From positions 1,082,844 through 1,146,843 of the forward strand of contig OZ220686.1 of the NCBI GenBank assembly GCA_965116435.1: a stretch of 64,000 nucleotides of DNA, in the 5' to 3' direction. The notes below the pieces were generated by a model. That model saw only the letters and a list, made by a program, of their open reading frames with translations. It searched no databases and had not been told where the DNA came from. Source of the stretch: Rhodothermales bacterium. Lineage in GTDB: Bacteria > Bacteroidota > Rhodothermia > Rhodothermales > VXPQ01. Positions 1 through 64,000 of the stretch are shown piece by piece. The translations under genes and the position numbers were made by a program. The first letter of the stretch is position 1. Every line of letters begins with the position of its first letter.

Positions 1-3000
1 TCGAGCAGTACGCGCACCTGTTGTCCCAACAGGTCGTACACCGCAAGCCGCACATGCTGCGTCTCTGGCAGCGCAAACGCTATCGTCGTCACCGGATTGA
101 ACGGGTTCGGATAGTTCTGATCCAGCGCAAACACCTCTGGTATCTCGTCCCCGAACGATTCGGCCGACGTCACGTCCGTCACGTCCGTGACCGTCACATC
201 GACGGACGCCTGCGCACCCCTCGAAAAGCCCGCCGGCAACGCGCCCAGCGACACCATGAACGTTTCGTCGTCCCTGTCGTCGTCCACCACCGTGGACAGC
301 GTACTCTCCCCGTTCGGCTCGTTCGCGTCAACGACAATGGACGCGAGCGCGCCATAGTCCTCTGCTTCGGCGGTGCCTGCGGTGAGCACGATCGGAACCG
401 TTATCGCACTCGGAACCGTCTGCGACAAAGAAACCGTGACCGTCAACGCCTCTCCCTCGCGCACAGGGTTCGGGGAAACGGACAGCGTAACCAGGGAGTC
501 GTCGTTGTTGTTGTTGTTATCGTCGCCACCTCCGCCGTCGCCGCCACCACCATCGCCACCACCGCCGCCGTCGTTATCCGTAATGGTCAGCGTGTGGACG
601 CGGGGGTTGCCCAGGTCGTAGTCCGCACTGTCCGAAAGCGTCAATATCACCGTCTCGGCCTGTTCGTTCGCGCTGTCGTCCGTAATCGTCACCGGAATGT
701 TCGCGGAAGACTGACCCGCGGCCACCTGCACCCGACCCGATCCTGTAATGCTGTAGTCCGAACCTGCCGTCGCCGTGCCCGACACCGCGTACTCCAGGGT
801 GACCGCGCCCGAAGGAGCAGGGCGGAGGTTGACCGCCACATTGCGCGTTCCAGACCCTTCCCCCGCGCTCTGCGACGCAGACGCAAAGGAAGCGACCGGC
901 GTAACCGGCCCGATCGGCCCGACCGGCCCACCGGTGCCCCCGTCGGAAGCGTCGATCAGCAACGTATGCGTGCGCCAGGGGGATTCCAAGGTGTAATCCG
1001 AACCCGACTTCAGCGTAAAGACGACCGTCTCGACCCCCTCCGACAAGGCGTCGTCGACGAGGCGGACGGGAATGGTCAACGACGTCTTGCCCGCCTCCAC
1101 GCGCACGGCGCGGGTGGGGCCGCCGCCGCCAGAAATGGAGTAGTCCGAATCCAGCGTCGCCGTCCCCGAAAGGCTGTATTGCAATACGAAGGACTCGCTC
1201 GACGAAGGCGTGATATCCACAAGTACGTCCTGGGAACCCACCCCTTCGTCCACGCTCGACGACGACGGGTAGAACGACACCCGAGGCGTCGTGTCCGTAT
1301 CGTCCCGCACCTTCGTCGTGATCGACGCAGCGCCCGTCACAACGTACCCTTCTCCAGGCAGAATAGTCACGACGAGAGAACCCTCCGGCTGCACCGCGTC
1401 CTTTTGCGTCGCAAGCACATTAAATGTCGCGAAGGAGGACGTATTCGCAGCAGGAATAGTGACCTGCCGCATGCCCTCCTCGCTCGCTGCAATAAAGTCC
1501 GCCCCCCCCTGCTCAACCACACGGACATTGACGTCCAGGTCCTGCACAGGACCCGGAATCACGTCCAGGAGGAACCATGCACCTGTACTCTCGAACGTGC
1601 CGCCAGGGAGGGGGCTTCCCCAACGAAGGCTCACCTGCGGGACCGGATCCACCTCCGACAACGTAAACTCCAGCGATCCCGTACTGCTCGCGCCACCGTC
1701 CAGATTGCTATCCAGATTCCCGACGCCGACAGAAATCGTCTCGGCAGGCTCGCTTAAAATGTCCGTGTGCGCTGAAATCGTCATCGTGACGCTGCGCGGC
1801 GCCGAAGGACCGACAATCTCCAGTATTACGGCGTTCGGATCGAACGTCACCCCCGGCGCAGAGGAAGTGGACAACTCGTAATCGCTGCTCAAGGACTCTC
1901 CGTACTCCGCCGACCCGGTCAAGCGAAACCGAATCTCCATCCTCTCTCCCGCAACGAGGCGCCGGCCCAGCTCCACGGCGAACGTCGCGCGCTCGCCCTC
2001 CGCCACCGTGCTACTCGACGCCGAGGTCAGCGTCACCGTCGTTGCATCGTCGTCCTCGACCTCCATCGTGACCGTACGGCTTTGCACGGGACCCCGCTCG
2101 TACCCCGTACCTGCGGCCAGATCGACGCGCAGCGACCCGCCCAAATCGTCGTCCGTGTCGTTCTGAAGAAGAATTATGTGGGATGCAGAGGACGACGCGT
2201 CGCCAGAAGCGGCGGGGATCGTCACCATCTTCTGCCCCTCGTCCGACGCGGCGACGAAATCCCCGGCGCCGGTCTCCGACACCGTCAGATTCACTGTCAG
2301 GGCCGACGACGGCGCAGGCCGCGCCTCCACCGTGACGGACGCGCTGCCCCCCTCTGTGACCGTCGGCGAACCGCTAATGATCACTATGGGAGACGACGGC
2401 GCGGACTCGTCGTCCGTGATTTCAACCTCGGCGACGTGACTTTGAAGGAGCAACCTGTAGTCGCCCTCCAGCAGCTCGACCGTCACATGGCCGGTGCCGC
2501 CATCCCACTGGGCGTTGTTCTTCGTGGGCACCGCATACGTCGCCATGCCGCTCGCGCCGACGGTCACCGTCTGCCGCCCGGCGTCCGACGAACGCAGCCA
2601 ATCCGAAAACTCCTCCTGACTCACCTGCAGGTTCACCGTCACCGGCGACACCGGCGCCGGACACAGCTCGACCGTGAATTCCGCGTTCATCCCCTCCGTC
2701 ACCGGAGACGTGCCCGCGCTAATCATAACGCCCGTGTTGTCGCCCGTGCAGCCGGAAACCTGGAACACCGGCGACAGCGCGTACAGATGCCGCGTGTCGG
2801 TCTTGGGACGGCGCCCGTTCGAATTGTTGTACTTGAAGGGGCCCGAACCCGAGGTGTTAAGAACGGCGTTGCACAGGTCGCCGATGCGGGGATTGGCCGT
2901 TCCCAGTTCCTTGCCGCTGTCGCCCGTGCCGTCGTTCTCGCTGCCCGTCCAGATGCTGAACGCCCCTATGCCGCCGCCGGTCAGGCCGCAACTGTTCAGG

Positions 3001-5462
3001 CGGATACTGTTTCCGTCCTCGTCCCGCCCCGTCTGCGAGGTGTCGTCCCAATCCTCGTCGTAGAAGTCCGCATAGTCGTCGGCGACCTTCGGGCCGCCCA
3101 GCCAGTAGATGGCCTCGCCTGCGCCGGTGGTCCCCGTGTGGTCGCGGGCGTCCACCGTCGGCGTCGAAACGAGCGCCCGGAACTGTGCGCCAAACCGCTG
3201 AATGTCCGCGTGCCCGCTGCCGAGGGCGCCCTGCACGTTCTGGTCGTACGTGGCGATGTTCGTCGAGGACGCCGCGAACTTCGTGGTGGGCGCCGCCAGC
3301 AGGCGGAACTTGCTCCCGGCGGTCGTCAGGCCAGACGGGACGAGCGACCAGTCGTTAGACACGGAAACCACGTCCTCAATCACGACCGTCGCCGTGCCCT
3401 GCGTACCGGCCAGATAATCCGGCGGCACGGAAGAGATCGCGAGCGTGAACGACTCGCCCGACTCGGCGGCAGCGTCCACCGGAATGTTGATATCGAAGCT
3501 GTGACGCGCCGTGTTCGCCGGCACGGTCACCGTAAAGGGACCCGCCTCGTAGTCCGTGCCCGCCGTGGCGCTGCCCCCGCTCGCCGTAACCGTGAACGTC
3601 TGCGCGCTCGACGACGTCGGCGTCAGCTCCAGCGTCGGACGCAGCGTCTCGCCTTCCGGTGCGCGGTACGTCGGACTGCTGAAACCAACGGCGGCCTTGA
3701 CCGGACCGACCGTAGCCGTGCCCGGATTGTGTATGAAGCCGTTGCCGTCATAGTACGTCACGGCAGCCATGTAGTACTTGCCTACATCTTCCGCCCGAAC
3801 AACAAAACGATTTGAGGAGGCGGACCCAGAGAAGCTCATGCGGGATGGATGAGAATCAATTACCCCATCTTCAACGGCATCCACCGGCTCGTCCTGAAAA
3901 TAGTAGTAATAAAAATCGATCAAACCGTAGCCGTCAGGGTCGGACGTGTCCTGCGTTATCGTCAGCGTCTCGGCGACCGCGGGAATTCCCTTGATGGAAA
4001 AGGTCGCATGACCGGTGTCTTCGTAGAGCGTCATGGTCATGGTATGCAGGGTCGGATCGTTGTGCAGCGTGTAACCCGTACCGGGGACCAGTGTCAAGAC
4101 GACCGTCTCGGCGTTGTCCCGAACCTCATCGCTGAGGACCGTTAAGTCCATCGCCCGCCGCGTGAATTTCACTAACTGTGCAGGTAGCGTGAACGTCCCC
4201 GTCCCGGCGGCGTAGTCGGTCGTGACAGTCAGGCCATCGGCCCCCGAACCCGAAGAAATCGTGTAGTCGACCCCCGGGGTGGCCGTGCCGGTCATGGTGA
4301 AGTGGACGACAACGTCCTCCTGCAGAGCTCCAGTGTTGTTGTGATAAAATTCCAGTCTACTCGTTTCCCCCCCCTCAGCCATCCAAGCGTACGGTGTCTC
4401 AGCCCACAGCACACCCGCAGGCACCGGAGCCACCTCAAAAACGCCGGACAGGCCCATATAGACATTGTTGCTGGTCTTCGCGTGATTCCCCTGGGAGATG
4501 GGGTTAGCACCCGTGTTGGCATTGCCCCACTGCACGTTGGTCGCGCCCAGGTGGTTCGAATGCTTGACGCCCGCGGTAGCGTGCGTCGTGCCCGTCTTCG
4601 TGCCGGTGTTCGGCCCGCGTTTTTGCGTCGTCGCAACGCCATTCGCGTTGCGCTCGTTCGCGTCCCCGAGCCCGGTATTATCCCAGGTGCCGTCCCAGAA
4701 ATCGTTGTGGTCGTCCGCGATCTTGCCGCCGCCCAGCCAGTAGATGGGGGTTGACCACGGCGTGTGGCTCGGGGAGTTGCTCTCCATGATGCCGGTGGCG
4801 GTGTGCCAGGCAGCATTGACCGTCGCCGTGCTGCCCACCACGCGGAATGTCGTCGCGTACGACCGGATGTCGGCGTGGCCCGTGCTTGAGCCGCTGATGC
4901 GGTTGCGCACAAACGTGTCGTAGTCGCCGATGTTGGCCGACGCGCCGTTGCGCTCGTTCTCCGTCTTGAACAGCAGCCGGAACTGGTCGCCTGTGTTCAA
5001 CCCGCTCGGCTTGAAATGCCAGTTTGGGTTCACCAGGCTCACGTTCACGATCTGGACCGTTGCCGTGCTCCGCGAGCCAAGCGTGAAGCCCTGCGGCGGC
5101 GAGGAGATGGTGAGCGTGAAGGTCTCGTAGTCCTCGATGTTCGTGTCCGTCTCGATGGCGACGTCGAAAGGGTGGCTCGTCGTGTTCGCCGGCACGGTGA
5201 CGCTAAAGGGGCCCGCCGCATAGTCCGTGCCGGAGGTGGCCGTGCCGCCGCTGGCGGTCACGCTGAACGTCACCGGGTTCGACGAACCCGCCGACAGGCT
5301 CAGCGTCGGCTGGAGGGTCTGGCCCTCGCGAACGTTGTAGTTCCCGCGACCAAACTGGACGGTCGTGCTCTGGGCGCTGGCCTGCTCCGCAAAGACGCCC
5401 AGGAATAGCAGGGCGGACAGCAGCGCGAAGGCCGCAACCCGGACCAGGCGCCCAACACGCAA
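1..5462 (-). CDS. Giant secreted Calx-beta repeat protein with T9SS (Por) C-terminal sorting domain; the 3' end runs off the left edge (about 1820 codons in the window)
   Basis: Absent from the ORF track, consistent with no in-window stop in this frame. My translation, phased from TTG 5462-5460, stays open down to position 3, and no other minus ORF is listed in that phase. The N-terminus MRVGRLVRVAAFALLSALLFLGVFAEQASAQ is a signal peptide. About ten Calx-beta-like modules follow (recurrent G(T/S)A(T/S)xGxDY and DDxxxE motifs). A GGGGGDGGGGDGGGGDDNNNNNDD linker is present. The left edge reads FALDQNYPNPFNPVTTIAFALPETQHVRLAVYDLLGQQVRVLL, a typical T9SS tail. No ATG lies between the upstream stop and the signal peptide, so a TTG start is inferred. 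Confidence 0.8.
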   Translation of the reverse strand, partial: MRVGRLVRVAAFALLSALLFLGVFAEQASAQSTTVQFGRGNYNVREGQTLQPTLSLSAGSSNPVTFSVTASGGTATSGTDYAAGPFSVTVPANTTSHPFDVAIETDTNIEDYETFTLTISSPPQGFTLGSRSTATVQIVNVSLVNPNWHFKPSGLNTGDQFRLLFKTENERNGASANIGDYDTFVRNRISGSSTGHADIRSYATTFRVVGSTATVNAAWHTATGIMESNSPSHTPWSTPIYWLGGGKIADDHNDFWDGTWDNTGLGDANERNANGVATTQKRGPNTGTKTGTTHATAGVKHSNHLGATNVQWGNANTGANPISQGNHAKTSNNVYMGLSGVFEVAPVPAGVLWAETPYAWMAEGGETSRLEFYHNNTGALQEDVVVHFTMTGTATPGVDYTISSGSGADGLTVTTDYAAGTGTFTLPAQLVKFTRRAMDLTVLSDEVRDNAETVVLTLVPGTGYTLHNDPTLHTMTMTLYEDTGHATFSIKGIPAVAETLTITQDTSDPDGYGLIDFYYYYFQDEPVDAVEDGVIDSHPSRMSFSGSASSNRFVVRAEDVGKYYMAAVTYYDGNGFIHNPGTATVGPVKAAVGFSSPTYRAPEGETLRPTLELTPTSSSAQTFTVTASGGSATAGTDYEAGPFTVTVPANTARHSFDINIPVDAAAESGESFTLAISSVPPDYLAGTQGTATVVIEDVVSVSNDWSLVPSGLTTAGSKFRLLAAPTTKFAASSTNIATYDQNVQGALGSGHADIQRFGAQFRALVSTPTVDARDHTGTTGAGEAIYWLGGPKVADDYADFYDEDWDDTSQTGRDEDGNSIRLNSCGLTGGGIGAFSIWTGSENDGTGDSGKELGTANPRIGDLCNAVLNTSGSGPFKYNNSNGRRPKTDTRHLYALSPVFQVSGCTGDNTGVMISAGTSPVTEGMNAEFTVELCPAPVSPVTVNLQVSQEEFSDWLRSSDAGRQTVTVGASGMATYAVPTKNNAQWDGGTGHVTVELLEGDYRLLLQSHVAEVEITDDESAPSSPIVIISGSPTVTEGGSASVTVEARPAPSSALTVNLTVSETGAGDFVAASDEGQKMVTIPAASGDASSSASHIILLQNDTDDDLGGSLRVDLAAGTGYERGPVQSRTVTMEVEDDDATTVTLTSASSSTVAEGERATFAVELGRRLVAGERMEIRFRLTGSAEYGESLSSDYELSTSSAPGVTFDPNAVILEIVGPSAPRSVTMTISAHTDILSEPAETISVGVGNLDSNLDGGASSTGSLEFTLSEVDPVPQVSLRWGSPLPGGTFESTGAWFLLDVIPGPVQDLDVNVRVVEQGGADFIAASEEGMRQVTIPAANTSSFATFNVLATQKDAVQPEGSLVVTILPGEGYVVTGAASITTKVRDDTDTTPRVSFYPSSSSVDEGVGSQDVLVDITPSSSESFVLQYSLSGTATLDSDYSISGGGGPTRAVRVEAGKTSLTIPVRLVDDALSEGVETVVFTLKSGSDYTLESPWRTHTLLIDASDGGTGGPVGPIGPVTPVASFASASQSAGEGSGTRNVAVNLRPAPSGAVTLEYAVSGTATAGSDYSITGSGRVQVAAGQSSANIPVTITDDSANEQAETVILTLSDSADYDLGNPRVHTLTITDNDGGGGGDGGGGDGGGGDDNNNNNDDSLVTLSVSPNPVREGEALTVTVSLSQTVPSAITVPIVLTAGTAEAEDYGALASIVVDANEPNGESTLSTVVDDDRDDETFMVSLGALPAGFSRGAQASVDVTVTDVTDVTSAESFGDEIPEVFALDQNYPNPFNPVTTIAFALPETQHVRLAVYDLLGQQVRVLL

Positions 5463-5981
5463 ACCCCGGGCGCAAACACGGGTTGGCCCGCCTTGCGAGC
5501 GGCTCGCTCCTCCAAGCGACGGCGCCCGTCCACATCCGAGGGAAGGGGCTGCCGTCGGATCCGTTGCCTGTGCGCTGACGAGAACGTCGTTCAGGATGTG
5601 AGGGGGGGGGGCGCAAATTGCGTCGCGGGTAGACGAGGGAATCATTGCTGCTTTCCGGTCTGGGGGTGTCTGAGGGTATCTGGTATGCATGTGTTTGCCG
5701 GTATTTGCACGCATCTTCACGTATTGGCGCGTACTTTCGATGCGTAGCGGTGGCCATCTCCCGGGACGCGCACAGGACGCGCACAAACAGCGTACTGTGC
5801 AGAAGCAACATTAGCAACATTGGGAGCGCCAATCACTGGAATTATCCAAAAACCTGCGATCCGGCGGGCGAAATATACGACAGGGGCCGCCATGTTGTCA
5901 ATCAAAAATGCAAGAATATTTTCCTTGCCGGCGCGCCCGGCGCATGCGAGACGCTGCACGTACGACGACGGCGACAGGGCG

Positions 5982-6051
5982 CTGCTTCGCCATGCCTTGC
6001 CAGCGCACACCTCGCTGCCTCTGAATCTTTGCAGACGTAATCAGAGCATCC
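5982..6051 (+). mobile_element. Truncated copy (3' terminal ~70 bp) of the ~250 bp MITE-like element
   Basis: ctgcttcgccatgccttgccagcgcacacctcgctgcctctgaatctttgcagacgtaatcagagcatcc aligns with the 3' end of the full copies (e.g. 45415-45488). Confidence 0.6.
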
Positions 6052-6085
6052 TTAAACAGATCACCCTGAAGCGTCGCGGATGCAA

Positions 6086-6811
6086 TCAGCGCGCCATCAA
6101 GTCCCGCGAACCGTCGGACTGGAGTACGTATTCGAACGTATAATACCGCGACGGAACCGATGCATCAGGAGGGTCCGGATTATCCTGGTAATAACTCAGA
6201 ATCCGCAGTTTCGCATAGCGGCCGTTCGCCGTCTTGAGTACGATGGTGCGGCCCGGAACAGGCAAAAGCAGCATGCTTTCGGCATTATAGGTATACCAGC
6301 CGTTGTCCGAGCCGGAGCAGATCGCGTAGGGCGAGCCCGGAACGGGACCGAAGGGCGTGGAAACCTCCGGGCAGGATGTGTTCTCTCCGTCGGCAATATA
6401 GCCTCCTTCCGGGGCTTCGACAACGTCGGCGAAAGGCTGCGCAAGCAGCTGCGCCGCGGCTTCGCCTGGCCCGCTTGCGCCCCCGTTGAAAATGATCGTC
6501 GTGCCTCGGAAGCCGATATCCCACGCGGTCGAAGCGGAATCGCGCTGCCGGGCGGCGGCGTCCGTCTGAGACGAGGGAATGCGTATCGAACCCGCCTCAA
6601 GATCATACAGCGTAAACAGGTTGTTGCTAATCGAGGCCCCCGTATCGGGATCGCGGCCCGAAACCGGATCCGCCGGAATATTCTCGGCTATTTGCACGTC
6701 AAGAGGAACCGGGGCGGGCTCGGGATCCGCGCTGTCGCACCCTGCGAGCAACAGGACGAACCCGCAAAGTACAGAAAGCGCAACAGGTATTTTCAGGGGG
6801 CGTGGCGTCAT
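6086..6811 (-). CDS. HmuY-family (haem-binding-like) lipoprotein
   Basis: ORF 6086-6895. The internal Met at 6811 gives MTPRPLKIPVALSVLCGFVLLLAGCDS, a lipobox. The body has HmuY-like blocks: WDIGFRGTTIIFNGGASG, NGWYTYN and TIVLKTANGRYAKLRILSYY. It lies downstream of a TonB-dependent receptor on the same strand. The start is ambiguous (6811 or 6895) because the upstream ATG lies inside a tandem repeat. Confidence 0.7.
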   Translation of the reverse strand: MTPRPLKIPVALSVLCGFVLLLAGCDSADPEPAPVPLDVQIAENIPADPVSGRDPDTGASISNNLFTLYDLEAGSIRIPSSQTDAAARQRDSASTAWDIGFRGTTIIFNGGASGPGEAAAQLLAQPFADVVEAPEGGYIADGENTSCPEVSTPFGPVPGSPYAICSGSDNGWYTYNAESMLLLPVPGRTIVLKTANGRYAKLRILSYYQDNPDPPDASVPSRYYTFEYVLQSDGSRDLMAR

Positions 6812-7067
6812 GGGGCGGGATGTTGCAGGGCGCGTCGTTGCGGGGCGTGTCGTTACGGTGAGACGGGCAATATCAAGACGAAGGGGGTTGCGCATAGTTG
6901 GGGCGTGTTGTTATGGGGCGTGGCGTCATGGGGCGGGTTGCAGGGCGTGTTGTTACGGGGCGTGTTGTTATGGTGAGACGGGCAAGATCAAGACGAAGGG
7001 GGTTACGCATAGTTGGGGCGTGTTGTTATGGGGCGTGTTGCCATGGGCGTGTTGCCATGGGGCGCAC
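6796..7067. repeat. Tandem duplication, ~115-119 bp unit x ~2.3, with internal ~15 bp GGGGCGTGTTGTTA(C/T) sub-repeats
   Basis: Unit 6796-6914 recurs at 6915-7029 (ggtgagacgggcaaKatcaagacgaagggggttRcgcatagttggggcgtgttgttat). A partial third unit spans 7030-7067. The array fills the TBDR-hmuY intergenic space. Confidence 0.85.
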
Positions 7068-7103
7068 GGTCGGTGTTTTATATGGATGCGCTGGTTACAG
7101 GAT

Positions 7104-9242
7104 TTACAGCGAGAGGCGGAGCGCCGCGTACAGCCGGCGTCCGGGAAGCGACGGCACCAGGGTCGAGCGCGTAATGTCGAACACATTGTCTACGCCCAGC
7201 TGGATGTGGGCGTCGGACGAGCCCGGAACTGGTACGTCCTTGGTAACAGTCGCATCGAACACCGCATAGGCCGGCACAAACTCGTCGTCGCGATTGGCCA
7301 GCGCGTTGCCGTCCAGATCGCGGTAGCCGTACCGACTGCGCCAACGCCCCCGAACGCTGGCGACAAGGCCAAACGGCGCGTGCGCATACGCGGCGCGGAA
7401 TGTCGCCGTATGGGGCGAACGCCCGAACATCCCGCCATAGTCGCCCAGGCCGAGGCGGTACTCCCGCCCGGACGGGTCGCGTCCGAATACGGCGCCGGTT
7501 TCCAGCGCGTCGATCACTTCGCGGTCGCGCGCCTGGAGAAACTGATAGCCGAAGGCGACATCAAGGCGGTTCCGTTGCCCTGCAATCGCCCGAACCGTGG
7601 CGTCCGCCTCGATGCCTCGCGTGTAGATCCGCGCAAGGTTGAAATAGCCGAACGCGAACTGCCCGTTCGTCTTTTGCGCAATAGGCTGGGTCTCGATGAG
7701 ATCGCGGACGTTGTTGTGGAACGCATTGGCAGAGACAGCGAGGCGGGGAAACGGCTCGATGGAACCGCCTATGTTGACCGCAACGGAGCTTTCGGCGCGG
7801 ATCTCCTCGAGCGTGGCGGGATTGATGAAGAGGCGGTCAATCGCTCCGTCGGCCTGGAGCCGCGCAATGCCTTCCTGCAACCGGGTGGCGCCAAAGACGG
7901 AGTACCCCGCCGCAGCGTTGGTGAACGCAAGGTAAAACTGCCGAAACGCGGGCGCCTTGAAACCACTGCCCACGCTCACCCGAAAGCGCAGGTTGTCCGC
8001 CGGGCGAACCAGCAGGGCGATTTTTGGGGTCAGCCGGGCGGCGTAGTCGGAATGGGCGTCGAAGCGGGCGCTGGCGCTCGCCTCGACCAGGCGCAGCGGA
8101 AGCCATTCATGCTGGACAAAGGCGTAGGCCTGGTTCGCCGCCGGGCGCTCGCCGTCCGCATCGGGTCCGTAGCGGGCGCCGCCCAGACGTTCCCGCACCG
8201 CGCCCCCGCCGAGGCTCGTGAGGTGGCGCCCGTTCCAAAGCGCGTCCAGCTGAGTCTCGGCCTTCAGATAGCGCTGGTCAAAATCGTCCTCGTAGGTAAG
8301 GGCCCCGTCGCGCTGGCGGCGGTAGCGCGTCTCGGTCCGGTAGCGTGCTGCATAGAGCGTCGTGGTGAGCCGAAAACGATCCGAGAGTCGAATGCGGGCT
8401 TCCGGGTGCAGCGTCCAGTCGATGCGGCGGCCATCGTCGTCGTACCGCGTTTCAACGCCATCGGGCTGCAATGCGAAGGCGCTTTGCTGGTCCTCTATGG
8501 TGGCCCGGGCGCCGAGCCGCAGCAGCACGCGATCCGAAAGGGCAAGGCGGCTGCGCCAATCGGCGGTCCAGTCGGTGAACGCCGGGCTGGTGGCGCCGAA
8601 CGAGGCGGGCGTCAGGTCGTAGCCCGCCGAAGCGTAGCGGTTGAAAAACAGGCGCGCCCCCGCCCGTTCGCGTCCGGCTTCGACTTCGGCGGTAAGGTCC
8701 GTGGTCCCGAACGACCCGAACCGGCCGCCAAGCGTGCCCTTAAACCCCTCGGCCGCAGGCGCCGTAACCAGATTGACCACGCCCGCAAGCGCTTCGCTTC
8801 CGTAGAGCGAGGACGACGGACCGCGCACGATTTCGACCCGATCCAGGCCCTGTACGCTCAAGCGGTTCAGGTCCAGGGTGCCCGCCGTCCGCCCGATGAC
8901 CGGTTCGCCGTCCAGAAGAATGAGCGTGTACTCCGGCGCAAAACCCTGCACCTGCACCCCCGCGCCATGGTCGTCGAACAGGGCAAGGCCGGGAATCGTC
9001 ACCAGGACGTCGGCCAACCGCACCGCCCCCTGGATCCGCATGGTCTCGGCCAGCACGACCGTAGTGGGCACAGCCACGTCCTCAAGCGCCTTTTCCGAGC
9101 GCGTGGCGGTCACGACGACCGGCGCCATCTCGACGACGCGCAACGAATCCGCTTTCACGGAATCGGCGGGAACGCGTTGCGCGTGCGCCGTCATCGCAGG
9201 AAGCGCTATGGCGAGCGCCAGCAGCAAACGAATGGACTGCAT
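7104..9242 (-). CDS. TonB-dependent outer-membrane receptor
   Basis: ORF 7104-9272. Met at 9242 gives the signal peptide MQSIRLLLALAIALPAMTAHAQ. Plug-domain motifs are present: VVVTATRSEKALEDVAVPTTVV, LDRVEIVRGPSSSLYGSEALAGVVNLVT. A long beta-barrel body follows. The 899-aa plus-strand ORF 6579-9278 is its antisense shadow. Confidence 0.9.
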   Translation of the reverse strand: MQSIRLLLALAIALPAMTAHAQRVPADSVKADSLRVVEMAPVVVTATRSEKALEDVAVPTTVVLAETMRIQGAVRLADVLVTIPGLALFDDHGAGVQVQGFAPEYTLILLDGEPVIGRTAGTLDLNRLSVQGLDRVEIVRGPSSSLYGSEALAGVVNLVTAPAAEGFKGTLGGRFGSFGTTDLTAEVEAGRERAGARLFFNRYASAGYDLTPASFGATSPAFTDWTADWRSRLALSDRVLLRLGARATIEDQQSAFALQPDGVETRYDDDGRRIDWTLHPEARIRLSDRFRLTTTLYAARYRTETRYRRQRDGALTYEDDFDQRYLKAETQLDALWNGRHLTSLGGGAVRERLGGARYGPDADGERPAANQAYAFVQHEWLPLRLVEASASARFDAHSDYAARLTPKIALLVRPADNLRFRVSVGSGFKAPAFRQFYLAFTNAAAGYSVFGATRLQEGIARLQADGAIDRLFINPATLEEIRAESSVAVNIGGSIEPFPRLAVSANAFHNNVRDLIETQPIAQKTNGQFAFGYFNLARIYTRGIEADATVRAIAGQRNRLDVAFGYQFLQARDREVIDALETGAVFGRDPSGREYRLGLGDYGGMFGRSPHTATFRAAYAHAPFGLVASVRGRWRSRYGYRDLDGNALANRDDEFVPAYAVFDATVTKDVPVPGSSDAHIQLGVDNVFDITRSTLVPSLPGRRLYAALRLSL

Positions 9243-9278
9243 GGAAGAAGGGCTGGATCGGATCGGCAGCAATTATAA

Positions 9279-9533
9279 GGATGTACTGATCAAGTCCACT
9301 TCGATCAGGGCTTCACGTACGCGAGTAGCGTTTGTAATGATTCTATCGTTAAAATCATCGGAAAACACGGCGTGTTGCGGCGTCGGGGTCGTGAAGCGCC
9401 CTTCGGGAGGCATCAAGGAGCGCGCTGGCTGCCTCATTCCTCATTACGCGGGGCCGCCACACTACCTGCTTCGTCATTCCTTGCCAGCCCACTCCTCATT
9501 GCCTCTGATCTTCGCGGACTTAATCAGAGTGCT
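9279..9533 (+). mobile_element. MITE-like element, full copy 1
   Basis: Starts GGATGTACTGATCAAGTCCACTTCGATCAG and ends CTGATCTTCGCGGACTTAATCAGAGTGC. Roughly 85-90% identical by eye to the copies at 11407, 36500, 40406 and 45236. Confidence 0.85.
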
Positions 9534-9650
9534 TTCTATTTAGATTAAATCTAAATTATAGACACATACAGCGTTATGAATTTTTCTCGAATAGTCCCGG
9601 CATCTGGGTATGGAAGGGCTGGCGGCAGGATAAAAACCTGCGCGAAAAGC

Positions 9651-9845
9651 AACGCACCTGCTTCCGCGGCGTCGGCAAACGCCCTGCAACCCGCTCGTTT
9701 TCACGGCGGCAAACGCCATGCAACGTGCTCGTTTCCGAGGCGGAAAGCAACCTGCAACGTGCTCGTTTCCACGGCGGCCAGCGCCCTGCAACGTGCTCGT
9801 TTTCGCATCGGCCAGCCCCATACAACGTACCCGGCCTCTGGACCG
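9651..9845. repeat. 34-bp tandem repeat, ~5-6 units, no spacers
   Basis: TGCAACGTGCTCGTTTCC-containing units start at 9685, 9719, 9753, 9787 and 9821 (exact 34-bp period). Units degenerate at both ends. Confidence 0.85.
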
Positions 9846-9955
9846 GTGCGCTCCGGGGTCGCCGTGCTGCGCCGGGCCGCCGTCAACCGCCAAGCTTGGC
9901 AATTCAAGCGGAATATCCTGAGCATACTCGCATGCCGTGCCGCGCTGCGTCGCCG

Positions 9956-11311
9956 TCAACCGCCAAACAGGTGCTCTTGCACAAACGCGTTGCGGAATTT
10001 GCCGGCGGGATCGTATTCCTGGAGCAACTCCCGAAAAGCGGCCGCCTTCGGATACCGCGCCTGCAATGCGTCCGGCGCGATCGTAAACAATTTGCCCCAG
10101 TGCGGACGCGCCTCGAAGGGTGCGAGCGCGTCTTCGATAACGGGAAGGAGTTCCTGGAGGGCGTCCCAATCCTGCTCCCAGGTGCAATGAAACGCCACGC
10201 TGGGCCGATCGAAGCACATGCTCATCCACAAGTCGTCGGGAGCGACGGCGCGTACCTCGGAAATCATGAGGAGCGACCCGAACCGTTCCCCCATCCCCTG
10301 AAATAGCCGCGCCACCTCCCGCGCATGCTCCATGGGCACGAAGTATTCGCTTTGCAATTCCTTGCCGCTGCTGGGGGTGAAATCCATCCGAAAATGCGGC
10401 AGGCGCTCATACCAGGGGCCGGATACGCCCATCTGTTCCGTGCAATTCACCGCCGAGAGCGCTATAATCGGGTGCACGTTCCGGGTCGCCAGGCTGGCGC
10501 CGAAAAACGTCGGCTCCGCCTCGAACGCGTCGTCGCCCGCGATGCGCTTGATCCAGACCTGGTTCACGGTGTCCGTTCGCCAGTCCGTAAACAGGCTGAC
10601 GCTGTAGCCGCTCGCCATGATTTCGTCGAAATGCTCGTCCAGCGAGGCCACCGGGAGGTCCAGATACACATGCTGAACCATGTCGAAGGCGGGCACGATA
10701 TCCAGCGTAACCTCCGTAACCGCCCCGAGTCCGCCCAACCCCACCACGGCCCCGGCGAAACGCTCGCCATCCGCTTCGCGGGACAGGGAAATCAGGTCGC
10801 CGCCCGCATCGATGAACGTGATGCCTGCCACCGCCGTAGCCAGATTGCCGTTCGCTACGCCGGAACCGTGGGTGGCCGTAGCGCACGCACCCGCCACGGA
10901 AATATGCGGCAACGAAGCAAGGTTGTGCACGGCGTAGCCCCGTTCGTGCAGATAGGGCGCCAGGTCCCCGTAGCGCATCCCGGCCCCCACCGTGACCCGG
11001 CGGGCCTCCTCGTCGAGATGCACGATCTGATTGAAATGCTCAAGGGATATCTGGGCGTCCGCGCTATCCGCAATGGCGTTAAAGCAATGGCGAGAACCGA
11101 GCGGCCGGAGTTTGGACGCATTGCGCACGATGTCCTGCGCTTCGGCCACCGTGCGCGGCGCATGCAGGCGGTCCGTGGAATACGTAAGATTGCCCGCCCA
11201 GTTCGTCCGGGGGACCGGCGCGGCGTCCTCGGGCCTGCAGGAAGCCAGCGGGGACAGGATGCTGCCCGCCATCAGGGCGGAACAGGTTTTCAGGAACGTT
11301 CTCTTGTCCAT
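9956..11311 (-). CDS. FAD-linked oxidase of the sugar-1,4-lactone / alditol oxidase family, Tat-type signal
   Basis: MDKRTFLKTCSALMAGSILSPLASC is a signal peptide. TNWAGNLTY is present. The FAD-binding PCMH-like region reads RPLGSRHCFN..HISVAGACATATHGSG. The C-terminal ALO-like region reads PHWGKLF. Confidence 0.75.
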   Translation of the reverse strand: MDKRTFLKTCSALMAGSILSPLASCRPEDAAPVPRTNWAGNLTYSTDRLHAPRTVAEAQDIVRNASKLRPLGSRHCFNAIADSADAQISLEHFNQIVHLDEEARRVTVGAGMRYGDLAPYLHERGYAVHNLASLPHISVAGACATATHGSGVANGNLATAVAGITFIDAGGDLISLSREADGERFAGAVVGLGGLGAVTEVTLDIVPAFDMVQHVYLDLPVASLDEHFDEIMASGYSVSLFTDWRTDTVNQVWIKRIAGDDAFEAEPTFFGASLATRNVHPIIALSAVNCTEQMGVSGPWYERLPHFRMDFTPSSGKELQSEYFVPMEHAREVARLFQGMGERFGSLLMISEVRAVAPDDLWMSMCFDRPSVAFHCTWEQDWDALQELLPVIEDALAPFEARPHWGKLFTIAPDALQARYPKAAAFRELLQEYDPAGKFRNAFVQEHLFGG

Positions 11312-11406
11312 ACGTTATGTGGTGCTGGCGGAAGGTTGTTGGCGAAAGGTTGCTGGCGCGCCCAAATCCCGAAAATACGGGATTGATCGGGAAATATGGA
11401 AGTATA

Positions 11407-11659
11407 GGATGCTTTGATTAAATCCGCAAAGATCAGAGGCAGCGAGGTGTGCGCTGGCAAGGAATGACGAAGCAGCGTGGTAGGCCCCACGTAATGAGGA
11501 ATGACGCCGCCAGCGCGTTCCCCGATGCCTCCCGAAGGGCGCTTCACGACCCCGACGGTGCAAAACGCCGTGTTTTCCGATGATTTTAACGATGGAATCA
11601 TTGCAAACGGTACTTGCGTACGTGAAGCGCTGATCGAAGTGGATTTGGTCAGAGCATCC
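11407..11659 (-). mobile_element. MITE-like element, full copy 2 (inverted orientation)
   Basis: Reverse complement aligns end to end with copy 1. Flanked by TATA (11403-11406) and TATA (11660-11663), an apparent 4-bp target-site duplication. Confidence 0.85.
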
Positions 11660-11742
11660 TATAATCTTGTAGTATACTGCATTCGCCGTTATGCTGTTAC
11701 GGCGTATCCGTACTCCTTCGCGCAAATACGCTCTATTATATT

Positions 11743-12504
11743 ATGTCGTTCGACCGGAAAATCGTTGTCGTCACCGGGGCGGCCCGGGGCATCGGGGCCG
11801 CCGCCGCAGAACTGTTTCTTGAAAAAGGGGCTCGCGTGGCCTGTCTGGACGTGACGCCTGCCGCCGAAGCGCCTACGGAAAACGGCTTCTGCGTCCAGTG
11901 CGACGTGTCGCAGGCGGATCAGGTGGAACACGCCTTCCGGCAGGTGCTCGACCGGTTCGGGCGCATTGACGTTCTGGTCAACAATGCGGCGGTCCAGACG
12001 TACGGCACAGTGGAGGAAACGACCGAGGAAACATGGGATCGGGTGCTGGCCGTCAATGTAAAAGGGGCCTTCCTGTGCGCAAAGCAGGCGCTGCCGGGGA
12101 TGACTGCGCAGCGCGACGGGGCGATCGTGAATGTGTCGAGCGTACAGGCCCTGATGAGCGAAGAGCATGTGGCCGCGTACGCCACCAGCAAGGCCGCCAT
12201 GCTGGGCCTGACCCGCAGCATCGCCGTGGATTATGCGCCGTACAATGTCCGCTCCTCTGCCGTGTGCCCGGGCAGCGTGGACACGCCGCTTCTGCAATGG
12301 GCGGCGGACCAATCCAACGACCCGGAAGCCATGATGGACGAAATCCGGGGCATGCACCTCCTGAATCGCATAGCCGACCCAAGCGAAATAGCCCACCTGA
12401 TCGCCTACCTGGCAAGCGACGAGGCCAGCTTCATCACCGGCCAAGCCTTCCGCATCGACGGCGGCCTGGGGGTGAAGGTGGGCGGGGCTTTTCGGGGGAG
12501 GTAG
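11743..12504 (+). CDS. Short-chain dehydrogenase/reductase (SDR)
   Basis: TGAARGIGAA Rossmann motif, NNAAV, and the catalytic YATSKAAMLGLTR (YxxxK). Confidence 0.9.
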   Translation: MSFDRKIVVVTGAARGIGAAAAELFLEKGARVACLDVTPAAEAPTENGFCVQCDVSQADQVEHAFRQVLDRFGRIDVLVNNAAVQTYGTVEETTEETWDRVLAVNVKGAFLCAKQALPGMTAQRDGAIVNVSSVQALMSEEHVAAYATSKAAMLGLTRSIAVDYAPYNVRSSAVCPGSVDTPLLQWAADQSNDPEAMMDEIRGMHLLNRIADPSEIAHLIAYLASDEASFITGQAFRIDGGLGVKVGGAFRGR

Positions 12505-12664
12505 GGGGTGAGGTGAGAAGACATTCGGGCAAGCGCTGGCAACGCCATCGAGCAACTTCGGGGATTAGCGTGATGACAGATACGTTCATAGATACGTTTC
12601 AGGAATTGACAGACAGGATGCATAAGAAACCATCCCGATTTCTTGAGGAAATGGGTTTGCTTAC

Positions 12665-13915
12665 TTGCCGAACCGAATGCGCATAGGACCCATTGCACTG
12701 CTTGCGCTATGCCTTGCAGGATGCAACCCGCTCGACGACTTTGAGGCGGGGCCGCTCGGGGCCGTCGAAATCGACGAGAACGAACCGGTGCGGATTCGTT
12801 TGTTGCTCCCGATGACTGGCGCTGCATCTTCCCATGGCGCATCGCTGGCGCAGGCCGCAGAACTGGCCATTCGGGATTTCGGGAATCTGTACGGTCGCCC
12901 GATCGCCCCTGGAGAACTTGTGGACGCCATGTGCTCCCCCGAGGGCGGGCAGGCGGGCGCCGAACGGATCGTCGCAGAACCGAACGTAGCAGGGGTGCTC
13001 GGCACAGCCTGCTCTGCCTCCGCCGTTACGGCCTCGCCCGTGATCGGCAAAGCGGGGTTCATGATGATTTCGCCAGCCAATGCATCCCCCTTGCTTACTT
13101 CCGATCTCGAAGGCAATGCGGGAACCCATTATTATCCCGGATATTTTCGCGTCGTCACCAACGACCTGTATCGGGGACGGGCTGTCGCCAACTTTGCCTG
13201 GAGCAAACTGGGGCTGCGACGCATGGGGGCCGTGCACGACGGCGACCCGTACACCACAGCCCTTGTAAGCGCCTTCGGCAACGCGTTTCGGTCGCTCGGC
13301 GGAGAAGTTACGACCGCCGCAATCGCAAAAGGCGATACGGACATGGCCGAGGTGCTTGCAGCATTCGCGACCGCCGGAGCGGAGGGCCTCTTTTTGCCGC
13401 TGTTTCTTGCGGAAGGGGCGATTTTCGTCGAACAAGCGAGGCAATTTGACGGGCTGGAGGGCACGGCGCTCATCACGGGATCGGCCATGCTGGTACCCGA
13501 ATTTCTCGGCGCCCCACACTCGGAAGGAATGTATTTTGCGGGACCGGCGCTGGAACACGGCCCCGAGGCCAACGAGATCACCGGGAAAAACGCCGCTGAG
13601 GCGCTCGCCGCATTCAAGGAGGCATACGGCGGCGCACCGGCCTCCCCGTATTGGGCGCACGCCTACGACGCCGCCACGCTCCTGCTCGCCGCCATCGAGT
13701 CCGTTGCGGTGGAAAAAGGCGATAAATTATATGTGGACCGCCTCGCATTGCGCCAGGAGGTCGCAGCAACCGCTGGCTTTCAGGGCATCGTCGGCGTGCT
13801 TTCCTGCGATGATTTCGGGGATTGCGGCCCCGGACGCATCCATATCTACCGCCAGACGGATCCGAACGTGACGGACGCCGCGGAGTTGACGGTGGTGTAT
13901 GAGTTTATGTTGTGA
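12665..13915 (+). CDS. Periplasmic solute-binding lipoprotein, branched-chain amino acid (Liv/Peripla_BP_6-like) type
   Basis: Lipobox LLALCLAGCNP. The overall pattern matches LivJ/K-type binding proteins (VLGTACSASAV, YPGYFRVV, AVHDGDPYT). Confidence 0.7.
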   Translation: MPNRMRIGPIALLALCLAGCNPLDDFEAGPLGAVEIDENEPVRIRLLLPMTGAASSHGASLAQAAELAIRDFGNLYGRPIAPGELVDAMCSPEGGQAGAERIVAEPNVAGVLGTACSASAVTASPVIGKAGFMMISPANASPLLTSDLEGNAGTHYYPGYFRVVTNDLYRGRAVANFAWSKLGLRRMGAVHDGDPYTTALVSAFGNAFRSLGGEVTTAAIAKGDTDMAEVLAAFATAGAEGLFLPLFLAEGAIFVEQARQFDGLEGTALITGSAMLVPEFLGAPHSEGMYFAGPALEHGPEANEITGKNAAEALAAFKEAYGGAPASPYWAHAYDAATLLLAAIESVAVEKGDKLYVDRLALRQEVAATAGFQGIVGVLSCDDFGDCGPGRIHIYRQTDPNVTDAAELTVVYEFML

Positions 13916-14071
13916 GATGGCGAAGGAACACAGCTATATGCACAGAGCCTGCAACAGGACAACCAGAGAGGACACAGCCCTATGGACGTTATGCCCGCGG
14001 CGTTACAACATTTCTTGCCATTGCCCGTCTGGCGATAAGGTGAACTGCTACTCAACATAGAGGCTGTCCGA

Positions 14072-14494
14072 TCATGCGCCCGCCCAGGGATCAATAATAT
14101 CAATCCCCATGTCGTCGAAATCCCGAATGTTTCTGGTCGCCACGGCCATACCTCGCGAATGGGCAATGGCTGCAATTTGGGCGTCTGCCTGCGAAACAGA
14201 TCGGCCGAGAGCACGACGGGTAGCTGCGATCTCCGCATAGGCGCAAGCCGCATCGCGGTCAAACGGGAGCACCCGACCTTCAAAATCTTTGCGCAGCATT
14301 GCTTCAATCGCCGAAACAAATTCGTCCCGACGACGACCTGCCGGCATAATTGCAACGCCATAGCGAAGCTCTGCCTCACCCACTGCGGAGAAGAACAAAC
14401 CAGCCGCTGCCCGTCTCGCAATCCACGCCTCTACGGCAGGATGCGGGGACGGGCGCATCAACTCGGAAAGCACATTGGTATCGAGCAGAATCAT
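14072..14494 (-). CDS. vapC: PIN-domain toxin, VapC family
   Basis: The internal Met at 14494 gives MILLDTNVLSEL... (the PIN acidic residue pattern D..E..D). It lies 8 bp downstream of a small RHH antitoxin gene. Confidence 0.85.
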   Translation of the reverse strand: MILLDTNVLSELMRPSPHPAVEAWIARRAAAGLFFSAVGEAELRYGVAIMPAGRRRDEFVSAIEAMLRKDFEGRVLPFDRDAACAYAEIAATRRALGRSVSQADAQIAAIAHSRGMAVATRNIRDFDDMGIDIIDPWAGA

Positions 14495-14501
14495 GGACGC
14501 C

Positions 14502-14744
14502 TCAACCAAAGCGTGGCGGTTCACGCAAAGGTTCACGCAAAGGCAATTCCAACTCCACGCCGCCAAAAGGCGCAAAGCGGGCGCGAATAGCGCTTGCCAG
14601 ATTTAGCGGAGCTTCCTTGCGATCAACCGCCTCTCGCAGGATCATGCGCGCTTCTTCTTCCATTGAGCGACCATGTCCGGCCGCCCGCATGCGAAGACGC
14701 GTTTTTACATCGTCGTCGAGATTACGAATCGTAATGCTTGCCAT
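14502..14744 (-). CDS. vapB: Antitoxin, VapB/FitA-like ribbon-helix-helix (plasmid-stability type)
   Basis: MASITIRNLDDDVKTRLRMRAAGHGRSMEEEARMILREAV is the classic Arc/MetJ-type antitoxin N-terminus. It sits upstream of vapC. Confidence 0.8.
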   Translation of the reverse strand: MASITIRNLDDDVKTRLRMRAAGHGRSMEEEARMILREAVDRKEAPLNLASAIRARFAPFGGVELELPLREPLREPPRFG

Positions 14745-14866
14745 ACCAACGCTTTTTTCGTTTTGTTCGAATACGAATATACAAATTGATTGCATTGCAA
14801 TCAATCTTTCGGGAAAATATCTGTTCTGAGAGGTGGTGCGGGTTCGTCAGACAGCGTTTCCGGGAT

Positions 14867-14992
14867 TTAAGGTGCAGGGTTGCAAACTTGTTCCGATCCA
14901 TTAGATCCAAGGATGTTATGCCTCGACGCACCCGCAGAATCCGGTAGCACATCCAGCAACAGACGAACCTGTGCAACATAGCGTTCAAGCAT
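14867..14992 (-). pseudogene. Possible 41-codon remnant of an AbiEii-type nucleotidyltransferase toxin gene
   Basis: Its ATG overlaps the abiEi stop (ATGCTTGA), as in intact abiEi-abiEii operons. The peptide MLERYVAQVRLLLDVLP... stops after 41 codons, where a toxin of about 250-300 aa would be expected. Confidence 0.3.
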
Positions 14993-15830
14993 TGCTCTCT
15001 GGGGATGCAGGTTTTGCGGACACGAGAAATTGCGGCACGGAAATACGATAGATTGGGTGGAACTTGCCGCAGTCGACAAGGGCCCGCGGACCGGAACCGA
15101 AGTCGATCCGAGCAGCGTCCAGATATTTTCTCCAACGGTGTTCGTGCCGGTCAGCAAAGACGAAGAACAGTCTGCGCACCTTCACGCTGCGACAAACGGT
15201 CAGCAGCTCCATGAGCAAATTTGGCCGTAACGAAACCAGCCCTTCGAATATACGGTCGATATGTTCAAAGCTGGCCTTGCCAGGTAGTTCGTTGAGCGCC
15301 TCAAGAATCGCGCGTTCTGGAGACGAGGCTCTGACGGGCCAGCGCCATACATCTACCGCCCACCCGTCCAAGTTGGCCTCGAAGTCGGTATCGACGACGC
15401 CGACCGGGTCGCCGCCGAACAGCATCTCCTGTCGAACCACGATCCGTTCCTGCGCAGGCAAACGCGCCAGCCAGGACGGCGTATCGCCGTAAAGATAGAC
15501 GCGCGAACTTTCCCCGAGGGGCAAATAATGAACATGACCCGCAAGATTGAGCGCACTCTCGCCGCCCAAATAGACATTGTACCCCATGAGGCGTTGCAAC
15601 GAGAGTAGAGCGACTTCCCAAGACTTCCCTGTCGCCTGGACGCTCTGTGGCAACGGACGCCGGTAGACTCCGCGAATCACCCGCTCAAGCCATCCGCGAG
15701 CAACGTAGTCGTGAATGGACTTGGGATCAATATCGCGCCCCCTGAGCCATCGCGCATCGACCATGAAGCCCGGCGGAACCGTGTCCAGGAGTGGTTTTAA
15801 TTTTGGTGTTTTTACATGGTTCATAACCAT
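14985..15830 (-). CDS. AbiEi-family type IV antitoxin / transcriptional regulator
   Basis: 281 aa. The N-terminal region ..FMVDARWLRGRDIDPKSIHDYVARGWLERVIRGVYR resembles the AbiEi N-terminal wHTH. GC is lower than in the flanks. Confidence 0.6.
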   Translation of the reverse strand: MVMNHVKTPKLKPLLDTVPPGFMVDARWLRGRDIDPKSIHDYVARGWLERVIRGVYRRPLPQSVQATGKSWEVALLSLQRLMGYNVYLGGESALNLAGHVHYLPLGESSRVYLYGDTPSWLARLPAQERIVVRQEMLFGGDPVGVVDTDFEANLDGWAVDVWRWPVRASSPERAILEALNELPGKASFEHIDRIFEGLVSLRPNLLMELLTVCRSVKVRRLFFVFADRHEHRWRKYLDAARIDFGSGPRALVDCGKFHPIYRISVPQFLVSAKPASPESNA

Positions 15831-15924
15831 GTAAATAACGAATTATCGAAATAATAGCAATTTTTTCACCCTAAACATACGAGGAATATACCCTAATCCG
15901 CCTCCATGGCGGCGGACGATCCCC

Positions 15925-17715
15925 CTACTCCCGCTTCCCCAGCGTCACGTTCAGCGTTACTCGTTCTCCGTCGCGGTCTACGACGATCTGGACCGTGTCC
16001 CCGGGAGCCTGGTCGCGCAGGGCATAGGTGTAGGCGTAAATGTCGGCGATGGGTTTTCCGGCGAACTCCACTACGATGTCCCCGCCCCGAAGGCCGCCCT
16101 CTTCCGCAGGGCTTCCTGCGCGCACGCCCGTAAGCCGCACCCCGGCGTCGCGCGGGGTCATATCGGGAATGGACCCCAGATACGCTGCGCCATATCCGCT
16201 GCCCGAGGAGGCGCTTCCGCCGCCCGAAGATGGCCGCGCCTGCGCCACAGCCGTCAGCCGGGTCGCCTCCGAACCCGCAAGACGGCGAACGACCCCCGTA
16301 GCGAGTTCAACCGTCAGGTCGATCCCCGCCCCGTTCACCTTCTCCCAATCGTCCGAAGGGCGGTGATAATCCTCGTGGGTATTCGTAAAAAAATGCAGTA
16401 CGGGGATGCCTTCCGCATAGAAGGAGGAATGATCGGAGGGACCGTACCCGTCCGCCACGCGCGCCAGCGCAAGCGGCGCGGACATATCCGCATGGGCGGC
16501 GTCCAGCACATCGCCCCATTCCTCGGCGGTGCCGGTCCCGAAAATCGTCAGGCTGCGGTCCTGCATCCGCCCCACCATGTCAAAATTGAGCATGGCTGTC
16601 GCCTCGTCCAGCGGCACGGTCGGCTCCGCCACGAACCGCGCCGAGCCCCATAATCCTTTTTCCTCGCCGGTAAACGCCAGAAACAGGACGCCCCGGGCCA
16701 GCGGCGGTCCCTCGGCCAGGCGGCGGGCGATTTCTATGGTCGCGGCCACGCCGCTGGCGTTGTCGTCGGCCCCGTTGTGCACCGTGCGGGCGTCGGGCGC
16801 CAGCGAACCGTCGCCCCCGAAACCAAGGTGGTCGTAGTGCGCGCCTACGATAACATATTCCCGGGCATGATCTGGATCGGCGCCGGGCAGCAAGGCCGCC
16901 ACGTTACGCGCCTCCGCTATTTCCGGGGCAATGTCTACCGCCAGGTCCGCGGCATGTCCTTCCTGCGCGGCCTTGCGCACTGCCTCGGCGGCCTCCCCCG
17001 CAATCATAAGCACAGGGATGGACAAGGCGGCCCGCGTTTCGTCGGAAGAATCGGGCAGGCGCATGCCCTCCGGCGCCAGCGCCAGCAAGGCCGCCGCGCC
17101 GCGCCCGAACGCCTCCATCGCCTTGAAATGCGAATCGCCCCGCAGCGACATGCCGTGCGGCGCATCTGGATCGCCCCATTCCACCACCACAATCTTGTCG
17201 GAAATATCCATGCGGGCATAGACGTCCCCGGCCTCTTCCGCCTCGCCATGCGCTCCGGAATCTCCACGCAGGCCGTGCCCCCCGTACGCCAACGCGCCCT
17301 CTGCAAGACCGCTTGCCGAAAAACCAAGGGGAACCCACTCCGGGCCGATCTGGTATGCTCGCCCCGCTATGCGCAAGGCATTGCCGGCGCCGAGCCGGAC
17401 GCCTTTCCGCACGGAAAAGGGATGGAAAAAGCGCTGGTTCGATCCGGCGGGCACAAGTCCGAGACGGCGAAACGCCCCGGCGATATATTCCCCGGCGCAC
17501 CAGGCGCCCTGCGAGCCGGTTTCGCGGCCTTCGAGTCGGTCGTCCGCCAGATAGCGAACATGCCGCATCGCTTCCGTCGAGGGGGCGGGCAGATCGCGAG
17601 TCAGTTCCTCGACGACGGGACAGGATGGCTGGGCGAACGCCGGATGGCCGATTGTCCCTGCGAAAACCACCGTGCAACACGCCGCAAGCAGGAACGCATA
17701 GCGGGAAAAAATCAT
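15925..17715 (-). CDS. M28-family aminopeptidase with C-terminal PDZ domain
   Basis: Start chosen at [20 protein letters not shown] (17715) to avoid overlapping the divergent gene. M28 motifs are present: [44 protein letters not shown]. The PDZ-like tail reads [32 protein letters not shown]. Confidence 0.85.
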
Positions 17716-17740
17716 AACGAATCTCAATGGAAACGGAAAC

Positions 17741-18871
17741 ATGACGTTCTGGCGCCATCGTACGCGGATACCCGCTCCCCTGTTCGCCGTCGCCGTATTT
17801 GCGGGCGCGGGATGGCTCTTTGCCGCCTGCGGTGCGAACAACGAACAACCCGCCGCCGGAGAAAACGGCGGGCAGCCCGCGCTCCGGGCAAGCGATCTCG
17901 CCCAACCCGGGGAAACGCGCCTGCGCAACCTCCGCCAATTGACGTTCGGCGGGGAGAATGCCGAAGCGTACTGGGCCTTCGACGGATCGGCGCTCATCTA
18001 CCAGGCTCGCAAGCCGGGCATGGAATGCGACCAGATTTATATCATGGACGATCTGGAAACGGCCGCGTCCCGCATGGTCAGCACGGGCGACGGGCGCACC
18101 ACCTGCTCCTATTTTTATCCGTCGGGAAACCGGATGCTCTATTCGTCCACGCATCTTGCCACCCAGGATTGCCCTCCGGCCCCGGACTTCTCCCAGGGCT
18201 ATGTCTGGCCCATCTACCCGAGCTACGACATCTTCGCCGCGGATGCGGACGGCGCCAACCTGCAACGGCTCACCGAAACCGACGGCTACGACGCGGAGGC
18301 CACTTTTTCGCCCGTCGGAGACCGGATCGTGTTCACGAGCATGCGCGACGGCGACCTGGAACTGTATTCGATGGCCCCGGACGGCTCCGACGTACGGCGA
18401 CTGACGAACCGCATCGGATACGACGGCGGCGCATTCTATTCCCCGGACGGCTCCCGAATCGTCTGGCGAGCGCATTACCCCGAGCCGGGGCCGGAACAGG
18501 ACGACTACCTCCGCCTCCTCGACCAGGGCCTCTTGCGTCCCGGCGATCTGGAGATTTACGTGATGGATGCGGACGGCTCGAACATGCGCCAGGTGACGCA
18601 CCTCGGCGGAGCCAACTTCGCCCCTTACTGGCATCCGGACGGAGAACGCATCCTGTTCAGTTCCAATCACGAGGACCCGAACGGACGGGAGTTCGAAATC
18701 TACATGATCGGCATAGACGGAACCGGCCTGACGCGCATCACGCACTCCGAAGCATTCGACGGATTTCCCGTATTCAGCCCGGACGGGCGCTACCTCGTGT
18801 TCGGATCGAACCGCAACAACGCGGGCACGAACGATACGAACCTCTTCCTGGCGGAATGGGTGGAGGAATGA
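17741..18871 (+). CDS. TolB-like PD40/WD40 beta-propeller lipoprotein
   Basis: Signal [20 protein letters not shown]40 repeats recur: [59 protein letters not shown]. Confidence 0.85.
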
Positions 18872-18951
18872 GTGTCGGGGGTTAGGGGGTGTGGCGTATG
18901 TGCGGTATCGCGGTGCGTGCTGCCACCTGCGTTACCGCCCGCCTTCTGCGG

Positions 18952-19035
18952 TGCCCAAGAGAGGACTCGAACCTCCACGCCCTAACGGGCACATGACCCT
19001 GAATCATGCGCGTCTACCAATTCCGCCACTTGGGC
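18952..19035 (-). tRNA. tRNA-Leu (anticodon CAG)
   Basis: The reverse complement GCCCAAGTGGCGGAATTGGTAGACGCGCATGATTCAGGGTCATGTGCCCGTTAGGGCGTGGAGGTTCGAGTCCTCTCTTGGGCA folds as a class II tRNA. It has a 7-bp acceptor stem, the anticodon loop TTCAGGG, a long variable arm and a GTTCGAGTC T-loop. Confidence 0.9.
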
Positions 19036-19295
19036 CCGGTGCGCACTGGTTGCCTGCCTTGTGTTGCTTGTCCTGCGCCGCTTGCCTTGTTCTCCGCCAT
19101 GCACCCAGTGTCCGGCGGGCTATCAATGCCTTTGGGGCGAAGAAGGTTCCGTGCAAACAGCCCCTCCAGACTACTATTTCCTGTATGTGTCGAATGCATG
19201 GGCGCAGATTCTTGTGGAACCAGCGCCTTGCCCCGGAGTTATTACAGAATAGGCTGTTTTTTCGGAGTGCGGGCACATGCCTGGCGCCCCTACCC

Positions 19296-19370
19296 TCCTC
19301 GGTAGCTCAATGGTAGAGCATGCGGCTGTTAACCGCAGGGTTGTAGGTTCGAGTCCTACCCGGGGAGCCA
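19296..19370 (+). tRNA. tRNA-Asn (anticodon GTT), CCA encoded
   Basis: In TCCTCGGTAGCTCAATGGTAGAGCATGCGGCTGTTAACCGCAGGGTTGTAGGTTCGAGTCCTACCCGGGGAGCCA the acceptor TCCTCGG pairs with CCGGGGA. The anticodon loop is CTGTTAA and the T-loop is GGTTCGAGTCC. The island begins immediately 3' of it. Confidence 0.92.
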
Positions 19371-19396
19371 ACATTCTGTCGGCTCAATGGAGAAGA

Positions 19397-19867
19397 GTGG
19401 TGGCGGTACCACTTGCAGACCAGATCATACGGAAGGTCAAGCAAGCGGCTGAACTCTATCACCGGCTGCTTTTGGTCGTCGCGCCGGCGGGTGCGGGAAA
19501 GACGACTGCGCTTCATGATGTACAGGATCGCACCGGTGCGCCCCTCGTCAACGTCAACCTGGAGCTATCCCGCCTGATGCTGGAATTGACAGAGCGTCAA
19601 AGGGCGCTACAGTTGCCTCATCTTCTCAGGGCGATCGTCGGCAATGGGGGCGGAGAGATGATTCTGCTCGACAATATTGAAATCCTCTTCGATTCCAGTC
19701 TGAAGCAAGACCCGCTTCGGCTACTCCAGGGACTCTCCCGCAACAAAACCGTCGTGGCTGCATGGAACGGCGCCATCGTTGAAGATTCTTTGACCTATGC
19801 CGCTCCAGGTCACCCGGAATACAAGCGCTATCCGATGCGCGATTTTCTGGTGGCAAGCCCGGAGTGA
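19397..19867 (+). CDS. brxF: Small P-loop ATPase, BrxF-like (BREX type 3 marker)
   Basis: The listed ORF 19277-19867 starts inside the tRNA, so GTG at 19397 (or 19400) is the likely start. Walker A is LLLVVAPAGAGKTT. A Walker B-like motif is EMILLDNIEILF. The tail reads PLRLLQGLSRNKTVVAAWNG..LTYAAPGHPEY. Size (~156 aa) and position directly upstream of brxC fit BrxF. Confidence 0.65.
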   Translation: MVAVPLADQIIRKVKQAAELYHRLLLVVAPAGAGKTTALHDVQDRTGAPLVNVNLELSRLMLELTERQRALQLPHLLRAIVGNGGGEMILLDNIEILFDSSLKQDPLRLLQGLSRNKTVVAAWNGAIVEDSLTYAAPGHPEYKRYPMRDFLVASPE

Positions 19868-19909
19868 CGATATGAAAATTACAAATTCCATTGCAAGGAA
19901 GCAGCCACA

Positions 19910-22900
19910 ATGAAATACGGTGACCTGATCCAGTTTGAACCCATTGAGTCCGTGGTCCAGCTGCGGAACGCCGACGAAGCGACTGCGGCACGGCAACTTG
20001 TCGAGACCTACGTTATTTCAGAGGAGATGGCGGAAACGCTGGTGGGCCTTGTCATTCCCCAGCTGCAGTTCGAGCACCCCACCGACAACAAAGGCCTTCT
20101 GGTGGTCGGTAACTACGGCACCGGTAAGTCCCACCTGATGTCGGTGATCTCCGCACTTGCGGAAAACGCCGACCTCGCCCCCTTCTTGAACAATTCAGAC
20201 GTGGCGGATGCCGCCGGAAAGATCGGCGGACGATTCAAGGTGGTTCGCACCGAAATCGGGGCCACCACCATGTCACTTCGGGACATCCTCGTGGCCGAGT
20301 TGGAAGAGCACCTTGAGGACATGGGCGTGAGTTACAGCTTCCCCTCTGCGGATCAGGTATCCAACAACAAGCGGTCCTTTGAAGAGATGATGACCGCGTT
20401 TCATCAGGAGTTTCCAGACCACGGACTGCTCCTCGTCGTGGACGAACTGCTTGATTATCTGCGCACGCGCAGGGACCAGAAACTCATCCTGGATCTGAAT
20501 TTTCTCCGTGAAATCGGCGAGGTCTGCAAGGACCTGCGCTTCCGCTTCATGGCCGGCGTTCAGGAAGCGATCTTCGACAGCCTACGCTTTTCCTTTGTGG
20601 CGGACAGCATCCGCCGGGTACGGGATCGCTTCGAGCAGGTCCTGATCGCCCGCAAAGACGTCAAGTTCGTAGTGGCCGAGCGACTGCTCAAAAAGACCGG
20701 CGAACAGCAGGCCAGGATACGCGAGTACCTGACGCCCTTCGGCATGTTCTACGGCCACATGAACGAGCGCATGGACGAGTTCGTCCGCCTCTTTCCGGTA
20801 CATCCCGACTATATCGACACCTTCGAGCGGGTGACCGTCGTGGAGAAGCGCGAGGTATTGAAGACCCTCTCGCTGGCCATGAAGAAGATACTCGACCAAG
20901 ACATACCGGACGACCGGCCCGGGCTCATTGCCTATGATACCTACTGGACCAATCTTCGGGAGAACCCCTCGTTTCGTGCCGTACCGGATATCAAGGAAGT
21001 GATCGACTGCAGTCAGGTACTGGAGTCCCGTATCCAGCAGGCCTTTACGCGCCCGACTTACAAGCCCATGGCATTGCGGCTCATTCACGCCCTGTCGGTT
21101 CATCGGCTCACCACGAACGACATTTACACCACCCTGGGTGCAACAGCCGGGGAACTGCGGGACGGGCTCTGCCTCTATCAACCAGGCATTGAGGATCTGG
21201 GCGGTGATCCGGCCGACGACCTGCTCTCCCAGGTGGAGACAGTGCTGCGGGAAATCCACAAGACGGTCAGCGGGCAGTTCATTTCATCGAACCCGGACAA
21301 CCGCCAGTTCTATCTGGACCTGAAGAAGACCGACGACTTCGACGCGCTGATCGAAAAGCGGACAGAGAGCATCGACTCCTCAACACTGGACCGTTATTAC
21401 TACAAAGCCCTGAAACGGGTCATGGAGTGCACGGACCAAACCTATGTGCGCGGCTACAAGATCTGGCAGCACGAACTGGAATGGCTGGAGCGCAAGGCCG
21501 CGCGTCAGGGGTATCTGTTTTTCGGTGCGCCCAACGAACGGTCCACCGCTGTGCCGCCGCGGGATTTCTACCTCTACTTCATCCAGCCCTTCGATCCACC
21601 GCCCTTCAAGGATGAAAAGAACGCCGACGAGTTGTTCCTGCGACTCACGAACCCGGACGACGAATTTCGCACCTCGCTCATGAGTTACGCGGCAGCCCTG
21701 GACCTGGCCTCCACCTCGTCAGGGCACGCCAAGTCCACTTACGAGTCCAAGTCATCCCATTTTCTGCGGGATATTGTGCAATGGCTACAAAAGCACATGA
21801 GTGACGCCTTCGAGGTCACCTATCAAGGCCGCGCCAAGTCGCTCACTGAATGGGCCAAGGGCAAATCGATCCGGGAGCTATCCGGCATCGGCTCCCATGA
21901 GCGCATCAACTTCCGCGACCTTGTGAACACGATCTCCGGCATCTGCCTGGGAGCCCATTTCCAGGATCAGGCGCCTGAATATCCCTTCTTCTCGGTGCTC
22001 ATCACCGGGACCAACCGGGACCAGGCCGCGCAGCATGTCTTGCGCGCCATCGCCAGCCAGAATCGAACCAGGCAGGCTACGGCGGTGCTCGACGCCTTGG
22101 AACTGCTCGACGGCGAACGACTCGACCCCTACAAATCGAAATACGCCAAACACATCCTTGGACTACTCAATAAGAAAGGCCACGGTCAGGTGGTCAACCG
22201 CTCCGAGCTGATCCAGGATGACAAGGACGTGGAATACATGGACAAGGACCGGCAGCGGCTGGAACCTGAATGGGTTGCGGTCGTGCTGGCCGCCCTGGTC
22301 TACGCCGGTGATCTGGTCCTCGCCATTCCGGGCAAGAAATTCGACGCTACCGGTCTGTCGCAGCTGGCAGGAACCGGCATCGACGAACTCACGCAGTTCA
22401 AGCATATCGAACAGCCCAAGGACTGGAACCTTCCGGCGCTCAAGGCCTTGTTCGAACTGCTCGGTCTCACTCCCGGCATGGCCCAGCTTGTCACTCAGGG
22501 CAAGGAAGAGCCTGTCCAGCAGCTCCAGAAAGCTATCTCCCAGATGGTGGATAAACTGGTGCTTTCGCGGCAGAGCCTGGAAAGCGGTCTACTTTTCTGG
22601 GGCCGAAATCTCCTGGCCGAGAAAGAGGCGCAAAAACTTCGCATCCGGCTTGATAAGACCAAGATCTTCCTGGAATCGCTCCAGGCGTACAGCTCGCCCG
22701 GAAAGCTCAAGAACTTCCGCTATGACGCGCAGGAGGTAACCGCCCATCGGAACGAGCTCAATTCCCTGGCTGAAATCGAATCCCTCCAAGAACTGGTCGC
22801 TGATCTCGGTTCCACCGCCTCCTTCCTCTCCACCGCCGAAGCGGTTCTGTCCGCCGAACACGAGTGGGTAGGCAAGATGCACGAGGCACGGGACGAAGTG

Positions 22901-23638
22901 CTCGCCCAGCTTCGTGACCCGGACAAGCGCGAGACCGCCACCTTCCGTCAGCAAACCCAGCGCAAACTGATCGACCTCAAAAAGGCCTATGTGCAGACCT
23001 ATCTGGGAATGCACACCAGGGCACGGTTGGGCGTGAACGAGGACAGGCGCAAGAACGGCCTCATGGGAGATGAACGGCTCAAAGTGCTGCAGAAGCTCTC
23101 CACCATCGAGTTGATGCCCCTCCAGCACCTGATTGACTTTCAAAATCGTTTGGCCGGATTGAAAGGCTGCTTTGCCCTCACCGGGCAAGAGATGGACGCT
23201 TTACCGGTATGCCCGCACTGCAGCTATAAACCAGAGGCGGAGCCGCCTGCCGCACCTGCCGGAACGGTGCTGGACGGCTTGGACGACGAACTGGACAATC
23301 TGGTGGCCAACTGGACCCAGACGCTGCTCGCCAACCTGGAAGATCCGACCACCAAGGGCAACCTGGACCTGCTCAGGCCCGAACCCAAAATTCTGGCAAA
23401 CGACTTTATCAAGAAGCGGGAGCTACCCAACAATCTCGGCCAGGATTTCATCCATGCACTGAGCGAGGCGCTTTCCGGCCTTCAAAAGGTTCCCGTCAAG
23501 ACCGAGGACCTGCGAGCGGCGCTGCTCTCCGGCGGTTCACCGGCAACACCGGTTGAGATGAAGAAACGATTCGAGGAATATCTGGACGAACTTACCAAGG
23601 GCAAGGAACCCGGCAAGGTGCGCATCGTGCTGGAGTGA
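19910..23638 (+). CDS. brxC: Large BREX ATPase, BrxC/PglY family
   Basis: 1242 aa. The N-terminus is [34 protein letters not shown]. Walker A is [11 protein letters not shown] and Walker B is [13 protein letters not shown] long helical C-terminal half contains a CPHC element. Confidence 0.8.
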
Positions 23639-23642
23639 AATC

Positions 23643-25499
23643 ATGACTCAAAATGAACTGGCCAATCTGCTCAACGCTCATGAATGGCGAGATGTTGAGT
23701 TCAAGGAGGCGCAACGGAACGTGCCGCGAAACGCCTATGAAACGGTTTCCGCTTTTGCGAATACCGAAGGCGGTCATCTCGTGTTCGGCGTTCGGAAAAG
23801 TGGACAAGATTTCGAATTTGTCGGCGTTCTTGATATCGACAAGGTTCAGAACGATTTCCTGACAGCACTGCGACAACGCGACAAGCTGAGCATCATTGTG
23901 AATGTTCGTGAAGAACTGCACAAATACGGCGAATCAGACTTGCTCATTTTCTACGTGCCGGAAGCCCATCGCTCGGAAAAACCGGTTTTCCTGAATGGCG
24001 ACATTCGTCGATCATATGTGCGCAGTGGCGGCTGCGATGTGCGCTGCTCGGACAATGAGCGGAGCCGATTCCTTGTGGATGCTGCTGCCGAACGATATGA
24101 CGGCCAGCCTGTTGACCTGAACCCAAGTACGGCGTTCGACAGGGAAAGCATCAAATGGTATCGGGCCTTTTATGAAATAAGGCCGGGAAACCGATCTCAC
24201 GCAACGCTATCCGACACAGATTTCCTAAAGGAACTGGGGTTGCTGGTTGAAGAGCACGGCGAAGTGTCTCCGTCGCGCGCTGCGATTTTTCTGTTTGGGA
24301 CCAATGCGACTTTCCGGCAACTCCTTCCACGGCCGGTAGTGGACTGCCAGAGGTTCTCGCTGCCTCGTGACAGGGCTGATGTCGGTGAGCGATGGATTGA
24401 CCGTCTCGTTCTCGACGAAAACCTCATTCGGTCCTGGCAATCCCTTATCGATTGGTACCAAAGATTCGCGGAGCGGCCATTCAGAATTGACCCAATAACC
24501 TTGCAGCGAGATGACGCACCGCCGGACTACCGCGCCTTTCGTGAATCCATGGTCAACCTGATCATCCATCAGGATTATTCCGATCATTCCAGGAATCCGG
24601 AAATACGTCACTATACCGACCGGACCGTCTTTTGGAATCCTGGCGATGCCTTCGCTGCTGATACAGACCTGCTTGAACCCGGTGAAAAAGAGGTCCGAAA
24701 TCCCAGGATCGTGACCGCTTTCCGGCGCATAGGGCTGAGCGAGAACGCTGGCTGGGGTCTGCGAGATGTCTTCCGCAATTGGCAGCAGTTGGGCCATGTT
24801 CCGCCGACGATTGCTAACAACAAGGGGCGCAAGTGTTTTGAGCTCATTCTCAAAAAAGAAGAACTCATGTCGGAACAGCAGATTCTTTTCCAGGCAAGCC
24901 TCGGTGTGCAGCTCAGCAACGAACAAGCCAGGGTGCTTGCTTTTGCCTGCCGCGAAAGTATAATCTCACTTCCGCAAGTCAAGGCCGTAACGGGTCTTGC
25001 CGGACCGGATGCCGCGGAGCTTGCCAATGCCCTGGTTACAAAATCTCTCCTCAGGACCCTTGAGGACAGTAGAAAATACGCCTTGGCAGAGCACTTGAAG
25101 AAAATGTTCCACCAAACCGACCAAGCCACTGACCAACCTGATGTACGGGCCGAAAACTTGTCCACTGCACAAGTCGAAGGCCAAGAGGAAGACTTGTCCA
25201 CTGGACAAGTTCCTGTCCTTGCAGAACTTTCCGAAACTCATTGGAAAATCATAGCGTTATGCGATGTACCCCGCCGCTTGGCCGAGATTCTGGAAGCCCT
25301 TGGCGTAACCAACAGGGGTTATTTCAAGGAACACCACCTTGACCCACTGATTCAGTCCAAGATTGTGGCGATGACCAACCCGGAGAACCCCCGGGCATCA
25401 AACCAGAGATACGTAATCACCGAAGCGGGCGCTTTGTTGAAAGCACGCCGCATGTCTGACGACACCGACCGAAGCGAGGATCAGAATGGCAATGTTTAG
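23643..25499 (+). CDS. AlbA_2 (Schlafen-like) + HATPase_c_4 + winged-helix protein (RecG-like putative DNA-binding regulator)
   Basis: The N-terminus EWRDVEFKEAQRNVPRNAYETVSAFANTEGGHLVFGV is the AlbA_2 signature. The middle ..YRAFRESMVNLIIHQDYSDHSRNPEIRHYTDRTVFWNPG is HATPase_c_4-like. The C-terminal wHTH-like segments end ..HHLDPLIQSKIVAMTNPENPRASNQRYVITEAG. It starts 5 bp after the brxC stop and overlaps the next gene by 14 bp. Confidence 0.75.
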   Translation: MTQNELANLLNAHEWRDVEFKEAQRNVPRNAYETVSAFANTEGGHLVFGVRKSGQDFEFVGVLDIDKVQNDFLTALRQRDKLSIIVNVREELHKYGESDLLIFYVPEAHRSEKPVFLNGDIRRSYVRSGGCDVRCSDNERSRFLVDAAAERYDGQPVDLNPSTAFDRESIKWYRAFYEIRPGNRSHATLSDTDFLKELGLLVEEHGEVSPSRAAIFLFGTNATFRQLLPRPVVDCQRFSLPRDRADVGERWIDRLVLDENLIRSWQSLIDWYQRFAERPFRIDPITLQRDDAPPDYRAFRESMVNLIIHQDYSDHSRNPEIRHYTDRTVFWNPGDAFAADTDLLEPGEKEVRNPRIVTAFRRIGLSENAGWGLRDVFRNWQQLGHVPPTIANNKGRKCFELILKKEELMSEQQILFQASLGVQLSNEQARVLAFACRESIISLPQVKAVTGLAGPDAAELANALVTKSLLRTLEDSRKYALAEHLKKMFHQTDQATDQPDVRAENLSTAQVEGQEEDLSTGQVPVLAELSETHWKIIALCDVPRRLAEILEALGVTNRGYFKEHHLDPLIQSKIVAMTNPENPRASNQRYVITEAGALLKARRMSDDTDRSEDQNGNV

Positions 25500-28353
25500 G
25501 CATGATGCTGGACAGCGGCAGTTGTTCAAAACCAAGCTGGTCCCGGGCAATGCGGAATCGGGCAATCTCTTTAAAGAGGAGGTGGTCACGGACGATGATC
25601 CGGTGGAATGCCTCGGCATAATCTTCGAAAGCAATGAGAAACGCCGCGAGTATTTCCTGGAGAAGTTGCGCGAAAAACTCGAGGATCCTGAGTTCCGCAA
25701 GATCGAAGGGTTCCCCATTGGTGAGGACGAGGACATCCTGGCCTTGTCCGACCCGCCGTACTACACGGCTTGCCCCAATCCATTCATCGAAGACTTTATC
25801 AAGCACCACGGGAAGCCGTATGATCCAGCTACTGATGATTATCGAAGAGAGCCCTTTGCGGCTGATGTGAGCGAAGGGAAGACCGACCCAATGTATAATG
25901 CTCACGCTTACCACACAAAAGTCCCTTATAAGGCAATCATGCATTACATCCTGCACTATACAGAACCAAATGACCTTGTTTTCGATGGTTTCTGCGGCAC
26001 AGGCATGACTGGCGTAGCGGCTCAAATGTGCGGTGATACCGAGATCGTAAAAGAGCTTGGTTACTCGATTAGTGAAGATGGCTCATTGACATCGAAACGC
26101 CACGTACATGATATTCAGCAGCAGATTCAAATAGGGACGCGAAATGCCCTAATAAGTGACCTCTCACCCATTGCTGCTTTCATTTCTGCTAACTACTGCT
26201 TGCCATTCGATGTTGACGCGTTTCAAAGAGCAGGGACACGCCTGCTTGAGGACGTCGAACGTGATGTGGGGTGGATGTATGAGACTGCTCATTCAGATGG
26301 TCGTCGTGCAGGAAAGATCAACTTCACAGTATGGAGTGATATCTATGCATGCCCTGAATGCGCCGAAGAGATTGTTTTTGTGGAGCAAGCATTCGATCCT
26401 GATGAAAAGCGAATAAGGGACAACTTCGCTTGCCCAGGCTGCAGTGCGTCGCTTACCAAGAATGATTTAGAGCTGTTGTACAGTTCATACATCGACGCAG
26501 CAACTAACGAAACTGTTCGTCATCCCAAGCGCAAACCTGTCTTCATCAATTACTCCATCGGAAAGTCCAGATTTACCAAGAGAGTGGATGTCGATGATTT
26601 GGAGAAACTGAAAAAAATCGGCCAGCTACCTCTTCCTCCAGAAATTCCAACTCTCGAACTTCCTGATTCACAAATGCGGCGTGTTGGCCGAATGAAATCA
26701 GCAGCCGTCACGCATATTCATCATTTTTTCCTTCCTCGACCTGCTCAAGCGCTTGCATCTTTATGGCGGAGTGCTTTGGCGATTGAGGAACGACGCCTTC
26801 GGAATATGGCAGTATTCTTTGTTGAGCAGGCGATCTGGGGACTTTCGATTTTGAATCGCTTCAGCCCATCCCATTTCTCTCAAGTTAATCGTGCACTATC
26901 AGGAGTGTTTTACGTACCCTCACAGATCTCGGAAGTCAGCCCTAATTATGTGCTATCTGGAAAACTGAACCGCTTGGTCTCAGCGTTTTCAGGGCAACAT
27001 ATTCGGGATTCCAAGGTGATGATCTCAGTCGCCGATTGCGCTCAAACTCGAATCTCAGACAACTCGATTGACTATGTTTTCACTGATCCTCCGTTTGGTG
27101 AGAATATTTACTACGCAGATCTAAATTTATTGCTTGAATCATGGCATGGTTTATTAACTGCACCCGCACGGGAAGCGATAATTGATCGTGCACGCGGAAA
27201 AGCACTCAATGATTATCAAGCACTAATGGAGGAATGCTTTAGTGAGTACCATCGTGTATTGAAACCTGGGAGATGGATAACGATTGAATTTCACAATTCG
27301 AAAAATAGTGTGTGGAACTCAATTCAAGAGGCTCTTCAGAAATCAGGATTCGTAATAGCTGATGTTCGGATGCTCGATAAAAAACAGTGTTCATTTCAAC
27401 AAGTAACCAGTCGAGGCGCCGTCAAGCAAGACCTCGCGATTTCAGCTTACAAGCCAAATGGTGGAATCGAGGATCGCTTTAAATTGACCGCCAGCACAGA
27501 GGATGGTGTTTGGGATTTCGTTCGGACGCATCTGAAGCAGCTCCCAGTATTTGTTTCAAAAGATGGCCAAGCTGAAGTTGTCGCTGAACGTCAGCACTAC
27601 TTGCTTTTCGATCGAATGGTGGCCTTCCATGTCCAGCGCGGTGTGACGGTTCCCATGTCCGCTGCAGAGTTCTACGCCGGCCTCGAACAACGTTTTCCCC
27701 CACGTGACGGTATGTATTTTCTGCCGGACCAAGCAGCCGAGTACGATAAGAAACGGATGACGGTCAAGGAAGTGCTCCAGCTTCAGATCTTCGTCTCCGA
27801 CGAGGCGTCTGCTATTCAGTGGCTCAAGCAGCTGCTCACCAAGAAGCCACAGACCTTCCAGGATGTCCACCCGCAATTCCTAAGGGAAATCGGCGGTTGG
27901 CAAAAACATGAAAAGGTGTTGGAGCTTTCCGAACTGCTGGAACAAAACTTCCTCCGTTACGACGGCAAAGGCGATGTGCCCAGCCAAATTCACAGCCACC
28001 TGTCCTCAAACTACAAGGAACTGCGCAATCTGGCAAAGGACGATCCAGCGCTCAATGCCAAAGCCAAGAACCGCTGGTACGTGCCCGACCCGAACAAGGC
28101 TGGCGACTTGGAGAAGCTACGCGAGCGGGCCCTGATGCGGGAGTTCGAGGAATACCGTGAATCGAAACAGAAACGCCTGAAGATATTCCGCCTGGAGGCT
28201 GTCCGGGCCGGATTCAAGAAGGCATGGCAGGAGCGCGATTACGCCACGATCATCGCCGTGGCCCGCAAGATACCCGAAAAAATTCTCCAGGAGGACCCCA
28301 AACTCCTCATGTGGTACGACCAAGCACACACCCGTTCAGAAGAGGGGACATGA
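25486..28353 (+). CDS. pglXI: DNA methyltransferase (N6-adenine/N4-cytosine type), PglXI-like
   Basis: 955 aa. The SAM-binding motif is VFDGFCGTGMTGVAAQ and the catalytic motif is YVFTDPPFGENIYY. An extra N-terminal LSDPPYYTACPNPF is present. A zinc ribbon CPECAEE..(20)..CPGC lies between the motifs. Confidence 0.8.
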   Translation: MAMFRHDAGQRQLFKTKLVPGNAESGNLFKEEVVTDDDPVECLGIIFESNEKRREYFLEKLREKLEDPEFRKIEGFPIGEDEDILALSDPPYYTACPNPFIEDFIKHHGKPYDPATDDYRREPFAADVSEGKTDPMYNAHAYHTKVPYKAIMHYILHYTEPNDLVFDGFCGTGMTGVAAQMCGDTEIVKELGYSISEDGSLTSKRHVHDIQQQIQIGTRNALISDLSPIAAFISANYCLPFDVDAFQRAGTRLLEDVERDVGWMYETAHSDGRRAGKINFTVWSDIYACPECAEEIVFVEQAFDPDEKRIRDNFACPGCSASLTKNDLELLYSSYIDAATNETVRHPKRKPVFINYSIGKSRFTKRVDVDDLEKLKKIGQLPLPPEIPTLELPDSQMRRVGRMKSAAVTHIHHFFLPRPAQALASLWRSALAIEERRLRNMAVFFVEQAIWGLSILNRFSPSHFSQVNRALSGVFYVPSQISEVSPNYVLSGKLNRLVSAFSGQHIRDSKVMISVADCAQTRISDNSIDYVFTDPPFGENIYYADLNLLLESWHGLLTAPAREAIIDRARGKALNDYQALMEECFSEYHRVLKPGRWITIEFHNSKNSVWNSIQEALQKSGFVIADVRMLDKKQCSFQQVTSRGAVKQDLAISAYKPNGGIEDRFKLTASTEDGVWDFVRTHLKQLPVFVSKDGQAEVVAERQHYLLFDRMVAFHVQRGVTVPMSAAEFYAGLEQRFPPRDGMYFLPDQAAEYDKKRMTVKEVLQLQIFVSDEASAIQWLKQLLTKKPQTFQDVHPQFLREIGGWQKHEKVLELSELLEQNFLRYDGKGDVPSQIHSHLSSNYKELRNLAKDDPALNAKAKNRWYVPDPNKAGDLEKLRERALMREFEEYRESKQKRLKIFRLEAVRAGFKKAWQERDYATIIAVARKIPEKILQEDPKLLMWYDQAHTRSEEGT

Positions 28354-30986
28354 TGGCTAAGAAACAAATTTTTAAAACCGACTTCACCCGGACTACCGGA
28401 CCTACTGATCCGGAAGCACTTTTCCACAATTTACGGGGAAGGGCTCCAGACATTAAGCACCTTTGGTCGCACCAAGCCGATCTTCTTCGAGACTATCACC
28501 AAAAGTGTCTTGAAGCAAGAGATGTGGCTATTGAGCTCCCTACGGGATCAGGAAAGACACTTGTAGGCTTGCTGATCGCAGAATGGCGACGGCAATCGTT
28601 TAATGAGCGTATCGCCTACCTATGCCCCACTCGTCAGCTTGCTTATCAAGTTGGATCGCAGGCTAATAACTATGGAATTAGAGCCCATGTGTTGGTTGGA
28701 CAGCAAAGCTACTATCCTCCTCAAGAATTCAGCGAATATCAATCAAGTCGTGCTATCGCGGTAACCACATATAGTGGGGTGTTCAATAGATATCCAAGAA
28801 TTGAAGATGCACAGACATTGATTCTGGACGATGCACATGCGGGTGAAAATTTCATGGTCAGCATGTGGTCCGTGGAAATATCTCGTTCATCCATTGATAA
28901 TACCTACTTTTCGATTGTTGAACTTTTGCAAAATGCGCTGAATTCAGGATTCTATTCAAACATTTCAGATCGCACTGATCGGGATTCGACGAAAGCTCGT
29001 ATGACAGAGGTAGAGCTAATCGCTGGAGCTTCAATCCGTAAACACGAGGATGCCATCAGAGACCTTCTTGACGAGAATCTTGAAAAAAAGACATCTCCAT
29101 GGTATGCGTGGAATAATGTTAGAGAAAATATCACCGCTTGTAATTTTTTTATTTCTTGGGATACAATTCTCATCCGGCCATTCATTCCACCAACTCAAAC
29201 CCACGCGCCATTCGAGCAGGCGATTCAAAGAGTTTATATGTCGGCAACATTAGGAGCTGGTGGAGAACTGGAACGTATTACCGGCATCAAGTCTATAAAG
29301 CGTTTGCCCCTTCCCCTAGGATGGGACAAACGAGGTAGCGGACGGAAGTTATTCCTTATTCCAGAACTATCAATGATCAACGAAAAAATGATTGAAGTTG
29401 TAAAAGATGCAGTGCAAAAATTCGACCGAAGTCTTATTCTTATTCCTAGTCGATATGACTCTGAAGGTGCTGATCTAATCAACGTTATTGATCGATTAAA
29501 TATGAAAACATTTCATGCTGCTGACATTAAGGACAGTCTCGACCCATTTCTGAGTAGCACTAACTCCGCCTTGATTCTTTCGCGTTACGACGGATTAGAT
29601 TTACCTGACGAAGCCTGTCGCCTGCTTATTTTTGGTGGACTACCCAGCGGGACCAATCTGCAAGAAAAGTTTCTGTGGTCCAAAATAGCAGCCTCTTCGC
29701 TATTTAGAGATCGCGTGATAACACGTTTTGCCCAAGGCGTTGGCAGGTGTACGCGATCTGATAATGACTATGCTGTTGTATTGATGATCGGCCGTCGGTT
29801 GATTGATTTTCTTTTGAAGAATGAAAATCGTCAAATTTTGAATCCAGAATTGCAGGCAGAGATTAAGTTCGGCATGGAGAATTCCAGAGACAAGTCTGTA
29901 GAAGATTTTCAGGAACTGCGGAGAGTGTTCTTGTCACAGGGCGATGATTGGAAAGACGCAGAATCTGCGATTCTCGCTCTGCGAGATAGCTGTTCTCGCC
30001 ATGATGATCCAATCTCAAGGAAGCTAAATTCTGTGGTTGCCGATGAGGTTTCCTATCTCTATGCAATGTGGAGCAACAATTTTGAAGATGCGCTTGAGCA
30101 CGCGCGAAAAGCCGCGGATGCGCTTGGTGGTGATGAGACAAAGGCATATCGAGCATGGTGGTATTACCTTTCTGCTGAAGCGGCGATGGTTCTTTATGAA
30201 ACCACTGGAAAGGAAGCCTATCAAGATACCGCCCGAAACTTCCTTAAACGTGCCACTCGATGTTGTACCGGTGTTAGTTGGTTTGCACGCTTGGGGCGAT
30301 CATTCAATACCGGTGGTGAGACTCTGGAAATCAATGAAAAAATTGCGATAGCCGTTGAGACAATCAGAGGGCATTTGGCTAATTGGGGTGCTGTGGGTCA
30401 ACTGTTTGAACAGCAACTCACTCAGGTCATGAATAACATCCAATCCATTGAACACAAGGCATTTCATCAAGGACTCAAGGGGCTAGGTGAGATGCTTGGT
30501 TTCTACTCAGAATTGCCAGAAGGGGACGCTGCGCCTGATTGCATTTGGTCCGTTGGAAATCTAATCTATGTAGTACATGAGGCCAAATCGGAACACACGC
30601 CAAAGGACCCTATCGGGGTCAACGATATCCGGCAGGCGCAAAGCCACGGTAACTGGGTCCGGGCCAATCGAACATGTGAAGATAATACCGAAATTATCTG
30701 TCTGATTGAGAGCCCACGTGTAGCAGTAGCTCCAGAAGCCATTGCTCATGCTGAGTCTCTTTACCATGTGACCCCTGCACAGCTGAAAGAATTGTTTGAC
30801 AAGACCGCTGGCATTCTCCGGCGAGTCAGATCGAAGTTGACCGATCTCAGTGATGAGAAAGTCCTTGAGGAGCTATCACGCGAACTCATAACGGGCAGCC
30901 TTACACCTATGCGATTGGTGGAAAGGTTTTCCCAAATGCCTGTTGCCAACATGGAAAGGCGTGGCGGTAGAGGAAACAGCAGTTGA
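28350..30986 (+). CDS. SF2 helicase (DinG/XPD-like C-terminal motifs) fused to a C-terminal PD-(D/E)xK nuclease-like module; occupies the BrxHII position
   Basis: The start ATGATG overlaps the methylase stop (ATGA). Motif I is ELPTGSGKTLVG, motif II is LILDDAH and motif III is MSATLG. Helicase_C_2-like blocks are LILSRYDGLDLPDEACRLLIFGGLP and FAQGVGRCTRSDNDYAVVLMIG. The C-terminal ..APDCIWSVGNLIYVVHEAKSEHT..IRQAQSH fits D...ExK...Q. Confidence 0.75.
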   Translation: MMAKKQIFKTDFTRTTGPTDPEALFHNLRGRAPDIKHLWSHQADLLRDYHQKCLEARDVAIELPTGSGKTLVGLLIAEWRRQSFNERIAYLCPTRQLAYQVGSQANNYGIRAHVLVGQQSYYPPQEFSEYQSSRAIAVTTYSGVFNRYPRIEDAQTLILDDAHAGENFMVSMWSVEISRSSIDNTYFSIVELLQNALNSGFYSNISDRTDRDSTKARMTEVELIAGASIRKHEDAIRDLLDENLEKKTSPWYAWNNVRENITACNFFISWDTILIRPFIPPTQTHAPFEQAIQRVYMSATLGAGGELERITGIKSIKRLPLPLGWDKRGSGRKLFLIPELSMINEKMIEVVKDAVQKFDRSLILIPSRYDSEGADLINVIDRLNMKTFHAADIKDSLDPFLSSTNSALILSRYDGLDLPDEACRLLIFGGLPSGTNLQEKFLWSKIAASSLFRDRVITRFAQGVGRCTRSDNDYAVVLMIGRRLIDFLLKNENRQILNPELQAEIKFGMENSRDKSVEDFQELRRVFLSQGDDWKDAESAILALRDSCSRHDDPISRKLNSVVADEVSYLYAMWSNNFEDALEHARKAADALGGDETKAYRAWWYYLSAEAAMVLYETTGKEAYQDTARNFLKRATRCCTGVSWFARLGRSFNTGGETLEINEKIAIAVETIRGHLANWGAVGQLFEQQLTQVMNNIQSIEHKAFHQGLKGLGEMLGFYSELPEGDAAPDCIWSVGNLIYVVHEAKSEHTPKDPIGVNDIRQAQSHGNWVRANRTCEDNTEIICLIESPRVAVAPEAIAHAESLYHVTPAQLKELFDKTAGILRRVRSKLTDLSDEKVLEELSRELITGSLTPMRLVERFSQMPVANMERRGGRGNSS

Positions 30987-31013
30987 GAACTGAAGAAAAA
31001 ACCCTGGAACTGA

Positions 31014-31262
31014 GTGAACTGCTTCATAATTAAGATTGATGCAAAAAACCGATATTTTAGTCCGGACCATGGACAAATCTGCCAGACCATCAAGACCCAG
31101 ATGCTCTGGGGCGAGACGACCTGTCGGGTATGGCTATCCAACCGCGATTCGATGGTCCGCGTCCCTGCATCCAGGCTGCCCCCCCTGAAGGATTCAAGAA
31201 CAAGAACCGCTACCGGAAATGACGCCTCTCCTTATCTTACGGGTTACAGGAGGTACCCATGA
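31014..31262 (+). CDS. Doubtful 82-codon ORF in the helicase-pglZ spacer; its stop overlaps the pglZ ATG
   Basis: ORF-track entry. It ends ..YRRYP* with TGA overlapping the ATG of pglZ (ATGA). The segment GQICQTIKTQMLWGETTCRVWLSNRDSMVRVPASRLPPL could be a small beta-rich domain or a gene remnant. There is no independent support. Confidence 0.2.
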   Translation: MNCFIIKIDAKNRYFSPDHGQICQTIKTQMLWGETTCRVWLSNRDSMVRVPASRLPPLKDSRTRTATGNDASPYLTGYRRYP

Positions 31263-33265
31263 GTAACTGGCGCGACCAGATTCTCAGGGAGTTCACTCCC
31301 CATGTCGCCCGGCTGACCCTGGTTGCCGATCCAGACGGGCTGCTCCTGGAAGAAGGGGTTATTGGGAGCATACGCGAGCGTGGTTTTGAATTGATTCCGT
31401 TCGAGGATCATGTCGCCTTTCGCTACGCCTACGAATCCAGATTTCGCTCCCGCTGGGATCAGGGTGAGCAGACGGATTTGGTAGTCGTGCTGCGCTCTGC
31501 GGAGAGCGACCTCGGCTATCTGCCATACGATCTGCTCCAGGCAGGTCGCAAATTTTCATTCAACCTCGGGGATATCTTCCCCAGCCTGAGCTATCCAATC
31601 GTGACCGCCTTGGATCGGGGGGATCTGGATGCGCTCTACGAAGCCCAGAAGCAGCAGCACCCCGGAGTGCTGGGCGACAATGCTACAAAGGAATTCGTTC
31701 TGTGCCATGTCTTTGAGATCGATCCAGAACTCATCCGCAAGCCGTCCGATCTACTGCGGGTGCTGCTGCGCCGCCACTATCGGGAACAGCACATCCCCGC
31801 TTTGCTTGACGAGCGCTTTATTCAGATCCTGCGCCAACAGAGCGATTTTGAAGGGTGGCCCCTCGAAACGATTATCCCGGATCGAGAAGCCTTTTTCGCC
31901 TTTCTCCAGGAACGCTGGCCCATCTTCTTAAATCGGGCGGCAACCCAGGTTACCACCAGCACTCGCGAGGATGAGAAGCCCTGCGACCTTGAGTATCCCG
32001 GTCCTTCGAACTTGCCCTTCGACCATGACGACATCCGTGTCTATATCGACAACCTCTTTGTTGAAGGACTGCTTGAAGCGGTTGCCCATGATCAAGCCAA
32101 GTCGCTCTCCAGGACTTGGCTCGCCATAGGCATCCGAACGGACGAGCATGCGGACCGGGCGAGGCGCGTGGAGGGACTCCTCGATACCTTGGCGTCCGAT
32201 ATTCCGAATGAGGACACGCGGCACGAGGACTGGTTTCACTTTGCCAAAACCTGGGCGGAGCTTGTAGCGTTGGTGCTGGGTCCGAATGCGGTACTGCCGG
32301 AACCGGCGCGGCAGAAGATGGGAGCGCTTCAAGCTCAGATCGATGCCGCACTCGTGCCGTGGCTAACAAAACGCTACGCAGGATTGGTCAGCCTGCCTCC
32401 GGTTCCTCCGGTCATGCTCCATCATATTCCCCGTTTCCTCTCCCGCCATATTCACAATGGGAACCAACACAAGGTTGCGTTTATCCTGATGGACGGCCTT
32501 GGGCTGGATCAGTGGATCGTCATCCGAAAAGAAATCGCCAAACAGCGAGCCAATTACCGCTTTCGTGAGAACGCCGTGTTTGCCTGGATACCGACCATCA
32601 CGTCTGTTTCGCGCCAGGCTGCTTTTGCAGGAAAACCACCGATCTATTTCCCGAACAGCATCCATACCACCGACAAAGAACCGGCGTTGTGGACACAATT
32701 TTGGGCCGACCAAGGGCTTACACAGCAGGAAGTCGCATATGCCAAGGGACTGGGGAACGGCCCCCTGGAAAGTGTGGAGGAGATTGTTGCCCGGCCCAAG
32801 ACGCGGGTGGTCGGTCTGGTTGTCGACAAAGTGGACAAGATCATGCACGGCATGGAACTTGGCGCAAAGGGCATGCACAACCAGGTTCGCCAGTGGGCCG
32901 AGGGGCCATTCATGACGCAACTGTTTGACTTGCTTCTGGAAAACGGATTTCGTGTTTACCTGTCGTCGGATCACGGCAATATTGAAGCATCAGGTTGCGG
33001 CCGACCTGCAGAAGGAGCCGTGGCAAACCTGCGCGGAGAACGTGCTCGGATTTATTCCGATTCCTTGCTGCGAGGTCGGGTTAAGGAACGCTTCCCGGAC
33101 GCTTTGGAATGGCCTCCTATCGGGCTGCCGGAGGATTATTGGCCCCTGCTTGCTCCGCCTCGCGCCGCGTTTGTGCCCAAGACCAGAAACCTTGTCGGGC
33201 ATGGCGGCGTCGCTCTCGAAGAACTCATCGTCCCGCTTGTTCGGATTGAAAGAAGAGACACATGA
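31259..33265 (+). CDS. pglZ: PglZ alkaline-phosphatase-superfamily protein (BREX)
   Basis: 668 aa. The PglZ core reads VAFILMDGLGLDQW, FAWIPTITSVSRQAAFAG, VDKVDKIMHG and VYLSSDHGNIEA. Confidence 0.85.
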   Translation: MSNWRDQILREFTPHVARLTLVADPDGLLLEEGVIGSIRERGFELIPFEDHVAFRYAYESRFRSRWDQGEQTDLVVVLRSAESDLGYLPYDLLQAGRKFSFNLGDIFPSLSYPIVTALDRGDLDALYEAQKQQHPGVLGDNATKEFVLCHVFEIDPELIRKPSDLLRVLLRRHYREQHIPALLDERFIQILRQQSDFEGWPLETIIPDREAFFAFLQERWPIFLNRAATQVTTSTREDEKPCDLEYPGPSNLPFDHDDIRVYIDNLFVEGLLEAVAHDQAKSLSRTWLAIGIRTDEHADRARRVEGLLDTLASDIPNEDTRHEDWFHFAKTWAELVALVLGPNAVLPEPARQKMGALQAQIDAALVPWLTKRYAGLVSLPPVPPVMLHHIPRFLSRHIHNGNQHKVAFILMDGLGLDQWIVIRKEIAKQRANYRFRENAVFAWIPTITSVSRQAAFAGKPPIYFPNSIHTTDKEPALWTQFWADQGLTQQEVAYAKGLGNGPLESVEEIVARPKTRVVGLVVDKVDKIMHGMELGAKGMHNQVRQWAEGPFMTQLFDLLLENGFRVYLSSDHGNIEASGCGRPAEGAVANLRGERARIYSDSLLRGRVKERFPDALEWPPIGLPEDYWPLLAPPRAAFVPKTRNLVGHGGVALEELIVPLVRIERRDT

Positions 33266-34038
33266 GCACAGGGAGAGACCGACGGCACAGCCAGATTGGC
33301 CTGGATCGGCTTGTTCGGCTTGACTGGTTAGAGCAAACTGCCTATCTGGTCCTGGCCGGGAACGAAGCGCATAAAATGAAAACTATCCTGCAGGAGGAAC
33401 TTTCAGATGCGTTCCGCTCCAGCAACGCCGATGTGCGAGGTTCGCTCGACAAAACAATCACCATTTTGTTGAGGATTTGGGCGGGCGTTTCAGGCAATCT
33501 CCATCCACTTCGGGAAGATGGGCTCAATCTACTCTCAAGCCTGCCTCGGAAAGACCATATTGCAGTTCATTGGGGTATGACCATGGCGGTTTACCCTTTT
33601 TGGGGTTCGGTCGCCGCCCATACAGGACGGCTACTCAGGCTTCAAGGCACGGCGGCAAGCGATCAAATACAGCGCAGAGCGCGGGAGCAATACGGAGAGC
33701 GCGAAACGGTCTCTCGTCGAGTTCGCTATGTGCTGCGCAGCTTTATTGACTGGAACGTACTGGAAGAGACGCGAGTCAAGGGGACTTACAGCCAAGGAAA
33801 CCACTATCTGGTTGAAGAACCCAAGCTCATTGCCTGGATGATGGAAGCATCCCTCCACGCCCGGGTGAACGGGTCGGCCGCCATAAAAGACCTGCTCGAC
33901 AGCCCGAGCATCTTTCCCTTCCGATTAACCCATATCTCAGCCGAACATGTGGCGTCGCTCTCGCCTCGTCTGAATATCCTTCGGCACGGACTGGATGACA
34001 ACCTTGTGATGCTACATGAAAAAGGAAGGAGAACATGA
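33262..34038 (+). CDS. Uncharacterised 258-aa protein, translationally coupled to pglZ; candidate BrxA-like component
   Basis: ATGA overlap with the pglZ stop. It is helical-looking, with no TM segment or catalytic motif that I can see. The BrxA assignment rests on its position as last gene of a type-3-like operon and on size only. I cannot confirm sequence similarity from memory. Confidence 0.4.
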   Translation: MSTGRDRRHSQIGLDRLVRLDWLEQTAYLVLAGNEAHKMKTILQEELSDAFRSSNADVRGSLDKTITILLRIWAGVSGNLHPLREDGLNLLSSLPRKDHIAVHWGMTMAVYPFWGSVAAHTGRLLRLQGTAASDQIQRRAREQYGERETVSRRVRYVLRSFIDWNVLEETRVKGTYSQGNHYLVEEPKLIAWMMEASLHARVNGSAAIKDLLDSPSIFPFRLTHISAEHVASLSPRLNILRHGLDDNLVMLHEKGRRT

Positions 34039-34180
34039 ATAGCCTGCTTAAAGGTCACAGCTAAGCACGTAATGTTCGCCCGCCGCGCCGATAACGTTTT
34101 TGCTGATCTTGCCCATTTACCTGATCGTTATCTGTATAAATCACCCTTTTACCTTCCCGACGCAAAAGAGGCGCGTTACA

Positions 34181-35551
34181 TCACCCCCTCCCCATCCAGT
34201 ACGCCTCGATTTCTTCCAGGGTGCGGCCTTTTGTTTCTGGCATTACCTTCCAGCCAAGCCAGATGGCCGGAGAGCATAGTGCGGCGAACAGCCAGAAGGT
34301 CCCGGCGGGCGACAACGTATCCAGCAGCCACGGCACGGTCTGCCCCACCAGCGCCGTCCCGCCCCACAGCGCAAAGGTGGCGATGGACATGGCCCGGCCC
34401 CGCACCCGCGTGGGGTACATCTCCGCAAGCAACACCCAGATGACCGGTCCGAACGACGCCGCGAAGCAGGCGATGTAGATCAGAATGAAGACGAGCAGCC
34501 AGGGGCCCTCCGTCACGCCAAACCAGAACAGCCCGCCGATCACCAGCAGCGACACCACCAGCCCGGATACGCCCCCGATCAGGAGCGGCCTTCGTCCCAA
34601 ATCGTCTATTTTCCAGATGGCGACCAGGGTGAACAGCACATTCACCACGCCGATCACCACCTGTCCGCCCAGCGCATCGCCCAGTGTGAACCCGGCCTCT
34701 TCCAGAATCCTCGGCCCGTAATAAATAATGGCGTTGATGCCGCTCACCTGCGTCAGAAAACCCAGCGCCACGCCCAGCAGAATCGAAAACCGGATGCCCC
34801 GATGCCCCAGAATGCGCTTCCAGGATTCCGGCTCCTGCGCCAGCGCCGTCTCTATGTCCGCCACCTGCCCGGCGGCAGTCTCCGCATCCGCCACCTGCGC
34901 CAGAATGTTTCGGGCTTCGCCGGAGCGGCGACGGGCCACCAGCCAACGCGGGCTTTCCGGCACCATCAACAGCAAGGCAAGGAAGCACAGCGCAGGCACG
35001 GCTTCGCTGCCGAGCATGCCGCGCCACACCTCGTCCCCGGCGAAAATGCCTTCGGACACGGCGGGCGCCCTGTGCAACAACCAGGCATTCACGAAATACG
35101 AGGTCAGAATGCCGACCGTGATAGCCAACTGATACATGGCCACCATGCGGCCCCGTACGCGCGAAGGCGACACCTCGGAGATGTACAGCGGAGACAGCAT
35201 GGAAGCCACCCCCACGCCCACGCCGCCCACCAACCGGTACGCGATGAGCATGAAATGCCCGCCCGAATACGCGCACCCTATCGCGGAAAGAAAAAACAGC
35301 GCGGCGGCCAGCATCAGGACGCGCTTGCGCCCGAACCGGTCGCTCAGAAAGCCCGCCACAGAAACACCCAGAATGCACCCGATCAGCGCCGAACTGACGT
35401 ACCACCCCTCCATGACCGGGCCGAGGCCGAATTTGTCCTTGACAAACCCGATCGTGCCGGAAATCACCGCCGTATCGTAGCCAAACAGGAACCCGCCAAG
35501 CGATGCAATGAGGGCGAGGCGCCACAAATAACTGGAGGAAGAACGCGACAT
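34181..35551 (-). CDS. MFS sugar porter (XylE/GalP-like)
   Basis: Start at MSRSSSSYLWRLALIASLGGFLFGYDTAVISG (35551). Sugar-porter signatures are GRKRVLMLAA, PESPRWL and PETKGRTLEEIE. Confidence 0.9.
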   Translation of the reverse strand: MSRSSSSYLWRLALIASLGGFLFGYDTAVISGTIGFVKDKFGLGPVMEGWYVSSALIGCILGVSVAGFLSDRFGRKRVLMLAAALFFLSAIGCAYSGGHFMLIAYRLVGGVGVGVASMLSPLYISEVSPSRVRGRMVAMYQLAITVGILTSYFVNAWLLHRAPAVSEGIFAGDEVWRGMLGSEAVPALCFLALLLMVPESPRWLVARRRSGEARNILAQVADAETAAGQVADIETALAQEPESWKRILGHRGIRFSILLGVALGFLTQVSGINAIIYYGPRILEEAGFTLGDALGGQVVIGVVNVLFTLVAIWKIDDLGRRPLLIGGVSGLVVSLLVIGGLFWFGVTEGPWLLVFILIYIACFAASFGPVIWVLLAEMYPTRVRGRAMSIATFALWGGTALVGQTVPWLLDTLSPAGTFWLFAALCSPAIWLGWKVMPETKGRTLEEIEAYWMGRG

Positions 35552-35558
35552 ACTGCGG

Positions 35559-36494
35559 TTACAGAGAGGGAGACGAAGGCGACGACGCGGAGGATACCGA
35601 ACGCACCGTTTCCATAAAACGACGAAGCACCGGATCCGCATTGTCTTCCAGCCAGGCCATTCTGAGCACGAGACGGGGCGCTGGGCCGGCCAGCGGCACG
35701 AACCGCACCTCCTGCACGTCCGACCGGTTCTGCAGGGACGCCGGCGCAAACGCCACCCCCAGACCCGCCGCCGCCATACCCAGCGCTACGCCGATCCGGT
35801 TCGCCCGCTGCGCTATGCGCGGCCCGAATCCCGCCTGCCGACACACCTCCACAAGGCCGTCGAACAAGGCCGGCTCGAACGCCCGATCCACCAGAATAAA
35901 CGATTCGTCGGCCAGATCGGCCAACGCGACTTCCGACGCGGCGGCGCGCGGATGATGCGCCGGGAACGCCAGCATGATCTCGTCGCGAGCCACCGCCTCG
36001 GACGCAAATTCTTCGGGAAAAGCGCTGCCGAACGCAGCGGAAACAGTTCGCCGCCGGAGCGCATCCGGTTGTTCGTGCGTCCGCATCTCGCGCAAAGCAA
36101 TCCCGACGCGGGGATTTTGCACCTGGAACCGGCGCAGGCAACGCGGCAGGACGCCGTACATGGCGTATCCCGTAAAACCGACAACCAGGCGCCCCTCCTC
36201 TCCGCGGGCGGCTTGCTGCACTTCCTGACGGACAAGCTCCACCTGGTCCAGCATGTGGCGGGCTTTCTCTACAAACGCCGCGCCCGCCCCGGTCAACTCC
36301 ACGGCATGCCCGCTCCTGTCGAACAATTGCACCTCCAGCTCCTCCTCGAGGCGTCGGATATGCCGACTCAACGTAGGCTGGGCCAAGGCAAGGCGTTCGG
36401 CGGCCCGGCTAAAGTTTTTGTCTTCGGCGGCGGCGAGAAACGAAAGAATGTGCTGGGTATCCACGACCGGCGAAACGGACAGGGAGAGGAACAT
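35559..36494 (-). CDS. LysR-family transcriptional regulator
   Basis: The N-terminal HTH is LSFLAAAEDKNFSRAAERLALAQPTLSRHIRRLEEELEVQLFDR. A LysR substrate-binding-like C-terminal domain follows. Confidence 0.9.
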   Translation of the reverse strand: MFLSLSVSPVVDTQHILSFLAAAEDKNFSRAAERLALAQPTLSRHIRRLEEELEVQLFDRSGHAVELTGAGAAFVEKARHMLDQVELVRQEVQQAARGEEGRLVVGFTGYAMYGVLPRCLRRFQVQNPRVGIALREMRTHEQPDALRRRTVSAAFGSAFPEEFASEAVARDEIMLAFPAHHPRAAASEVALADLADESFILVDRAFEPALFDGLVEVCRQAGFGPRIAQRANRIGVALGMAAAGLGVAFAPASLQNRSDVQEVRFVPLAGPAPRLVLRMAWLEDNADPVLRRFMETVRSVSSASSPSSPSL

Positions 36495-36499
36495 GCAAG

Positions 36500-36752
36500 G
36501 GATGCACTGATCAAATCCACTTCGATCAGCGCTTCACGTACGCAAGTAGCGTTTGTAATGATTCCATCGGTAAAATCATCGGAAAACACGGCGCTTGGCG
36601 GCGTCGGGGTCGTGAAGCGCCCTTCGGGAGGCAGCGAGGAGTGTGCTGGCGGCGTCATTCCTCATTACGTGGGGCCTGCCACGCTGCTTCGTCATTCCTT
36701 GCCAGCACACCCCTCGCTGCCTCTGATCTTCGCGGACTTAATCAGTGCATCC
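36500..36752 (+). mobile_element. MITE-like element, full copy 3
   Basis: GGATGCACTGATCAAATCCACTTCGATCAG ... CTGATCTTCGCGGACTTAATCAGTGCATCC. It lies between lysR and its divergent neighbour. Confidence 0.85.
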
Positions 36753-36958
36753 CTGGAATTGCATAAAGATAGGGACTTCCATGCAATGTATGCATAGGCA
36801 AAATACAGGGTCGCAAACCGGGTGACAATTTTTTCGACAGCTCGCTTGCACAATTGAGGGGGGGGGGCTTATACTACAGTACATACGTGCGCGTGAGGCC
36901 GTATCAGGCATTGGCCTGAAGGTGCTCATGCGCTCCATTCAGACTCGGAAAATGCACC

Positions 36959-37594
36959 TTGAAACACGAGGAAAACGCCATGACTACACGTCTGCCGAAC
37001 CGTTTTATCCATACCATGTGCCTGCCGATCCTTGCGCTGGCGCTTCTTGCGGGCTGCAACGATAGCTCCAAGGACACAGTGTCCCTCGGTACGGACTCGG
37101 ACAACGAAACTGCCTTGCGCGAGGCAGGGATGAAATACGCCAAGCGCCTGAGGGCAGCGATACAGCCCCTGTCCATGCTCGAAAGGGACTATGCGGCTGG
37201 CGACATCTCTGCCGAGGAATTGTACACGAAATCCCGGACCATCCTTGACGAAATTGCCGAAGACGAAGCCATTGCGCAGACGGCCATCGAATTTGTTGGC
37301 CCCAGATTTCTGAATCGCATGCTCCAGGACAAAAACGCCCCGAAAGAGGGCGTCGGGTATTTCACGGAGATGCTGATGTCCATAGAATCCCCCAACGCAG
37401 ACATGATTCTTGAGGCGCTGCACGCGCTGGACGGCTATTGGACAGAAGAACACATCCGAACGACCGCCCACGAATCCATACGGAACGCAGAGGAATGGAT
37501 CTCCCGCACAGACGCCGGGGTGCGCTACCAAGATAGAGATCGCACGGCCATCATCGCCAGCGTACAGCATCTTCAGTCGCTTGCTTCGCTTTGA
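36959..37594 (+). CDS. Hypothetical lipoprotein
   Basis: MKHEENAMTTRLPNRFIHTMCLPILALALLAGCNDSS contains a lipobox. The alternative start is 36980. The body is helical and acidic with no recognisable family. Confidence 0.55.
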   Translation: MKHEENAMTTRLPNRFIHTMCLPILALALLAGCNDSSKDTVSLGTDSDNETALREAGMKYAKRLRAAIQPLSMLERDYAAGDISAEELYTKSRTILDEIAEDEAIAQTAIEFVGPRFLNRMLQDKNAPKEGVGYFTEMLMSIESPNADMILEALHALDGYWTEEHIRTTAHESIRNAEEWISRTDAGVRYQDRDRTAIIASVQHLQSLASL

Positions 37595-37603
37595 GCGCGG
37601 GCG

Positions 37604-38419
37604 TCATGGGGTCTGCAGGAAGCACTGATCAAGTCCACTTCGATCAGCGCTTCCTTGAAGTTGATCTGCGAGGTCCTCGAAGTTTCGGGCTACGATATCG
37701 ACCGAGGCGTCCGGGACAAGGTCCGTCGTTTGGGCCGGGCCGTATTCTGTGGTTCGATAGACAAAGGCGGCGCTGAACCCCGCGGCCTGCGCCGCCAGCA
37801 GATCGGCATTGTGGGCGGCCACCATCATCACCTGTTGCGGGCGAAGGCCAAGCAACCGGGCCGCCGTCAGGTACGCCTCCGGGTCGGGCTTGTAACGATG
37901 CGCCAGTTCTGCGGACAGGATGCAATCCCAACGCAGGTCGGCCCACTTCGCCATGTTGGTCAAGAGCGCCATATTTCCATTAGAGAGGGGCGCCACGAGG
38001 AAGCGGCGGCGCAACCGCGCCAGCCCTGCCCGGGTGTCCGGCCAGGGATCGAGCCGATGCCATGCGCGGTTCAGATGATCTTTCTCGGCCTCGGCGAGCC
38101 CTTCAATCCGAAACTGGACCAGCAATTCGTCCAGAATCATCCGATGGAGCGCGTCGATGTTCAACCAGGGCAGTTCGCCCGTGCGCACGCGGTGCATGCA
38201 CGGCTCGTATCCGGCCCGCCACGCATCGGCAAATTCCTCCCAGTCCACGGTCAGCGCTTTCTGCTCGCCCAGCGCCCGCCCCTCGCGAACAATGGCGCTT
38301 CGCCAATCAACGACCGTCCCGAAAACATCGAAGGTCAGCGCTTTTATGGAGGAAAGGTTCACGGGAGAAAGATTCATAGAAAAAAGATTCACGGAGGCCT
38401 TGTGTTCATCCACGCGCAT
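37604..38419 (-). CDS. Type II (L-2-) haloacid dehalogenase, HAD superfamily
   Basis: FDVFGTVVDW provides the DxxGT nucleophile motif. Other matches are LSNGN, SAELAHRYKPDPEAY and MVAAHNADLLAAQAAG. The start ATG overlaps the upstream stop (TAATG). The last ~15 codons (..SADRSGLDQCFLQTP*) are read from the MITE-type hairpin at 37618-37653. Confidence 0.8.
   Translation of the reverse strand: MRVDEHKASVNLFSMNLSPVNLSSIKALTFDVFGTVVDWRSAIVREGRALGEQKALTVDWEEFADAWRAGYEPCMHRVRTGELPWLNIDALHRMILDELLVQFRIEGLAEAEKDHLNRAWHRLDPWPDTRAGLARLRRRFLVAPLSNGNMALLTNMAKWADLRWDCILSAELAHRYKPDPEAYLTAARLLGLRPQQVMMVAAHNADLLAAQAAGFSAAFVYRTTEYGPAQTTDLVPDASVDIVARNFEDLADQLQGSADRSGLDQCFLQTP
37618..37653 (+). repeat. Isolated copy of the MITE 5'-terminal hairpin
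   Basis: GGAAGCACTGATCAAGTCCACTTCGATCAGCGCTTC matches the first ~36 nt of the full copies. It is itself a 13-bp stem with an 11-nt loop. The loop AAGTCCACTTC gives plus orientation. Confidence 0.75.
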
Positions 38420-39273
38420 TAATCAATCCGGGCCGACCGAACCGGCTCTTCCATTTGCCGTAGCCAGTGCGCGAGGCCGTGGCCGATGACCACCATGCGG
38501 ACGACCAGCCCCGGATGGCGCACGTACCGCGCTACCATGGCCCGCGCCGCCCCCGGCATGTCGATGCGATCCGGGGAAAGGTGCGCAAGGGAGGGCGCCG
38601 CTGCTTGCGCTCGCGCCAGTACCTGCTGGATCGCGCGCTGGATCGTCCCGTCTTGCTGGCGCGGCGCGAGGCCCGCATGGATGACGGCGAGCAAGGCGGG
38701 CCAATGGGCAAGGTGTCGCCAGAGCGTAGCGAGGCCGGGTTCGTCTGGCGCGGCGCCGAAGCGATTCAGACGGTGCAGGAGGTTCCATGTATCCGCGGCC
38801 ATATCGGCTTGCGCAAGCAGAGGAGGTAAGGTCGGCCAAGGCGAGGGCGGCGGCGGAACCGGCCCGTTCGCAGGCACCCCGGAAGGGGTCGCAACAAGGC
38901 CAGAGAGCGCCATCAGGTTCAGCCCGTTCGAACGGTTATAGGCGGCGAGGATCGCCCGGATCGCCGGCAAATCCCCAGCAGAAACGCCCGCCGAATCCAG
39001 CGGGCCGAGCGCAAGGGGATCAGGCATCGGCAACGCGACGCCCTCAAGCGTCCTGCATAATGCGGCGTCAGGCTGGCCAGACGCATACATGGGCTTCGCC
39101 GCCGCCCAGACGGCGCGCAACCCCCCTTCCACACCGGCGAGCATACGCCAGATCGACGTGACCAGCGGAAGTTGCATGGTCTGACGGATGTCTGCAAAAA
39201 GCGTGGCGGTTTCGCCCGTCGCCTCGGCCTCGGCCAACGCCGACACCGGATCGTGGCGGTATTCCCCGGTCAT
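38419..39273 (-). CDS. DehI-family (group I, D- or DL-2-) haloacid dehalogenase-like protein
   Basis: Start at MTGEYRHDPVSALAEAEATGETATLFADIRQTMQLPLVTSIWRMLAGVEGGLRAVW (39273). A second half repeats the same theme (TLWRHLAHWPALLAVIHAGL), consistent with the DehI pseudo-dimeric repeat. The family call is from memory of the DehI pattern. Confidence 0.55.
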   Translation of the reverse strand: MTGEYRHDPVSALAEAEATGETATLFADIRQTMQLPLVTSIWRMLAGVEGGLRAVWAAAKPMYASGQPDAALCRTLEGVALPMPDPLALGPLDSAGVSAGDLPAIRAILAAYNRSNGLNLMALSGLVATPSGVPANGPVPPPPSPWPTLPPLLAQADMAADTWNLLHRLNRFGAAPDEPGLATLWRHLAHWPALLAVIHAGLAPRQQDGTIQRAIQQVLARAQAAAPSLAHLSPDRIDMPGAARAMVARYVRHPGLVVRMVVIGHGLAHWLRQMEEPVRSARID

Positions 39274-39489
39274 GATATCGTCCCCTTCGCGCAATCGTCC
39301 CCGTTTCCGCGCAGGCGTCTTTTCGTTCCTTCCCGCATTGCTGCATTTCATGCGCCAACCCCGGCGAAACCTGAATGTAGCAAACCCTGCGCCACGGGCA
39401 GTATACGGAAAATCGCCACGACCGAGGAAAGCGAGACGAAAAAGGGCCGTTCCGGCGCGCCCGCGACAGCAAGACAGCATCATGAGGAT

Positions 39490-39522
39490 GCGCTGATCGA
39501 AGTGGATTTGACCAGAGTACCC
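39490..39522 (-). repeat. Isolated, slightly degraded copy of the MITE 5'-terminal hairpin, inverted relative to 37618-37653
   Basis: The reverse complement CTGGTCAAATCCACTTCGATCAGCGC matches the 5' terminus at 22/23 of the core positions. The RC of the 3' terminus matches much less well. The outer end faces right. Confidence 0.65.
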
Positions 39523-39530
39523 CAAAACGA

Positions 39531-39757
39531 TCTATGCAAAAAATGAATCGAAAGAAGGGTTTCTATACAAATTTCGCATAAGTCGTACGTGAATTATGCA
39601 TAAAATGAATGGAAATATAAACTTCTATGCATTTTTCGTATAGACAGAAAAAATCCGAGCGGAAAAGTCGGGAATTTCTATAAAATTCCGGGTACAGACA
39701 CATGGATTATGCAGAAAATGAATGGAAATATAGGCTTCTATGCATTTTTTGCATAGT
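39531..39757. repeat. AT-rich region with three ~50-bp quasi-palindromic units (39531-39581, 39593-39643, 39706-39757)
   Basis: The units are TATGCAxAAAATGAA..(~20)..TTCTATGCATTTTTxGxATAG. Arms TATGCA(N)AAAATG / CATTTTT(N)GCATA are inverted. Each unit holds ATGCAT-type cores. Local GC is far below the genome level. Confidence 0.8.
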
Positions 39758-39796
39758 GAAGGATACGCTGCACAAAGCCGCTACTTCAGGTAGAGC

Positions 39797-39983
39797 GCGG
39801 CAACCGTGGTTTAGAGGGGGCAGGCGGCGCAGCGCGGCAGCCGTGATTCAGAGAGATCAGGCGGCGCCAGGCGGCAGCCGTGGTTCAGAGCGGTCAAGCG
39901 GCGCCAGGCGGCAACCGTGGTTCAGGGGGGGGCAGGCGGCGCTGCGCGGCAACCGTGATTCAGAGGGATCAGGCGACACCAGG
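39797..39983. repeat. 37-bp tandem repeat x5, no spacers
   Basis: GCGGCA(A/G)CCGTG(G/A)TT(C/T)AGAG-type units start at 39797, 39834, 39871, 39908 and 39946. Confidence 0.85.
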
Positions 39984-40174
39984 CGGGCCGCGTGCGGCGC
40001 AGGAGAAAAGGAATGAAAATCGCCGCGATGTCTGGACGCATCCCTACAATGTCGCAGCGGGACAATCCCTCAACGAAAACCGCCGCACAGCGCCAGGAAG
40101 ACACAAAAAACGCCCCGGCATCGCCGTGTTGGACGACATCGGGGCCTATTCCATATCCGTTTCCATTTTCGTAG

Positions 40175-40248
<74 letters not shown>

Positions 40249-40405
40249 GTATTGTGCGGTGCAACGCCCATGCCGACCCGTTTGTTCGCTATGATTCGTT
40301 CCTGATCGCGTATTCCGCGCAAAAAATGTCCGCCGGCGCGCACAGGGAGCCGCTGCTTCCCTCACGCCGGCGAGGACAACACGTCCTCTGGATTCAGAAA
40401 ATAAA

Positions 40406-40658
40406 GGATGCGCTGATTAAGTCCGCGAAGATCAGAGGCAGCGAGGGGTGCGCTGGCAAGGAATGACGAAGCAGCGTGGCAGGCCCCACGTAATGAGGAA
40501 TGACACAGCCAGCGCGCTCCTCGATGCCTCCCGAAGAGCGCTTCACGACACCGACGACGTCAAGCACCGTGTTTTCCGATGATTTTAACGATGAAATCAT
40601 TACAAACCCCACTCGCGTACGTGAAGCACTGATCGAAGTGGATTTGATCAGTGCATCC
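40406..40658 (-). mobile_element. MITE-like element, full copy 4 (inverted)
   Basis: Flanked by TAAA (40402-40405) and TAAA (40659-40662). Its last base plus the duplicated TA form the thiD stop codon (TAG, 40658-40660). Confidence 0.85.
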
Positions 40659-41437
40659 TAAAAATGATGCACGGGGCCGTGGCCTTTTCCGAGGGCCGGG
40701 GCGCGGCGGATTGCGGACGTTACATACTGCTTGGCCCGGGCCACGGATTCCCTGAGGGAATGTCCGCACGCCAGGTTCGCCGTGATTGCGGACGCATACG
40801 TGCAGCCTGTTCCGTGCGTATGCTTCGTGACGATGCGGGGCGCCCGAAACGTATGCATCCGCTGGCCGTCGTACAGCACGTCCACCGCGTCGCCGCCCGC
40901 CTCGTCCACATGCCCCCCCTTGACGAGCACAGCCTCCGGCCCCATAGCATGGATAGCAGCGGCGGCTTCCCGCTGTCCCTCCTCTGAATCCACATCGAAC
41001 CCGGCAAGGCGGCGGGCTTCATGGGCATTCGGCGTGACCAGCGAAGCCAGCGGCAGCAGCCGTTCGCAAAGCGTTTTCACCGCCTCGTCGCGCAACAGGG
41101 GAAATCCGCCCTTGGAAATCATGACCGGATCGACCACAACCGGAGATATCTGGCGCTCCCGGAGTTTTTCCGCCACGATTTCAATGATCGCCGAGGAAGA
41201 AAGCATACCCGTCTTCGTAGCGCGTACGTCGAAATCGTCGTAGACCGCATCCATTTGCCGGACTATCAGGTCCGGGGACAACTCGAAGGCGTCCAGCACG
41301 GCTTGCGTGTTTTGCGCCGTGACCGCCGTCACGACGCTCGTCGCGAACACGCCGTGGGCTTGCATGGTTTTGATGTCGGCCTGTATGCCGGCGCCGCCGC
41401 CGGAGTCGCTGCCTGCGATCGTAAGGGCTACGTTCAT
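40658..41437 (-). CDS. thiD: Hydroxymethylpyrimidine/phosphomethylpyrimidine kinase
   Basis: Start at [24 protein letters not shown] (41437, ATGA overlap with the thiE stop). Other matches are [21 protein letters not shown] and [12 protein letters not shown]. Confidence 0.9.
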
Positions 41438-42405
41438 GAATCTTCCTCGAAATATGCGCGCAATGCGTCGAAATACTTGTGCGCCGCTTCTCCGGGGCGG
41501 TCGGCCATCATAATGCCGGACAGCACCGCAACGCCGTAACTCCCTGCGTCCAGGCACAGCGCTACCCGTTCCGGGGTCACGCCGCCCAGCGCATAGACGG
41601 GAACGCGGCCCTGAACATACTGCACAAAATCGCGCAGCGCATCAATGCCTGCGCCGGCGTACCCGGGCTTGCCCTGCGGATTGAAAACGGGGCTGAAGAA
41701 AAGGTATTGAGGGCAATGGACCTCGCTCTCTCGAGGGGTATTCCCTATTACGCGGGGGTTATTCCCCAATGCACCAGGATTGGTCCCCAAAGTACGAGGA
41801 TTATTCCCCAATGCACGGGGGTTATTCCCCAATGCACGAGGATTAGTCCCCAAAGTACGAGGGTTATTCCCCAATGCACGAGGATTGATCCCTGCTGCGC
41901 TGTCCAGACGACGATTCGGGGGATCTCCTTCTATCGCGGCCCGGGCTTCTTCGGGATTGTGCGCCGACCTGCCATAGGGTTGCCGGGGGCCGTGCGAGAA
42001 CCCTGGCGCCGGATCGCGCGCACCCGCGTGATACCCGCACTGCAAGGCGTCGGCCACCTCCGGGCGCCCGTTGACAGAAAGCAATGCCGACGGGGCCGCG
42101 TAGCGCAAGCGCTTCGTCAGGCGAGCGGCGCATTCCTCAAACAACGCCTCGGGCGCTGCGCGATCCCGCAAATGCACCCACAATGCGCGTTCCTGGCCTT
42201 GCACGCCCTGCGGGTCTCGACGGTCCTGCGCGCTCCGCCTGCCGCCGGACGAGTTCGCCGCGGCGTCCACGATCCGGTCGGCGCATTTGGGATCGGTAAA
42301 ACGGTCCCCGATCAGGATGAGCCGGGGCAACCTCCACGAGGACGCACCTCCGGTGCGGCGCTTTTCCGATGCCTCCTGCGGGTTATCCACCGATGCCCCC
42401 TCCAT
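41434..42405 (-). CDS. thiE: Thiamine-phosphate synthase with a ~60-aa repeat-containing insertion
   Basis: ThiE blocks occur in order: [49 protein letters not shown], then after the insertion [24 protein letters not shown] and GVAVLSGIM. The start codon is uncertain. Confidence 0.7.
41737..41904. repeat. 21-bp in-frame tandem repeat x ~8 inside thiE (heptad NPRALGN / NPRTLGT)
   Basis: GTTATTCCCCAATGCACGAGG / ATTAGTCCCCAAAGTACGAGG units alternate with exact 21-bp period. On the minus strand they read ..[55 protein letters not shown].. Confidence 0.9.
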
Positions 42406-42444
42406 GGGCGACGATGCCTGCGAATCGTGCGGCGCGTCGTCCGT

Positions 42445-44049
42445 TCAACGAGCCATCGGCATTGCAGCCGACACGGACTCGCGCCAGGCATGAAGCCGTG
42501 CGCGCAGTTCGGCGGCTGTCGCCGGCTGCTCGGCGGCCAGGTCGCGCTGCTCACCAGGATCGTTGTCCAGATCGAAGAGTTGCACCGTGCCGTTCTCGAA
42601 GTACTCGAGCAGCTTGTAGGGGCCGGCTCGAATGGCGCCGCCGGGACTCTGCATGCCGTGATTGCTGTAGTGCGGGAAGTGCCAGTAGATCGCATCGCGT
42701 TCGAACGTGCTGCCTTGTAGCGCGGCGGTAAAACTCACGCCGTCGACGTGCTGGTCAGATCTGGCGGGCAATCCGGCCATCTCGAGCAACGTCGGATAGA
42801 AATCCGTGCTGATCACCGGCTCGTCGCGAATCGCACCGGTCTGGCCCCCGCCCGGCCAGCGCACAATGAGGGGCACCCGGATACCGCCTTCGTACAGCCA
42901 ACCCTTGGCCCCCCGCAGGGGCAGATTCGAGGTCGAGTAGGCGACATCCAGCCAGTCCGGGTCCACGACTCGCTCGGGATAACCGAAGTTGGCTGCCGCC
43001 ATACCGCCGTTGTCCGAGTAGAAAACGATGATCGTGTGTTCGGTCAGCCCCCGTTCGTCAAGGGTGCGAAGCACACGTCCCATGCTCTCGTCGATGGCGG
43101 TAACCATCGCCGCAAACTCGACGTTGTCCTGATGTTGCTTGATCTGGACCGTGCGCTGCGGAAGCACCCGGTGCTCCCGATGCGAGGGCTCTTGTTGCAG
43201 AGAATCCAGTTGGGTGCGTGAAAGCGGCTCTGGATCGTCCGGGTTGCCCTCGAGGAGGAAGGCCGGCCCCGCGGGAGGCGCTGCTTGCGCCAGCTTGCTC
43301 CGGTATCTCGTGACCAGGTCCGGGCGTCCTTCGATCGGGTCGTGCACCGAGAAGTGCGAGAGGTAGAGGAAAAACGGCTCTTCGCCGCTTTGCTCGATGA
43401 ACTCGACCGCGAAGTCGGCGAGGCGGTCCGTCAGGTACTCGTCGTCCTTTCCCTCGACCGTCAGGCCCTTCATCAGGTAGGGCGGAAAGTAGCCGCCGCG
43501 TGGGGTCGAGCCGGGGAAGTCGGGCGCTTGCACGTCAAAGCCCTGGTGGAGCGGACCCGCCTCGCCTGTGCCGAGATGCCACTTGCCGAAGATGGCCGTA
43601 CGGTAGCCGTGCTCCTTGAAGGCCTCCGCCAGCGTGACCTCTTCGAGGGGGAGAGCGGCCAGCTTCTCGGCGCTCAGCATCTGCTCGAAAGCATGTTCTC
43701 TGCGGCCGGGCAACCAGTCCGTCAACCGCAGCCGTGCCGGGTACTTGCCGGTCATGAGCGCCGCACGGGTGGGCGAGCAGACATGCGCCGCCGCGTAGGC
43801 GTTCGTGAAGCGGACGCCCTGCTCGGCGAGTCGGTCGATGTTCGGCGTCTCGTAGAACGAACTGCCGAAGACGCCGATATCGCTCCAGCCCAAATCGTCA
43901 ACCAGGAAGAAAACGATGTTCGGCGGTCTTTCCTGCGCAGCGAGTGTGGCCGGAAGGCTCAGCGCGAGGAGCCACGCTGCGAACAGGCAGCCCATCACGG
44001 ATTGCAATTTTCTGTTGATCGACATGTTGATGAGAGATTGGGAAGACAT
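42445..44049 (-). CDS. Secreted sulfatase (formylglycine-dependent arylsulfatase family)
   Basis: A signal peptide is followed by NIVFFLVDDLGWSD and the sulfatase signature HVCSPTRAALMTGKYPARL (CxPxR). Confidence 0.9.
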   Translation of the reverse strand: MSSQSLINMSINRKLQSVMGCLFAAWLLALSLPATLAAQERPPNIVFFLVDDLGWSDIGVFGSSFYETPNIDRLAEQGVRFTNAYAAAHVCSPTRAALMTGKYPARLRLTDWLPGRREHAFEQMLSAEKLAALPLEEVTLAEAFKEHGYRTAIFGKWHLGTGEAGPLHQGFDVQAPDFPGSTPRGGYFPPYLMKGLTVEGKDDEYLTDRLADFAVEFIEQSGEEPFFLYLSHFSVHDPIEGRPDLVTRYRSKLAQAAPPAGPAFLLEGNPDDPEPLSRTQLDSLQQEPSHREHRVLPQRTVQIKQHQDNVEFAAMVTAIDESMGRVLRTLDERGLTEHTIIVFYSDNGGMAAANFGYPERVVDPDWLDVAYSTSNLPLRGAKGWLYEGGIRVPLIVRWPGGGQTGAIRDEPVISTDFYPTLLEMAGLPARSDQHVDGVSFTAALQGSTFERDAIYWHFPHYSNHGMQSPGGAIRAGPYKLLEYFENGTVQLFDLDNDPGEQRDLAAEQPATAAELRARLHAWRESVSAAMPMAR

Positions 44050-44126
44050 GGTTCACCCGCCTGTTTGCGCGGCGTATTTGTATGAAAGCACTTCCGGCGC
44101 CGCGCTGTTCCGACGCCCCCTGTGCC

Positions 44127-44915
44127 TTATCCGCCAATGCGTCCCTCCATCGGCGACGACGCCTGCGCATACGTACGGCGGGGCATACGCCCGGACAGAA
44201 ACGCCAGCCGCCCTGCCTCGACGGCCCGCCGCATGGCCGAGGCCATCGCGACCGGATGCTGCGCATCGGAAACGGCGGTATTCAGGAGCACCCCGTCGTA
44301 CCCCAGTTCCATGACCCGAGCCGCATCGCTGGCCGTGCCGATCCCGGCGTCTACGATAAGCGGCGTATCCCGGATCATATCCCGAATCAGCGCCAGATTG
44401 TAGGGATTCACCAAACCCTGCCCACTGCCTATCGGCGCCGCCAGCGGCATGATCGCCGCGCAACCGAGATCGGCCAGTTTGCGGCACGTAATCGGATCGT
44501 CGTTCGCGTAGACCATTACGCAAAACCCGTCGTCCACCAGTTCCTTCGCCGCCCGGAGCACCTGCTCGACGTCCGGCAACAGGGTTTCGTCGTCCCCGAT
44601 CACCTCCAGTTTGATGAGCCGGGTTTCGAGGGCTTCGCGGGCCAGTTGCGCAACGAGCACCGCCTCTTTCGCCGTATAGCATCCGGCCGTGTTCGGCAGG
44701 CAGCGATACGGCTTGAGCAAGTCCAGGAAGCGTTCCCCGGAAGGGTCCTGCAAATTCACGCGCCGAATGGCTACGGTAACGAGTTCCGTGCCGGACGCTT
44801 CCAGCGCATCCAGCATAACCCGGGGATTCGGGTAGCGGCTCGTGCCCATGATCAGCCGGGACGACAGATGCATGTCGCCGATATGCAGTACGTCCGTGCG
44901 TCCGTTCGTCGTCAT
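44127..44915 (-). CDS. thiG: Thiazole synthase
   Basis: [38 protein letters not shown] and [13 protein letters not shown] form the typical ThiG pattern. Confidence 0.9.
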
Positions 44916-44916
44916 G

Positions 44917-45144
44917 CTATCCTCCCTGTTGCGCAGCGATCACTTCGATCCGGTCGCCCAGCCGAATCGCATGACGATCCCATGTCCCTTTCGGGGCCAC
45001 CGTATCGTTCACCGCCACCGCGACGCCTTTCGCCTCCGCCGGATCGAATCCCATCGTCCGCATCAATACGGACACGGTGGCCTGCGCCGGCACGGAATGC
45101 TTTTTCCCGTTGATCGACACGTCGATGTGCGATTTCGAAGCCAT
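44917..45144 (-). CDS. thiS: Sulfur-carrier protein ThiS
   Basis: 75 aa, ubiquitin-like size, C-terminal ..EVIAAQQGG ending in GG. It lies immediately upstream of thiG. Confidence 0.85.
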
Positions 45145-45235
45145 GATGCGTTTGCCTGTTTATGCGGCGTATGCGGGTGATAGTAGGTGCGCGGCGGACG
45201 AGACAGGACCCGTGCCCGCCGCAAACCAGCCTTTA

Positions 45236-45488
45236 GGATGCACTGATCAAATCCACTTCGATCAGCGCTTCACGTACGCAAGTAGCGTTTGTAATGATTC
45301 TATCGTTAAAATCAGAGGAAAACACGGCGTGTTGCGGCGGCGGGGTCGTGAAGCGCCCTTCGGGAGGCATCGAGGAGCACGCTGGCTGCGTCATTCCTCA
45401 TTACGTGGGGCCTGCCACGCTGCTTCGTCATTCCTTGCCAGCGCACCCCTCGCTGCCTCTGATCTTCGCGGACTTAATCAGAGCATCC
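45236..45488 (+). mobile_element. MITE-like element, full copy 5 (best-preserved; used as reference)
   Basis: GGATGCACTGATCAAATCCACTTCGATCAGCGCTTCACG...CTGATCTTCGCGGACTTAATCAGAGCATCC. Flanked by TTTA (45232-45235) and TTTA (45489-45492). The right TTTA contains the thiO stop codon. Confidence 0.9.
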
Positions 45489-45489
45489 T

Positions 45490-46668
45490 TTACGCAGGCG
45501 CCGCCTCGAAACGTTCCGGTAAAAACGGAGCGATCCATGCAGAGGTTTCTCCGGTCAGCACGTACCGGGCCACTTCTTCGGAAGCAACCGGAGCCAGCAA
45601 AATGCCGTGCCGATAGAAACCCGTCGCCATGACCACGCCGGGAGCAGAAGAAGGCCCAAGGATGGGCAAATGATCCCGGCTGGCCGGACGAAGCCCCGCC
45701 CACAGGTCGCGCACAGGCAAATCGTCGACGCCCGGCACAATCTTGCGGGCCTCGTCCAGCAGGGCGTACAATCCGCCTGCCGTAACGCGGGCGTCGAACC
45801 CCATTTCTTCCATGGTGGCGCCGACCAGCACGCGCCCCCCGGGCTTGGGCGCCACGTACGTATGCGCGCTCCGCACGACATGCTGCAAGGCAAACGGGGA
45901 TTCGACCTGCAATTCGATCATCTGCCCGCGCACCGGACGCACGGGCGGCTGTTGATCCGGCGTCAAGCCCGCCATGCCGTGCGACCAGGCCCCCGTCGCA
46001 AGCGCCACGCATGCCCCTTCGATCCGTTCGCCTCCTTCCGTAACGACCGCAGGAACCTCGGCGTCGGGTTCGACGGCGCGAACGGGCGTTCCCTCGCGCA
46101 ACACTCCCCCGGCCTTCACGAAAGCAGCCCGCAACGCCTCGACCAGCGCGCGCGCGTCCGCCTGGCTATCCGTCGGGGAATACATGACGGCTGCGGGGCG
46201 GGACGTAATGAACGGCTCTATATCCAGCGCCTCCGCCGTGGAAAGCCATTGGCTGTCCAGCCCCTGCGCTTTCATGAATTCGTAGCGACGCCGCAGCGCT
46301 TCCGCCGCATCCCGGTCGGGGGCCACATGCACGGCGCCTCCCGTACGAAATCCCGTTTCGATTCCGCTGGCCTCTTCCAGCGACGCCGCAAACGACGGCC
46401 ATCGGCGCAAACTTTCCCGGTTGAGCCTGTACAGTTCCGGGTCCTCGAACCCGATTTCCGCATCCGGGGCCAGCATGCCCGCCGCCGCCCAGGAAGCGCT
46501 GCGCCCCGCGCGCTCCCCCTCGAAAAGATGCACGACTCGCCCGGCGCACAGCAACCGCCAGCCCAGCGCAAGCCCCGCCACGCCGCCGCCCACGATGAGC
46601 ACGGGCTTTTCGGCGCGAGATGCGGTGGTGCGGGACGGGGTGCGGGACATGGGGCGAAACGGGCGCAA
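45490..46668 (-). CDS. thiO: Glycine oxidase-type FAD oxidoreductase
   Basis: The dinucleotide-binding motif is VLIVGGGVAGLALG and the body is DAO-family. Its position at the head of the thiS-thiG cluster supports the call. The alternative start is Met at 46650. Confidence 0.75.
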   Translation of the reverse strand: MRPFRPMSRTPSRTTASRAEKPVLIVGGGVAGLALGWRLLCAGRVVHLFEGERAGRSASWAAAGMLAPDAEIGFEDPELYRLNRESLRRWPSFAASLEEASGIETGFRTGGAVHVAPDRDAAEALRRRYEFMKAQGLDSQWLSTAEALDIEPFITSRPAAVMYSPTDSQADARALVEALRAAFVKAGGVLREGTPVRAVEPDAEVPAVVTEGGERIEGACVALATGAWSHGMAGLTPDQQPPVRPVRGQMIELQVESPFALQHVVRSAHTYVAPKPGGRVLVGATMEEMGFDARVTAGGLYALLDEARKIVPGVDDLPVRDLWAGLRPASRDHLPILGPSSAPGVVMATGFYRHGILLAPVASEEVARYVLTGETSAWIAPFLPERFEAAPA

Positions 46669-46863
46669 AACCCGCCCGGCAGTGGAAACATCAGAATGCT
46701 TTCCGGGAAATTAGGAGGGAGCGAGGCGGTATGCAACTATAGGATGTCCCGCCGTTGATTTTACCCCCGGTTCACAATATCTTCCAGGGTCTATGATTTT
46801 TTGCAAGCCAGCGAATGAATTTTATGTGGATGCGGTCTAATTCTGAAAGAAACCCCGTTCCCC

Positions 46864-48036
46864 ATGTCTCCCTCGTGCTTGCTTCGATTCGGCTGTGCGC
46901 TGACCCTGCTGATGCTTGGGTGCGGCATGGGGTGGGCAGATGCGTTCGGAGCCGACGGGTCAGCCATTTCCCGTGAGGCCCCTGTCGCACAGGGCGCGCC
47001 GAACGGCCCCTGGCTTGCCCCGCCGGACGAAACCGGCAAGAAACTCTACCGAAACGCCTGCGCAACATGCCATGGCGCAGATGGCCGGGGCGCTCCCGAA
47101 GCCCTGCTGGGGTTTGGCGTTCCGCTCCCCGATTTCACCGACTGCAATTTCGCCACCCGCGAACCCGACGCGGACTGGATTGCGGTAGCGCATCAGGGAG
47201 GTCCCGTACGCGGTTTTGCGCGGGAAATGCCGGCCTTCGGCGATGCGCTGACGCAAAACGAACTCCAGAAAATCCTGGGTTACATACGCACACTGTGCCC
47301 GAACGACGACTGGCCCCGAGGCGAATTGAATACGCCCCGCGCCCTCGTGACGGAAAAAGCCTTCCCGGAAGACGAGGTCGTACTCACCACGACAGCAGAT
47401 ATCGAAACCGCACATACCGTCGTGGTCCATGAACTGGTCTACGAGAAACGATTCGGCGCACGCAATCAATTCGAAGTCGTTATGCCGTTCGGGTTCGGGA
47501 AACATACGAACGGGGGCGTACTCGGGGACGTAGCGCTCGGTCTGAAACGCGTCGTTTTGCACAAGATCGACCGGGGCAACATACTCAGCCTCGGCGGCGA
47601 GGTCATCCTCCCTACCGGGTATGAAAACGCAGATTTCGGAAAGGGCGCAACGCGCCTGGAGCCTTTCGTTTCGTTCGGGCAAATGCTTCCCGGAGACGCT
47701 TTTTTGCAATTTCAGGGGGGCCTCGAAATTTCCCTGAACCGGGACGCCATTGAGGACGAAGCGTTTTTGCGCAGCGTGGCAGGCAAAAGTTTTACGCAGG
47801 GAGACTGGGGGCGAACATGGTCTCCCATGCTGGAAGTCCTCGGGGCGCGCACGCTGGGCCTGGAGGGCAGTTTACATTGGGATATAGCCCCCCAGGTGCA
47901 AATCGCCCTGAATCAGCGACAGCATGTGATGCTCAATGCCGGGCTTCGCATGCCTGTACGCCGCGACGAACGCATGCAATTTATGGTCTATTTGTTGTGG
48001 GAATGGTTCGACGGCGGATTTTTCGAGGGCTGGTAA
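46864..48036 (+). CDS. Fusion protein: N-terminal monohaem class I cytochrome c + C-terminal predicted outer-membrane beta-barrel (MetA/phenol-degradation-like)
   Basis: The signal/lipobox-like N-terminus is LTLLMLGCG. The single haem site is CATCH with a distal ..REMPAF. The C-terminal ~260 aa show alternating-hydrophobic strands and end ..LLWEWFDGGFFEGW with an aromatic terminus. Confidence 0.6.
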   Translation: MSPSCLLRFGCALTLLMLGCGMGWADAFGADGSAISREAPVAQGAPNGPWLAPPDETGKKLYRNACATCHGADGRGAPEALLGFGVPLPDFTDCNFATREPDADWIAVAHQGGPVRGFAREMPAFGDALTQNELQKILGYIRTLCPNDDWPRGELNTPRALVTEKAFPEDEVVLTTTADIETAHTVVVHELVYEKRFGARNQFEVVMPFGFGKHTNGGVLGDVALGLKRVVLHKIDRGNILSLGGEVILPTGYENADFGKGATRLEPFVSFGQMLPGDAFLQFQGGLEISLNRDAIEDEAFLRSVAGKSFTQGDWGRTWSPMLEVLGARTLGLEGSLHWDIAPQVQIALNQRQHVMLNAGLRMPVRRDERMQFMVYLLWEWFDGGFFEGW

Positions 48037-48056
48037 CCGGTATCTCATCGGAAAAC

Positions 48057-49721
48057 ATGTCCATGCACAGAAAACTTGTTTGGGTTATCCTTGCCGCGGC
48101 GGCAGGATTGGCGTTCGCGCACCCGCTCTTGTTCCCTGCGTCCCCCCGGACGACAGGCCCGGCTTTCTCCCAAGCCGACGATCCGCACTTGTTTGCGACC
48201 GGCGCCGCCTGCATCAGTTGTCACAGCAACCTGATCGCCCCTTCCGGCGAGGACATCTCGATGGGCACGGACTGGCGGGCGTCCATGATGGCCAATTCGG
48301 CCCGCGACCCGTACTGGCAAGCCGCCGTGCGGCGAGAAACCATGGATCACCCGGAGTCGGCGGACCACATCGAAGACGAATGCGCCGCCTGTCATATGCC
48401 CATGTCTCGCTTCGAGGCACAGGCGGCGAACCGGCTCGGCCAGGTTTTTGCGCACCTGCCGGTCGGGAAGGAAACGCATCGCACCGACCGCCTGGCCGCC
48501 GACGGCGTTTCCTGCACCGTATGTCACCAGATCGCCGCCGAAAACCTGGGCGCCCCGGAAAGTTTCACTGCCGGCTTCGCGATCGATACGGAAACGCCCA
48601 TGGAGCAACGCATCCTTTTTGGGCCCTACGATGTGGACGCCGGACGCAGCACGGTGATGCACTCCGCATCGGGATTCCGGCAAGTGGAATCGCGCCATAT
48701 CCAAACGTCTGAAGTCTGCGCAACCTGTCATACCCTGTTTACCGAAGCCCTGGGCCCTTCGGGAGAGGTCGTGGGCACGCTGCCCGAGCAGGTCCCGTAC
48801 CTGGAATGGCTGCATAGCGCGTACCGCGAAGAAGAGAGCTGCCAGTCCTGCCACATGCCCGTCGTGCAGGATACCGCCGCCATCTCGTCCGTACTGGGCG
48901 CAAAGCGAACCGGCGTTTCCCGGCATGTATTCCAGGGAGGCAATTTCTTTATGCTGCGGATGCTGAACCGGTACCGCGACGACCTGGGCGTGGAAGCGCT
49001 CCCCGAAGAACTGGACGCCGCGGCCCGGCACACCGAACGCCATCTGCAAACGAGCGCAGCGCGCATCGCGATCGCAAGCACGGAATGGGAAGGGCATACG
49101 CTGCGCGTCGAGGTGCGCGTCGAAAACCTGGCGGGACACAAACTGCCGACCGGGTATCCTTCGCGCAGAAGCTGGATTCGTTTTGCGGTGCTCGACCGAA
49201 ACGGAACGCCCGTTTTCGAATCCGGCGCCCTGCAACCCACCGGCGAAATCACAGGAAACGACAACGACCGCGATCCGACCCGCTACGAACCCCATTACCG
49301 GCGCATCTCGCAGCACGATCAGGTGCAGATTTACGAATCCGTACTGGTTGACACGGAAGATCAGGTCACGACGGGGCTTTTGCAGGGGGTGCGGTACGTC
49401 AAGGACAATCGACTGCTCCCGCGCGGCTTCGACAAAACGACCGCCTCCGAAGACATTGCGGTGCATGGACATGCCCGAACCGACGACGATTTCGCCGAAG
49501 GAGGCGACGCCGTCCGGTACCTCGTCGAGGTTGGCGAACGCCCGGGGCCTTTTACCGTGCAGGCAGCGCTCTGGTATCAACCTGTCGGCTACCGATGGGC
49601 CCGGAATCTTGGAGACTACGCGGCCCCTGAAACCGATCGGTTCGTGGCATTCTACGACGCCATGTCGGACATATCCGGCCTGCCCCTCGCGACAGCAGAA
49701 CGCACGGTATCTGCCCCGTGA
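48057..49721 (+). CDS. Periplasmic pentahaem c-type cytochrome
   Basis: Start at MSMHRKLVWVILAAAAGLAFA (48057). The listed ORF start 47817 overlaps the previous gene. Five CxxCH motifs are present: CISCH, CAACH, CTVCH, CATCH, CQSCH. The conserved HKLPTGYPSRRSW block is also present. Confidence 0.8.
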   Translation: MSMHRKLVWVILAAAAGLAFAHPLLFPASPRTTGPAFSQADDPHLFATGAACISCHSNLIAPSGEDISMGTDWRASMMANSARDPYWQAAVRRETMDHPESADHIEDECAACHMPMSRFEAQAANRLGQVFAHLPVGKETHRTDRLAADGVSCTVCHQIAAENLGAPESFTAGFAIDTETPMEQRILFGPYDVDAGRSTVMHSASGFRQVESRHIQTSEVCATCHTLFTEALGPSGEVVGTLPEQVPYLEWLHSAYREEESCQSCHMPVVQDTAAISSVLGAKRTGVSRHVFQGGNFFMLRMLNRYRDDLGVEALPEELDAAARHTERHLQTSAARIAIASTEWEGHTLRVEVRVENLAGHKLPTGYPSRRSWIRFAVLDRNGTPVFESGALQPTGEITGNDNDRDPTRYEPHYRRISQHDQVQIYESVLVDTEDQVTTGLLQGVRYVKDNRLLPRGFDKTTASEDIAVHGHARTDDDFAEGGDAVRYLVEVGERPGPFTVQAALWYQPVGYRWARNLGDYAAPETDRFVAFYDAMSDISGLPLATAERTVSAP

Positions 49722-49797
49722 AATTTCTTCCGCGCACAGGAGCGCCAACCGCCGCGCCGCCCCGTCCATTTCCGGCGGCGCCGCAAACAAACCAACG

Positions 49798-50742
49798 CTA
49801 CGCCGAATCCCGCGCCGTGGCGATCAAGTGGTCGACGTGATGCGCTTCGCGACAGCGGCTTGCGCTGGTTTCCAGCTGCACCGTAATGTGATGGATGTCG
49901 AACTCGTCGTATGCGATATCCCGAATCTTGTTCAGCAGGGATTCGTGGCCGCCGTCCGTTTCGTAGCCCGGCTCCACCAGCAAGTGCGCCGTCAGGGCCA
50001 CGTACCCGGGCGCCAGCGACCAGCAGTGGACATCGTGGATCACGGTCACCCCTTCGAGTTCCTCGATCTTGTAGCAGAGGGCGTAGAGATCGATGTGTTC
50101 CGGCGTACCTTCAAGGAGTGCATCAACCACATTGGACAACAGGCGCCAGGTGCTCATCAGGATCAGAACGCCGATCAGCATGGCCACGACCGGGTCGGCC
50201 CTATGCCAGTCAAACGCCCAGACCAGCACGGCGGCGACAACCACAGCCACAGACCCCATCAGGTCGGTGACCATATGCTGGAAGACGCCTTCCAGCCGGG
50301 CGTTCTGCCGAGACGAAGCGTGCAGCGTCCACACGGCGACAATGTTTACGACCATTCCGATCGAACCCACGATCAGGAAAAGCGGACTGTCTACTTCCAG
50401 CGCGGCCGAAAAGCGGCGGTAGGCCTCAATGAATACCCAGACAGAGACGCCCCAGAGCGCCAGCGCATTGACAAGCGCAGCGATGATCTCCATGCGGTGG
50501 AAACCGTACGTATGTTCCGCCGTGGACCGACCCGAAAAACGCATGGCAATCAGGGCGAGCGCAAGGAACGCTGCATCCGTGAGCATATGACCGGCGTGGG
50601 CGAGCAAGGCCAGGCTGCCGGCGAGAACGCCGGCGACCGCCTCGACGATCATATACCCGCCGATCAGAATCAGGGCCGCTACGACGCCGGACCGCCCTGC
50701 CGAGCGAGAATCGGAGGAAGCGCTGATGTTCGCTGATGTCAT
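49798..50742 (-). CDS. Cation diffusion facilitator (CzcD/ZitB-like) metal exporter
   Basis: Six TM segments with the CDF signatures LALLAHAGHMLTDA, YGFHRMEIIAAL and HMVTDLMGS. A C-terminal cytoplasmic domain follows. Confidence 0.9.
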   Translation of the reverse strand: MTSANISASSDSRSAGRSGVVAALILIGGYMIVEAVAGVLAGSLALLAHAGHMLTDAAFLALALIAMRFSGRSTAEHTYGFHRMEIIAALVNALALWGVSVWVFIEAYRRFSAALEVDSPLFLIVGSIGMVVNIVAVWTLHASSRQNARLEGVFQHMVTDLMGSVAVVVAAVLVWAFDWHRADPVVAMLIGVLILMSTWRLLSNVVDALLEGTPEHIDLYALCYKIEELEGVTVIHDVHCWSLAPGYVALTAHLLVEPGYETDGGHESLLNKIRDIAYDEFDIHHITVQLETSASRCREAHHVDHLIATARDSA

Positions 50743-50959
50743 CTTTGCAGACGGTGGAAATCAAGGATAGTGGCGGGGGCGTCCTGGCGTGCGCTCCCCG
50801 GTTTTTGGGGAAGACAGCACCGTTCGCGCATCCGTATGGATGGCCATGAATGGTGCATGGATGATCCAATACATGGCCCGCCGTACAACATAAAGAATAC
50901 GGACTCTCTTGCACAATGAAAAATACAGCGTACTCTGTCGTAACGTCAGTCGTTCTCCT

Positions 50960-50988
50960 TTGACATTCCCCGATTTCCGCCGTATTAT
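50960..50988 (+). promoter_or_regulatory. Sigma-70-consensus-like promoter candidate (TTGACA-17 nt-TATTAT) ~200 nt upstream of the RND operon
   Basis: TTGACA at 50960-50965, a 17-nt spacer, and TATTAT at 50983-50988. Whether this organism uses this consensus is unknown. Confidence 0.3.
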
Positions 50989-51186
50989 GGGGCACTCCCC
51001 TGAAAAACAGATACGGCGGCAGGCGCCTTTGCCTTGCGCGAAAAAGGATGGATTCTGTCGGCGCATCCGTGTTCCAGGCGCGGAACGCCTTGGGCTGGCT
51101 GGAGAACCCCAAGATCGTAATCCGGCGGCTTACATCCCGCTAAAACCTGCCCGGCCTACGCGAACCGCTTCTATAGTCACGCCAGG

Positions 51187-52488
51187 ATGCCTCGTTACGG
51201 AAGATTCATGCGAAAGAGCAGGAGACAGACGCGTGTGCGCGCTATTCCGGCGCTGGCCCTTTGTGGTCTCCTCCTCGCTCCTGCAGGCGCGTTCGGACAG
51301 CAACTCAGCCAGGAAACAGCGCAGCGGGTTTCGCTTGCCGAAGCGCTGGAAGCATTCGCCAGGAATAGCCTCGCATTACGGATCGCCCGGTCCGAAACCG
51401 CCGAACTGACCGGGGCGGCCCGGCAATCGCGGACCTATTCCAATCCGGCGTTCTCGTTCGGACGGGACGACCTCAGCCACCAGAACGAAAAAATATGGGA
51501 AGAGACGTTCCATATTAGCCAACAAGTGGAATGGCCAGGACGAACCGCTGCCCGGGGTCGAATCGCCACGCACGCCATCGGCGCCGGCGCCGCTCGTTTC
51601 CGCGCCGACTCCACCGAACTGGCTTTCGAGGTTCGCGAGGCCTACGCGCAAACCTGGCTCGCCGAAGAGACGGAATCGATCGCGCGACAAACGGCCGCCA
51701 TCATACAGGAGGTAGCCGAAGATGCGGAAAATCGCCTCGAGTCGGGCGACATTTCGGCCTACGACGCCCGGCGGCTTCGCATTGAGCGAGCGACGGCCAG
51801 CATGGACGTGGAGGAAGCAGAACTTCGCGCCCGCGACGCCCGCAGGATGCTTGCCGCCCTGATCGCCCCCGGGACGGGAACGGATGAAATCGGACCCTCC
51901 GAAGCCCTCGACGGCATCCCTCCCGTGATAGCCCGGGAGGCTGCGATGCACGCGCTTTCGCAACGACCGGACGTCGAAGCCGCCATGCGGGAACTGCATG
52001 CAGCGAGCGCAGGCGTTCAGGTCGCCCAGACCTATTGGGTACCCGAGCCGACCCTTGGCGTGGGGTACCGACACCACGACGATGGATTCGGCGGCGCCAG
52101 CATTGCGCTGGACCTTCCGTTGCCGCTTTTCGACCGGGGCGCGGGCGCCCGGCAAGAGGCGACCGCGCAACATTCCGCCGCCGCGTATCGCCTGGACCTG
52201 ACCAGTCAGCTGGCCGAATACGACCTGCTGACTGCTTCGGATCGCTATGGCTCCGCGCGAGCGCGCCTTGAATCGATGGGACCGAACCTCCGGGCCGATA
52301 GCGAGGCCCTGCTTGCATCCGCAACCACGGCCTACGCCGAAAACGAAATGACGCTGCTGGACATCCTCGATGCAGCCAATACGTTTAAGAGCGCCCAACT
52401 GAGCGTGCTCTCCCTGACGTCCGAGGCCTGGATATCGTACTACAACCTGCTTCGCGCCATGGGAAGCGCTCCAGAGAACGAACGATGA
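51187..52488 (+). CDS. TolC-family outer-membrane factor of a heavy-metal RND system (CzcC-like)
   Basis: A signal peptide is followed by two OEP-type repeats. It is the first gene of a three-gene operon with overlapping stop/start codons. Confidence 0.8.
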   Translation: MPRYGRFMRKSRRQTRVRAIPALALCGLLLAPAGAFGQQLSQETAQRVSLAEALEAFARNSLALRIARSETAELTGAARQSRTYSNPAFSFGRDDLSHQNEKIWEETFHISQQVEWPGRTAARGRIATHAIGAGAARFRADSTELAFEVREAYAQTWLAEETESIARQTAAIIQEVAEDAENRLESGDISAYDARRLRIERATASMDVEEAELRARDARRMLAALIAPGTGTDEIGPSEALDGIPPVIAREAAMHALSQRPDVEAAMRELHAASAGVQVAQTYWVPEPTLGVGYRHHDDGFGGASIALDLPLPLFDRGAGARQEATAQHSAAAYRLDLTSQLAEYDLLTASDRYGSARARLESMGPNLRADSEALLASATTAYAENEMTLLDILDAANTFKSAQLSVLSLTSEAWISYYNLLRAMGSAPENER

Positions 52489-54191
52489 ACAGGAAATTTG
52501 CCATGTTGTTGTCGGGGGGCGTGGCGCTCCTCGGGCTGTGTGGGCTTTGGGGTTGCGGAAACGCGCCCGAAGAGGACGCGGCCCTCGCCGAAACGCACGA
52601 TAGCCACATGGGCGGAGGATCGTTCACGCAGACGGTGGACGGTATGGAGATATTCGTCGAATATCCGCACCAGATCCAAGGCGTGGAGAGCGAAGAACCC
52701 TGGACGATGTACCTGACCCGGCTGGATACCTGGCGACCGGTTGCGGGCGCAAGCGTAACGCTGGTGGCGTATGAATCGCCTGAATCACGCCGGGAAATCA
52801 AGGCCCGGGCCGAGGCTCCGGGCATGTACGTGGCGGCGCCCATGTTGCCGTCGGCAGGACATTGGCGCGCCGGGCTTGCGCTGTCGGTCGACGGACGCGA
52901 TCACTGGATCGAGGCGGGCGAGTTCGAGGTCTTCGCAAGCGAAGAGGACGTCCACGCCCATGCCGGGCACGATCATGCAGAGCACGAAACCGACGCCCAT
53001 GCCGGACATGATCATGCAGAGGACGAGGACGACGCACATGCCGGACACGATCATGCGGAGGATGAAGCCGACGCTGATGCCGGACACGACCATGCAGAGG
53101 ACGAGGCCGACGCCCATGCCGGGCATGATCATGCGGAGGACACTATAGCGGCGGAGATCACCGAATTGATCACGCTGCCCAAACGGGAGCAATGGACGCT
53201 GCCCTTCGCCGTCGCCGAGGCGGAAGCGCGCGGAATACCGGCCTCGATCCCGGCAGCGGGAGAGCTCGTGGCGCCTCCCAGCGGTCTCGTCCACGTCTCG
53301 TCGCCCGTAGCCGGGCTCGTTAAAGTGCATAACCCCGCGGTCGGACCGGGCGACTATGTCCGCGCCGGACAGATCCTGGCGCAGATCGCTCCCGTCAGCC
53401 TGGACAATTCATACGCCCGTACGCGGGCGGACGTCACAGGGGCGCAACTTGAGGCGGACAGAGCGGAACGCCTCTTCGCCGCCGGCGCCATCCCGGAACG
53501 CCGACTGCTGGATGCGCAACGAAACCTTGAGGTGGCCGTAGCCGCTTTCGAAGCGATCGGCGGGTCGCTGGACACGATCGGCGAGGATAATCCCGACGCC
53601 AACGTGTATTATCTTCGCAGCCCCATTAACGGCGTGGTCGCGGTGCGCGACGTGGCGCTGGGCGCCCAGGTCGAGATCGGAACACATGCATTCACCATCG
53701 TGAACGCATCCACGCTCTGGTTCGTCGCACGGGTTCCGGCCCGCTACGCCGCCGAGACAAACAGGATTCGGGGCGCATGGTTCACCGTCGAAGGCGGAGA
53801 GGACACCTACGCTTCAGACCGGTTGCTTTCCACAGGCAGCATGATTGATCCGGGGAGCCGCACGCTCCCGGTTCGATTCGCCATTCGGAACCCCGGCGAT
53901 GCGCTCAAGGTGGGCATGCTGGCCGAGGGCCGTATCCTGCTGGGCGATCCGGTGCAGGGCGTCGCGGTTCCGAATTCGGCGATCCAGGAAGAGAACAATC
54001 TGCCGGTGATCTACGCCATGCTCGCCGGGGACACCTTCGAGCGCCGCGTCGTCGAAACAGGTCCGTCGGACGGGTCCTGGACGATCGTGTCCGGCGTGGA
54101 CGCGGGCGAGCGGGTCGTGACCGAAGGCGCCTACCAGGTGAGCCTTGCCGCACTGGGAACCGTCGAGCCGGCGCATGACCATGCCCACTAA
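52485..54191 (+). CDS. RND periplasmic adaptor (CzcB/CusB-like) with a His/Asp/Glu-rich repeat insert
   Basis: The HlyD/MFP-like C-terminal two thirds include VSSPVAGLV and RSPINGVVAVRDV. The N-terminal part carries the metal-binding-looking repeat. Confidence 0.85.
   Translation: MNRKFAMLLSGGVALLGLCGLWGCGNAPEEDAALAETHDSHMGGGSFTQTVDGMEIFVEYPHQIQGVESEEPWTMYLTRLDTWRPVAGASVTLVAYESPESRREIKARAEAPGMYVAAPMLPSAGHWRAGLALSVDGRDHWIEAGEFEVFASEEDVHAHAGHDHAEHETDAHAGHDHAEDEDDAHAGHDHAEDEADADAGHDHAEDEADAHAGHDHAEDTIAAEITELITLPKREQWTLPFAVAEAEARGIPASIPAAGELVAPPSGLVHVSSPVAGLVKVHNPAVGPGDYVRAGQILAQIAPVSLDNSYARTRADVTGAQLEADRAERLFAAGAIPERRLLDAQRNLEVAVAAFEAIGGSLDTIGEDNPDANVYYLRSPINGVVAVRDVALGAQVEIGTHAFTIVNASTLWFVARVPARYAAETNRIRGAWFTVEGGEDTYASDRLLSTGSMIDPGSRTLPVRFAIRNPGDALKVGMLAEGRILLGDPVQGVAVPNSAIQEENNLPVIYAMLAGDTFERRVVETGPSDGSWTIVSGVDAGERVVTEGAYQVSLAALGTVEPAHDHAH
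52956..53141 (+). repeat. 39-bp in-frame tandem repeat x ~4.8 encoding AHAGHDHAE(D/H)E(x)D
   Basis: The protein segment reads AHAGHDHAEHETDAHAGHDHAEDEDDAHAGHDHAEDEADADAGHDHAEDEADAHAGHDHAED. Confidence 0.9.
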
Positions 54192-57100
54192 CGACGGAGC
54201 CAATATCAACAAATCCCGGCAGCGGGGCGTCCTCGACTATGTGGTGGACGTATCCCTCAAAAACCCCTTCCTCGCGCTCCTCTTCGCGATGACGCTGTTT
54301 GTGGTCGGGTGCTGGGTGGCGGCCACCTTTCCTGTCGATGTCTTTCCCGACCTGACCGCGCCCACGGTCGCCGTGGTGACGGACGCCCACGGACTGGCCC
54401 CGGAAGACGTGGAAGCGTCCATCACCTTCCCGGTTGAAACGGCGTTGAACGGCGCGCTCGGCGTCCGCCGGGTGCGCTCGAAATCCGCCCAGGGCATCAG
54501 CGTCGTCTGGGCCGATTTCGAATGGGGAACCGACATCTATCTGGCGAGACAGATCGTAAGCGCCCGGCTCCAGACGCAGGCGCTGGACTTTCCGGAAGGA
54601 GTAAGCCCGCCGGTTCTCGCCCCCATCAGTTCCATCATGGGCGAGATCATGCTGGTCGGCCTTGTCGCTCCCGAATCGCAGCTCATGGAGGCGCGCACTA
54701 CGGCGGACTGGATCGTACGGCGGCGGTTGCTGGCCGTGCCAGGGGTGTCGCAGGTAATAACGCAGGGCGGCGACGTGCGCGAATACCAGGTTCTGATCGA
54801 TCCGCAGCGGCTGCTGGCGTACCAGGTGGGCCTGGACGACGTACTCGGCGCCATCGAAGGATCCAGCGAAAACGTAGCGGGAGGCGTCTACTGGTCGGGC
54901 GGCCGCGAAATCCTGATTCGAGGCATGGTGCGTCCCGCAAGCGTGGAGGATATCGGGATAACCGTGGTGGCGACCCGCAACGGCATTCCGGTGCTGATCG
55001 ACGATGTGGCCGAGGTCCGCATCGGTCCCAGAATCACCTACGGGACCGGGTCGGTAAACGGGGAACCGGGCGTCATCCTGTCGATCCAGAAACAGGCAGG
55101 CGCCAACACGCTGGAACTCACGCGCAGGATCAATGCGGAACTGGACGAAATCGCGGCGGAATTGCCCGATGGAATCACCATGGAGCGGAATATCTTCCGG
55201 CAGGCCGATTTTATTTCGCTGGCGGTGGAGAATGTAATCCACGCCTTGCGCGACGGCGCCTTCTTTGTGATCGCCATCCTGCTGCTGTTCCTGTGGAACG
55301 TGCGCACCACGCTCATTTCCGTAGTGGCTATCCCCCTGTCGCTGGCGTTGGCGATCATTGTGATGCGCGCGCTCGGAGGCACGGTGAACACCATGACGCT
55401 GGGCGGCATGGCGATCGCAATCGGCGCCCTCGTGGACGACGCCATCATATTTGTCGAAAATGTGTATCGACGGCTGCGCGACAACCTCCGGCGACCGCCC
55501 GGCGAACGCCTTGCGACCCTCCCGCTCATTCGGGAGGCCGCGAGCGAAATCAGGGATCCGATCCTGAACGCCACGCTGATTATCACCATCGTATTCGTTC
55601 CCCTCTTCTTTCTGACAGGGATCGAAGGCCGCATGCTCAAACCGCTGGGATACGCCTACATCATCAGTATCCTGTCGTCGCTTGTCGTCGCGGTGACGAT
55701 AACCCCGGCGCTCTCCTACCTCTTGCTGCCGTCGGACCGTTCGATCCAGCGAAGACGCGAACCCTGGCTGCTGCGGGGACTTGAATTCCTGTACGAGCGC
55801 ATCCTGATACAGGCGCTGCGCCGTTCAGGAACTGTTCTGATCGCGGCCGCGCTCCTGCTGGTCGGCGTGCTGGCGCTGATCCCGACGCTGGGCCGGGAGT
55901 TTCTGCCCGAGTTTCAGGAGGGATCGTTGACGATCGCCATCATCAGCGTACCGGGGACTTCCCTTGAGGAATCCAACGAAATCGGCAATCGGGTGGAGCG
56001 TCGTTTACTGGGGGTGCCGGGGGTCCTGACGACGGCCAGGCGCACGGGGCGCGCCGAGCTGGACGAAGAGGCGCAAGGCGTCAACGTCTCGCACGTCGAA
56101 GCCCAGCTGGACCTGAGCGGTCGCGAAATCGCCGAGGTCATGGCCGAAGTCCGTGCAGAGCTGGCGGGCATTGCGGGAACCAGCATCACCGTAGGACAGC
56201 CGATCGGCCACCGGATCGACCATATGCTGTCCGGTACGCGCGCCGCCATCGCCATCAGCCTTTTTGGACCCGATCTCCGTGAGTTACGGGGCATTGCAGG
56301 GCAAATTGAGCAGGTCGCCCTGGGCGTCGAAGGCCTGGTGGACATCTCGGTCGAGCAACAGGCGGAGGTGCCCCAGTTACAGGTTCGCGCGAACCGGCGT
56401 GCCATGGCCCGCTACGGCGTAAGCCCCGGGGCGCTGGCCAGCGCAGTGCACATCGCCATGCAGGGGGAAGCGGTGTCCATCGTGCGCGAGGGAGAGCGAA
56501 CCTTCGATCTTGTGGTGCGCTATGCAGACAAGTACCGGGCCAACCCGGAGGCCATTGGCGACGCGCTGATGGCGACCCCCGCTGGCCCCACGGTGCCGCT
56601 GTCGCAACTTGGCTCCATCGTGCAGGCGCGCGGACCAAACATGATTACGAGGGAGAATGTGTCGAGGAAGATCGTAGTCAGCGCCAACGTGGCCGGGCGC
56701 GACGTGATCGGGGCGGTCACAGAACTTCAGGACCAAATCGCCGGATCGCTGGATCTTCCCCCGGAATACCACATTGAGTACGGCGGACAGTTCGAAAGCG
56801 GGCAGAGGGCTACTCGCCGGATCACCATCCTGTCGCTCTTCTCGATCGCCGCCATCTTCATGATCATGTTCCGCGCTTTCGGCAGTTTCAGCACGGCCGC
56901 CTTTCTCATGGTGAATCTCCCGCTGGCCTTGACTGGCGGGGTGCTCGCCGTGCTGCTCATAGGCGGAACGGTAAATGTTGCGACGCTGGTCGGATTCATT
57001 ACGTTGTTCGGCATCGCAGTTCGGAACGGGATGCTTCTGGTGAGCCGATATCAGGACTTGTGTGCAGAAGGGACGTCGCTTCCAGACGCCATCCGGCGCG

Positions 57101-57330
57101 GCTCGGTAGAGCGCCTGAGCCCAATCCTGATGACGGCGTTAACCGCCGGACTCGCGCTGATTCCCCTCGCGCTCGGCATCGGCGAGCCCGGAAAGGAGAT
57201 CCAGGCGCCGCTCGCCGTGGTGGTGCTGGGCGGTTTGATAACGTCTACCCTGCTCAATATGGTGGTCGTACCGGCCCTGTTTGTGCGCTGGGGCAACATC
57301 CCGGTGGGAGAACCTGCGAACAAGGAGTAA
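54175..57330 (+). CDS. Heavy-metal-efflux RND permease (CzcA/CusA family)
   Basis: About 1050 aa with the 12-TM RND architecture. The start ATGACCATG overlaps the end of the adaptor gene. HME-type blocks include VVTDAHGLAPEDVE and DDAIIFVENVYRRL. Confidence 0.9.
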   Translation: MTMPTNDGANINKSRQRGVLDYVVDVSLKNPFLALLFAMTLFVVGCWVAATFPVDVFPDLTAPTVAVVTDAHGLAPEDVEASITFPVETALNGALGVRRVRSKSAQGISVVWADFEWGTDIYLARQIVSARLQTQALDFPEGVSPPVLAPISSIMGEIMLVGLVAPESQLMEARTTADWIVRRRLLAVPGVSQVITQGGDVREYQVLIDPQRLLAYQVGLDDVLGAIEGSSENVAGGVYWSGGREILIRGMVRPASVEDIGITVVATRNGIPVLIDDVAEVRIGPRITYGTGSVNGEPGVILSIQKQAGANTLELTRRINAELDEIAAELPDGITMERNIFRQADFISLAVENVIHALRDGAFFVIAILLLFLWNVRTTLISVVAIPLSLALAIIVMRALGGTVNTMTLGGMAIAIGALVDDAIIFVENVYRRLRDNLRRPPGERLATLPLIREAASEIRDPILNATLIITIVFVPLFFLTGIEGRMLKPLGYAYIISILSSLVVAVTITPALSYLLLPSDRSIQRRREPWLLRGLEFLYERILIQALRRSGTVLIAAALLLVGVLALIPTLGREFLPEFQEGSLTIAIISVPGTSLEESNEIGNRVERRLLGVPGVLTTARRTGRAELDEEAQGVNVSHVEAQLDLSGREIAEVMAEVRAELAGIAGTSITVGQPIGHRIDHMLSGTRAAIAISLFGPDLRELRGIAGQIEQVALGVEGLVDISVEQQAEVPQLQVRANRRAMARYGVSPGALASAVHIAMQGEAVSIVREGERTFDLVVRYADKYRANPEAIGDALMATPAGPTVPLSQLGSIVQARGPNMITRENVSRKIVVSANVAGRDVIGAVTELQDQIAGSLDLPPEYHIEYGGQFESGQRATRRITILSLFSIAAIFMIMFRAFGSFSTAAFLMVNLPLALTGGVLAVLLIGGTVNVATLVGFITLFGIAVRNGMLLVSRYQDLCAEGTSLPDAIRRGSVERLSPILMTALTAGLALIPLALGIGEPGKEIQAPLAVVVLGGLITSTLLNMVVVPALFVRWGNIPVGEPANKE

Positions 57331-57405
57331 TCCAGCGCGCAAAAGGGCCTTTTTTCGGGCCGATCACCGCGCTCGCCCCGAAACGCTTCCTGGAAACCTG
57401 CTTCA

Positions 57406-57525
57406 GGATGCTCTGATTAAGCCCGCTAAGATCAGAGGCAGCAAAGGGTGCGCTGGCAAGGAATGACGAAGCAGGTAGTGTGGCGGCCCCGCGTAATGAG
57501 GAATGACGCAGCCAGGGCGCTTCAC
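57406..57525 (-). mobile_element. Truncated and internally deleted MITE copy abutting feoB
   Basis: GGATGCTCTGATTAAGCCCGCTAAGATCAGAGGCAGCAAAGGGTGCGCTGGCAAGGAATGACGAAGCAGG... aligns to the 3'-terminal ~105 nt of the element, then jumps to ..GGCGCTTCAC. The feoB stop (TGA, 57522-57524) lies in that GTGAAGCGC-derived segment. Confidence 0.7.
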
Positions 57526-59912
57526 TGCAACCCCAGCAGCAATCCGCCCTGATACACCAGGAGCGAGCACAGATACCCGAGCCCGGTCATGTAGAACCAC
57601 ATGACGGCCGGCCAGCGCCATGTGTTCGTTTCGCGGCGGGCAATGGCCAGGGTGCTCATGCATTGCAGCGCAAACACGAAGAACACCAGCAGGCTCACCG
57701 CCACCAGCGGCGTAAACACGGGCCGCCCGTCGGGATACCGGTCCGCCTTGAGTTGATCGCGCAAAACGGGGCTGGCTTCGTCCGCATCGCCCACGCTGTA
57801 GAGCGTAGCAAGGGTGCTCACAATCACTTCGCGCGCCGCAAACGCCGCAATAATGCCCGCGGTAATCTTCCAATCGAAGCCAAGGGGCTGCATGACAGGC
57901 TCCAGCGCCCGCCCGAACCGCCCGATGAAACTGTTCCGAATCCGGTAACTGGCTTCGGCGTCGGCCAATAGCGCCGAACCGGCTTCGTACTTCTCCTCGG
58001 CGCGATGCAGCGTTTCGGCAAGGGCCACCTGGCCAGGGTGTTCCGTACGCAACGCGTCCAGGGCCAGGCGATCCCCGGAATCGGCAGCGAGCAAACGCAT
58101 CGCCTCCGCCACGGGAGGGCGGGCCCGCACGGCGGCGACATCCGCGCCTTCCTGCGCGGCGACGCGATCGTATGCGTCCTGCCGCTGCGCTTCGACGGCC
58201 GTGCGTTGCTCCACCAGGTCCTGGCTGAACGGCGTAGCGGGATAACTGGCCAAAAACCAGAGCGCAATGCTCAGCGAAAAGATGATCTTCCCGGCGCGAT
58301 ACACGAACACTTTGGAGCGCCCGATCATGCGCCAGCACAGATAACGCACCTTCGGCCTCCGGTACGGGGGCAATTCCATGGCGAAAAACGAAGCCGACCC
58401 CTTGAACACGTATCGTTTCAGAATCCAGGCCGCCGCGAACGCCGTCAGGGTTCCGATGAGATACATTGCGAACATCGTCAAGCCCTGATAGCCGAACACG
58501 CCGAACAGTTTGTCCCCCGGAATAAACGCGGCGATGAACAGGGTATACACCGGCAGACGCGCCGAGCAACTCATCAGCGGGGCCACCATGATCGTGATGA
58601 TCCGGTCGCGTTCGTTGTCGAGCGTCCGGGCCGCCATGATCCCGGGAATGGCGCACGCGAAACTGCTCAAAAGCGGCACCACCGAACCGCCGCTGAGTCC
58701 CACCCTGCTCATCAGCCGGTCCATGATAAACGCGGTCCGGGCCATGTACCCGGTATCCTCCATCAACCCGATGAAGAAAAACAGCAACAGAATCTGCGGC
58801 AAAAAGATCAATACGTTGCCCACGCCCGTAATCGCGCCTTCGACCAAGAGGTCCGTCGCGACGCCGGCGGGTAGCGTAGTCCGCGCCAGGGCGCCCAATC
58901 CTCCCACGGCGGCTTCAATCAGGTCCATGGCCGGAATAGCCCAGGAAAAGACCGCCTGGAACACAATGAGCAGGACCCCCAGAAAGACCGGAAGGCCAAA
59001 GATGCGGTGGGTCAGCACAGCGTCCAGACGGTCCGACCAGGTCCGGCCTGAGGAAGCCGTGCGACGAGACGTTGCCTGCGCGACGATCGGGCCGAGCCAG
59101 TCGTAGCGGCCCGTCATTTCCGCCTGCCGGTACGGCGCCTTGCGCGCTTCCATAGCCTCCCGGGCCGCCAGCGCCGCGGCATGAAACACCGGGGCCCGCT
59201 CTTCCCAGCGCGCCAGGGCTTTCTCGTCGCCCAGGACATGCAACGCCTCGCTGAACCGATGCGCCTCCGGCAGGTCGGGCGCATGCTCGGCAAGCGCTTC
59301 GCATAGCGGTTCCACCTGCGCCGCCACCACGGGCATCAGCGACCAGCGCCGCGCCGGAGCAGGCGCGGGCGCCTCGAACATCGCGCGGCGCAACGCGTCG
59401 AGGCCCTCCTTCCTAATCGCCGCCATCGGCGCGACCGGCAGGCCCAATGCCGCCGCAAGCGCTTCCGCATCGATGTCCAGATCGCTCTCCCGCACCGAAT
59501 CCATCATATTCAGCGCCACAACCACCGGAAGCCCCAGGTCTATCACCTGCGAAACCAGATACAGGTTGCGCTCCAGGTTCGTAGCGTCCACTACGCAAAT
59601 GGCCAGATCGGGCGGCGCCTCGCCCGCAATGCGGCCGGTGAGCATATCGTAGGCGATCTGCTCGTCCAGCGACCGGGGATTCAGGCTGTAGACACCCGGC
59701 AAATCCACGACTTCGACCTGTTCGGCCCCGATAAGCCGTCCGCTCTTGCGTTCGACGGTAACGCCCGGGTAATTCGCGACTTTTTGCCGCCGCCCCGTCA
59801 GGAGGTTGAATACGGTCGTCTTCCCTACGTTGGGGTTGCCGATCAGGGCAACCCGGCGCAAGGCAGGCGACCTATCCGTCAACGAGGAAACGGATTCATG
59901 CGCGCTTGACAC
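57522..59912 (-). CDS. feoB: Ferrous iron transporter B
   Basis: The N-terminal G-domain reads VALIGNPNVGKTTVFNLLTG, VANYPGVTVE and VVDLPGVYSL. A polytopic membrane domain follows. Confidence 0.95.
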   Translation of the reverse strand: MSSAHESVSSLTDRSPALRRVALIGNPNVGKTTVFNLLTGRRQKVANYPGVTVERKSGRLIGAEQVEVVDLPGVYSLNPRSLDEQIAYDMLTGRIAGEAPPDLAICVVDATNLERNLYLVSQVIDLGLPVVVALNMMDSVRESDLDIDAEALAAALGLPVAPMAAIRKEGLDALRRAMFEAPAPAPARRWSLMPVVAAQVEPLCEALAEHAPDLPEAHRFSEALHVLGDEKALARWEERAPVFHAAALAAREAMEARKAPYRQAEMTGRYDWLGPIVAQATSRRTASSGRTWSDRLDAVLTHRIFGLPVFLGVLLIVFQAVFSWAIPAMDLIEAAVGGLGALARTTLPAGVATDLLVEGAITGVGNVLIFLPQILLLFFFIGLMEDTGYMARTAFIMDRLMSRVGLSGGSVVPLLSSFACAIPGIMAARTLDNERDRIITIMVAPLMSCSARLPVYTLFIAAFIPGDKLFGVFGYQGLTMFAMYLIGTLTAFAAAWILKRYVFKGSASFFAMELPPYRRPKVRYLCWRMIGRSKVFVYRAGKIIFSLSIALWFLASYPATPFSQDLVEQRTAVEAQRQDAYDRVAAQEGADVAAVRARPPVAEAMRLLAADSGDRLALDALRTEHPGQVALAETLHRAEEKYEAGSALLADAEASYRIRNSFIGRFGRALEPVMQPLGFDWKITAGIIAAFAAREVIVSTLATLYSVGDADEASPVLRDQLKADRYPDGRPVFTPLVAVSLLVFFVFALQCMSTLAIARRETNTWRWPAVMWFYMTGLGYLCSLLVYQGGLLLGLQ

Positions 59913-60117
59913 GGATCATCGCGGCTTCGTGCTTGCGGATCGAGAGATGATATCCGCGCACTTTCAGATCAATGGGGTCGCCCAGCGGAGCATATCGCAC
60001 GACCTCGACAGGCGTACCGGACAACAGGCCCATTTCTAACAAACGACCGGGCGGGACAGGGCCTGCAAAGCCCGTCACGATCCCGCACTCTCCGGGTTCA
60101 AGTTCTTTCAGCGTCAT
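59896..60117 (-). CDS. feoA: FeoA-family small protein
   Basis: 73 aa. LKELEPGECGIVTGF..LLEMGLLSGTPVEVVRYAPLGDPIDLKVRGYHLSIRKHEA fits the FeoA SH3-like fold pattern. It overlaps the feoB start. Confidence 0.85.
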   Translation of the reverse strand: MTLKELEPGECGIVTGFAGPVPPGRLLEMGLLSGTPVEVVRYAPLGDPIDLKVRGYHLSIRKHEAAMIRVKRA

Positions 60118-60344
60118 AATGCGATGGCCGGACTGCCGAAAATGCGCATGGCCAGTTCGCGCCGAAGACCGATGCGGCTATCGGACACGCGGACGATCAG
60201 CTTATCGGAATTTTGCAGGATAGCCACCTGTGTGCCTTCGCGCAGGCCCAGTTCGCGCATGCGCTGCGCCGTAGCGGGATCAAGACCCAAAAAGGCCAGC
60301 TTGACGTCAATGCCGTGGCCAAAACTGGTGAGGGGCGCCATCAT
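60114..60344 (-). CDS. feoA: Second FeoA-family protein
   Basis: The internal Met at 60344 gives MMAPLTSFG..RMRELGLREGTQVAILQNSDKLIVRVSDSRIGLRRELA. Its stop overlaps the next feoA start. Confidence 0.7.
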   Translation of the reverse strand: MMAPLTSFGHGIDVKLAFLGLDPATAQRMRELGLREGTQVAILQNSDKLIVRVSDSRIGLRRELAMRIFGSPAIAL

Positions 60345-60662
60345 TGCTTTCCGTAAAGATACCGTGTAGAGATACAGAACATCTGGAGAACCCCGCCAAT
60401 TTAGACTTAATACAAATAAAGAGTGCATTAATTTTATATCTTCACGAAATCTTCATGATGCCTGTGATTTGCGCCAAAAATCCCCTGATTCAGAAAATTT
60501 CAAGCGCATAGCAAACGCTGCAAAAGCCTTCGCGCCTGCATAACCTAAAAAAGTAAGGCCGGAGATTTCTCGACTTAAAAAATTAAGGTTGGGTGTGGAT
60601 ACTCGAGGAAACCAAGGCCCCGTGCAGGGTAGCGGACGCGGCGCTGCCCTCCTCCCGTATCC

Positions 60663-63305
60663 TCAATTCAGGAAATTGTAATTCAGTTTGATGAGGAATG
60701 CATTCTCCGGGAAGGCCTCGAAGGTATCGCCGAATTGGTCGCCTGTCGAGCGGTCGTACGGGGAAGCGGCCCTGGGCGAAAGCGGATTCAGGGTGTCTTC
60801 CGCGTTCCGCCCGTGCGTCCAGACAATGAACAACGCCGAGCCGGGGCGGTATTCCCAACGCAACACAAGGTTGGAGTGCAGGCTGCTGAACGTAAATTCG
60901 TCCCGCTTCGGATACGCGTCGAAATCGAGCAGCGCGTCCCGATCCGGATGGAGCTGGAAACGGTCATACCGGCCCCGCGCGGCGAAAATCTGGCTGTAGA
61001 GCTGCACGGACAACCGGGGCGTCAGGGTAAACGCGCCGCGCAGCGTAATGTCCGTCGAGCGCGTATCCCGCGCCCCGAACACGGACACGTAATACTGGTC
61101 CGGGACCGTCGGCTCGACGCCGGAAAGGAGCGCGTTCAGCGTTCCCCGGTCGTCGAACGCCCTGAAATCCGCCGCGTCCAGATCATCCGGGTGGGCCGCG
61201 TCCTCCCCAATGGACCAGCCGGAGCCGGAACGCCAAAATGTTTCGTTGGCGGACCAGGCCAGCACGTCGCGCTCCCAGGCGCCTTCGATTTCGCTGGACA
61301 ACGACAACCGGTTGCTGACATTCCACTGCCCTTCCAGGCTTATTTCGGATTCCGTGCCGCCGTTGCCGTAAAACGTCAAATCCACGCCCGGCTCCACTTG
61401 CCAGTTGCGCCGTTCGTCGGTTTCGAATTGCCCCTGCACCGCAAAACTTCCCGGCGGAGACCAGGGCAACAAACCGCGCGTCTCGTACAAATCGTACCCC
61501 CCGAACGGATTCTCGTATTCGAAACCCAGAATCATGGACCGGAAACTCCGAAACGTCCACCGGGACCCAATATCGAATCGCTGCCCGAGGTCCAGTCCTT
61601 CCCGGTACGAAAATTCCTGCACGAAGAAAAACCGGGCGCCGCCGCGCAGGAACGGGCCAAAGGACCTTCCGCCCCGGACCGAGTACGACCCCGAAGAAAT
61701 AAACGCGATAAAATTATCCTCGCGAAGCTGGCCCGTATCGTTCGGGTTAAAGGCGTCGCTGAATACGTCCAGTCCGGCGAAGCCGCGCACGGTCCCTTGC
61801 CGTTTGCGAAGCCACGCTTTGCTGGCGAACCCGGTCTCCCCGGCGATATCCGTATCGATCTGATTCCTGTTCGCCACCGAAAAGAAGCCCTCGACGCCGT
61901 ACCGGTTCTGCAGAAAACGCAAATCCCAGTCCATGCCCGCTGTCAGGCTACGCAACCGATTCTCCTCCTCCCCGGCGTCGCCCCCCTCGAACAGCGTCGC
62001 GATGCCGCCCACGGACGACCAGGAGCCGACTTGTTGAATCACCCGCCCGACGCCATACCCTCGCGAAGGGCTGAAATCGGACCCCGTAACCGCTCCCAGT
62101 ACGCCGAAGGAAAGGCCCGATCCGGTGCGCCCGGACAGCTTCCCGGCGCCGATAATAGGCGCATCCGCCCCAATGCGGCGCGTATACAGGAGCCGCCCGG
62201 GCCCCACGGAAAAATCGTAGATATTGATCCCCTCCACAAAGAAGGGTCGGCGCTCCTGAAAGAAGGTCTCGAACGCCGTCAGGTTCAAGACCGCCGGATC
62301 CGCCTCGACCTGCCCGAAATCGGGATTGATCGTGGCGTCCAGCGTAACATTCGTGCCCAAACCGATCTTCAGGTCGCCGCCGATATCGAAGGTGCCGTCG
62401 CGGACGCGTTCGCCGGCGACCTCCTCGCTTTCGAGCGTATGCAGGCCGGTCACGGTATACGGTATGATTTGCACATTGCGGCGGGGCTTCACGTCCCGAA
62501 TGCCTTCCAGGCGCCCGAACTGGGCCACCAGGTTGGTGCGCTGCGTACGGGGCACATGGGGCCACTCGGATTGTTCGCCGAGCCGGGGAATCCGGCGCGT
62601 GAAGTGAATGCCCCAGGTCTGCACGGGAGCCTCCGAGAAACGCAACATGCTGTACGGAATGCGCAGCTCGGCGGACCACCCGGCCTGCGTGACGCGTACG
62701 TCCGAATACCATACGGCGTCCCATGAAGGATCCATGCCCCGGGGTGCGTTGCTATTGCCGCCCCCGCCGCCTCCGCCGCCGCCCGATCCGCCCCCGCCGC
62801 TGCTGGTCCCCGTCTGGAGCGCATCGAACTGCACCCCGGCGGCGTTCACCCCAAACACATAGGCGGTGCGCCGGTCGAACCAGGCGTCCACGGCCACCAG
62901 AAACCAATCGGCCCGGTTGAAATCGTCCCGCCGCCCGAGCGCCTTTTCGATGGCGCCCGGCTCCTCGTCACGGAGCAACGCCCCCACGTACAGGTAATTC
63001 GCGCCATACAACACGCGCACTTCCGTATCCCGGGACGCAGGCGCGCCGTCCACCGGCTCGTATTGCCGGAAACCGGATATCGCCGCCGCCCGTTGCCAGG
63101 CGGCTTCGTCCAGCAACCCGTCAAGCACGATCTCTTCTTCGACGAACAGGGCCTGCATGACGCCCTCGTTTCCCTGCTCCATCGGAGGCGATGGGGCGCT
63201 CGTCTGGGCCGAAGCCTCGAAAACGCCCCCCGCACACCATGCGGCGCACAGGCCGACGACAAGCGCCTGGGCCCAGTGCTGGCGAATCGGACAATACGGT
63301 TTCAC
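60663..63305 (-). CDS. DUF5916 / carbohydrate-binding-family-9-like outer-membrane protein
   Basis: The N-terminal CBM9-like part is IVLDGLLDEAAWQRAAAISGFRQYEPVDGAPASRDTEVRVLYGANYLYVGA. A large beta-rich body follows, ending ..FLIKLNYNFLN. The likely GTG start at 63305 gives (M)KPYCPIRQHWAQALVVGLCAAWCAGGVFEASAQ. The ATG of the listed ORF (63512) lies far upstream of any signal peptide. Confidence 0.7.
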   Translation of the reverse strand: MKPYCPIRQHWAQALVVGLCAAWCAGGVFEASAQTSAPSPPMEQGNEGVMQALFVEEEIVLDGLLDEAAWQRAAAISGFRQYEPVDGAPASRDTEVRVLYGANYLYVGALLRDEEPGAIEKALGRRDDFNRADWFLVAVDAWFDRRTAYVFGVNAAGVQFDALQTGTSSGGGGSGGGGGGGGGNSNAPRGMDPSWDAVWYSDVRVTQAGWSAELRIPYSMLRFSEAPVQTWGIHFTRRIPRLGEQSEWPHVPRTQRTNLVAQFGRLEGIRDVKPRRNVQIIPYTVTGLHTLESEEVAGERVRDGTFDIGGDLKIGLGTNVTLDATINPDFGQVEADPAVLNLTAFETFFQERRPFFVEGINIYDFSVGPGRLLYTRRIGADAPIIGAGKLSGRTGSGLSFGVLGAVTGSDFSPSRGYGVGRVIQQVGSWSSVGGIATLFEGGDAGEEENRLRSLTAGMDWDLRFLQNRYGVEGFFSVANRNQIDTDIAGETGFASKAWLRKRQGTVRGFAGLDVFSDAFNPNDTGQLREDNFIAFISSGSYSVRGGRSFGPFLRGGARFFFVQEFSYREGLDLGQRFDIGSRWTFRSFRSMILGFEYENPFGGYDLYETRGLLPWSPPGSFAVQGQFETDERRNWQVEPGVDLTFYGNGGTESEISLEGQWNVSNRLSLSSEIEGAWERDVLAWSANETFWRSGSGWSIGEDAAHPDDLDAADFRAFDDRGTLNALLSGVEPTVPDQYYVSVFGARDTRSTDITLRGAFTLTPRLSVQLYSQIFAARGRYDRFQLHPDRDALLDFDAYPKRDEFTFSSLHSNLVLRWEYRPGSALFIVWTHGRNAEDTLNPLSPRAASPYDRSTGDQFGDTFEAFPENAFLIKLNYNFLN

Positions 63306-63845
63306 GGGTGCTATCGTTTTTGTGGGGGGCGTACGGACAATACGAGCAATACGGCGGGCGCCCGCAAGGCCCGGTTGCAACGCCTCGCCGTGCGTAAGGG
63401 CCCGGCGAGCGTGGCGAACATTCTTACCTTGACTCCATTGTTGCGATGCCTCGCCGCGCGAACCGGCAAGGCGTGGAGCATTAGACTCCCGCATGCCGCC
63501 CGTACATTCCATCGACCGGATTTCCTGCGCGCGGACTGTGCTGGTTTAGTATTTACTTGACAGTCCGCCCGAAAACCGTCCCCGCACAAGACAGACTCCG
63601 AAGCAGGCTGCCATGTGTTTGCAAGACGCCCAAAGACAAGACACCGAAAAAACAGAGGGCAATCTGGTCTTTGCGGACGTACCCAGCGCATTCTGTAATA
63701 TAATTTCGGACGTCGGGTTTCAGAAAGCATTAAAAAATACGCCTGTATCCTGTATTTTATAATCTGATTGTCCGAATTTCCCGGATCATGCCTGTTATTA
63801 TAGCGGTGTCCGCTTCGCCATCCCCGAATCCTCTGTGACGAACCC

Positions 63846-64000
63846 CATGCATCCCGGAATCCGCCGTGCAAAAAGGCGCGCCGCGCTTGCGATCCTCTGT
63901 GTTTGCCCGATCCTGCTCCTGACGTTTCCCGCCGCCGCGCAGCAAACGGGAGCCTACGTCGCCCCGAGCGCCCCCGGCGCCGCCGACCCGGGCGCGGCCC
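63846..64000 (+). CDS. 5' end of an exported protein (runs off the right edge)
   Basis: MHPGIRRAKRRAALAILCVCPILLLTFPAAAQQ is a signal peptide. The frame is open to the window end, so the ORF is not in the track. Confidence 0.45.

Follow-up and report, generated by a model that had tools for sequence, protein, structure and literature searches.

A mosaic BREX type 3 locus with a deleted brxHII gene and probable accessory defense genes in a Rhodothermales bacterium

Which defense system lies beside the tRNA-Asn gene of a Rhodothermales bacterium, and is any part of it new? BREX type 3 was reportedly defined by Goldfarb et al. in 2015, and a first-pass annotation of a 64,000-nt stretch of this genome (GCA_965116435.1 OZ220686.1:1082844-1146843, the whole of which we call the window) had read positions 19296-34038 as a BREX type 3-like operon with one extra gene, an atypical helicase, and a mechanism not yet described. 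Our analysis indicates that this island is probably a horizontally acquired mosaic BREX-3 locus in which brxHII is dead and two self-contained accessory defense genes occupy two variable slots: a Schlafen RNase-HisKinase-like-wHTH gene between brxC and pglXI (slot 1) and an Hna-family ATPase-nuclease gene between pglXI and brxHII (slot 2).

Results

Seven intact ORFs, all on the plus strand and closely packed, lie between tRNA-Asn and a converging MFS gene. The features of the island and its borders are as follows.

19296-19370, plus strand: tRNA-Asn (GTT), the left border of the island (ARAGORN; Rfam tRNA, 70 bits)
19397-19867, plus strand: brxF, small P-loop protein (PADLOC BrxF, E 2e-75, full length; NCBIfam BREX_3_BrxF)
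19910-23638, plus strand: brxC/pglY, 1242-aa ATPase of the DUF6079 type (PADLOC PDLC02482; Pfam DUF6079)
23643-25499, plus strand: Schlafen RNase (AlbA_2)-HATPase_c_4-wHTH gene (Pfam SLFN_AlbA_2, HATPase_c_4, and Fic-like_C)
25486-28353, plus strand: pglXI (BrxXI), N6-adenine methyltransferase (PADLOC PglXI, 1446 bits; Pfam N6_N4_Mtase)
26032-31046, no strand: strain-variable block (blastn against L166/L167; GC trough)
28350-30986, plus strand: Hna-family gene, 878 aa (profile match to Hna in the PDB; AF2 and Foldseek; PADLOC PDC-S28)
31026-31266, plus strand: brxHII pseudogene remnant, 241 bp (tblastn with L020 BrxHII; frame check; collinearity with L163)
31259-33265, plus strand: pglZ, BREX-3 phosphatase-family protein (NCBIfam BREX_PglZ_3; PADLOC PglZ)
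33262-34038, plus strand: brxA, 258 aa, the right end of the island (PADLOC BrxA, 334 bits, E 1e-100, residues 6-254)
34181-35749, minus strand: MFS sugar transporter gene, converging on the island (Sugar_tr, E 2e-116)

The brxF start is most likely a GTG codon at 19397 or 19400, 26 to 29 bp past the tRNA and preceded by GGAG, and homology to the related locus L001 (L numbers denote related loci) ends exactly at 34038, the brxA stop. Going down the operon, the first two ORF junctions are gaps of 42 and 4 bp, the next two are overlaps of 14 and 4 bp, and the last two are a gap of 272 bp and an overlap of 4 bp; most of these junctions agree with those first reported, although a 5-bp gap measures 4 bp and a 273-bp spacer measures 272 bp. 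GC fractions, in gene order, are 0.57, 0.58, 0.53, 0.49, 0.46, 0.57, and 0.54, whereas the flanks on either side are at 0.62, and GC3 of the Hna-like gene is 0.41 versus 0.7 to 0.8 in host genes. ORFs and base composition bear out the description of a lower-GC, plus-strand block that starts just after tRNA-Asn and stops at the convergent MFS gene, but whereas the entire block lies below its flanks, the deep trough is formed by pglXI and the helicase gene only and coincides with the segment exchanged between strains. As had also been noted, the flanks examined contain no integrase, and the tRNA 3' end is not repeated in the window (0 additional matches with up to 3 mismatches allowed).

PADLOC, NCBIfam, and Pfam profiles assign BrxF, BrxC, PglXI, and a BREX-3 PglZ, as well as BrxA, and the type 3 call stands; BrxF, BrxC, and PglZ, the families set beforehand as its test, were all three assigned by the profile searches. 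BrxF (Walker A, APAGAGKT) scores 196 bits on BREX_3_BrxF (cut-off, 50), BrxC reaches 2073 bits on PDLC02482 over residues 1-1242 and 1895 bits on DUF6079, and PglZ scores 864 bits on BREX_PglZ_3 against a cut-off of 250 and 1027 bits on PADLOC PglZ. In PglXI, the motifs run in the order FxGxG to DPPF, with a 4-Cys zinc ribbon inside the central insert. Because family E-values reach 0, chance matches are not a concern. The 258-aa terminal protein, previously called unknown, is BrxA by PADLOC.

The 272-bp "spacer" before pglZ is a pseudogene remnant made up of the two ends of a deleted Snf2 helicase gene, brxHII. BrxHII codons 1-64 (31026-31217) are joined out of frame to the final 17 codons and stop (31213-31266), and an 82-codon ORF at 31014-31262 falls within the remnant. 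Queried with L020 BrxHII, tblastn aligns residues 1-64 at 70% identity (E 6e-24) and the final 17 residues at 76%; an alignment collinear with L163 gives an internal deletion of 2562 bp, and the identical junction occurs in L001, L165, and L166/L167. No other match to BrxHII, a protein of about 940 aa recognized by a Swi2/Snf2 core, an N-terminal TUDOR domain, and an inactive REase, was detected elsewhere in the 64-kb window. The 878-aa helicase-nuclease was considered as a candidate BrxHII and rejected: it matches no SNF2 or BrxHII model, and tblastn against true BrxHII returns chance-level fragments only, whereas a true BrxHII from L004, used as a control, scores 1577 bits on PDLC02500.

The segment from the center of pglXI through the cargo gene has been exchanged between strains. 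Against L166/L167, blastn identity is 96% up to 26031 and resumes at 31047, delimiting a block that holds the cargo gene together with the central and 3' parts of pglXI on one side and the first part of the brxHII remnant on the other; comparison with L165 places the breakpoints at 25490 and 31079. PglXI and its conspecific L165 allele share 18 to 50% identity over residues 151-650 and 82 to 96% at both ends. At the same chromosomal site, the cargo of conspecific strains is an ABC-ATPase pair or a DUF3800 gene, and the pglXI allele differs in each case; the pglXI-to-pglZ interval is therefore a recombining cassette slot. L001 has about 90% DNA identity on either side, yet encodes a GmrSD_N gene exactly where the Hna-like gene sits. 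In a set of 53 BREX-3 loci, this slot is either empty or occupied by Ppl, NsnB-like, GmrSD_N, Mrr-STAND, SIR2, IetS, or RT-UG6 genes. The final 125 to 150 bp of pglXI retain 84 to 96% DNA identity across loci that are otherwise unalignable, and we infer that exchange proceeds by homologous recombination anchored in this conserved 3' end and in the brxHII 5' stub.

The gene now in slot 2 had been described as a DinG-like helicase fused to a nuclease and as an atypical BREX helicase. The domain description is correct (a DinG/XPD-like SF2 ATPase followed by a C-terminal PD-(D/E)xK nuclease; Pfam DEAD, ResIII, and Helicase_C_2), but profile and fold place the protein in the Hna family, and it is not an odd BrxHII. 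PADLOC assigns it to PDC-S28 (394 bits), with no match to its BrxHII models; a profile search against the PDB retrieves S. meliloti Hna (10uj/9yhn) at E 3e-62; and the AF2 model (pLDDT 86.7) has Hna 9yhn as its top Foldseek match (E 3e-36, TM 0.63/0.67 over 893 columns), with DinG following as the second family at 4e-13. SF2 motifs I, II, and VI (GSGKT, DDAH, and QGxGRCTRS) are invariant across 37 homologues, as are the nuclease residues D730, E744, and K746, which align to the PD...ECK of Hna. There is no Fe-S cluster domain, residues 1-300 containing only three scattered Cys (C53, C92, and C264).

In slot 1, the Schlafen protein scores above the respective cut-offs on SLFN_AlbA_2 (53.5 bits), HATPase_c_4 (43.3 bits), and Fic-like_C (34.8 bits) and has no match to BREX models. 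Its catalytic motif, E14-x4-E19-x-K21, is intact (EWRDVEFK at residues 14-21 of the translation) and conforms to the Ex4(E/D)xK given for prokaryotic Schlafens in bioRxiv 10.1101/2025.07.24.666596. Of 39 related loci, 13 have a full-length relative (identity of 44% or higher, query coverage of 63% or higher) between brxC and pglXI, and 10 further loci have more divergent matches or remnants. A 2026 survey catalogues the Schlafen-HisKinase-wHTH class in the vicinity of BREX and BR loci, with at least 1017 taxa represented (PMC12839542). This seventh gene is thus additional to the BREX core, as first noted, but not unusual. The seven-gene layout, which the first-pass annotation would have called ordinary if already common, recurs (L024 and L034) but is uncommon, at 2 of 53 species-representative loci.

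Discussion

By analogy with characterized systems, the locus is predicted to methylate its own DNA at a specific motif and to exclude unmethylated phage DNA. PglXI would methylate a strain-specific motif on host DNA, as its characterized relatives suggest, and BrxC, BrxF, PglZ, and BrxA would keep unmethylated incoming DNA from replicating, on the model of BREX-1. The Hna-like protein would serve as an independent back-up, predicted from S. meliloti Hna to be a single-gene abortive-infection defense triggered by phage SSB. A second back-up may be provided by the Schlafen protein, which by analogy would cut tRNA upon a phage cue and act against phage, although Schlafen-HisKinase-HTH is not among the two defending Schlafen constructs in the available text of bioRxiv 10.1101/2025.07.24.666596. 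The literature searched contained no experimental study of BREX-3, and the earlier statement that the mechanism is not described applies to the BREX-3 core only, both structure and mechanism having been published for Hna.

Does the core still defend? Once BrxHII is gone, a BREX-3 system might go on methylating yet no longer defend, and the core could then be a decaying relic since the brxHII loss, with only the methyltransferase and the embedded genes still mattering. Such a reading would accord with the brxHII pseudogene, with the status of BrxHII as a core component found in 77% of type 3 loci (PMC12839542), and with L161/L162, close relatives of the cassette in which transposase fragments have replaced the upstream BREX genes. 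We nevertheless consider it unlikely. All six other ORFs are full length against profiles, and over the divergence since the shared deletion, dN/dS is 0.12 to 0.36 for brxC, the Schlafen gene, pglXI, pglZ, and brxA, against 0.68 for the brxHII remnant, which has an in-frame stop in L001; the core genes are under purifying selection after the deletion, although dN/dS is blind to whether methylation alone or defense is maintained. Because the survey finds BrxHII in 77% of type 3 loci, its absence here falls within described variation. Full-length BrxHII is likewise missing from 26 of 53 related loci, which keep intact PglXI, PglZ, and BrxA matches (and BrxC wherever the fetched DNA extends that far), and several independent deletion junctions among related loci point to repeated, tolerated loss.

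It is also conceivable, but to our minds improbable, that the Hna-like protein is an integrated BREX-3 component, a nuclease arm licensed by the core that aids or replaces BrxHII. Homologues with at least 64% identity always directly follow pglXI, their start overlapping or abutting its stop; the BREX-3-embedded genes group as a single clade in an NJ tree, which carries no bootstrap values; and their sister group occurs within Hma systems (DUF499 ATPase, DUF1156 methyltransferase, and Snf2), likewise between methyltransferase and Snf2 helicase. The single clade and the start overlap could reflect functional integration rather than independent cargo, and BrxHII is missing from all four window-like loci (the window, L024, L034, and L035). 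However, at least four loci combine the Hna-like gene with an intact Snf2-type BrxHII (L061, L082, L101, and L163), brxHII loss is equally common in loci with non-helicase cargo, unrelated systems fill the same slot in sister strains and species, and S. meliloti Hna suffices as a single gene (introduction of bioRxiv 10.1101/2025.11.12.688083). There is a similarly small chance that a distinct Hna subfamily, always placed between methyltransferase and Snf2 helicase genes, has co-evolved with the homologous BREX-3 and Hma ATPase-methyltransferase-Snf2 cores. It would then degrade DNA as an arm coupled to these cores, perhaps under license from their methylation or sensing machinery, and may take over when BrxHII is lost; if so, the window lineage would be a natural BrxHII knockout with BREX-3 still working. 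Co-occurrence with intact BrxHII and the slot swaps lead us to regard the Hna-like gene as cargo.

Comparison with known systems

The locus resembles BREX type 3 (Rakesh and Krishnan, NAR 2026, PMC12839542) in its full-length BrxF, DUF6079-type BrxC, PglXI, PglZ, and BrxA, in its canonical gene order, and in a PglXI with an internal TRD and 4-Cys finger; it differs in that brxHII is cut to a 241-bp remnant, two non-core genes lie inside the operon, and the pglXI center and cargo gene vary between conspecific strains. The auxiliary effectors in that survey include Schlafen-HisKinase-wHTH proteins and REase-SF2 helicase fusions, and the Schlafen gene of the window, like those auxiliary Schlafens, sits inside a BREX locus. 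It also has the AlbA_2/Slfn Ex4ExK motif, HATPase_c_4 domain, and C-terminal wHTH of the pSlfn-HisKinase-HTH class (bioRxiv 10.1101/2025.07.24.666596).

Hna, a helicase-nuclease, is an abortive-infection system of a single gene (Sather et al. 2023, cited in bioRxiv 10.1101/2025.11.12.688083; PDB 9YHN, 9YKJ, and 10UJ) and in S. meliloti is an ATP-autoinhibited 3'-5' ssDNA exonuclease without an Fe-S cluster that phage SSB releases, leading to abortive infection (bioRxiv 10.1101/2025.11.12.688083). The window protein, for which Hna is the top PDB match by both sequence and fold, shares its order of HEL1, HEL2, and PD-(D/E)xK, its DinG/XPD-like character without the Fe-S cluster, and its E-x-K motif, with K746 aligning to the catalytic Lys (K729 of that paper). 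Unlike Hna, it falls in the candidate class PDC-S28 of PADLOC, has an invariant Trp at the position aligned to Hna R36, and is not free-standing, its subclade being restricted to BREX-3 loci, with the sister group in Hma loci; it shares only about 21% identity with S. meliloti Hna, and trigger and regulation may differ accordingly.

The hmaABC operon of Type-1 BR systems is presented as an insertion hotspot for defense genes in PMC11232893. Its three-gene core is homologous (ATPase, PglXI-like methyltransferase, and Snf2 helicase) and is interrupted by foreign genes such as Ppl, AAA_21 pairs, and DUF262, cargo of the kinds that also fill the BREX-3 slot here. The PglZ, BrxA, and BrxF of the window mark it as BREX-3, not Hma, and Hna cargo in Hma loci is not reported in the available part of that paper. 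Overall, the locus is informative yet essentially an ordinary composite of known parts, and the one remaining lead is an Hna subfamily restricted to loci of the BREX-3 and Hma types.

The island is a BREX type 3 locus

Seven plus-strand open reading frames (ORFs) follow a tRNA-Asn gene, extending up to position 34038, and the block is bounded as follows.

19296-19370, plus strand, tRNA-Asn, left of the island
34181-35749, minus strand, MFS sugar transporter, convergent neighbor of the island

Five of the seven products match BREX profiles, all at full length: BrxF (NCBIfam BREX_3_BrxF, 196 bits against a cutoff of 50), BrxC (PADLOC, 2073 bits, with Pfam DUF6079 also matched), PglXI (PADLOC, 1446 bits), PglZ of the BREX-3 type (NCBIfam, 864 bits against a cutoff of 250), and BrxA (PADLOC, E value of 1e-100). 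These assignments bear out the BREX type 3 call of the first-pass annotation and show that the 258-aa product of the last gene, previously listed as unknown, is BrxA. The third gene, which encodes SLFN_AlbA_2, HATPase_c_4, and Fic-like_C wHTH domains (the Schlafen gene), matched no BREX model in the profile searches, and its motif EWRDVEFK fits the pattern Ex4(E/D)xK of bioRxiv 10.1101/2025.07.24.666596. It had been regarded as an extra gene that sets the locus apart, but Schlafen-HisKinase-wHTH proteins are already described as auxiliary effectors within BREX loci, in at least 1017 taxa (PMC12839542).

The earlier description of a tRNA-Asn-linked, low-GC, seven-gene block holds for its ORFs, junctions, GC content, and MFS neighbor, and no direct repeat or second copy of the tRNA-Asn 3' end occurs within the 64-kb window. 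The junction lengths given there were close, if slightly inexact: the gap between the Hna-like gene (28350-30986, the fifth gene, between pglXI and pglZ) and pglZ is 272 bp rather than 273. The other junctions are a 42-bp gap (brxF-brxC), a 4-bp gap (brxC-Schlafen gene), and overlaps of 14 bp (Schlafen gene/pglXI), 4 bp (pglXI/Hna-like gene), and 4 bp (pglZ/brxA). GC content is 0.62 in both flanks versus 0.46 to 0.58 within the island, with a trough of 0.49 and 0.46 that is limited to pglXI and the Hna-like gene; GC3 is 0.41 in the latter versus 0.7 to 0.8 in host genes.

The most likely start of brxF is the GTG at 19397, which is preceded by GGAG and lies 26 bp past the tRNA, and the 196-aa BrxF ORF reported by the gene caller in the metagenome contigs L166/L167 suggests that the same tRNA-brxF junction exists there. 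This linkage is not general to BREX-3, since brxF has no tRNA upstream of it in L002, L013, L036, L082, and L101. Promoter and terminator scans performed at chance (9 found versus 8.8 expected and 15 versus 16.4 expected, respectively), so it is gene spacing only that defines the operon. A tRNA-Leu (CAG) gene (18950-19035, minus strand) and tRNA-Asn are divergent, with 260 bp between them. The tRNA-Asn is so near the start of the BREX operon as to leave no space for a separate promoter past it, and with brxF beginning 26 bp beyond this tRNA, read-through from the tRNA-Asn promoter may transcribe the operon.

The fifth gene belongs to the Hna family, and brxHII is a remnant

The 878-aa product of the Hna-like gene matches the PADLOC candidate PDC-S28 (394 bits), which has a single incidental mention in the literature, along with DEAD, ResIII, and Helicase_C_2. 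A profile built from 37 homologues hits PDB entries 10uj, 9yhn, and 9ykj, which represent Hna of S. meliloti, with an E value of 3e-62, and the best PDB match of an AlphaFold2 model (pLDDT of 86.7) is the Hna monomer (E value of 3e-36, TM scores of 0.63/0.67 over 893 columns), DinG and XPD being far weaker (about 1e-11 to 1e-13). Homologues down to 48% identity keep, without variation, the Walker A motif GSGKT, DDAH, QGxGRCTRS, and, in the nuclease, D730, E744, and K746. The window protein, ~21% identical to S. meliloti Hna, has an ExK motif that aligns to the ECK of Hna, and the 4-Cys cluster is absent from both. The helicase-nuclease is thus a member of the Hna family.

The helicase expected of BREX-3 is instead found, in pieces, in the spacer before pglZ. 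Canonical BrxHII, at ~940 aa, is of the Swi2/Snf2 type and RapA-like (PMC12839542), and intact genes were recovered from related loci, e.g., from L004, whose product reaches 1577 bits against PDLC02500, the PADLOC BrxHI|BrxHII model, and contains SNF2-rel_dom and Helicase_C domains. In tblastn searches of the window with related BrxHII proteins, 31026-31217 corresponds to residues 1 to 64 (70% identity, E value of 6e-24) and 31213-31263 to the last 17 residues (76% identity), and the two pieces are mutually out of frame. As judged by DNA collinearity with L163, whose Hna-like gene is the closest (85%) and whose BrxHII is intact, 2,562 bp of brxHII are missing from the window. The spacer is therefore a brxHII remnant. 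An identical deletion junction is present in L001 (a Rhodothermales MAG whose remnant has an additional in-frame stop), L165, and L166/L167, making the deletion ancestral to this lineage.

The first-pass annotation had considered the fifth gene an atypical BREX helicase, i.e., an unusual BrxHII. We reject this reading: the protein is of another helicase family and matched no BrxHII model in profile searches, a real BrxHII occurs alongside it elsewhere, and the window retains its own brxHII remnant. A link to the helicase-nucleases of Type-1 BR was also dropped, those proteins being Snf2 fusions.

The BREX-3 core remained under selection after brxHII was lost

As the window and L001 have the same deletion junction, their divergence postdates the deletion, and dN/dS between them reports on the period without BrxHII.

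dN/dS for window versus L001
brxC, 0.22
Schlafen gene, 0.16
pglXI, 0.12
pglZ, 0.36
brxA, 0.25
brxHII remnant (63 codons), 0.68

Purifying selection on the BREX-3 core persisted without BrxHII. The locus is, in effect, a natural BrxHII knockout and a useful experimental handle, and since its core stayed under purifying selection after the deletion, it makes the question of whether BrxHII is needed directly testable.

Related loci repeatedly lose brxHII and exchange cargo

Scanning species-representative genomes with a PglZ-3 alignment returned 506 loci, of which the best 80 were fetched; the 53 of these that span the pglXI-to-pglZ interval form the base of the census. BrxHII is present in 27 of the 53, typically ending 8 bp inside pglZ, and absent from 26. 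Its loss has been repeated, because several BrxHII-less loci retain remnants with different junctions (L002, L012, L013, L032, and the partly covered L060). The interval after pglXI holds varied, unrelated defense genes (Ppl plus Schlafen, an NsnB-like ABC ATPase plus partner, GmrSD_N, Mrr-STAND, SIR2, IetS, or a UG6-type RT) or is empty. The window-type Hna-like gene occupies it in four loci, three without BrxHII (L024, L034, and L035) and one with it (L061).

Among 39 loci scored for the brxC-pglXI interval, a full-length Schlafen-like gene (at least 44% identity across 63% or more of the query) is present in 13, a divergent Schlafen match in 5, remnants in 5, and none in 16. In L163 (6899-7147) and L164 (1354-1602), the place of the Schlafen gene is taken by a small gene of the DUF2188 type (PADLOC candidate PDC-S16, E value of 3e-21), which suggests that this first slot also swaps cargo. 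When gene order is compared with that of catalogued loci, as had been proposed, the exact seven-gene layout recurs in a gammaproteobacterial MAG (L024) and a Latescibacterota MAG (L034); it is thus not unique, though uncommon. Two further loci (L161 and L162) encode an Hna-like protein 84% identical to that of the window and keep the Hna-like gene, a ~271-bp gap, pglZ, and brxA; they show this island in a decayed state, as transposase (rve, DDE) fragments replace the upstream BREX genes.

Conspecific strains differ in pglXI and its adjacent cargo

L001 is 90% identical to the window in DNA over 20400-28339 and 88.5% identical over 30991-34038, has a GmrSD_N gene exactly at the position of the Hna-like gene, and loses homology at the brxA stop codon. 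Three metagenome contigs (L165, L166, and L167) have the chromosomal MFS, LysR, and HAD genes in common with the window at 96 to 97% identity, and on account of this flank, they represent conspecific strains in which BREX-3 occupies the same chromosomal position. In L165, the pglXI allele is different, with 58% identity overall (18 to 50% over residues 151 to 650 and 82 to 96% at both ends), and the cargo is an ABC-ATPase pair; L166/L167 combine a third pglXI allele (61% identity) with a DUF3800 gene. These strains differ only in the center of pglXI and the cargo gene, the variable block corresponding to 26032-31046 and matching the GC trough. For mapping PglXI specificity, and for learning whether the embedded systems act alone or with BREX, they form a matched set.

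The final 125 to 150 bp of pglXI (28201-28340) are 84 to 96% identical in DNA in almost all loci, and this 3' end is conserved across many phyla in BREX-3 loci whose remaining DNA is unalignable. Such conservation fits a recombination anchor beside the cargo slot, and we infer that the pglXI 3' end and the brxHII 5' stub act as anchors. Extra brxHII 5' ends (approximately codons 3 to 57) upstream of cargo genes (L016, 5345-5494; L068, 6598-6711; L072, 4230-4370; L045, 5786-5923), in L016, L068, and L072 together with an intact brxHII, resemble scars left where recombination inserted a cassette.

Hna-like genes occur in BREX-3, Hma, and free-standing contexts

When metagenomes were scanned with the Hna-like alignment, 80 loci were returned, and in these, context tracks identity to the window protein. 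At 64% identity or more, the gene lies within BREX-3, directly after pglXI (with BrxHII intact in L082, L101, and L163). At 48 to 60%, it is mostly in Hma systems, between HmaA and HmaB where contigs are long enough; no Hma gene is present in the available sequence of L083, L086, and L089. At 43% or less, tblastn detected neither BREX nor Hma genes within 10 kb, and sampled neighbors in L092 and L093 had no PADLOC match. Hma comprises the PADLOC families HmaA (Snf2 helicase), HmaB (DUF1156 methylase), and HmaC (DUF499 ATPase) and is the "Type-1 BR" of PMC12839542. In a neighbor-joining tree, the BREX-3-embedded proteins form a single clade whose sister is largely Hma-embedded, both nested among free-standing proteins, a placement that is only suggestive because the tree carries no support values.

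PMC11232893 describes the hmaABC operon as an insertion hotspot for defense genes (Septu, PARIS, Ppl, AAA_21 pairs, and DUF262 genes), and PMC12839542 places REase-SF2 helicase fusions among auxiliary effectors inside BREX loci; Hna is not named in the searchable text of either. The lead that emerges is a candidate Hna subfamily restricted to BREX-3 and Hma loci. In L091, the hmaA-hmaB interval contains, beside the Hna-like gene, a gene (5571-9806) for a 1,411-aa protein with N-terminal TmtA-like matches (E value of 2e-47), a further multigene insertion in an Hma locus.

Other features of the window

A dispersed intergenic repeat of ~255 bp is present at five positions, with two partial copies.

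9279-9529, full copy
11407-11659, full copy
36500-36752, full copy
40406-40658, full copy
45236-45488, full copy
57406-57521, partial copy
5982-6051, partial copy

It has a conserved core of ~65 nt with the hairpin CTCTGAT...ATCAGAG, matches no Rfam family, and occurs also in L001 and L165 at differing positions (88 to 93% identity to the L165 copies); it is possibly a MITE or a REP-like element. An AbiEi antitoxin/regulator gene (14985-15830, minus strand; PADLOC E value of 6e-79) lies in a patch of low GC (14 to 16 kb), 3.5 kb upstream from the island, and is perhaps a degraded second defense or toxin-antitoxin module, since no AbiEii partner is recognizable among neighboring ORFs. An ORF of at least 1,928 aa (3-5786, minus strand), extending past the window start and containing four Calx-beta repeats, probably encodes a surface or adhesin-like protein.

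DISCUSSION

We found no experimental study of BREX-3 in the searchable literature, and for this reason a well-resolved locus is a useful template. By analogy with BREX-1, the PglXI methylase would mark self DNA, and BrxC, BrxF, PglZ, and BrxA would then exclude unmarked DNA. The Schlafen protein is predicted from its sequence to respond to a phage cue by cutting tRNA. Abortive infection by Hna needs a single gene, whose product is a 3'-5' exonuclease on ssDNA, does not unwind DNA, and forms a dimer that is autoinhibited by ATP and activated by a phage SSB (bioRxiv 10.1101/2025.11.12.688083); by homology, at ~21% identity, the window protein may likewise be an SSB-triggered ssDNA exonuclease leading to abortive infection.

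Set against known systems, the locus is a BREX-3 with a dead brxHII and two embedded defense genes of known kinds, which occupy a slot subject to recombination between strains. The locus does not represent a novel type of system, and even its striking helicase-nuclease belongs to a family, Hna, with a solved structure and an already published mechanism.

Follow-up and report, generated by a model that had tools for sequence, protein, structure and literature searches.

Hna (helicase-nuclease abortive infection protein) of Sinorhizobium meliloti, encoded on pSymA, is a single-gene, self-sufficient abortive-infection system with 3'-5' ssDNA exonuclease activity; the protein forms an ATP-induced, auto-inhibited dimer that is activated by phage SSB (PMC13381803). 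To this already known family we add a divergent member that is embedded in a BREX-3 operon.

BREX-3 operons usually have the gene order BrxF-BrxC-PglXI-BrxHII-PglZ-BrxA. Canonical BrxHII is a RapA-like Swi2/Snf2 protein of about 940 amino acids that carries a Tudor domain at its N-terminus, together with an REase domain that is inactive and an additional alpha+beta domain; it is found in only 77% of BREX-3 systems (PMC12839542). Helicase-REase fusions are the primary effectors in related BR systems, and fusions of an REase to an SF2 helicase likewise occur as auxiliary effectors inside BREX and BR loci (PMC12839542). Hna, DinG and XPD are not mentioned in that source. The Snf2-REase proteins of the DUF499/DUF1156 systems ("BR type-1") and the REase-bearing BrxHII of some type-5 BREX systems join a helicase to an active PD-(D/E)xK nuclease within BREX-type operons (PMC12839542), an arrangement like that of the protein described here, but they are Swi2/Snf2 proteins and not DinG-like. 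The first-pass annotation of the present locus had noted that BREX is usually regarded as having no obvious nuclease effector. This view is dated, as PglZ is reported to nick DNA (PMC12839542).

We analyzed a stretch of 64,000 nucleotides from a Rhodothermales bacterium (contig OZ220686.1), called the window below. It contains a BREX-3 operon (Table 1) in which BrxF, BrxC, PglXI, PglZ and BrxA are all full length when compared with their models. The position between PglXI and PglZ, usually that of BrxHII, is occupied by a gene for an Hna-like helicase-nuclease. Another gene, of the Schlafen/AlbA_2 type that is a common BREX auxiliary (PMC12839542), is inserted farther upstream. The Hna-like gene has a GC content of 45.8% (GC3, 41%); the BREX genes have 49-58% and the flanking host DNA has about 62%. 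Neither a sigma-70-like promoter nor an intrinsic terminator was found in positions 30800-31400.

Table 1. Coordinates of the BREX-3 operon and of the embedded helicase-nuclease gene in the window
Feature	Position	Strand	Remarks
BrxF	19277..19867	+	Model match starts at residue 43; true start may lie further downstream
BrxC/PglY ATPase (DUF6079)	19910..23638	+	
Second embedded cargo gene, Schlafen/AlbA_2 + HATPase_c_4 + wHTH-like C-terminus	23643..25499	+	Between BrxC and PglXI
PglXI (BrxXI), BREX-3 N6-adenine methyltransferase	25486..28353	+	Directly upstream of Hna-like gene, translationally coupled
Hna-family (PADLOC PDC-S28) helicase-nuclease gene	28350..30986	+	878 aa; start overlaps PglXI stop (ATGATG)
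DinG/XPD-like SF2 core, HEL1 + HEL2	28455..29849	+	Residues ~36-500
Motif I	28539-28559	+	
Motif II (DDAH)	28818-28838	+	
Motif III (SAT)	29238-29255	+	
Motif VI (QGVGRCTR)	within 29727-29792	+	
All-helical linker, helicase core to nuclease domain	29850..30446	+	Residues ~501-699; secondary structure from AF2 model
C-terminal nuclease domain	30447..30839	+	D730 30537-30539; E744-A-K746 30579-30587; Q762 30633-30635
BrxHII remnant	31014..31262	+	PADLOC BrxHII N-terminus, E 2e-10
BREX-3 PglZ	31259..33265	+	NF033449, E 7e-260
BrxA	33262..34038	+	

The mechanically defined open reading frame of the Hna-like gene spans 28224-30986, and the start backed by homologues is the ATGATG at 28350/28353. 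All motifs named in the first-pass annotation are present in this frame: PTGSGKT (residues 64-70), LILDDAH (157-163), MSATLG (297-302), LILSRYDGLDLPDEACRLLIFGGLP (408-432) and FAQGVGRCTRSDNDYAVVLMIG (460-481) in the helicase part, and PDCIWSVGNLIYVVHEAKSEHT (729-750) and IRQAQSH (760-766) toward the C-terminus. Judged from the sequence, this set of motifs is far beyond chance, and homologue alignments show no variation in helicase motifs I, II, III and VI. The Pfam matches are DEAD (E 4e-14), ResIII (3e-9) and Helicase_C_2 (2e-7); Pfam and NCBIfam hold no family-specific model for the protein and none that covers its C-terminal 380 amino acids.

We assign the protein to the Hna family because PDC-S28 models, PDB sequence matches, the fold match and the aligned catalytic residues agree on it. 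Two PADLOC PDC-S28 models match the window protein with E-values of 4e-118 (PDLC04987) and 3e-114 (PDLC04986) and cover residues 14-867. S. meliloti Hna matches the same models (PDLC04986, E = 0; PDLC04987, E 5e-120), and the PADLOC candidate PDC-S28 thus contains it, which links an orphan family to a characterized one. Hna is also the top PDB sequence match (E 3e-39 with a single sequence, 8e-64 with a profile), and the alignment is collinear across both the helicase part (13-535) and the nuclease part (695-835); the pairwise alignment has 25% identity over 816 amino acids (E 2e-43). For the full AF2 model (pLDDT 87.8), the best Foldseek match is the Hna monomer 9yhn (E 7e-37, TM 0.65/0.69, 890 columns), followed by DinG, XPD and CasDinG (E 1e-13 to 1e-10). 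By sequence and model, the window protein is a divergent member of a known, characterized anti-phage family.

Hna (PDB 9YHN, 9YKJ and 10UJ) and the window protein have similar lengths (845 and 878 amino acids), the same order of HEL1, HEL2, linker and NUC, and a DinG/XPD-like core that lacks an Fe-S cluster. However, their identity is only about 25%, and the trigger, dimerization and exonuclease polarity are known only for S. meliloti Hna. The window protein falls in a distinct sub-clade that forms a single 50%-identity cluster (representative P0077). Members of this sub-clade often reside inside BREX-3 or DUF499 operons, translationally coupled to the methyltransferase, whereas Hna and more distant members are solo genes.

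With DinG, XPD, CasDinG (Csf4) and ExoDinG, the window protein shares a Helicase_C_2-type second lobe, and it matches the PADLOC type-IV DinG model (E 2e-18). Unlike DinG and XPD, it has no Fe-S cluster, and sequence similarity to them is marginal outside the motifs. A four-cysteine Fe-S cluster was sought in the 878-residue sequence and not found; C92 is the sole cysteine between motifs I and II. Assignment to the DinG or XPD (Rad3) helicases proper was rejected, given the missing four-cysteine Fe-S domain in HD1 and NCBIfam rad3 and DinG scores far under the cut-offs. DinG of the S. aureus type has an N-terminal DnaQ-like exonuclease, in contrast to the C-terminal PD-(D/E)xK domain seen here.

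The first-pass annotation had described an SF2 helicase of the DinG/XPD type that carries a PD-(D/E)xK nuclease-like C-terminus with a D-ExK-Q arrangement. The fusion is confirmed by Pfam, PDC-S28, Foldseek and the Hna alignment, and the arrangement by conservation. None of the residues D730, E744, K746, Q762, H766 and W769 varies among the 60 sequences of an alignment (A1) whose members are 47-85% identical to the query, and each is at least 98% conserved among 113 full-length homologues (46-100% identity). D730, E744 and K746 align with D713, E727 and K729 of Hna, and the downstream Q and W are common to both proteins. In S. meliloti Hna, the mutation K729A abolishes nuclease activity (PMC13381803). 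When the C-terminal domain was modeled alone (pLDDT 93.9), the structural check suggested earlier gave the Hna nuclease domain as best fold match (E 7e-7); the weaker matches are all PD-(D/E)xK enzymes, namely HindIII (E 1e-3), N.BspD6I (E 5e-3), Hjc (E >=0.1) and McrC (E ~0.4). The nuclease fold core is complete in this high-confidence model. The domain is active-looking, with an intact predicted D-ExK-Q catalytic site.

The same annotation had also placed the helicase in the BrxHII slot. This holds for the position, between PglXI and PglZ, but not for the identity of the protein. Both proteins have an SF2 NTPase followed by a PD-(D/E)xK-fold domain, but BrxHII combines Swi2/Snf2 with an inactive REase, whereas the window protein combines a DinG/XPD-like helicase with an active-looking nuclease. 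The 878-residue protein matches neither the PADLOC BrxHII models nor Pfam SNF2 (SNF2-rel_dom) and Helicase_C; as a control, the true BrxHII proteins of loci L002 and L005 score E = 0 on PDLC02500. No Tudor-region similarity was found in the window protein, and the Tudor codons instead sit in a separate stub. A BrxHII variant was rejected on the HMM result, the helicase family and the coexistence with true BrxHII in relatives.

The stub lies in the 272-nt gap 3' of the Hna-like gene; because the gap holds a BrxHII remnant, we rejected its interpretation as an ordinary intergenic spacer. N-terminal Tudor-region codons, corresponding to about residues 10-64 of BrxHII, are fused there to the PglZ-proximal end. 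The former start codon, ATG, has become ATT, and the end of the frame overlaps the PglZ start through ATGA. Of the operon's own Snf2 helicase, only these roughly 250 nt are left after its deletion.

Related loci were gathered by scanning genome contigs with one protein (nine loci), from contigs that encode homologues, and through a profile scan of metagenome contigs. All loci surveyed carry the Hna-like gene. In BREX-3 loci it is always directly 3' of PglXI, and full-length BrxHII accompanies it in seven of the 12 informative ones, in the order PglXI, Hna-like gene, BrxHII, PglZ. The window, L001, L003, L007 and L009 have either no BrxHII or only a stub of it. The other core genes are intact in the window, in L003 (Gammaproteobacteria) and in L007 (Latescibacterota), which applies to the whole BrxHII-less gene set of the latter two. 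L009 has clearly decayed: an insertion interrupts the Hna-like gene there, and a DDE transposase interrupts PglXI. In the tree, BREX-3-embedded copies are nearly monophyletic, and, of the sub-clades with the Hna-like gene, at least two have lost BrxHII separately.

Beyond BREX-3, solo relatives (54-60% identity) occur in or near mobile elements, and relatives of 48-49% identity lie inside DUF499/DUF1156/Snf2 systems, between the Snf2 helicase and the methyltransferase. In L010, L011 and L082, the Hna-like gene is additional to an Snf2-NOV_C helicase-nuclease. Around more than 70 loci with identities of at most 42%, tblastn with BREX-3 and BR queries detected no BREX-3 or BR genes in the available flanks. 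Scanned viral contigs yielded only distant full-length relatives (33-37% identity).

We regard it as probable that the divergent Hna-family helicase-nuclease is a cargo cassette in BREX-3, serving as a backup or abortive layer and not as the BREX helicase. Cargo status is argued by the coexistence with BrxHII in seven loci, the downstream stub, the solo and DUF499-associated relatives, the low GC, flanking repeats and the presence of other cargo at the junction. The low-GC dip of the Hna-like gene recurs in L001, L002, L003, L005, L007 and L014. In two loci, the gene lies between direct repeats made of BREX gene fragments, about 270 nt long in L001 and 179 nt in L003; none were found around the gene in the window itself.

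According to this scheme, an Hna cassette of separate origin would have recombined into the PglXI/BrxHII junction of a type-3 BREX operon, where it is now presumably cotranscribed and translationally coupled with PglXI; the BrxHII deletion would have come later. By homology with S. meliloti Hna, the resting protein may be an ATP-bound, auto-inhibited dimer. A phage cue, for example a phage SSB or ssDNA whose 3' end is free, might release it to degrade ssDNA in the 3'-5' direction, which would add a backup or abortive layer to the BREX core with its methylation. Trigger and abortive outcome are extrapolated, at an identity of only about 25% between this clade and the Hna that has been studied.

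Several observations run against the cargo interpretation. Placement is non-random, both in BREX-3 and in the DUF499 systems. In L011 and L015, 4-nt start/stop overlaps join the Hna-like gene to its neighbors on both sides, and the BREX-3-embedded copies form nearly one clade. The repeated loss of BrxHII with BrxF, BrxC, PglXI, PglZ and BrxA intact would fit functional substitution too.

Functional replacement of BrxHII by the Hna-like protein is indeed possible. This would be a non-orthologous displacement, in which the Hna-like protein is the working BREX-3 helicase or effector, adds a nuclease and makes BREX methylation-gated and restriction-like, much as in the hybrid BREX/restriction mechanism suggested in the first-pass annotation. 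We consider this unlikely, although not negligible. The BrxHII-less loci with an otherwise intact core, the separate BrxHII losses, the coupling to PglXI, and a methyltransferase/Snf2 junction that is a consistent site in two related system types are all as displacement would predict; so are the limited distribution of BrxHII among BREX-3 systems and the helicase-REase primary effectors of BR systems (PMC12839542). However, the majority of informative BREX-3 loci keep full BrxHII beside the Hna-like gene, close relatives occur in solo contexts, and Hna works as a one-gene system (PMC13381803). The cargo-like composition and recombination scars of the gene, and the unrelated defense genes at the same junction, also count against displacement. 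The counts of BrxHII loss come from loci that all carry the Hna-like gene. Rather doubtful, in our view, is a broader version, in which BREX-3 and the related DUF499/DUF1156 systems have domesticated the Hna-like clade, making it an integral effector coupled to the methyltransferase, with an exonuclease that would destroy unmethylated invader DNA, and in which the clade has displaced BrxHII in window-like lineages.

It is improbable that the operon is a decaying BREX-3 remnant, inactivated by BrxHII loss, with a hitch-hiking Hna-like gene as its sole functional defense gene. The stub without ATG and the clear decay of L009 could be read in this way, but the five remaining core genes of the window are full length, and the intact BrxHII-less sets of L003 and L007 are consistent with their being kept by selection after horizontal transfer. 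Finally, inactive REase domains are common in defense helicases, BrxHII included (PMC12839542), but a non-catalytic sensor domain on a protein that is only a helicase or translocase is highly improbable here, given a complete fold core in a high-confidence model and invariant D730, E744, K746 and Q762 that correspond to active-site positions of Hna, a protein inactivated by K729A.

These findings correct an easy misannotation, since BREX-3 operons can contain a helicase other than BrxHII. They also provide a natural case for how embedded backup effectors relate to the BREX core: one type of Hna-like cassette is found repeatedly where methyltransferase and Snf2 genes meet, in BREX-3 as well as in DUF499 systems, sometimes alongside BrxHII and sometimes not, and recombination scars are visible. 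The window and L001 on one side and L004 on the other are close relatives whose sole difference is BrxHII. This pair is suited to a direct comparison of whether BrxHII is dispensable or replaced.

The junction that holds the cassette also accommodates other defense cargo. DUF3644/PDC-S19 is found there in L002 and L008. In L017, the same junction carries SIR2 and a weak Piwi-domain match (E 7e-4, below the Pfam threshold), a combination that is possibly a short pAgo.

The helicase-nuclease gene of the window is embedded in a type 3 BREX operon, at the position expected for BrxHII (see table; L-numbers denote loci from other genomes or metagenome contigs). All genes around it, from BrxF to BrxA, are on the + strand, and the locus is bounded by housekeeping-type genes, on the upstream side one for an M28 peptidase and on the downstream side one for a LysR regulator. 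A longer ORF can be opened mechanically at 28224; homologues start at MMAKK or MAKK residues, which places the start at 28350. This start is coupled to the preceding gene, as its ATGATG overlaps the TGA stop of PglXI.

Features of the BREX-3 locus in the window and of related loci
Feature	Locus	Position	Strand	Remarks
AbiEi-type antitoxin/regulator gene	window	14985-15830	-	~3.5 kb upstream of BREX locus; AbiEi_3, E 2e-36
Region without assigned ORF	window	17998-19276		~1.3 kb, between M28 peptidase gene and BrxF
BrxF	window	19277-19867	+	BREX-3 core gene
BrxC	window	19910-23638	+	BREX-3 core gene
Schlafen/AlbA_2 + HATPase_c_4 + Fic-like_C gene	window	23643-25499	+	618 aa; BrxC-PglXI junction; same gene, same position in L003 and L007
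PglXI	window	25486-28353	+	directly upstream of Hna-like gene
Hna-like helicase-nuclease	window	28350-30986	+	878 aa
Gap	window			272 nt, between Hna-like gene and PglZ; BrxHII remnant inside
BrxHII stub	window	31014-31262	+	82 codons; Tudor-region N-terminus joined to PglZ-proximal end
BREX-3 PglZ	window	31259-33265	+	NF033449, E 7e-260
BrxA	window	33262-34038	+	BREX-3 core gene
Hna gene	L097	2786-5323		pSymA
Direct repeats around Hna-like gene	L001	3861-4130, 7066-7334		~270 nt, 82-92% identity; BrxHII stub
Direct repeats around Hna-like gene	L003	9820-9998, 12662-12840		179 nt, 91% identity; PglXI 3' end
Broken Hna-like gene	L009	8360-8515, 10001-12457		~1.5 kb insertion
DDE_3 transposase splitting PglXI	L009	5772-6914	-
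DDE_3 transposase splitting PglXI	L005	7606-8664
DUF3644/PDC-S19	L002, L008			PglXI-BrxHII junction
SIR2 + weak Piwi-domain match	L017	10221-13384		PglXI-BrxHII junction, between Hna-like gene and BrxHII
Sir2 (SIR2_2) + HerA-like DUF87 protein	L014	2525-5364		BrxC-PglXI junction
PLD nuclease	L017			BrxC-PglXI junction
DUF6602	L005			BrxC-PglXI junction
DUF1828/DUF4062	L009			BrxC-PglXI junction

The first-pass annotation, made from the sequence alone, had placed in the BrxHII slot a DinG/XPD-like helicase with a PD-(D/E)xK nuclease-like C-terminus. Its observations hold, as the motifs it quoted are all at their places in the ORF and both position and domain make-up are correct. Its interpretation holds in part: the protein belongs to the Hna/PDC-S28 family. 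No PADLOC BrxHII model matches it, it matches PDC-S28 instead, and true BrxHII stands alongside it in relatives, so that an identity as BrxHII is ruled out. BrxHII is a Swi2/Snf2 RapA-like protein of ~940 aa whose N-terminus carries a Tudor domain and whose REase domain is inactive; it is found in 77% of BREX-3 systems (PMC12839542).

PDC-S28 is the best PADLOC family for the window protein (full-length, E 4e-118). The closest solved structure by sequence is 10uj/9yhn/9ykj (E 3e-39 with a single sequence, 8e-64 with a 60-sequence profile), which is Hna, the helicase-nuclease abortive infection protein of Sinorhizobium meliloti (PMC13381803); the alignment is collinear over residues 13-535, the helicase half, and 695-835, the C-terminal domain. 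Hna itself scores E=0 on PDC-S28, and PDC-S28 is therefore the Hna family, with 907 clusters at 50% identity (E<1e-30). Across 816 aa, the window protein and Hna share 25% identity. The full protein, modelled with AlphaFold2 (pLDDT 87.8, pTM 0.88), is matched best in Foldseek by the Hna monomer (E 7e-37, TM 0.65/0.69, 890 columns), followed by DinG, XPD and CasDinG. Sequence and predicted structure make the window protein a new and divergent member of this known family.

Pfam recognizes only DEAD/ResIII and Helicase_C_2 in the protein. The proposed nuclease fold is supported by a separate model of residues 684-878 (pLDDT 93.9), for which the top Foldseek match is the Hna nuclease domain (E 7e-7); weaker matches are HindIII, N.BspD6I, Hjc resolvases, McrC and Cas4-like proteins, all PD-(D/E)xK enzymes. 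In the AlphaFold2 model, strand 2 opens with D730, strand 3 closes with E744-x-K746, and the helix that follows carries Q762. D730, E744 and K746 align with the Hna catalytic residues D713, E727 and K729, and K729A abolishes exonuclease activity in Hna (PMC13381803). The ATPase and nuclease motifs are intact and are kept among homologues: all 60 sequences of an alignment of homologues 47-85% identical to the window protein share D730, E744, K746, Q762, H766, W769 and helicase motifs I, II, III and VI without change, and in 113 full-length homologues (46-100% identity) the conservation of these residues and motifs is at least 98%. The window protein lacks the Cys cluster of an Fe-S domain; an Fe-S cluster is likewise reported absent from Hna.

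BrxHII has been lost from the window. Related loci have a full-length Snf2 BrxHII on the downstream side of the Hna-like gene, identified by PADLOC PDLC02500 (E=0) in L002 and L005, and by tblastn identity to these two proteins or SNF2 and Helicase_C Pfam matches in L004, L008, L014, L015 and L017. In tblastn, the L005 protein matches the window's gap at 31053-31253 (BrxHII residues 10-73, E 5e-12), and the last 23 residues of BrxHII weakly match sequence adjoining the PglZ start. The 82-codon stub shares 60% identity with BrxHII residues 10-54 and matches the N-terminal part of PADLOC's BrxHII model (E 2e-10). When set against the intact BrxHII of L004 and the stubs of L001, it has ATT in place of the start ATG and departs from BrxHII beyond about residue 60. 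Its stop still overlaps the PglZ start in an ATGA, preceded by GGAGG. It follows that BrxHII was lost by an internal deletion and that the Hna-like gene was added separately.

Genomic contexts were compared across the Hna-like clade at ≥48% identity. In 13 BREX-3 loci, the Hna-like gene always directly follows PglXI; BrxHII is present in the seven loci just named and absent from five (the window, L001, L003, L007 and L009), and L006 is too short to score. Three loci (L010, L011, which equals L025, and L082) are of the DUF499/DUF1156/Snf2-NOV_C 'BR type-1', with the gene between the Snf2 nuclease and the methyltransferase. Another five are solo genes (L012, L013, L016, L018 and L019), some of which have transposase, integrase or prophage-type genes around them. 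By tblastn with the BREX-3 and BR genes of these loci as queries, none was found in the available flanks of >70 metagenomic loci (≤42% identity), many on short contigs. L009 and L005, each with a transposase in PglXI, appear to be decaying; the 405-aa ORF in the insertion that breaks the L009 Hna-like gene matches no family. Full-length relatives occur on predicted viral/prophage contigs (L098-L102, IMG/VR; 33-37% identity) and on many plasmids (H1-H40; 24-39% identity) in hosts including Agrobacterium, Salmonella, Enterococcus and Mycobacterium marinum; mobile elements are thus common carriers of the wider Hna family.

We consider it likely that the Hna-like gene is mobile cargo nested in a BREX-3 operon that lost BrxHII. 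GC content steps from 45.8% in this gene (GC3 41%) through 49% in PglXI, 49-58% in BREX genes and 53% in the BREX island (19277-34038) to ~62% in the chromosomal flanks, which suggests nested acquisitions. The dip at the Hna-like gene recurs in L001, L002, L003, L005, L007 and L014. The direct repeats in L001 and L003, and an extra BrxHII 5' fragment immediately after the gene in L002 and L008, are consistent with the gene having been gained through homologous, Campbell-like recombination of one BREX-3 locus with another. Other genes occupy the PglXI-BrxHII or the BrxC-PglXI junction, and the Sir2-containing pairs nested in L017 and L014 are probably other defence modules in BREX-3 operons; the L017 SIR2/Piwi pair is possibly a short pAgo (Piwi match E 7e-4, which does not reach Pfam's threshold). 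Auxiliary or backup nucleases embedded in BREX have been described, among them SF2 helicases fused to a REase and the Schlafen-HK-wHTH gene, a widespread auxiliary and putative RNase backup effector, which the window carries between BrxC and PglXI; Hna and DinG go unmentioned there (PMC12839542).

By analogy with S. meliloti Hna, the window protein probably serves as a backup layer, expressed together with the BREX core. It would rest as an ATP-bound, auto-inhibited dimer, phage SSB would activate it, and its Mg2+/Mn2+-dependent 3'-5' ssDNA exonuclease activity would lead to abortive infection (PMC13381803). The main alternative, that the Hna-like protein functionally displaced BrxHII, seems to us unlikely. 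It would account for the non-random placement, always at a methyltransferase/Snf2 junction, for the 4-nt overlaps with neighbours at both gene ends in L011 and L015, and for the near monophyly of BREX-embedded copies (in a neighbour-joining tree without support values). BrxHII was moreover lost in at least two sub-clades, and other core genes are intact in the window, L003 and L007. However, BrxHII stands beside the Hna-like gene in most loci, solo close relatives exist, and the loci compared for BrxHII loss were those that carry the Hna-like gene. Both the Hna family and effectors embedded in BREX loci are already described; the recurrent, position-specific association, in loci with and without BrxHII, makes substitution versus backup directly testable.

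At the upstream end of the operon, models match the BrxF ORF (196 aa) only from residue 43, and its real start is probably ~120 nt downstream of 19277. The region preceding BrxF could contain the promoter of the operon, a regulator or the boundary of the island.

Follow-up and report, generated by a model that had tools for sequence, protein, structure and literature searches.

Gene content and organisation of the island

The window, a 64-kb stretch of DNA, carries an island of about 14.7 kb that adjoins a tRNA-Asn gene (Table 1) and is, judging by its gene content, a type-3 BREX locus. The tRNA gene immediately precedes the BREX operon, forming the left edge of the island; the related locus L003 has a 100% identical copy in the same position. 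The right edge, at position 34,250, corresponds to a likelihood change point. The mechanically called 'brxF' ORF starts at 19,277 and contains the tRNA gene; the probable start of brxF is the in-frame GTG at 19,397, downstream of the tRNA, and brxF homologues are 158–159 aa long.

Table 1. Features of the island, with positions in the window and GC content at third codon positions (GC3)
Feature	Position	Strand	GC3	Evidence
tRNA-Asn (GTT)	19,296–19,367	+		ARAGORN; Rfam tRNA, 70.4 bits
brxF (BrxB-like component of type-3 BREX; probable start)	19,397–19,867	+		PADLOC BrxF, E 5e-75, ORF aa 43–196
brxC (DUF6079 ATPase)	19,910–23,638	+	0.75	Pfam DUF6079, 1,895 bits; PADLOC BrxC, 2,073 bits
Embedded accessory gene, 618 aa (Schlafen/AlbA_2 + HATPase_c_4 + Fic-like_C)	23,643–25,499	+	0.57	Pfam
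pglXI 5′ block (variable leader, aa 1–50; conserved block, aa 51–110)	25,486–25,820	+	0.71 (first 100 codons, 0.70)	GC3
pglXI exchangeable core cassette, 'type A'	25,821–27,593	+	0.34–0.48 (25,786–27,585)	Change points; variable block; core types
pglXI 3′ block (conserved C-terminal region)	27,594–28,353	+	0.70 (last 250 codons, 0.68–0.76)	GC3; 81% mean identity, 120 homologues
hna-like gene, 877 aa	28,353–30,986	+	0.36–0.48 (whole gene, 0.41)	Pfam; PADLOC; Foldseek; profile vs PDB Hna
brxHII pseudogene remnant	31,014–31,262	+		tblastn with L001 and L006 BrxHII; colinearity with L007
pglZ	31,259–33,265	+	0.62–0.70 (whole gene, 0.64)	Pfam PglZ, E 3e-26; PADLOC PglZ, 1,027 bits
brxA (type-3)	33,262–34,038	+		PADLOC BrxA, E 1e-100

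The operon unites a BrxC-type ATPase (DUF6079) with PglZ and also encodes BrxF and a type-3 BrxA. The methylase PglXI (PADLOC match of 1,446 bits) is a PF01555 protein with a nested four-cysteine zinc-finger target-recognition domain (TRD) and a conserved C-terminal region, which has been described as a three-HTH module of about 280–300 residues; the PglXI domain map used here is taken from the same source (PMC12839542). The remaining type-3 component, the Swi2/Snf2 helicase BrxHII, is not encoded in the window. The Schlafen-type accessory gene is also present in L003, L009 and L037 and is missing from L001, L006 and L007; genes of this class have been described as BREX 'backup effectors' (PMC12839542). 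Compared with L001 and L007, brxA is itself divergent as a block (dS 1.06 vs 0.41 for the backbone; site patterns 14/35/204).

A helicase–nuclease of the Hna family

The gene that follows pglXI encodes an SF2 DinG/XPD-like helicase with a C-terminal PD-(D/E)XK nuclease. Its ATG at 28,353 overlaps the TGA of pglXI (ATGA). This ATG, read together with its RBS, is the real start; the mechanically called ORF, from 28,224, extends too far upstream. Pfam assigns DEAD/ResIII/Helicase_C_2 domains to aa 37–484, and the best PADLOC model is PDC-S28 (E 5e-118, aa 56–909 of the 920-aa ORF). The AF2 model (pLDDT 83.6) has as its best Foldseek match the structure of Hna 9yhn, over its full length (E 4.7e-37, TM 0.63/0.67). 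A profile search against the PDB entries of Hna (10uj/9yhn/9ykj) gave E 8.9e-61 across both domains, with the helicase part aligned to Hna residues 14–539 and the nuclease part to residues 667–834 (E 8.6e-07). Helicase residues G65, G67-K68-T69 and D159-D160-A-H162 are invariant, as are nuclease residues P728-D729 ... E743-A-K745. The protein thus combines SF2 ATPase motifs, PD-(D/E)XK catalytic residues and homology to the Hna of Sinorhizobium meliloti at the sequence level, although the two proteins are only about 20% identical. According to these profile and structure-model comparisons, the gene is a member of the Hna family and not the BREX helicase.

BrxHII was considered as the identity of the 877-aa protein and rejected: its Pfam domains are those listed above, not the SNF2-rel_dom and Helicase_C domains with an N-terminal TUDOR region. 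The PADLOC BrxHII model did not match the protein, and tblastn with BrxHII of L001 and L006 gave no match past the stub described below. The first-pass annotation had regarded the helicase as the effector part of a swapped unit; it is not an allele of the BREX effector helicase but an Hna-family gene that was added upstream of brxHII.

Homologues at least 66% identical to the window protein (L007, L009, L031, L037, L092, L093 and L098) are all encoded directly after pglXI; those at most 59% identical are not in this position and are mostly found outside BREX. The window protein belongs to a subclade which, in type-3 BREX loci, lies exactly where pglXI ends, at its stop codon. Since its dS (0.399) equals that of BrxC and PglZ (both 0.414), Hna is as old as the backbone, which contradicts a recent acquisition of the helicase. 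The gene is under purifying selection (dN/dS 0.20). In S. meliloti, Hna protects alone and by abortive infection; it is an ATP-autoinhibited 3′–5′ ssDNA exonuclease activated by phage SSB (PMC13381803).

The brxHII remnant

The true helicase gene, brxHII, persists only as a remnant of about 250 bp at 31,014–31,262. Positions 31,029–31,211 correspond to the first 61–63 or so brxHII codons (the TUDOR region); after a junction at 31,212/31,213, the last 17 codons follow, and the stop in the original frame is the TAA at 31,264–31,266. The window is colinear with L007 from 28,300 to 31,211 (L007 9,948–12,853, 86.6%), and the colinearity then jumps to L007 position 15,416, which corresponds to an internal deletion of 2,562 nt in the window. 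The brxHII start ATGATG has mutated to ATAATT. An 82-codon ORF starting at GTG 31,014 is still open, and its end overlaps the start of pglZ (ATGA); this stub may retain a residual role in translational coupling. The dN/dS of the remnant is 0.42, compared with 0.10–0.20 in intact genes.

As brxHII is reduced to a remnant and tblastn found no other BrxHII-like sequence in the 64-kb window, the locus is a BrxHII-less type-3 variant. BrxHII is missing from 23 of the 58 complete loci surveyed and was reported in 77% of type-3 loci (PMC12839542); it appears to be dispensable in type-3 BREX. L007 retains the order pglXI–hna–brxHII–pglZ. In related loci, a range of cargo occupies the position behind pglXI, including DUF262, a ResIII helicase, an AAA+S8 protease, HEPN_AbiU2 and Hna.

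Compositional steps

Sliding-window GC is 0.43–0.49 between 26 and 31 kb, 0.55–0.59 in the other parts of the operon and 0.62–0.66 in the chromosome, in good agreement with the hand counts of single lines in the first-pass annotation. The signal sits mainly at third codon positions. Within pglXI, GC3 falls from 0.71 to 0.44 at 25,821 (support 25,809–25,830) and rises to 0.70 at 27,594 (27,582–27,624); a second drop coincides exactly with the pglXI stop at 28,353, and raw GC recovers at 31,062 (31,040–31,158). For each likelihood change point, the observed value was reached in 0 of 300 permutations. The breakpoints proposed earlier, at 25.9, 27.5 and 31.0 kb, were thus approximately right. In two-proportion tests, the GC3 of the core differs from that of the pglXI flanks (0.427 vs 0.696, p = 8e-16) and that of the helicase gene from BrxC (0.414 vs 0.752, p = 9e-56), and the view of the helicase gene as an insert of foreign composition is supported; no significant difference was found between the pglXI C-terminus and BrxC (p = 0.054). 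Reading frames are unbroken across every step.

Sliding-window GC, GC3 and change points therefore bear out an AT-rich methylase core and helicase gene, as well as the GC-richer ends of the methylase. These two end blocks are backbone-like in composition, brxC and pglZ having that of the backbone. Both AT-richer tracts are real, but they do not form one contiguous block, as they are kept apart by some 760 nt with the composition of the backbone (27,594–28,352).

The pglXI core as an exchangeable cassette

The low-GC3 tract contains the SAM motif, the nested four-Cys zinc-finger TRD and the DPPF motif, and all invariant PglXI residues are kept (C289, C292, C316, C319, D534-P-P-F537 and D167-G-F-C-G171). 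Identity matrices, site patterns and NG86 dS values point to the core being an exchangeable cassette of type-3 BREX methylases. Among 16 loci with BrxC 73–97% identical, at least nine core types occur that are 39–59% identical to one another. L001 and L007 share 97% identity in BrxC and 94% in PglZ, but only 47% in the core. A sliding comparison of the window with L007 and L010 places the variable block at PglXI aa ~176–585(–650). Across loci, identity to the window rises and falls together in BrxC and PglZ (Spearman rho 0.94) and, less tightly, in BrxC and the C-terminus of PglXI (rho 0.78), whereas BrxC and the core show no positive correlation (rho –0.21). The core thus occurs as discrete diverged alleles between conserved flanks, with a history decoupled from that of the other components, and it matches the low-GC3 tract in position, as the first-pass annotation had anticipated.

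The triplet site test on the core (window/L001/L007) gave 627/82/102 (chi2 = 739, p = 1.5e-150). Between the window and L001, dS inside pglXI ranges from 0.31 to 2.5, against 0.37–0.39 for BrxC and PglZ; core dS is saturated between the window and L007. The window, L001, L003 and L006 have the 'type A' core in common. Since the triplet fits a single replacement in the L007 lineage, core replacement in the window lineage is proven only as a sub-mosaic relative to L001, and the directions of the swaps appear ambiguous.

Origin of the mosaic

The mosaic most probably arose by two unlinked processes, exchange of the pglXI cassette and addition of Hna beside a brxHII gene that has since decayed. 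The cassette consists of the Rossmann methyltransferase fold with a nested zinc-finger target-recognition insert. Deeply diverged, discrete core types are reassorted among closely related BREX backbones, probably through homologous recombination that uses the conserved blocks on either side, the N-terminal one and the C-terminal three-HTH one; in nearly all GC-rich hosts, the cassette is AT-richer than its flanks. Fresh sub-mosaics inside the type A core, which the window and its closest relatives have in common, affect the distal TRD region. Hna, placed at the pglXI stop with an ATGA overlap and presumably co-transcribed, was present already in the common ancestor with L007; later, in the window lineage, brxHII was inactivated by the 2,562-bp deletion and the loss of its start codon. 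PglXI is predicted to mark host DNA at a motif set by the cassette, and BREX exclusion would be left to BrxF, BrxC, PglZ and BrxA, with no part played by BrxHII, as is the case in about 40% of type-3 loci. Independent back-up layers could come from Hna and the Schlafen-type accessory gene; by analogy with its S. meliloti counterpart, Hna would be an ATP-autoinhibited ssDNA 3′–5′ exonuclease released by phage SSB.

The same pglXI mosaic is found in L001 (GC3 of 0.71, 0.42–0.54 and 0.65–0.77 in the 5′ block, core and 3′ block, respectively), in L003 (0.49, 0.27–0.42 and 0.56–0.73) and in L006, and it is family-wide, so it is neither recent nor specific to this genome. In 78 of 87 loci, the core has a lower GC3 than the C-terminus (mean difference –0.10, Wilcoxon 4.6e-14), and PglXI C-terminal GC3 tracks BrxC across loci. 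In 50 GC-rich loci, GC3 has a trough at PglXI aa ~300–560, whereas that of BrxC stays within about ±0.06 (all bins but one within ±0.05) despite equally variable segments. No lower-GC donor of the kind suggested earlier was identified, and the AT-richness of the core is a property of the family rather than the mark of a particular donor. Core GC3 tracks host GC3 (0.42, 0.49, 0.64 and 0.75 by host class), and no core GC-richer than its backbone was seen where host GC is low; donors drawn from a simple 'mixing pool' are thus not a sufficient explanation.

The AT-richness may instead have arisen in situ, with the core (and Hna) nearer to the universal AT-biased mutational equilibrium because diversifying selection and frequent sweeps or recombination on sequences for defence specificity would erode the weak selection or biased gene conversion that maintains high GC3 in GC-rich hosts. 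Such an account bears on why the composition is skewed and does not conflict with cassette exchange; we regard it as possible, if tentative. The deficit is one-sided, being absent in low-GC hosts (0.41 vs 0.42) and reaching –0.13 to –0.14 in GC-rich ones, and core GC3 scales with that of the host. GC3 deviation follows residue conservation along PglXI (r = 0.71), and the mosaic has been kept over a dS of ~0.4 without amelioration. However, BrxC segments that are equally variable (conservation 0.50–0.62) show no GC3 deficit (r = 0.26), and Hna has the lowest GC3 in spite of purifying selection. In the window, low GC3 also extends over the residue-conserved SAM-motif block, aa 110–175, a region with a positive average across the family; this is more readily explained by a recombination tract.

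It is unlikely that Hna took over the role of BrxHII as BREX helicase or effector, giving a hybrid BREX–Hna system. In favour of such a replacement are the BREX-specific Hna subclade, with its fixed position and ATGA overlap with pglXI, and the loss of brxHII by three routes in Hna-bearing loci (the window has the internal deletion, L037 lacks the gene completely and L009 carries a HEPN gene in its stead). However, BrxHII is missing from 3 of 8 Hna-bearing and 21 of 54 Hna-free loci, which is no enrichment; intact BrxHII is retained in five Hna-bearing loci, and seven loci have no gene at all between pglXI and pglZ. Moreover, S. meliloti Hna acts alone (PMC13381803), and many unrelated cargo genes fill the same slot. 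A more elaborate form of this idea is slightly more doubtful still: Hna would have been domesticated as a PglXI-coupled BREX effector that made BrxHII redundant, BREX self/non-self discrimination would direct or license its exonuclease, and the AT-richness of Hna and the core would be maintained functionally (e.g. for regulation) rather than being a relic of transfer.

The first-pass annotation proposed that a cassette from a lower-GC donor had replaced the methylase core and the helicase as one unit. The two tracts do have similarly low GC3 (0.43 and 0.41) and are near neighbours within one operon, yet a single exchange is very improbable. Between them lie 760 nt with a GC3 of 0.70 and 86.6% nucleotide identity to L001. 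L001 shares the core with the window (85%) and has no Hna, and L007 shares Hna (85%) with a core only 45% identical; core and Hna were therefore inherited independently. The Hna-bearing loci have at least three core types, and Hna dS is backbone-like, while that of the core is saturated relative to L007. Finally, the helicase is not homologous to BrxHII and was added beside it, not exchanged for it. A mis-joined assembly has nothing specific in its favour and can be dismissed, as frames are intact at all compositional steps and the pglXI–hna ATGA, the hna–brxHII spacer and the brxHII–pglZ overlap recur at 72–87% nucleotide identity in independent assemblies (L007/L008, L009, L031, L037, L092 and L093).

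Implications

To our knowledge, type 3 is the least studied BREX type, and we know of no specificity rules for PglXI. The mapped boundaries of the cassette, a central tract of ~1.8 kb delimited by conserved aa 51–175 and by the C-terminal HTH block, offer a concrete design for specificity swaps. Exchange of the cassette predicts different methylation motifs for sister loci such as L001 and L007. An Hna clade dedicated to one BREX slot, together with an often dispensable, decaying BrxHII, adds to the picture of nested defence, and the natural comparison of pglXI–hna–brxHII with pglXI–hna–ΔbrxHII could inform on the role of the BREX helicase. An intragenic GC step need not signify recent import; here it is stable and family-wide.

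Comparison with known systems

Shuffling of TRDs is established in Type I HsdS and Type IIG/III Mod proteins, and the specificity of BREX PglX is determined by its TRD. As in these restriction–modification systems, discrete diverged specificity modules with conserved flanks are reassorted among near-identical backbones. Unlike them, the exchanged pglXI tract spans ~1.8 kb and reaches beyond a TRD, taking in the catalytic motifs of a PF01555 enzyme made as a single polypeptide, and it has a family-wide AT-rich signature; the accompanying change of specificity is predicted from sequence.

The best PADLOC model for the window helicase, PDC-S28, is an uncharacterised single-gene candidate, whereas structure and profile tie the protein to Hna. 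With S. meliloti Hna (9yhn, 9ykj, 10uj; PMC13381803), it shares the two-module architecture, a full-length profile and fold match, and the Walker A lysine, the DDAH box and the PD...EAK nuclease residues, which are invariant in the window family. It differs in its low identity and in not standing alone as a gene: within the BREX operon it is translationally coupled to pglXI, and its subclade is confined to this position.

Embedded accessory or 'backup' effectors of BREX include BrxU/GmrSD, Schlafen, HEPN, OLD and others (PMC12839542), which resembles the varied cargo of the post-pglXI slot in related loci. An Hna-family gene in this role is absent from that account ('Hna', 'DinG', 'Rad3' and 'XPD' occur 0 times each). 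The canonical type-3 operon has the order brxF–brxC–pglXI–brxHII–pglZ–brxA (Goldfarb et al. 2015, as summarised in PMC12839542). In the window, BrxF, BrxC, PglXI, PglZ and BrxA are encoded in this order with strong HMM scores, but brxHII is a pseudogene remnant, and two accessory genes are embedded, a Schlafen-type gene that separates brxC from pglXI and an Hna gene that separates pglXI from the brxHII stub. Overall, the locus is a variant architecture of known systems.

Organisation of the BREX island

The seven-gene operon on the forward strand is a type-3 BREX system according to Pfam and PADLOC (see the table below; L001, L003 and similar handles denote related type-3 BREX or Hna-homologue loci compared with the window). 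All gene functions given for the window are predictions. The island begins immediately 3′ of a genuine tRNA-Asn gene; in L003 this tRNA is 100% identical and occupies the same place, with 82% identity over the tRNA-Leu/tRNA-Asn region. A search at the right edge, about 34.2 kb, for an att-type direct repeat of the 3′ end of tRNA-Asn was negative, with only chance matches of at most 11 nt. The genes 3′ of the island are ordinary chromosomal ones (MFS transporter, LysR, HAD and thiamine genes).

The Schlafen-type gene, which runs 14 nt into pglXI, adds a third layer to the operon's composition. It is present in L003 (87%), L037 (80%) and L009 (70%) and missing from L001, L006 and L007. The amino-acid identity of BrxA is only 64–67%, and dS of brxA reaches 1.06 when the window is compared with L007, whereas BrxC and PglZ have 0.41. 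Together with site patterns that turn to L001=L007 from about 33,059 on (163/194 informative sites), these values point to an additional recombination breakpoint close to where pglZ meets brxA, with brxA (33,060–34,038 with the pglZ 3′ end) as another mosaic block.

Upstream, at 14–16 kb, a separate GC dip (0.54–0.56) holds an AbiEi_3-type antitoxin/regulator gene, a homologue of which (76% nt) lies upstream of the L003 BREX locus. An M28 peptidase–PDZ gene, missing from L003, sits between this gene and the tRNAs in the window.

Features of the window and of related loci
Feature	Position	Strand	Remarks
AbiEi_3-type gene	14,985–15,830	−	
M28 peptidase–PDZ gene	15,925–17,997		
tRNA-Leu	18,950–19,035	−	just upstream of tRNA-Asn
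BREX operon	19.3–34.0 kb	+	
tRNA-Asn	19,296–19,367	+	inside mechanical brxF ORF
brxF		+	operon gene 1
brxC (DUF6079)		+	operon gene 2; GC3 0.75
Schlafen/AlbA_2 + HATPase_c_4 + Fic-like_C gene	23,643–25,499	+	operon gene 3, between brxC and pglXI; 618 aa; GC3 0.57
pglXI (PF01555)		+	operon gene 4
pglXI, first 100 codons		+	GC3 0.70
pglXI, AT-rich tract	25,786–27,585	+	GC3 0.34–0.48
pglXI, last 250 codons		+	GC3 0.68–0.76
hna-like gene ('helicase')	28,353–30,986	+	operon gene 5; GC3 0.36–0.48
brxHII piece 1	31,029/31,053–31,211		codons ~1/11–63 (tblastn)
brxHII piece 2	31,213–31,263		last 17 codons (tblastn)
pglZ		+	operon gene 6; GC3 0.62–0.70
brxA		+	operon gene 7; GC3 0.58
Cargo after pglXI, L001	8,119–12,146		ORF261 + 1,081-aa ResIII/DEAD protein
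Cargo after pglXI, L003	12,886–13,755		DUF262/GmrSD-like gene, DGQQR motif
Cargo after pglXI, L011	10,928–14,516		AAA + Peptidase_S8
Cargo following Hna, L009	13,015–13,443		HEPN_AbiU2
pglXI, L076	10,001–13,033		

Compositional mosaic

The window shows a genuine compositional mosaic with sharp steps. Over 26–31 kb, GC in 1-kb windows is 0.43–0.49, against 0.55–0.59 in the remainder of the operon and 0.62–0.66 in the chromosome; a 300-nt profile has identical steps. The signal is carried mainly by third codon positions (GC3). Likelihood change points lie at 25,821 and 27,594 in GC3 and at 31,062 in raw GC, and the island edge is placed at 34,250; in each case, 0 of 300 permutations reached the observed statistic. 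GC3 of the pglXI core is 0.427 vs 0.696 in the pglXI flanks (p = 8e-16), and that of the hna-like gene, compositionally foreign as had been proposed, is 0.414 vs 0.752 in BrxC (p = 9e-56); the pglXI C-terminal block and BrxC do not differ in GC3. Since the GC profiles, GC3 change points and GC3 tests agree, the hand GC counts of the first-pass annotation and its breakpoints at 25.9, 27.5 and 31.0 kb prove essentially right, and the step changes that it expected in sliding-window GC are present. The two AT-rich tracts stand, but it gave too little weight to the approximately 760 nt of backbone-like sequence between them.

The methylase core as an exchangeable cassette

PglXI as a whole is well conserved, with 60–88% identity to its top 120 homologues, but not evenly so: mean identity is 81% over the last 285 aa vs 57% for the core, and the variable block spans aa ~176–585(–650). 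The PglXI core is described as a Rossmann fold with a nested TRD of about 250 residues and a four-Cys zinc finger cap, the C-terminal 280–300 residues forming three HTH domains (PMC12839542). All invariant residues are retained in the window protein.

Amino-acid identity (%) to the window in four related loci; empty cells, not in the recovered locus
Locus	BrxC	PglXI core	PglXI C-terminus	PglZ	Hna
L001	91	85	93	87	none
L007	92	44	88	87	85
L010	84	51	94		
L011	82	58	91		

Across 87 loci, the identity of BrxC to the window correlates with that of PglZ (rho 0.94) and of the PglXI C-terminus (0.78) and N-terminus (0.75), but not with that of the core (rho −0.21). Sixteen loci with BrxC 73–97% identical were typed by their cores: type A comprises the window, L001, L003 and L006; type B, L007, L037, L041 and L090; type C, L052 and L068; six are singletons. 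Cores of unlike type are only 39–59% identical; L001 and L007, for example, share 97% in BrxC and 94% in PglZ vs 47% in the core. A three-sequence site test groups L001 with L007 in BrxC, PglZ, BrxA and the last 400 nt of pglXI, and the window with L001 in the tract 25,786–27,585 (627/82/102 sites; heterogeneity chi2 = 739, p = 1.5e-150). Even relative to L001, pglXI is a patchwork: dS is 0.31 (aa 126–350), 2.5 (aa 351–550) and 1.5 (aa 651–750), against 0.37–0.39 for BrxC and PglZ. The evidence for exchange comprises identity comparisons, correlations, the site test and dS. On these comparisons the methylase core behaves as an exchangeable cassette at family level, its types decoupled from BrxC, and this part of the first-pass reading holds.

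The AT-richness of the core is likewise a family property. The high–low–high GC3 profile of pglXI recurs in L001, L003 and, more weakly, L006. Core GC3 is below that of the C-terminal block in 78/87 loci (mean −0.10, p = 4.6e-14) and below that of BrxC in 56/64, and C-terminal block GC3 follows BrxC GC3. The deficit disappears in low-GC hosts and amounts to roughly −0.13 to −0.14 in GC-rich ones. The trough, as mapped in 50 GC-rich loci, falls at aa ~300–560 of PglXI; all BrxC bins stay within ±0.05 except the first (−0.061). Low conservation as a general cause of low GC3 is not a sufficient explanation, because BrxC does not show it: GC3 is only weakly linked to conservation there (r = 0.26 vs 0.71 in PglXI). 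Possible causes of the bias are passage of the cassettes through lower-GC pools and, alternatively, drift towards AT while selection is diversifying. Being a family property, the bias means that the GC step in the window is not evidence of recent import into this genome.

In the low-GC host Acetomicrobium sp. UBA5826 (L076) the mosaic is reversed, with GC3 of 0.77 in the PglXI C-terminal part and 0.56 in the core vs 0.43 in BrxC and 0.33 in PglZ. This suggests import from a GC-rich lineage, either of pglXI in its entirety or of just its 3′ portion.

Cargo between pglXI and pglZ and the fate of brxHII

All placeable Hna homologues at least 66% identical directly follow pglXI in type-3 BREX loci (L007, L009, L031, L037, L092, L093 and L098). 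Those of 59% identity or less are located elsewhere; most stand alone, and some adjoin SNF2 helicases and PglXI-like methylases. In the eight BREX loci that carry it, Hna GC3 is 0.41–0.48 (0.65 in L093) vs 0.56–0.83 in the backbone. Between the window and L007, dS of Hna (0.399) is close to that of BrxC and PglZ (both 0.414), so Hna was already in their common ancestor, its AT-rich composition kept since then. Hna is a recurrent cargo that is old at this locus.

The position directly 3′ of pglXI is a cargo hotspot. Nothing lies between pglXI and pglZ in seven loci; in many others the slot holds DUF262, ORF261 with ResIII, AAA with an S8 protease, or HEPN_AbiU2. Embedded Schlafen, HEPN and OLD effectors have been catalogued in BREX loci in a survey that makes no mention of Hna (PMC12839542). 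In four unrelated hosts (L015, L041, L073 and L090), a two-gene cargo (ORFs of ~634–642 and ~353–373 aa; gap ~3.0–3.2 kb) recurs in this slot instead of BrxHII.

Hna homologues of 48–59% identity in L094, L100, L104 and L119 adjoin SNF2 helicases 30–33% identical to BrxHII, and L104 and L119 also have a PglXI-like methylase fragment (24–26%). These Hna genes may lie within the 'BREX-related' systems centred on DUF499 (PMC12839542).

The real BREX helicase gene, brxHII, is wrecked in the window. Related loci carry a 932–934-aa Swi2/Snf2-type BrxHII between pglXI and pglZ, of which tblastn recovers two pieces only. L007 9,948–12,853, spanning the pglXI 3′ end, hna, the spacer and the brxHII 5′ end, is colinear with window 28,300–31,211 (86.6% identity over 2,913 nt); after 31,211 the alignment jumps to L007 15,416, a clean deletion having removed 2,562 nt from the interior of brxHII. 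This colinearity and the deletion show that GC changes at 28.35 and 31.05 kb where the hna insertion begins and ends. The brxHII start, ATGATG in L007, is ATAATT in the window. An 82-codon ORF (31,014–31,262) is still open, with an ATGA overlap with pglZ at its end; dN/dS of this stub is 0.42 vs 0.10–0.20 in intact genes. No brxHII remnants were found in L009 and L037. BrxHII, reported in 77% of type-3 systems (PMC12839542), is missing from 3/8 Hna-bearing loci vs 21/54 Hna-free complete loci; with no enrichment in these counts, its loss is not tied to Hna.

The first-pass annotation had the methylase core and the helicase swapped as one unit of specificity and effector from a lower-GC donor. 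Exchange of the core survives, but the single unit does not, because backbone-like sequence stands between the two, their inheritance is independent and Hna is accompanied by three or more core types. Nor is the helicase the BREX effector helicase, being Hna-like and separate from the wrecked brxHII; no lower-GC donor was identified. Neither the core exchange nor the hna insertion is recent.

The Hna-like helicase

The real hna start, with AAGAGGGG in front of it, is the ATG at 28,353, which overlaps the TGA of pglXI. The mechanically called 920-aa ORF (28,224–30,986) starts too early: the 43 codons at its beginning are the pglXI 3′ end in an alternative frame, and this start is rejected because they 'match' also in loci without such a helicase.

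The PADLOC match of the protein is candidate PDC-S28, not BrxHII; in the literature a single incidental mention of PDC-S28 turned up. Pfam places DEAD/ResIII/Helicase_C_2 at aa 37–484 and no domain in the C-terminal ~378–390 aa, where the nuclease is recognised only via an invariant PD...EAK motif, a PDB profile search and a fold search. In an alignment of 29 homologues, Walker A, the DDAH box and P728-D729...E743-A-K745, a PD-(D/E)XK nuclease signature, are all invariant. The PDB-sequence profile search gives Hna at E 8.9e-61, spanning the helicase and nuclease regions. Sequence and model alike indicate a predicted helicase–nuclease that is Hna-like, not BrxHII.

Hna of S. meliloti is a single-protein abortive-infection system, a 3′–5′ ssDNA exonuclease that is kept autoinhibited as an ATP-bound dimer until a phage SSB releases it (PMC13381803). 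Its cryo-EM structure (9yhn) is the best full-length PDB match of the AlphaFold model of the window protein (pLDDT 83.6; E 4.7e-37, TM 0.63/0.67), whereas the likeness of DinG, XPD and CasDinG to that model is restricted to the helicase half.
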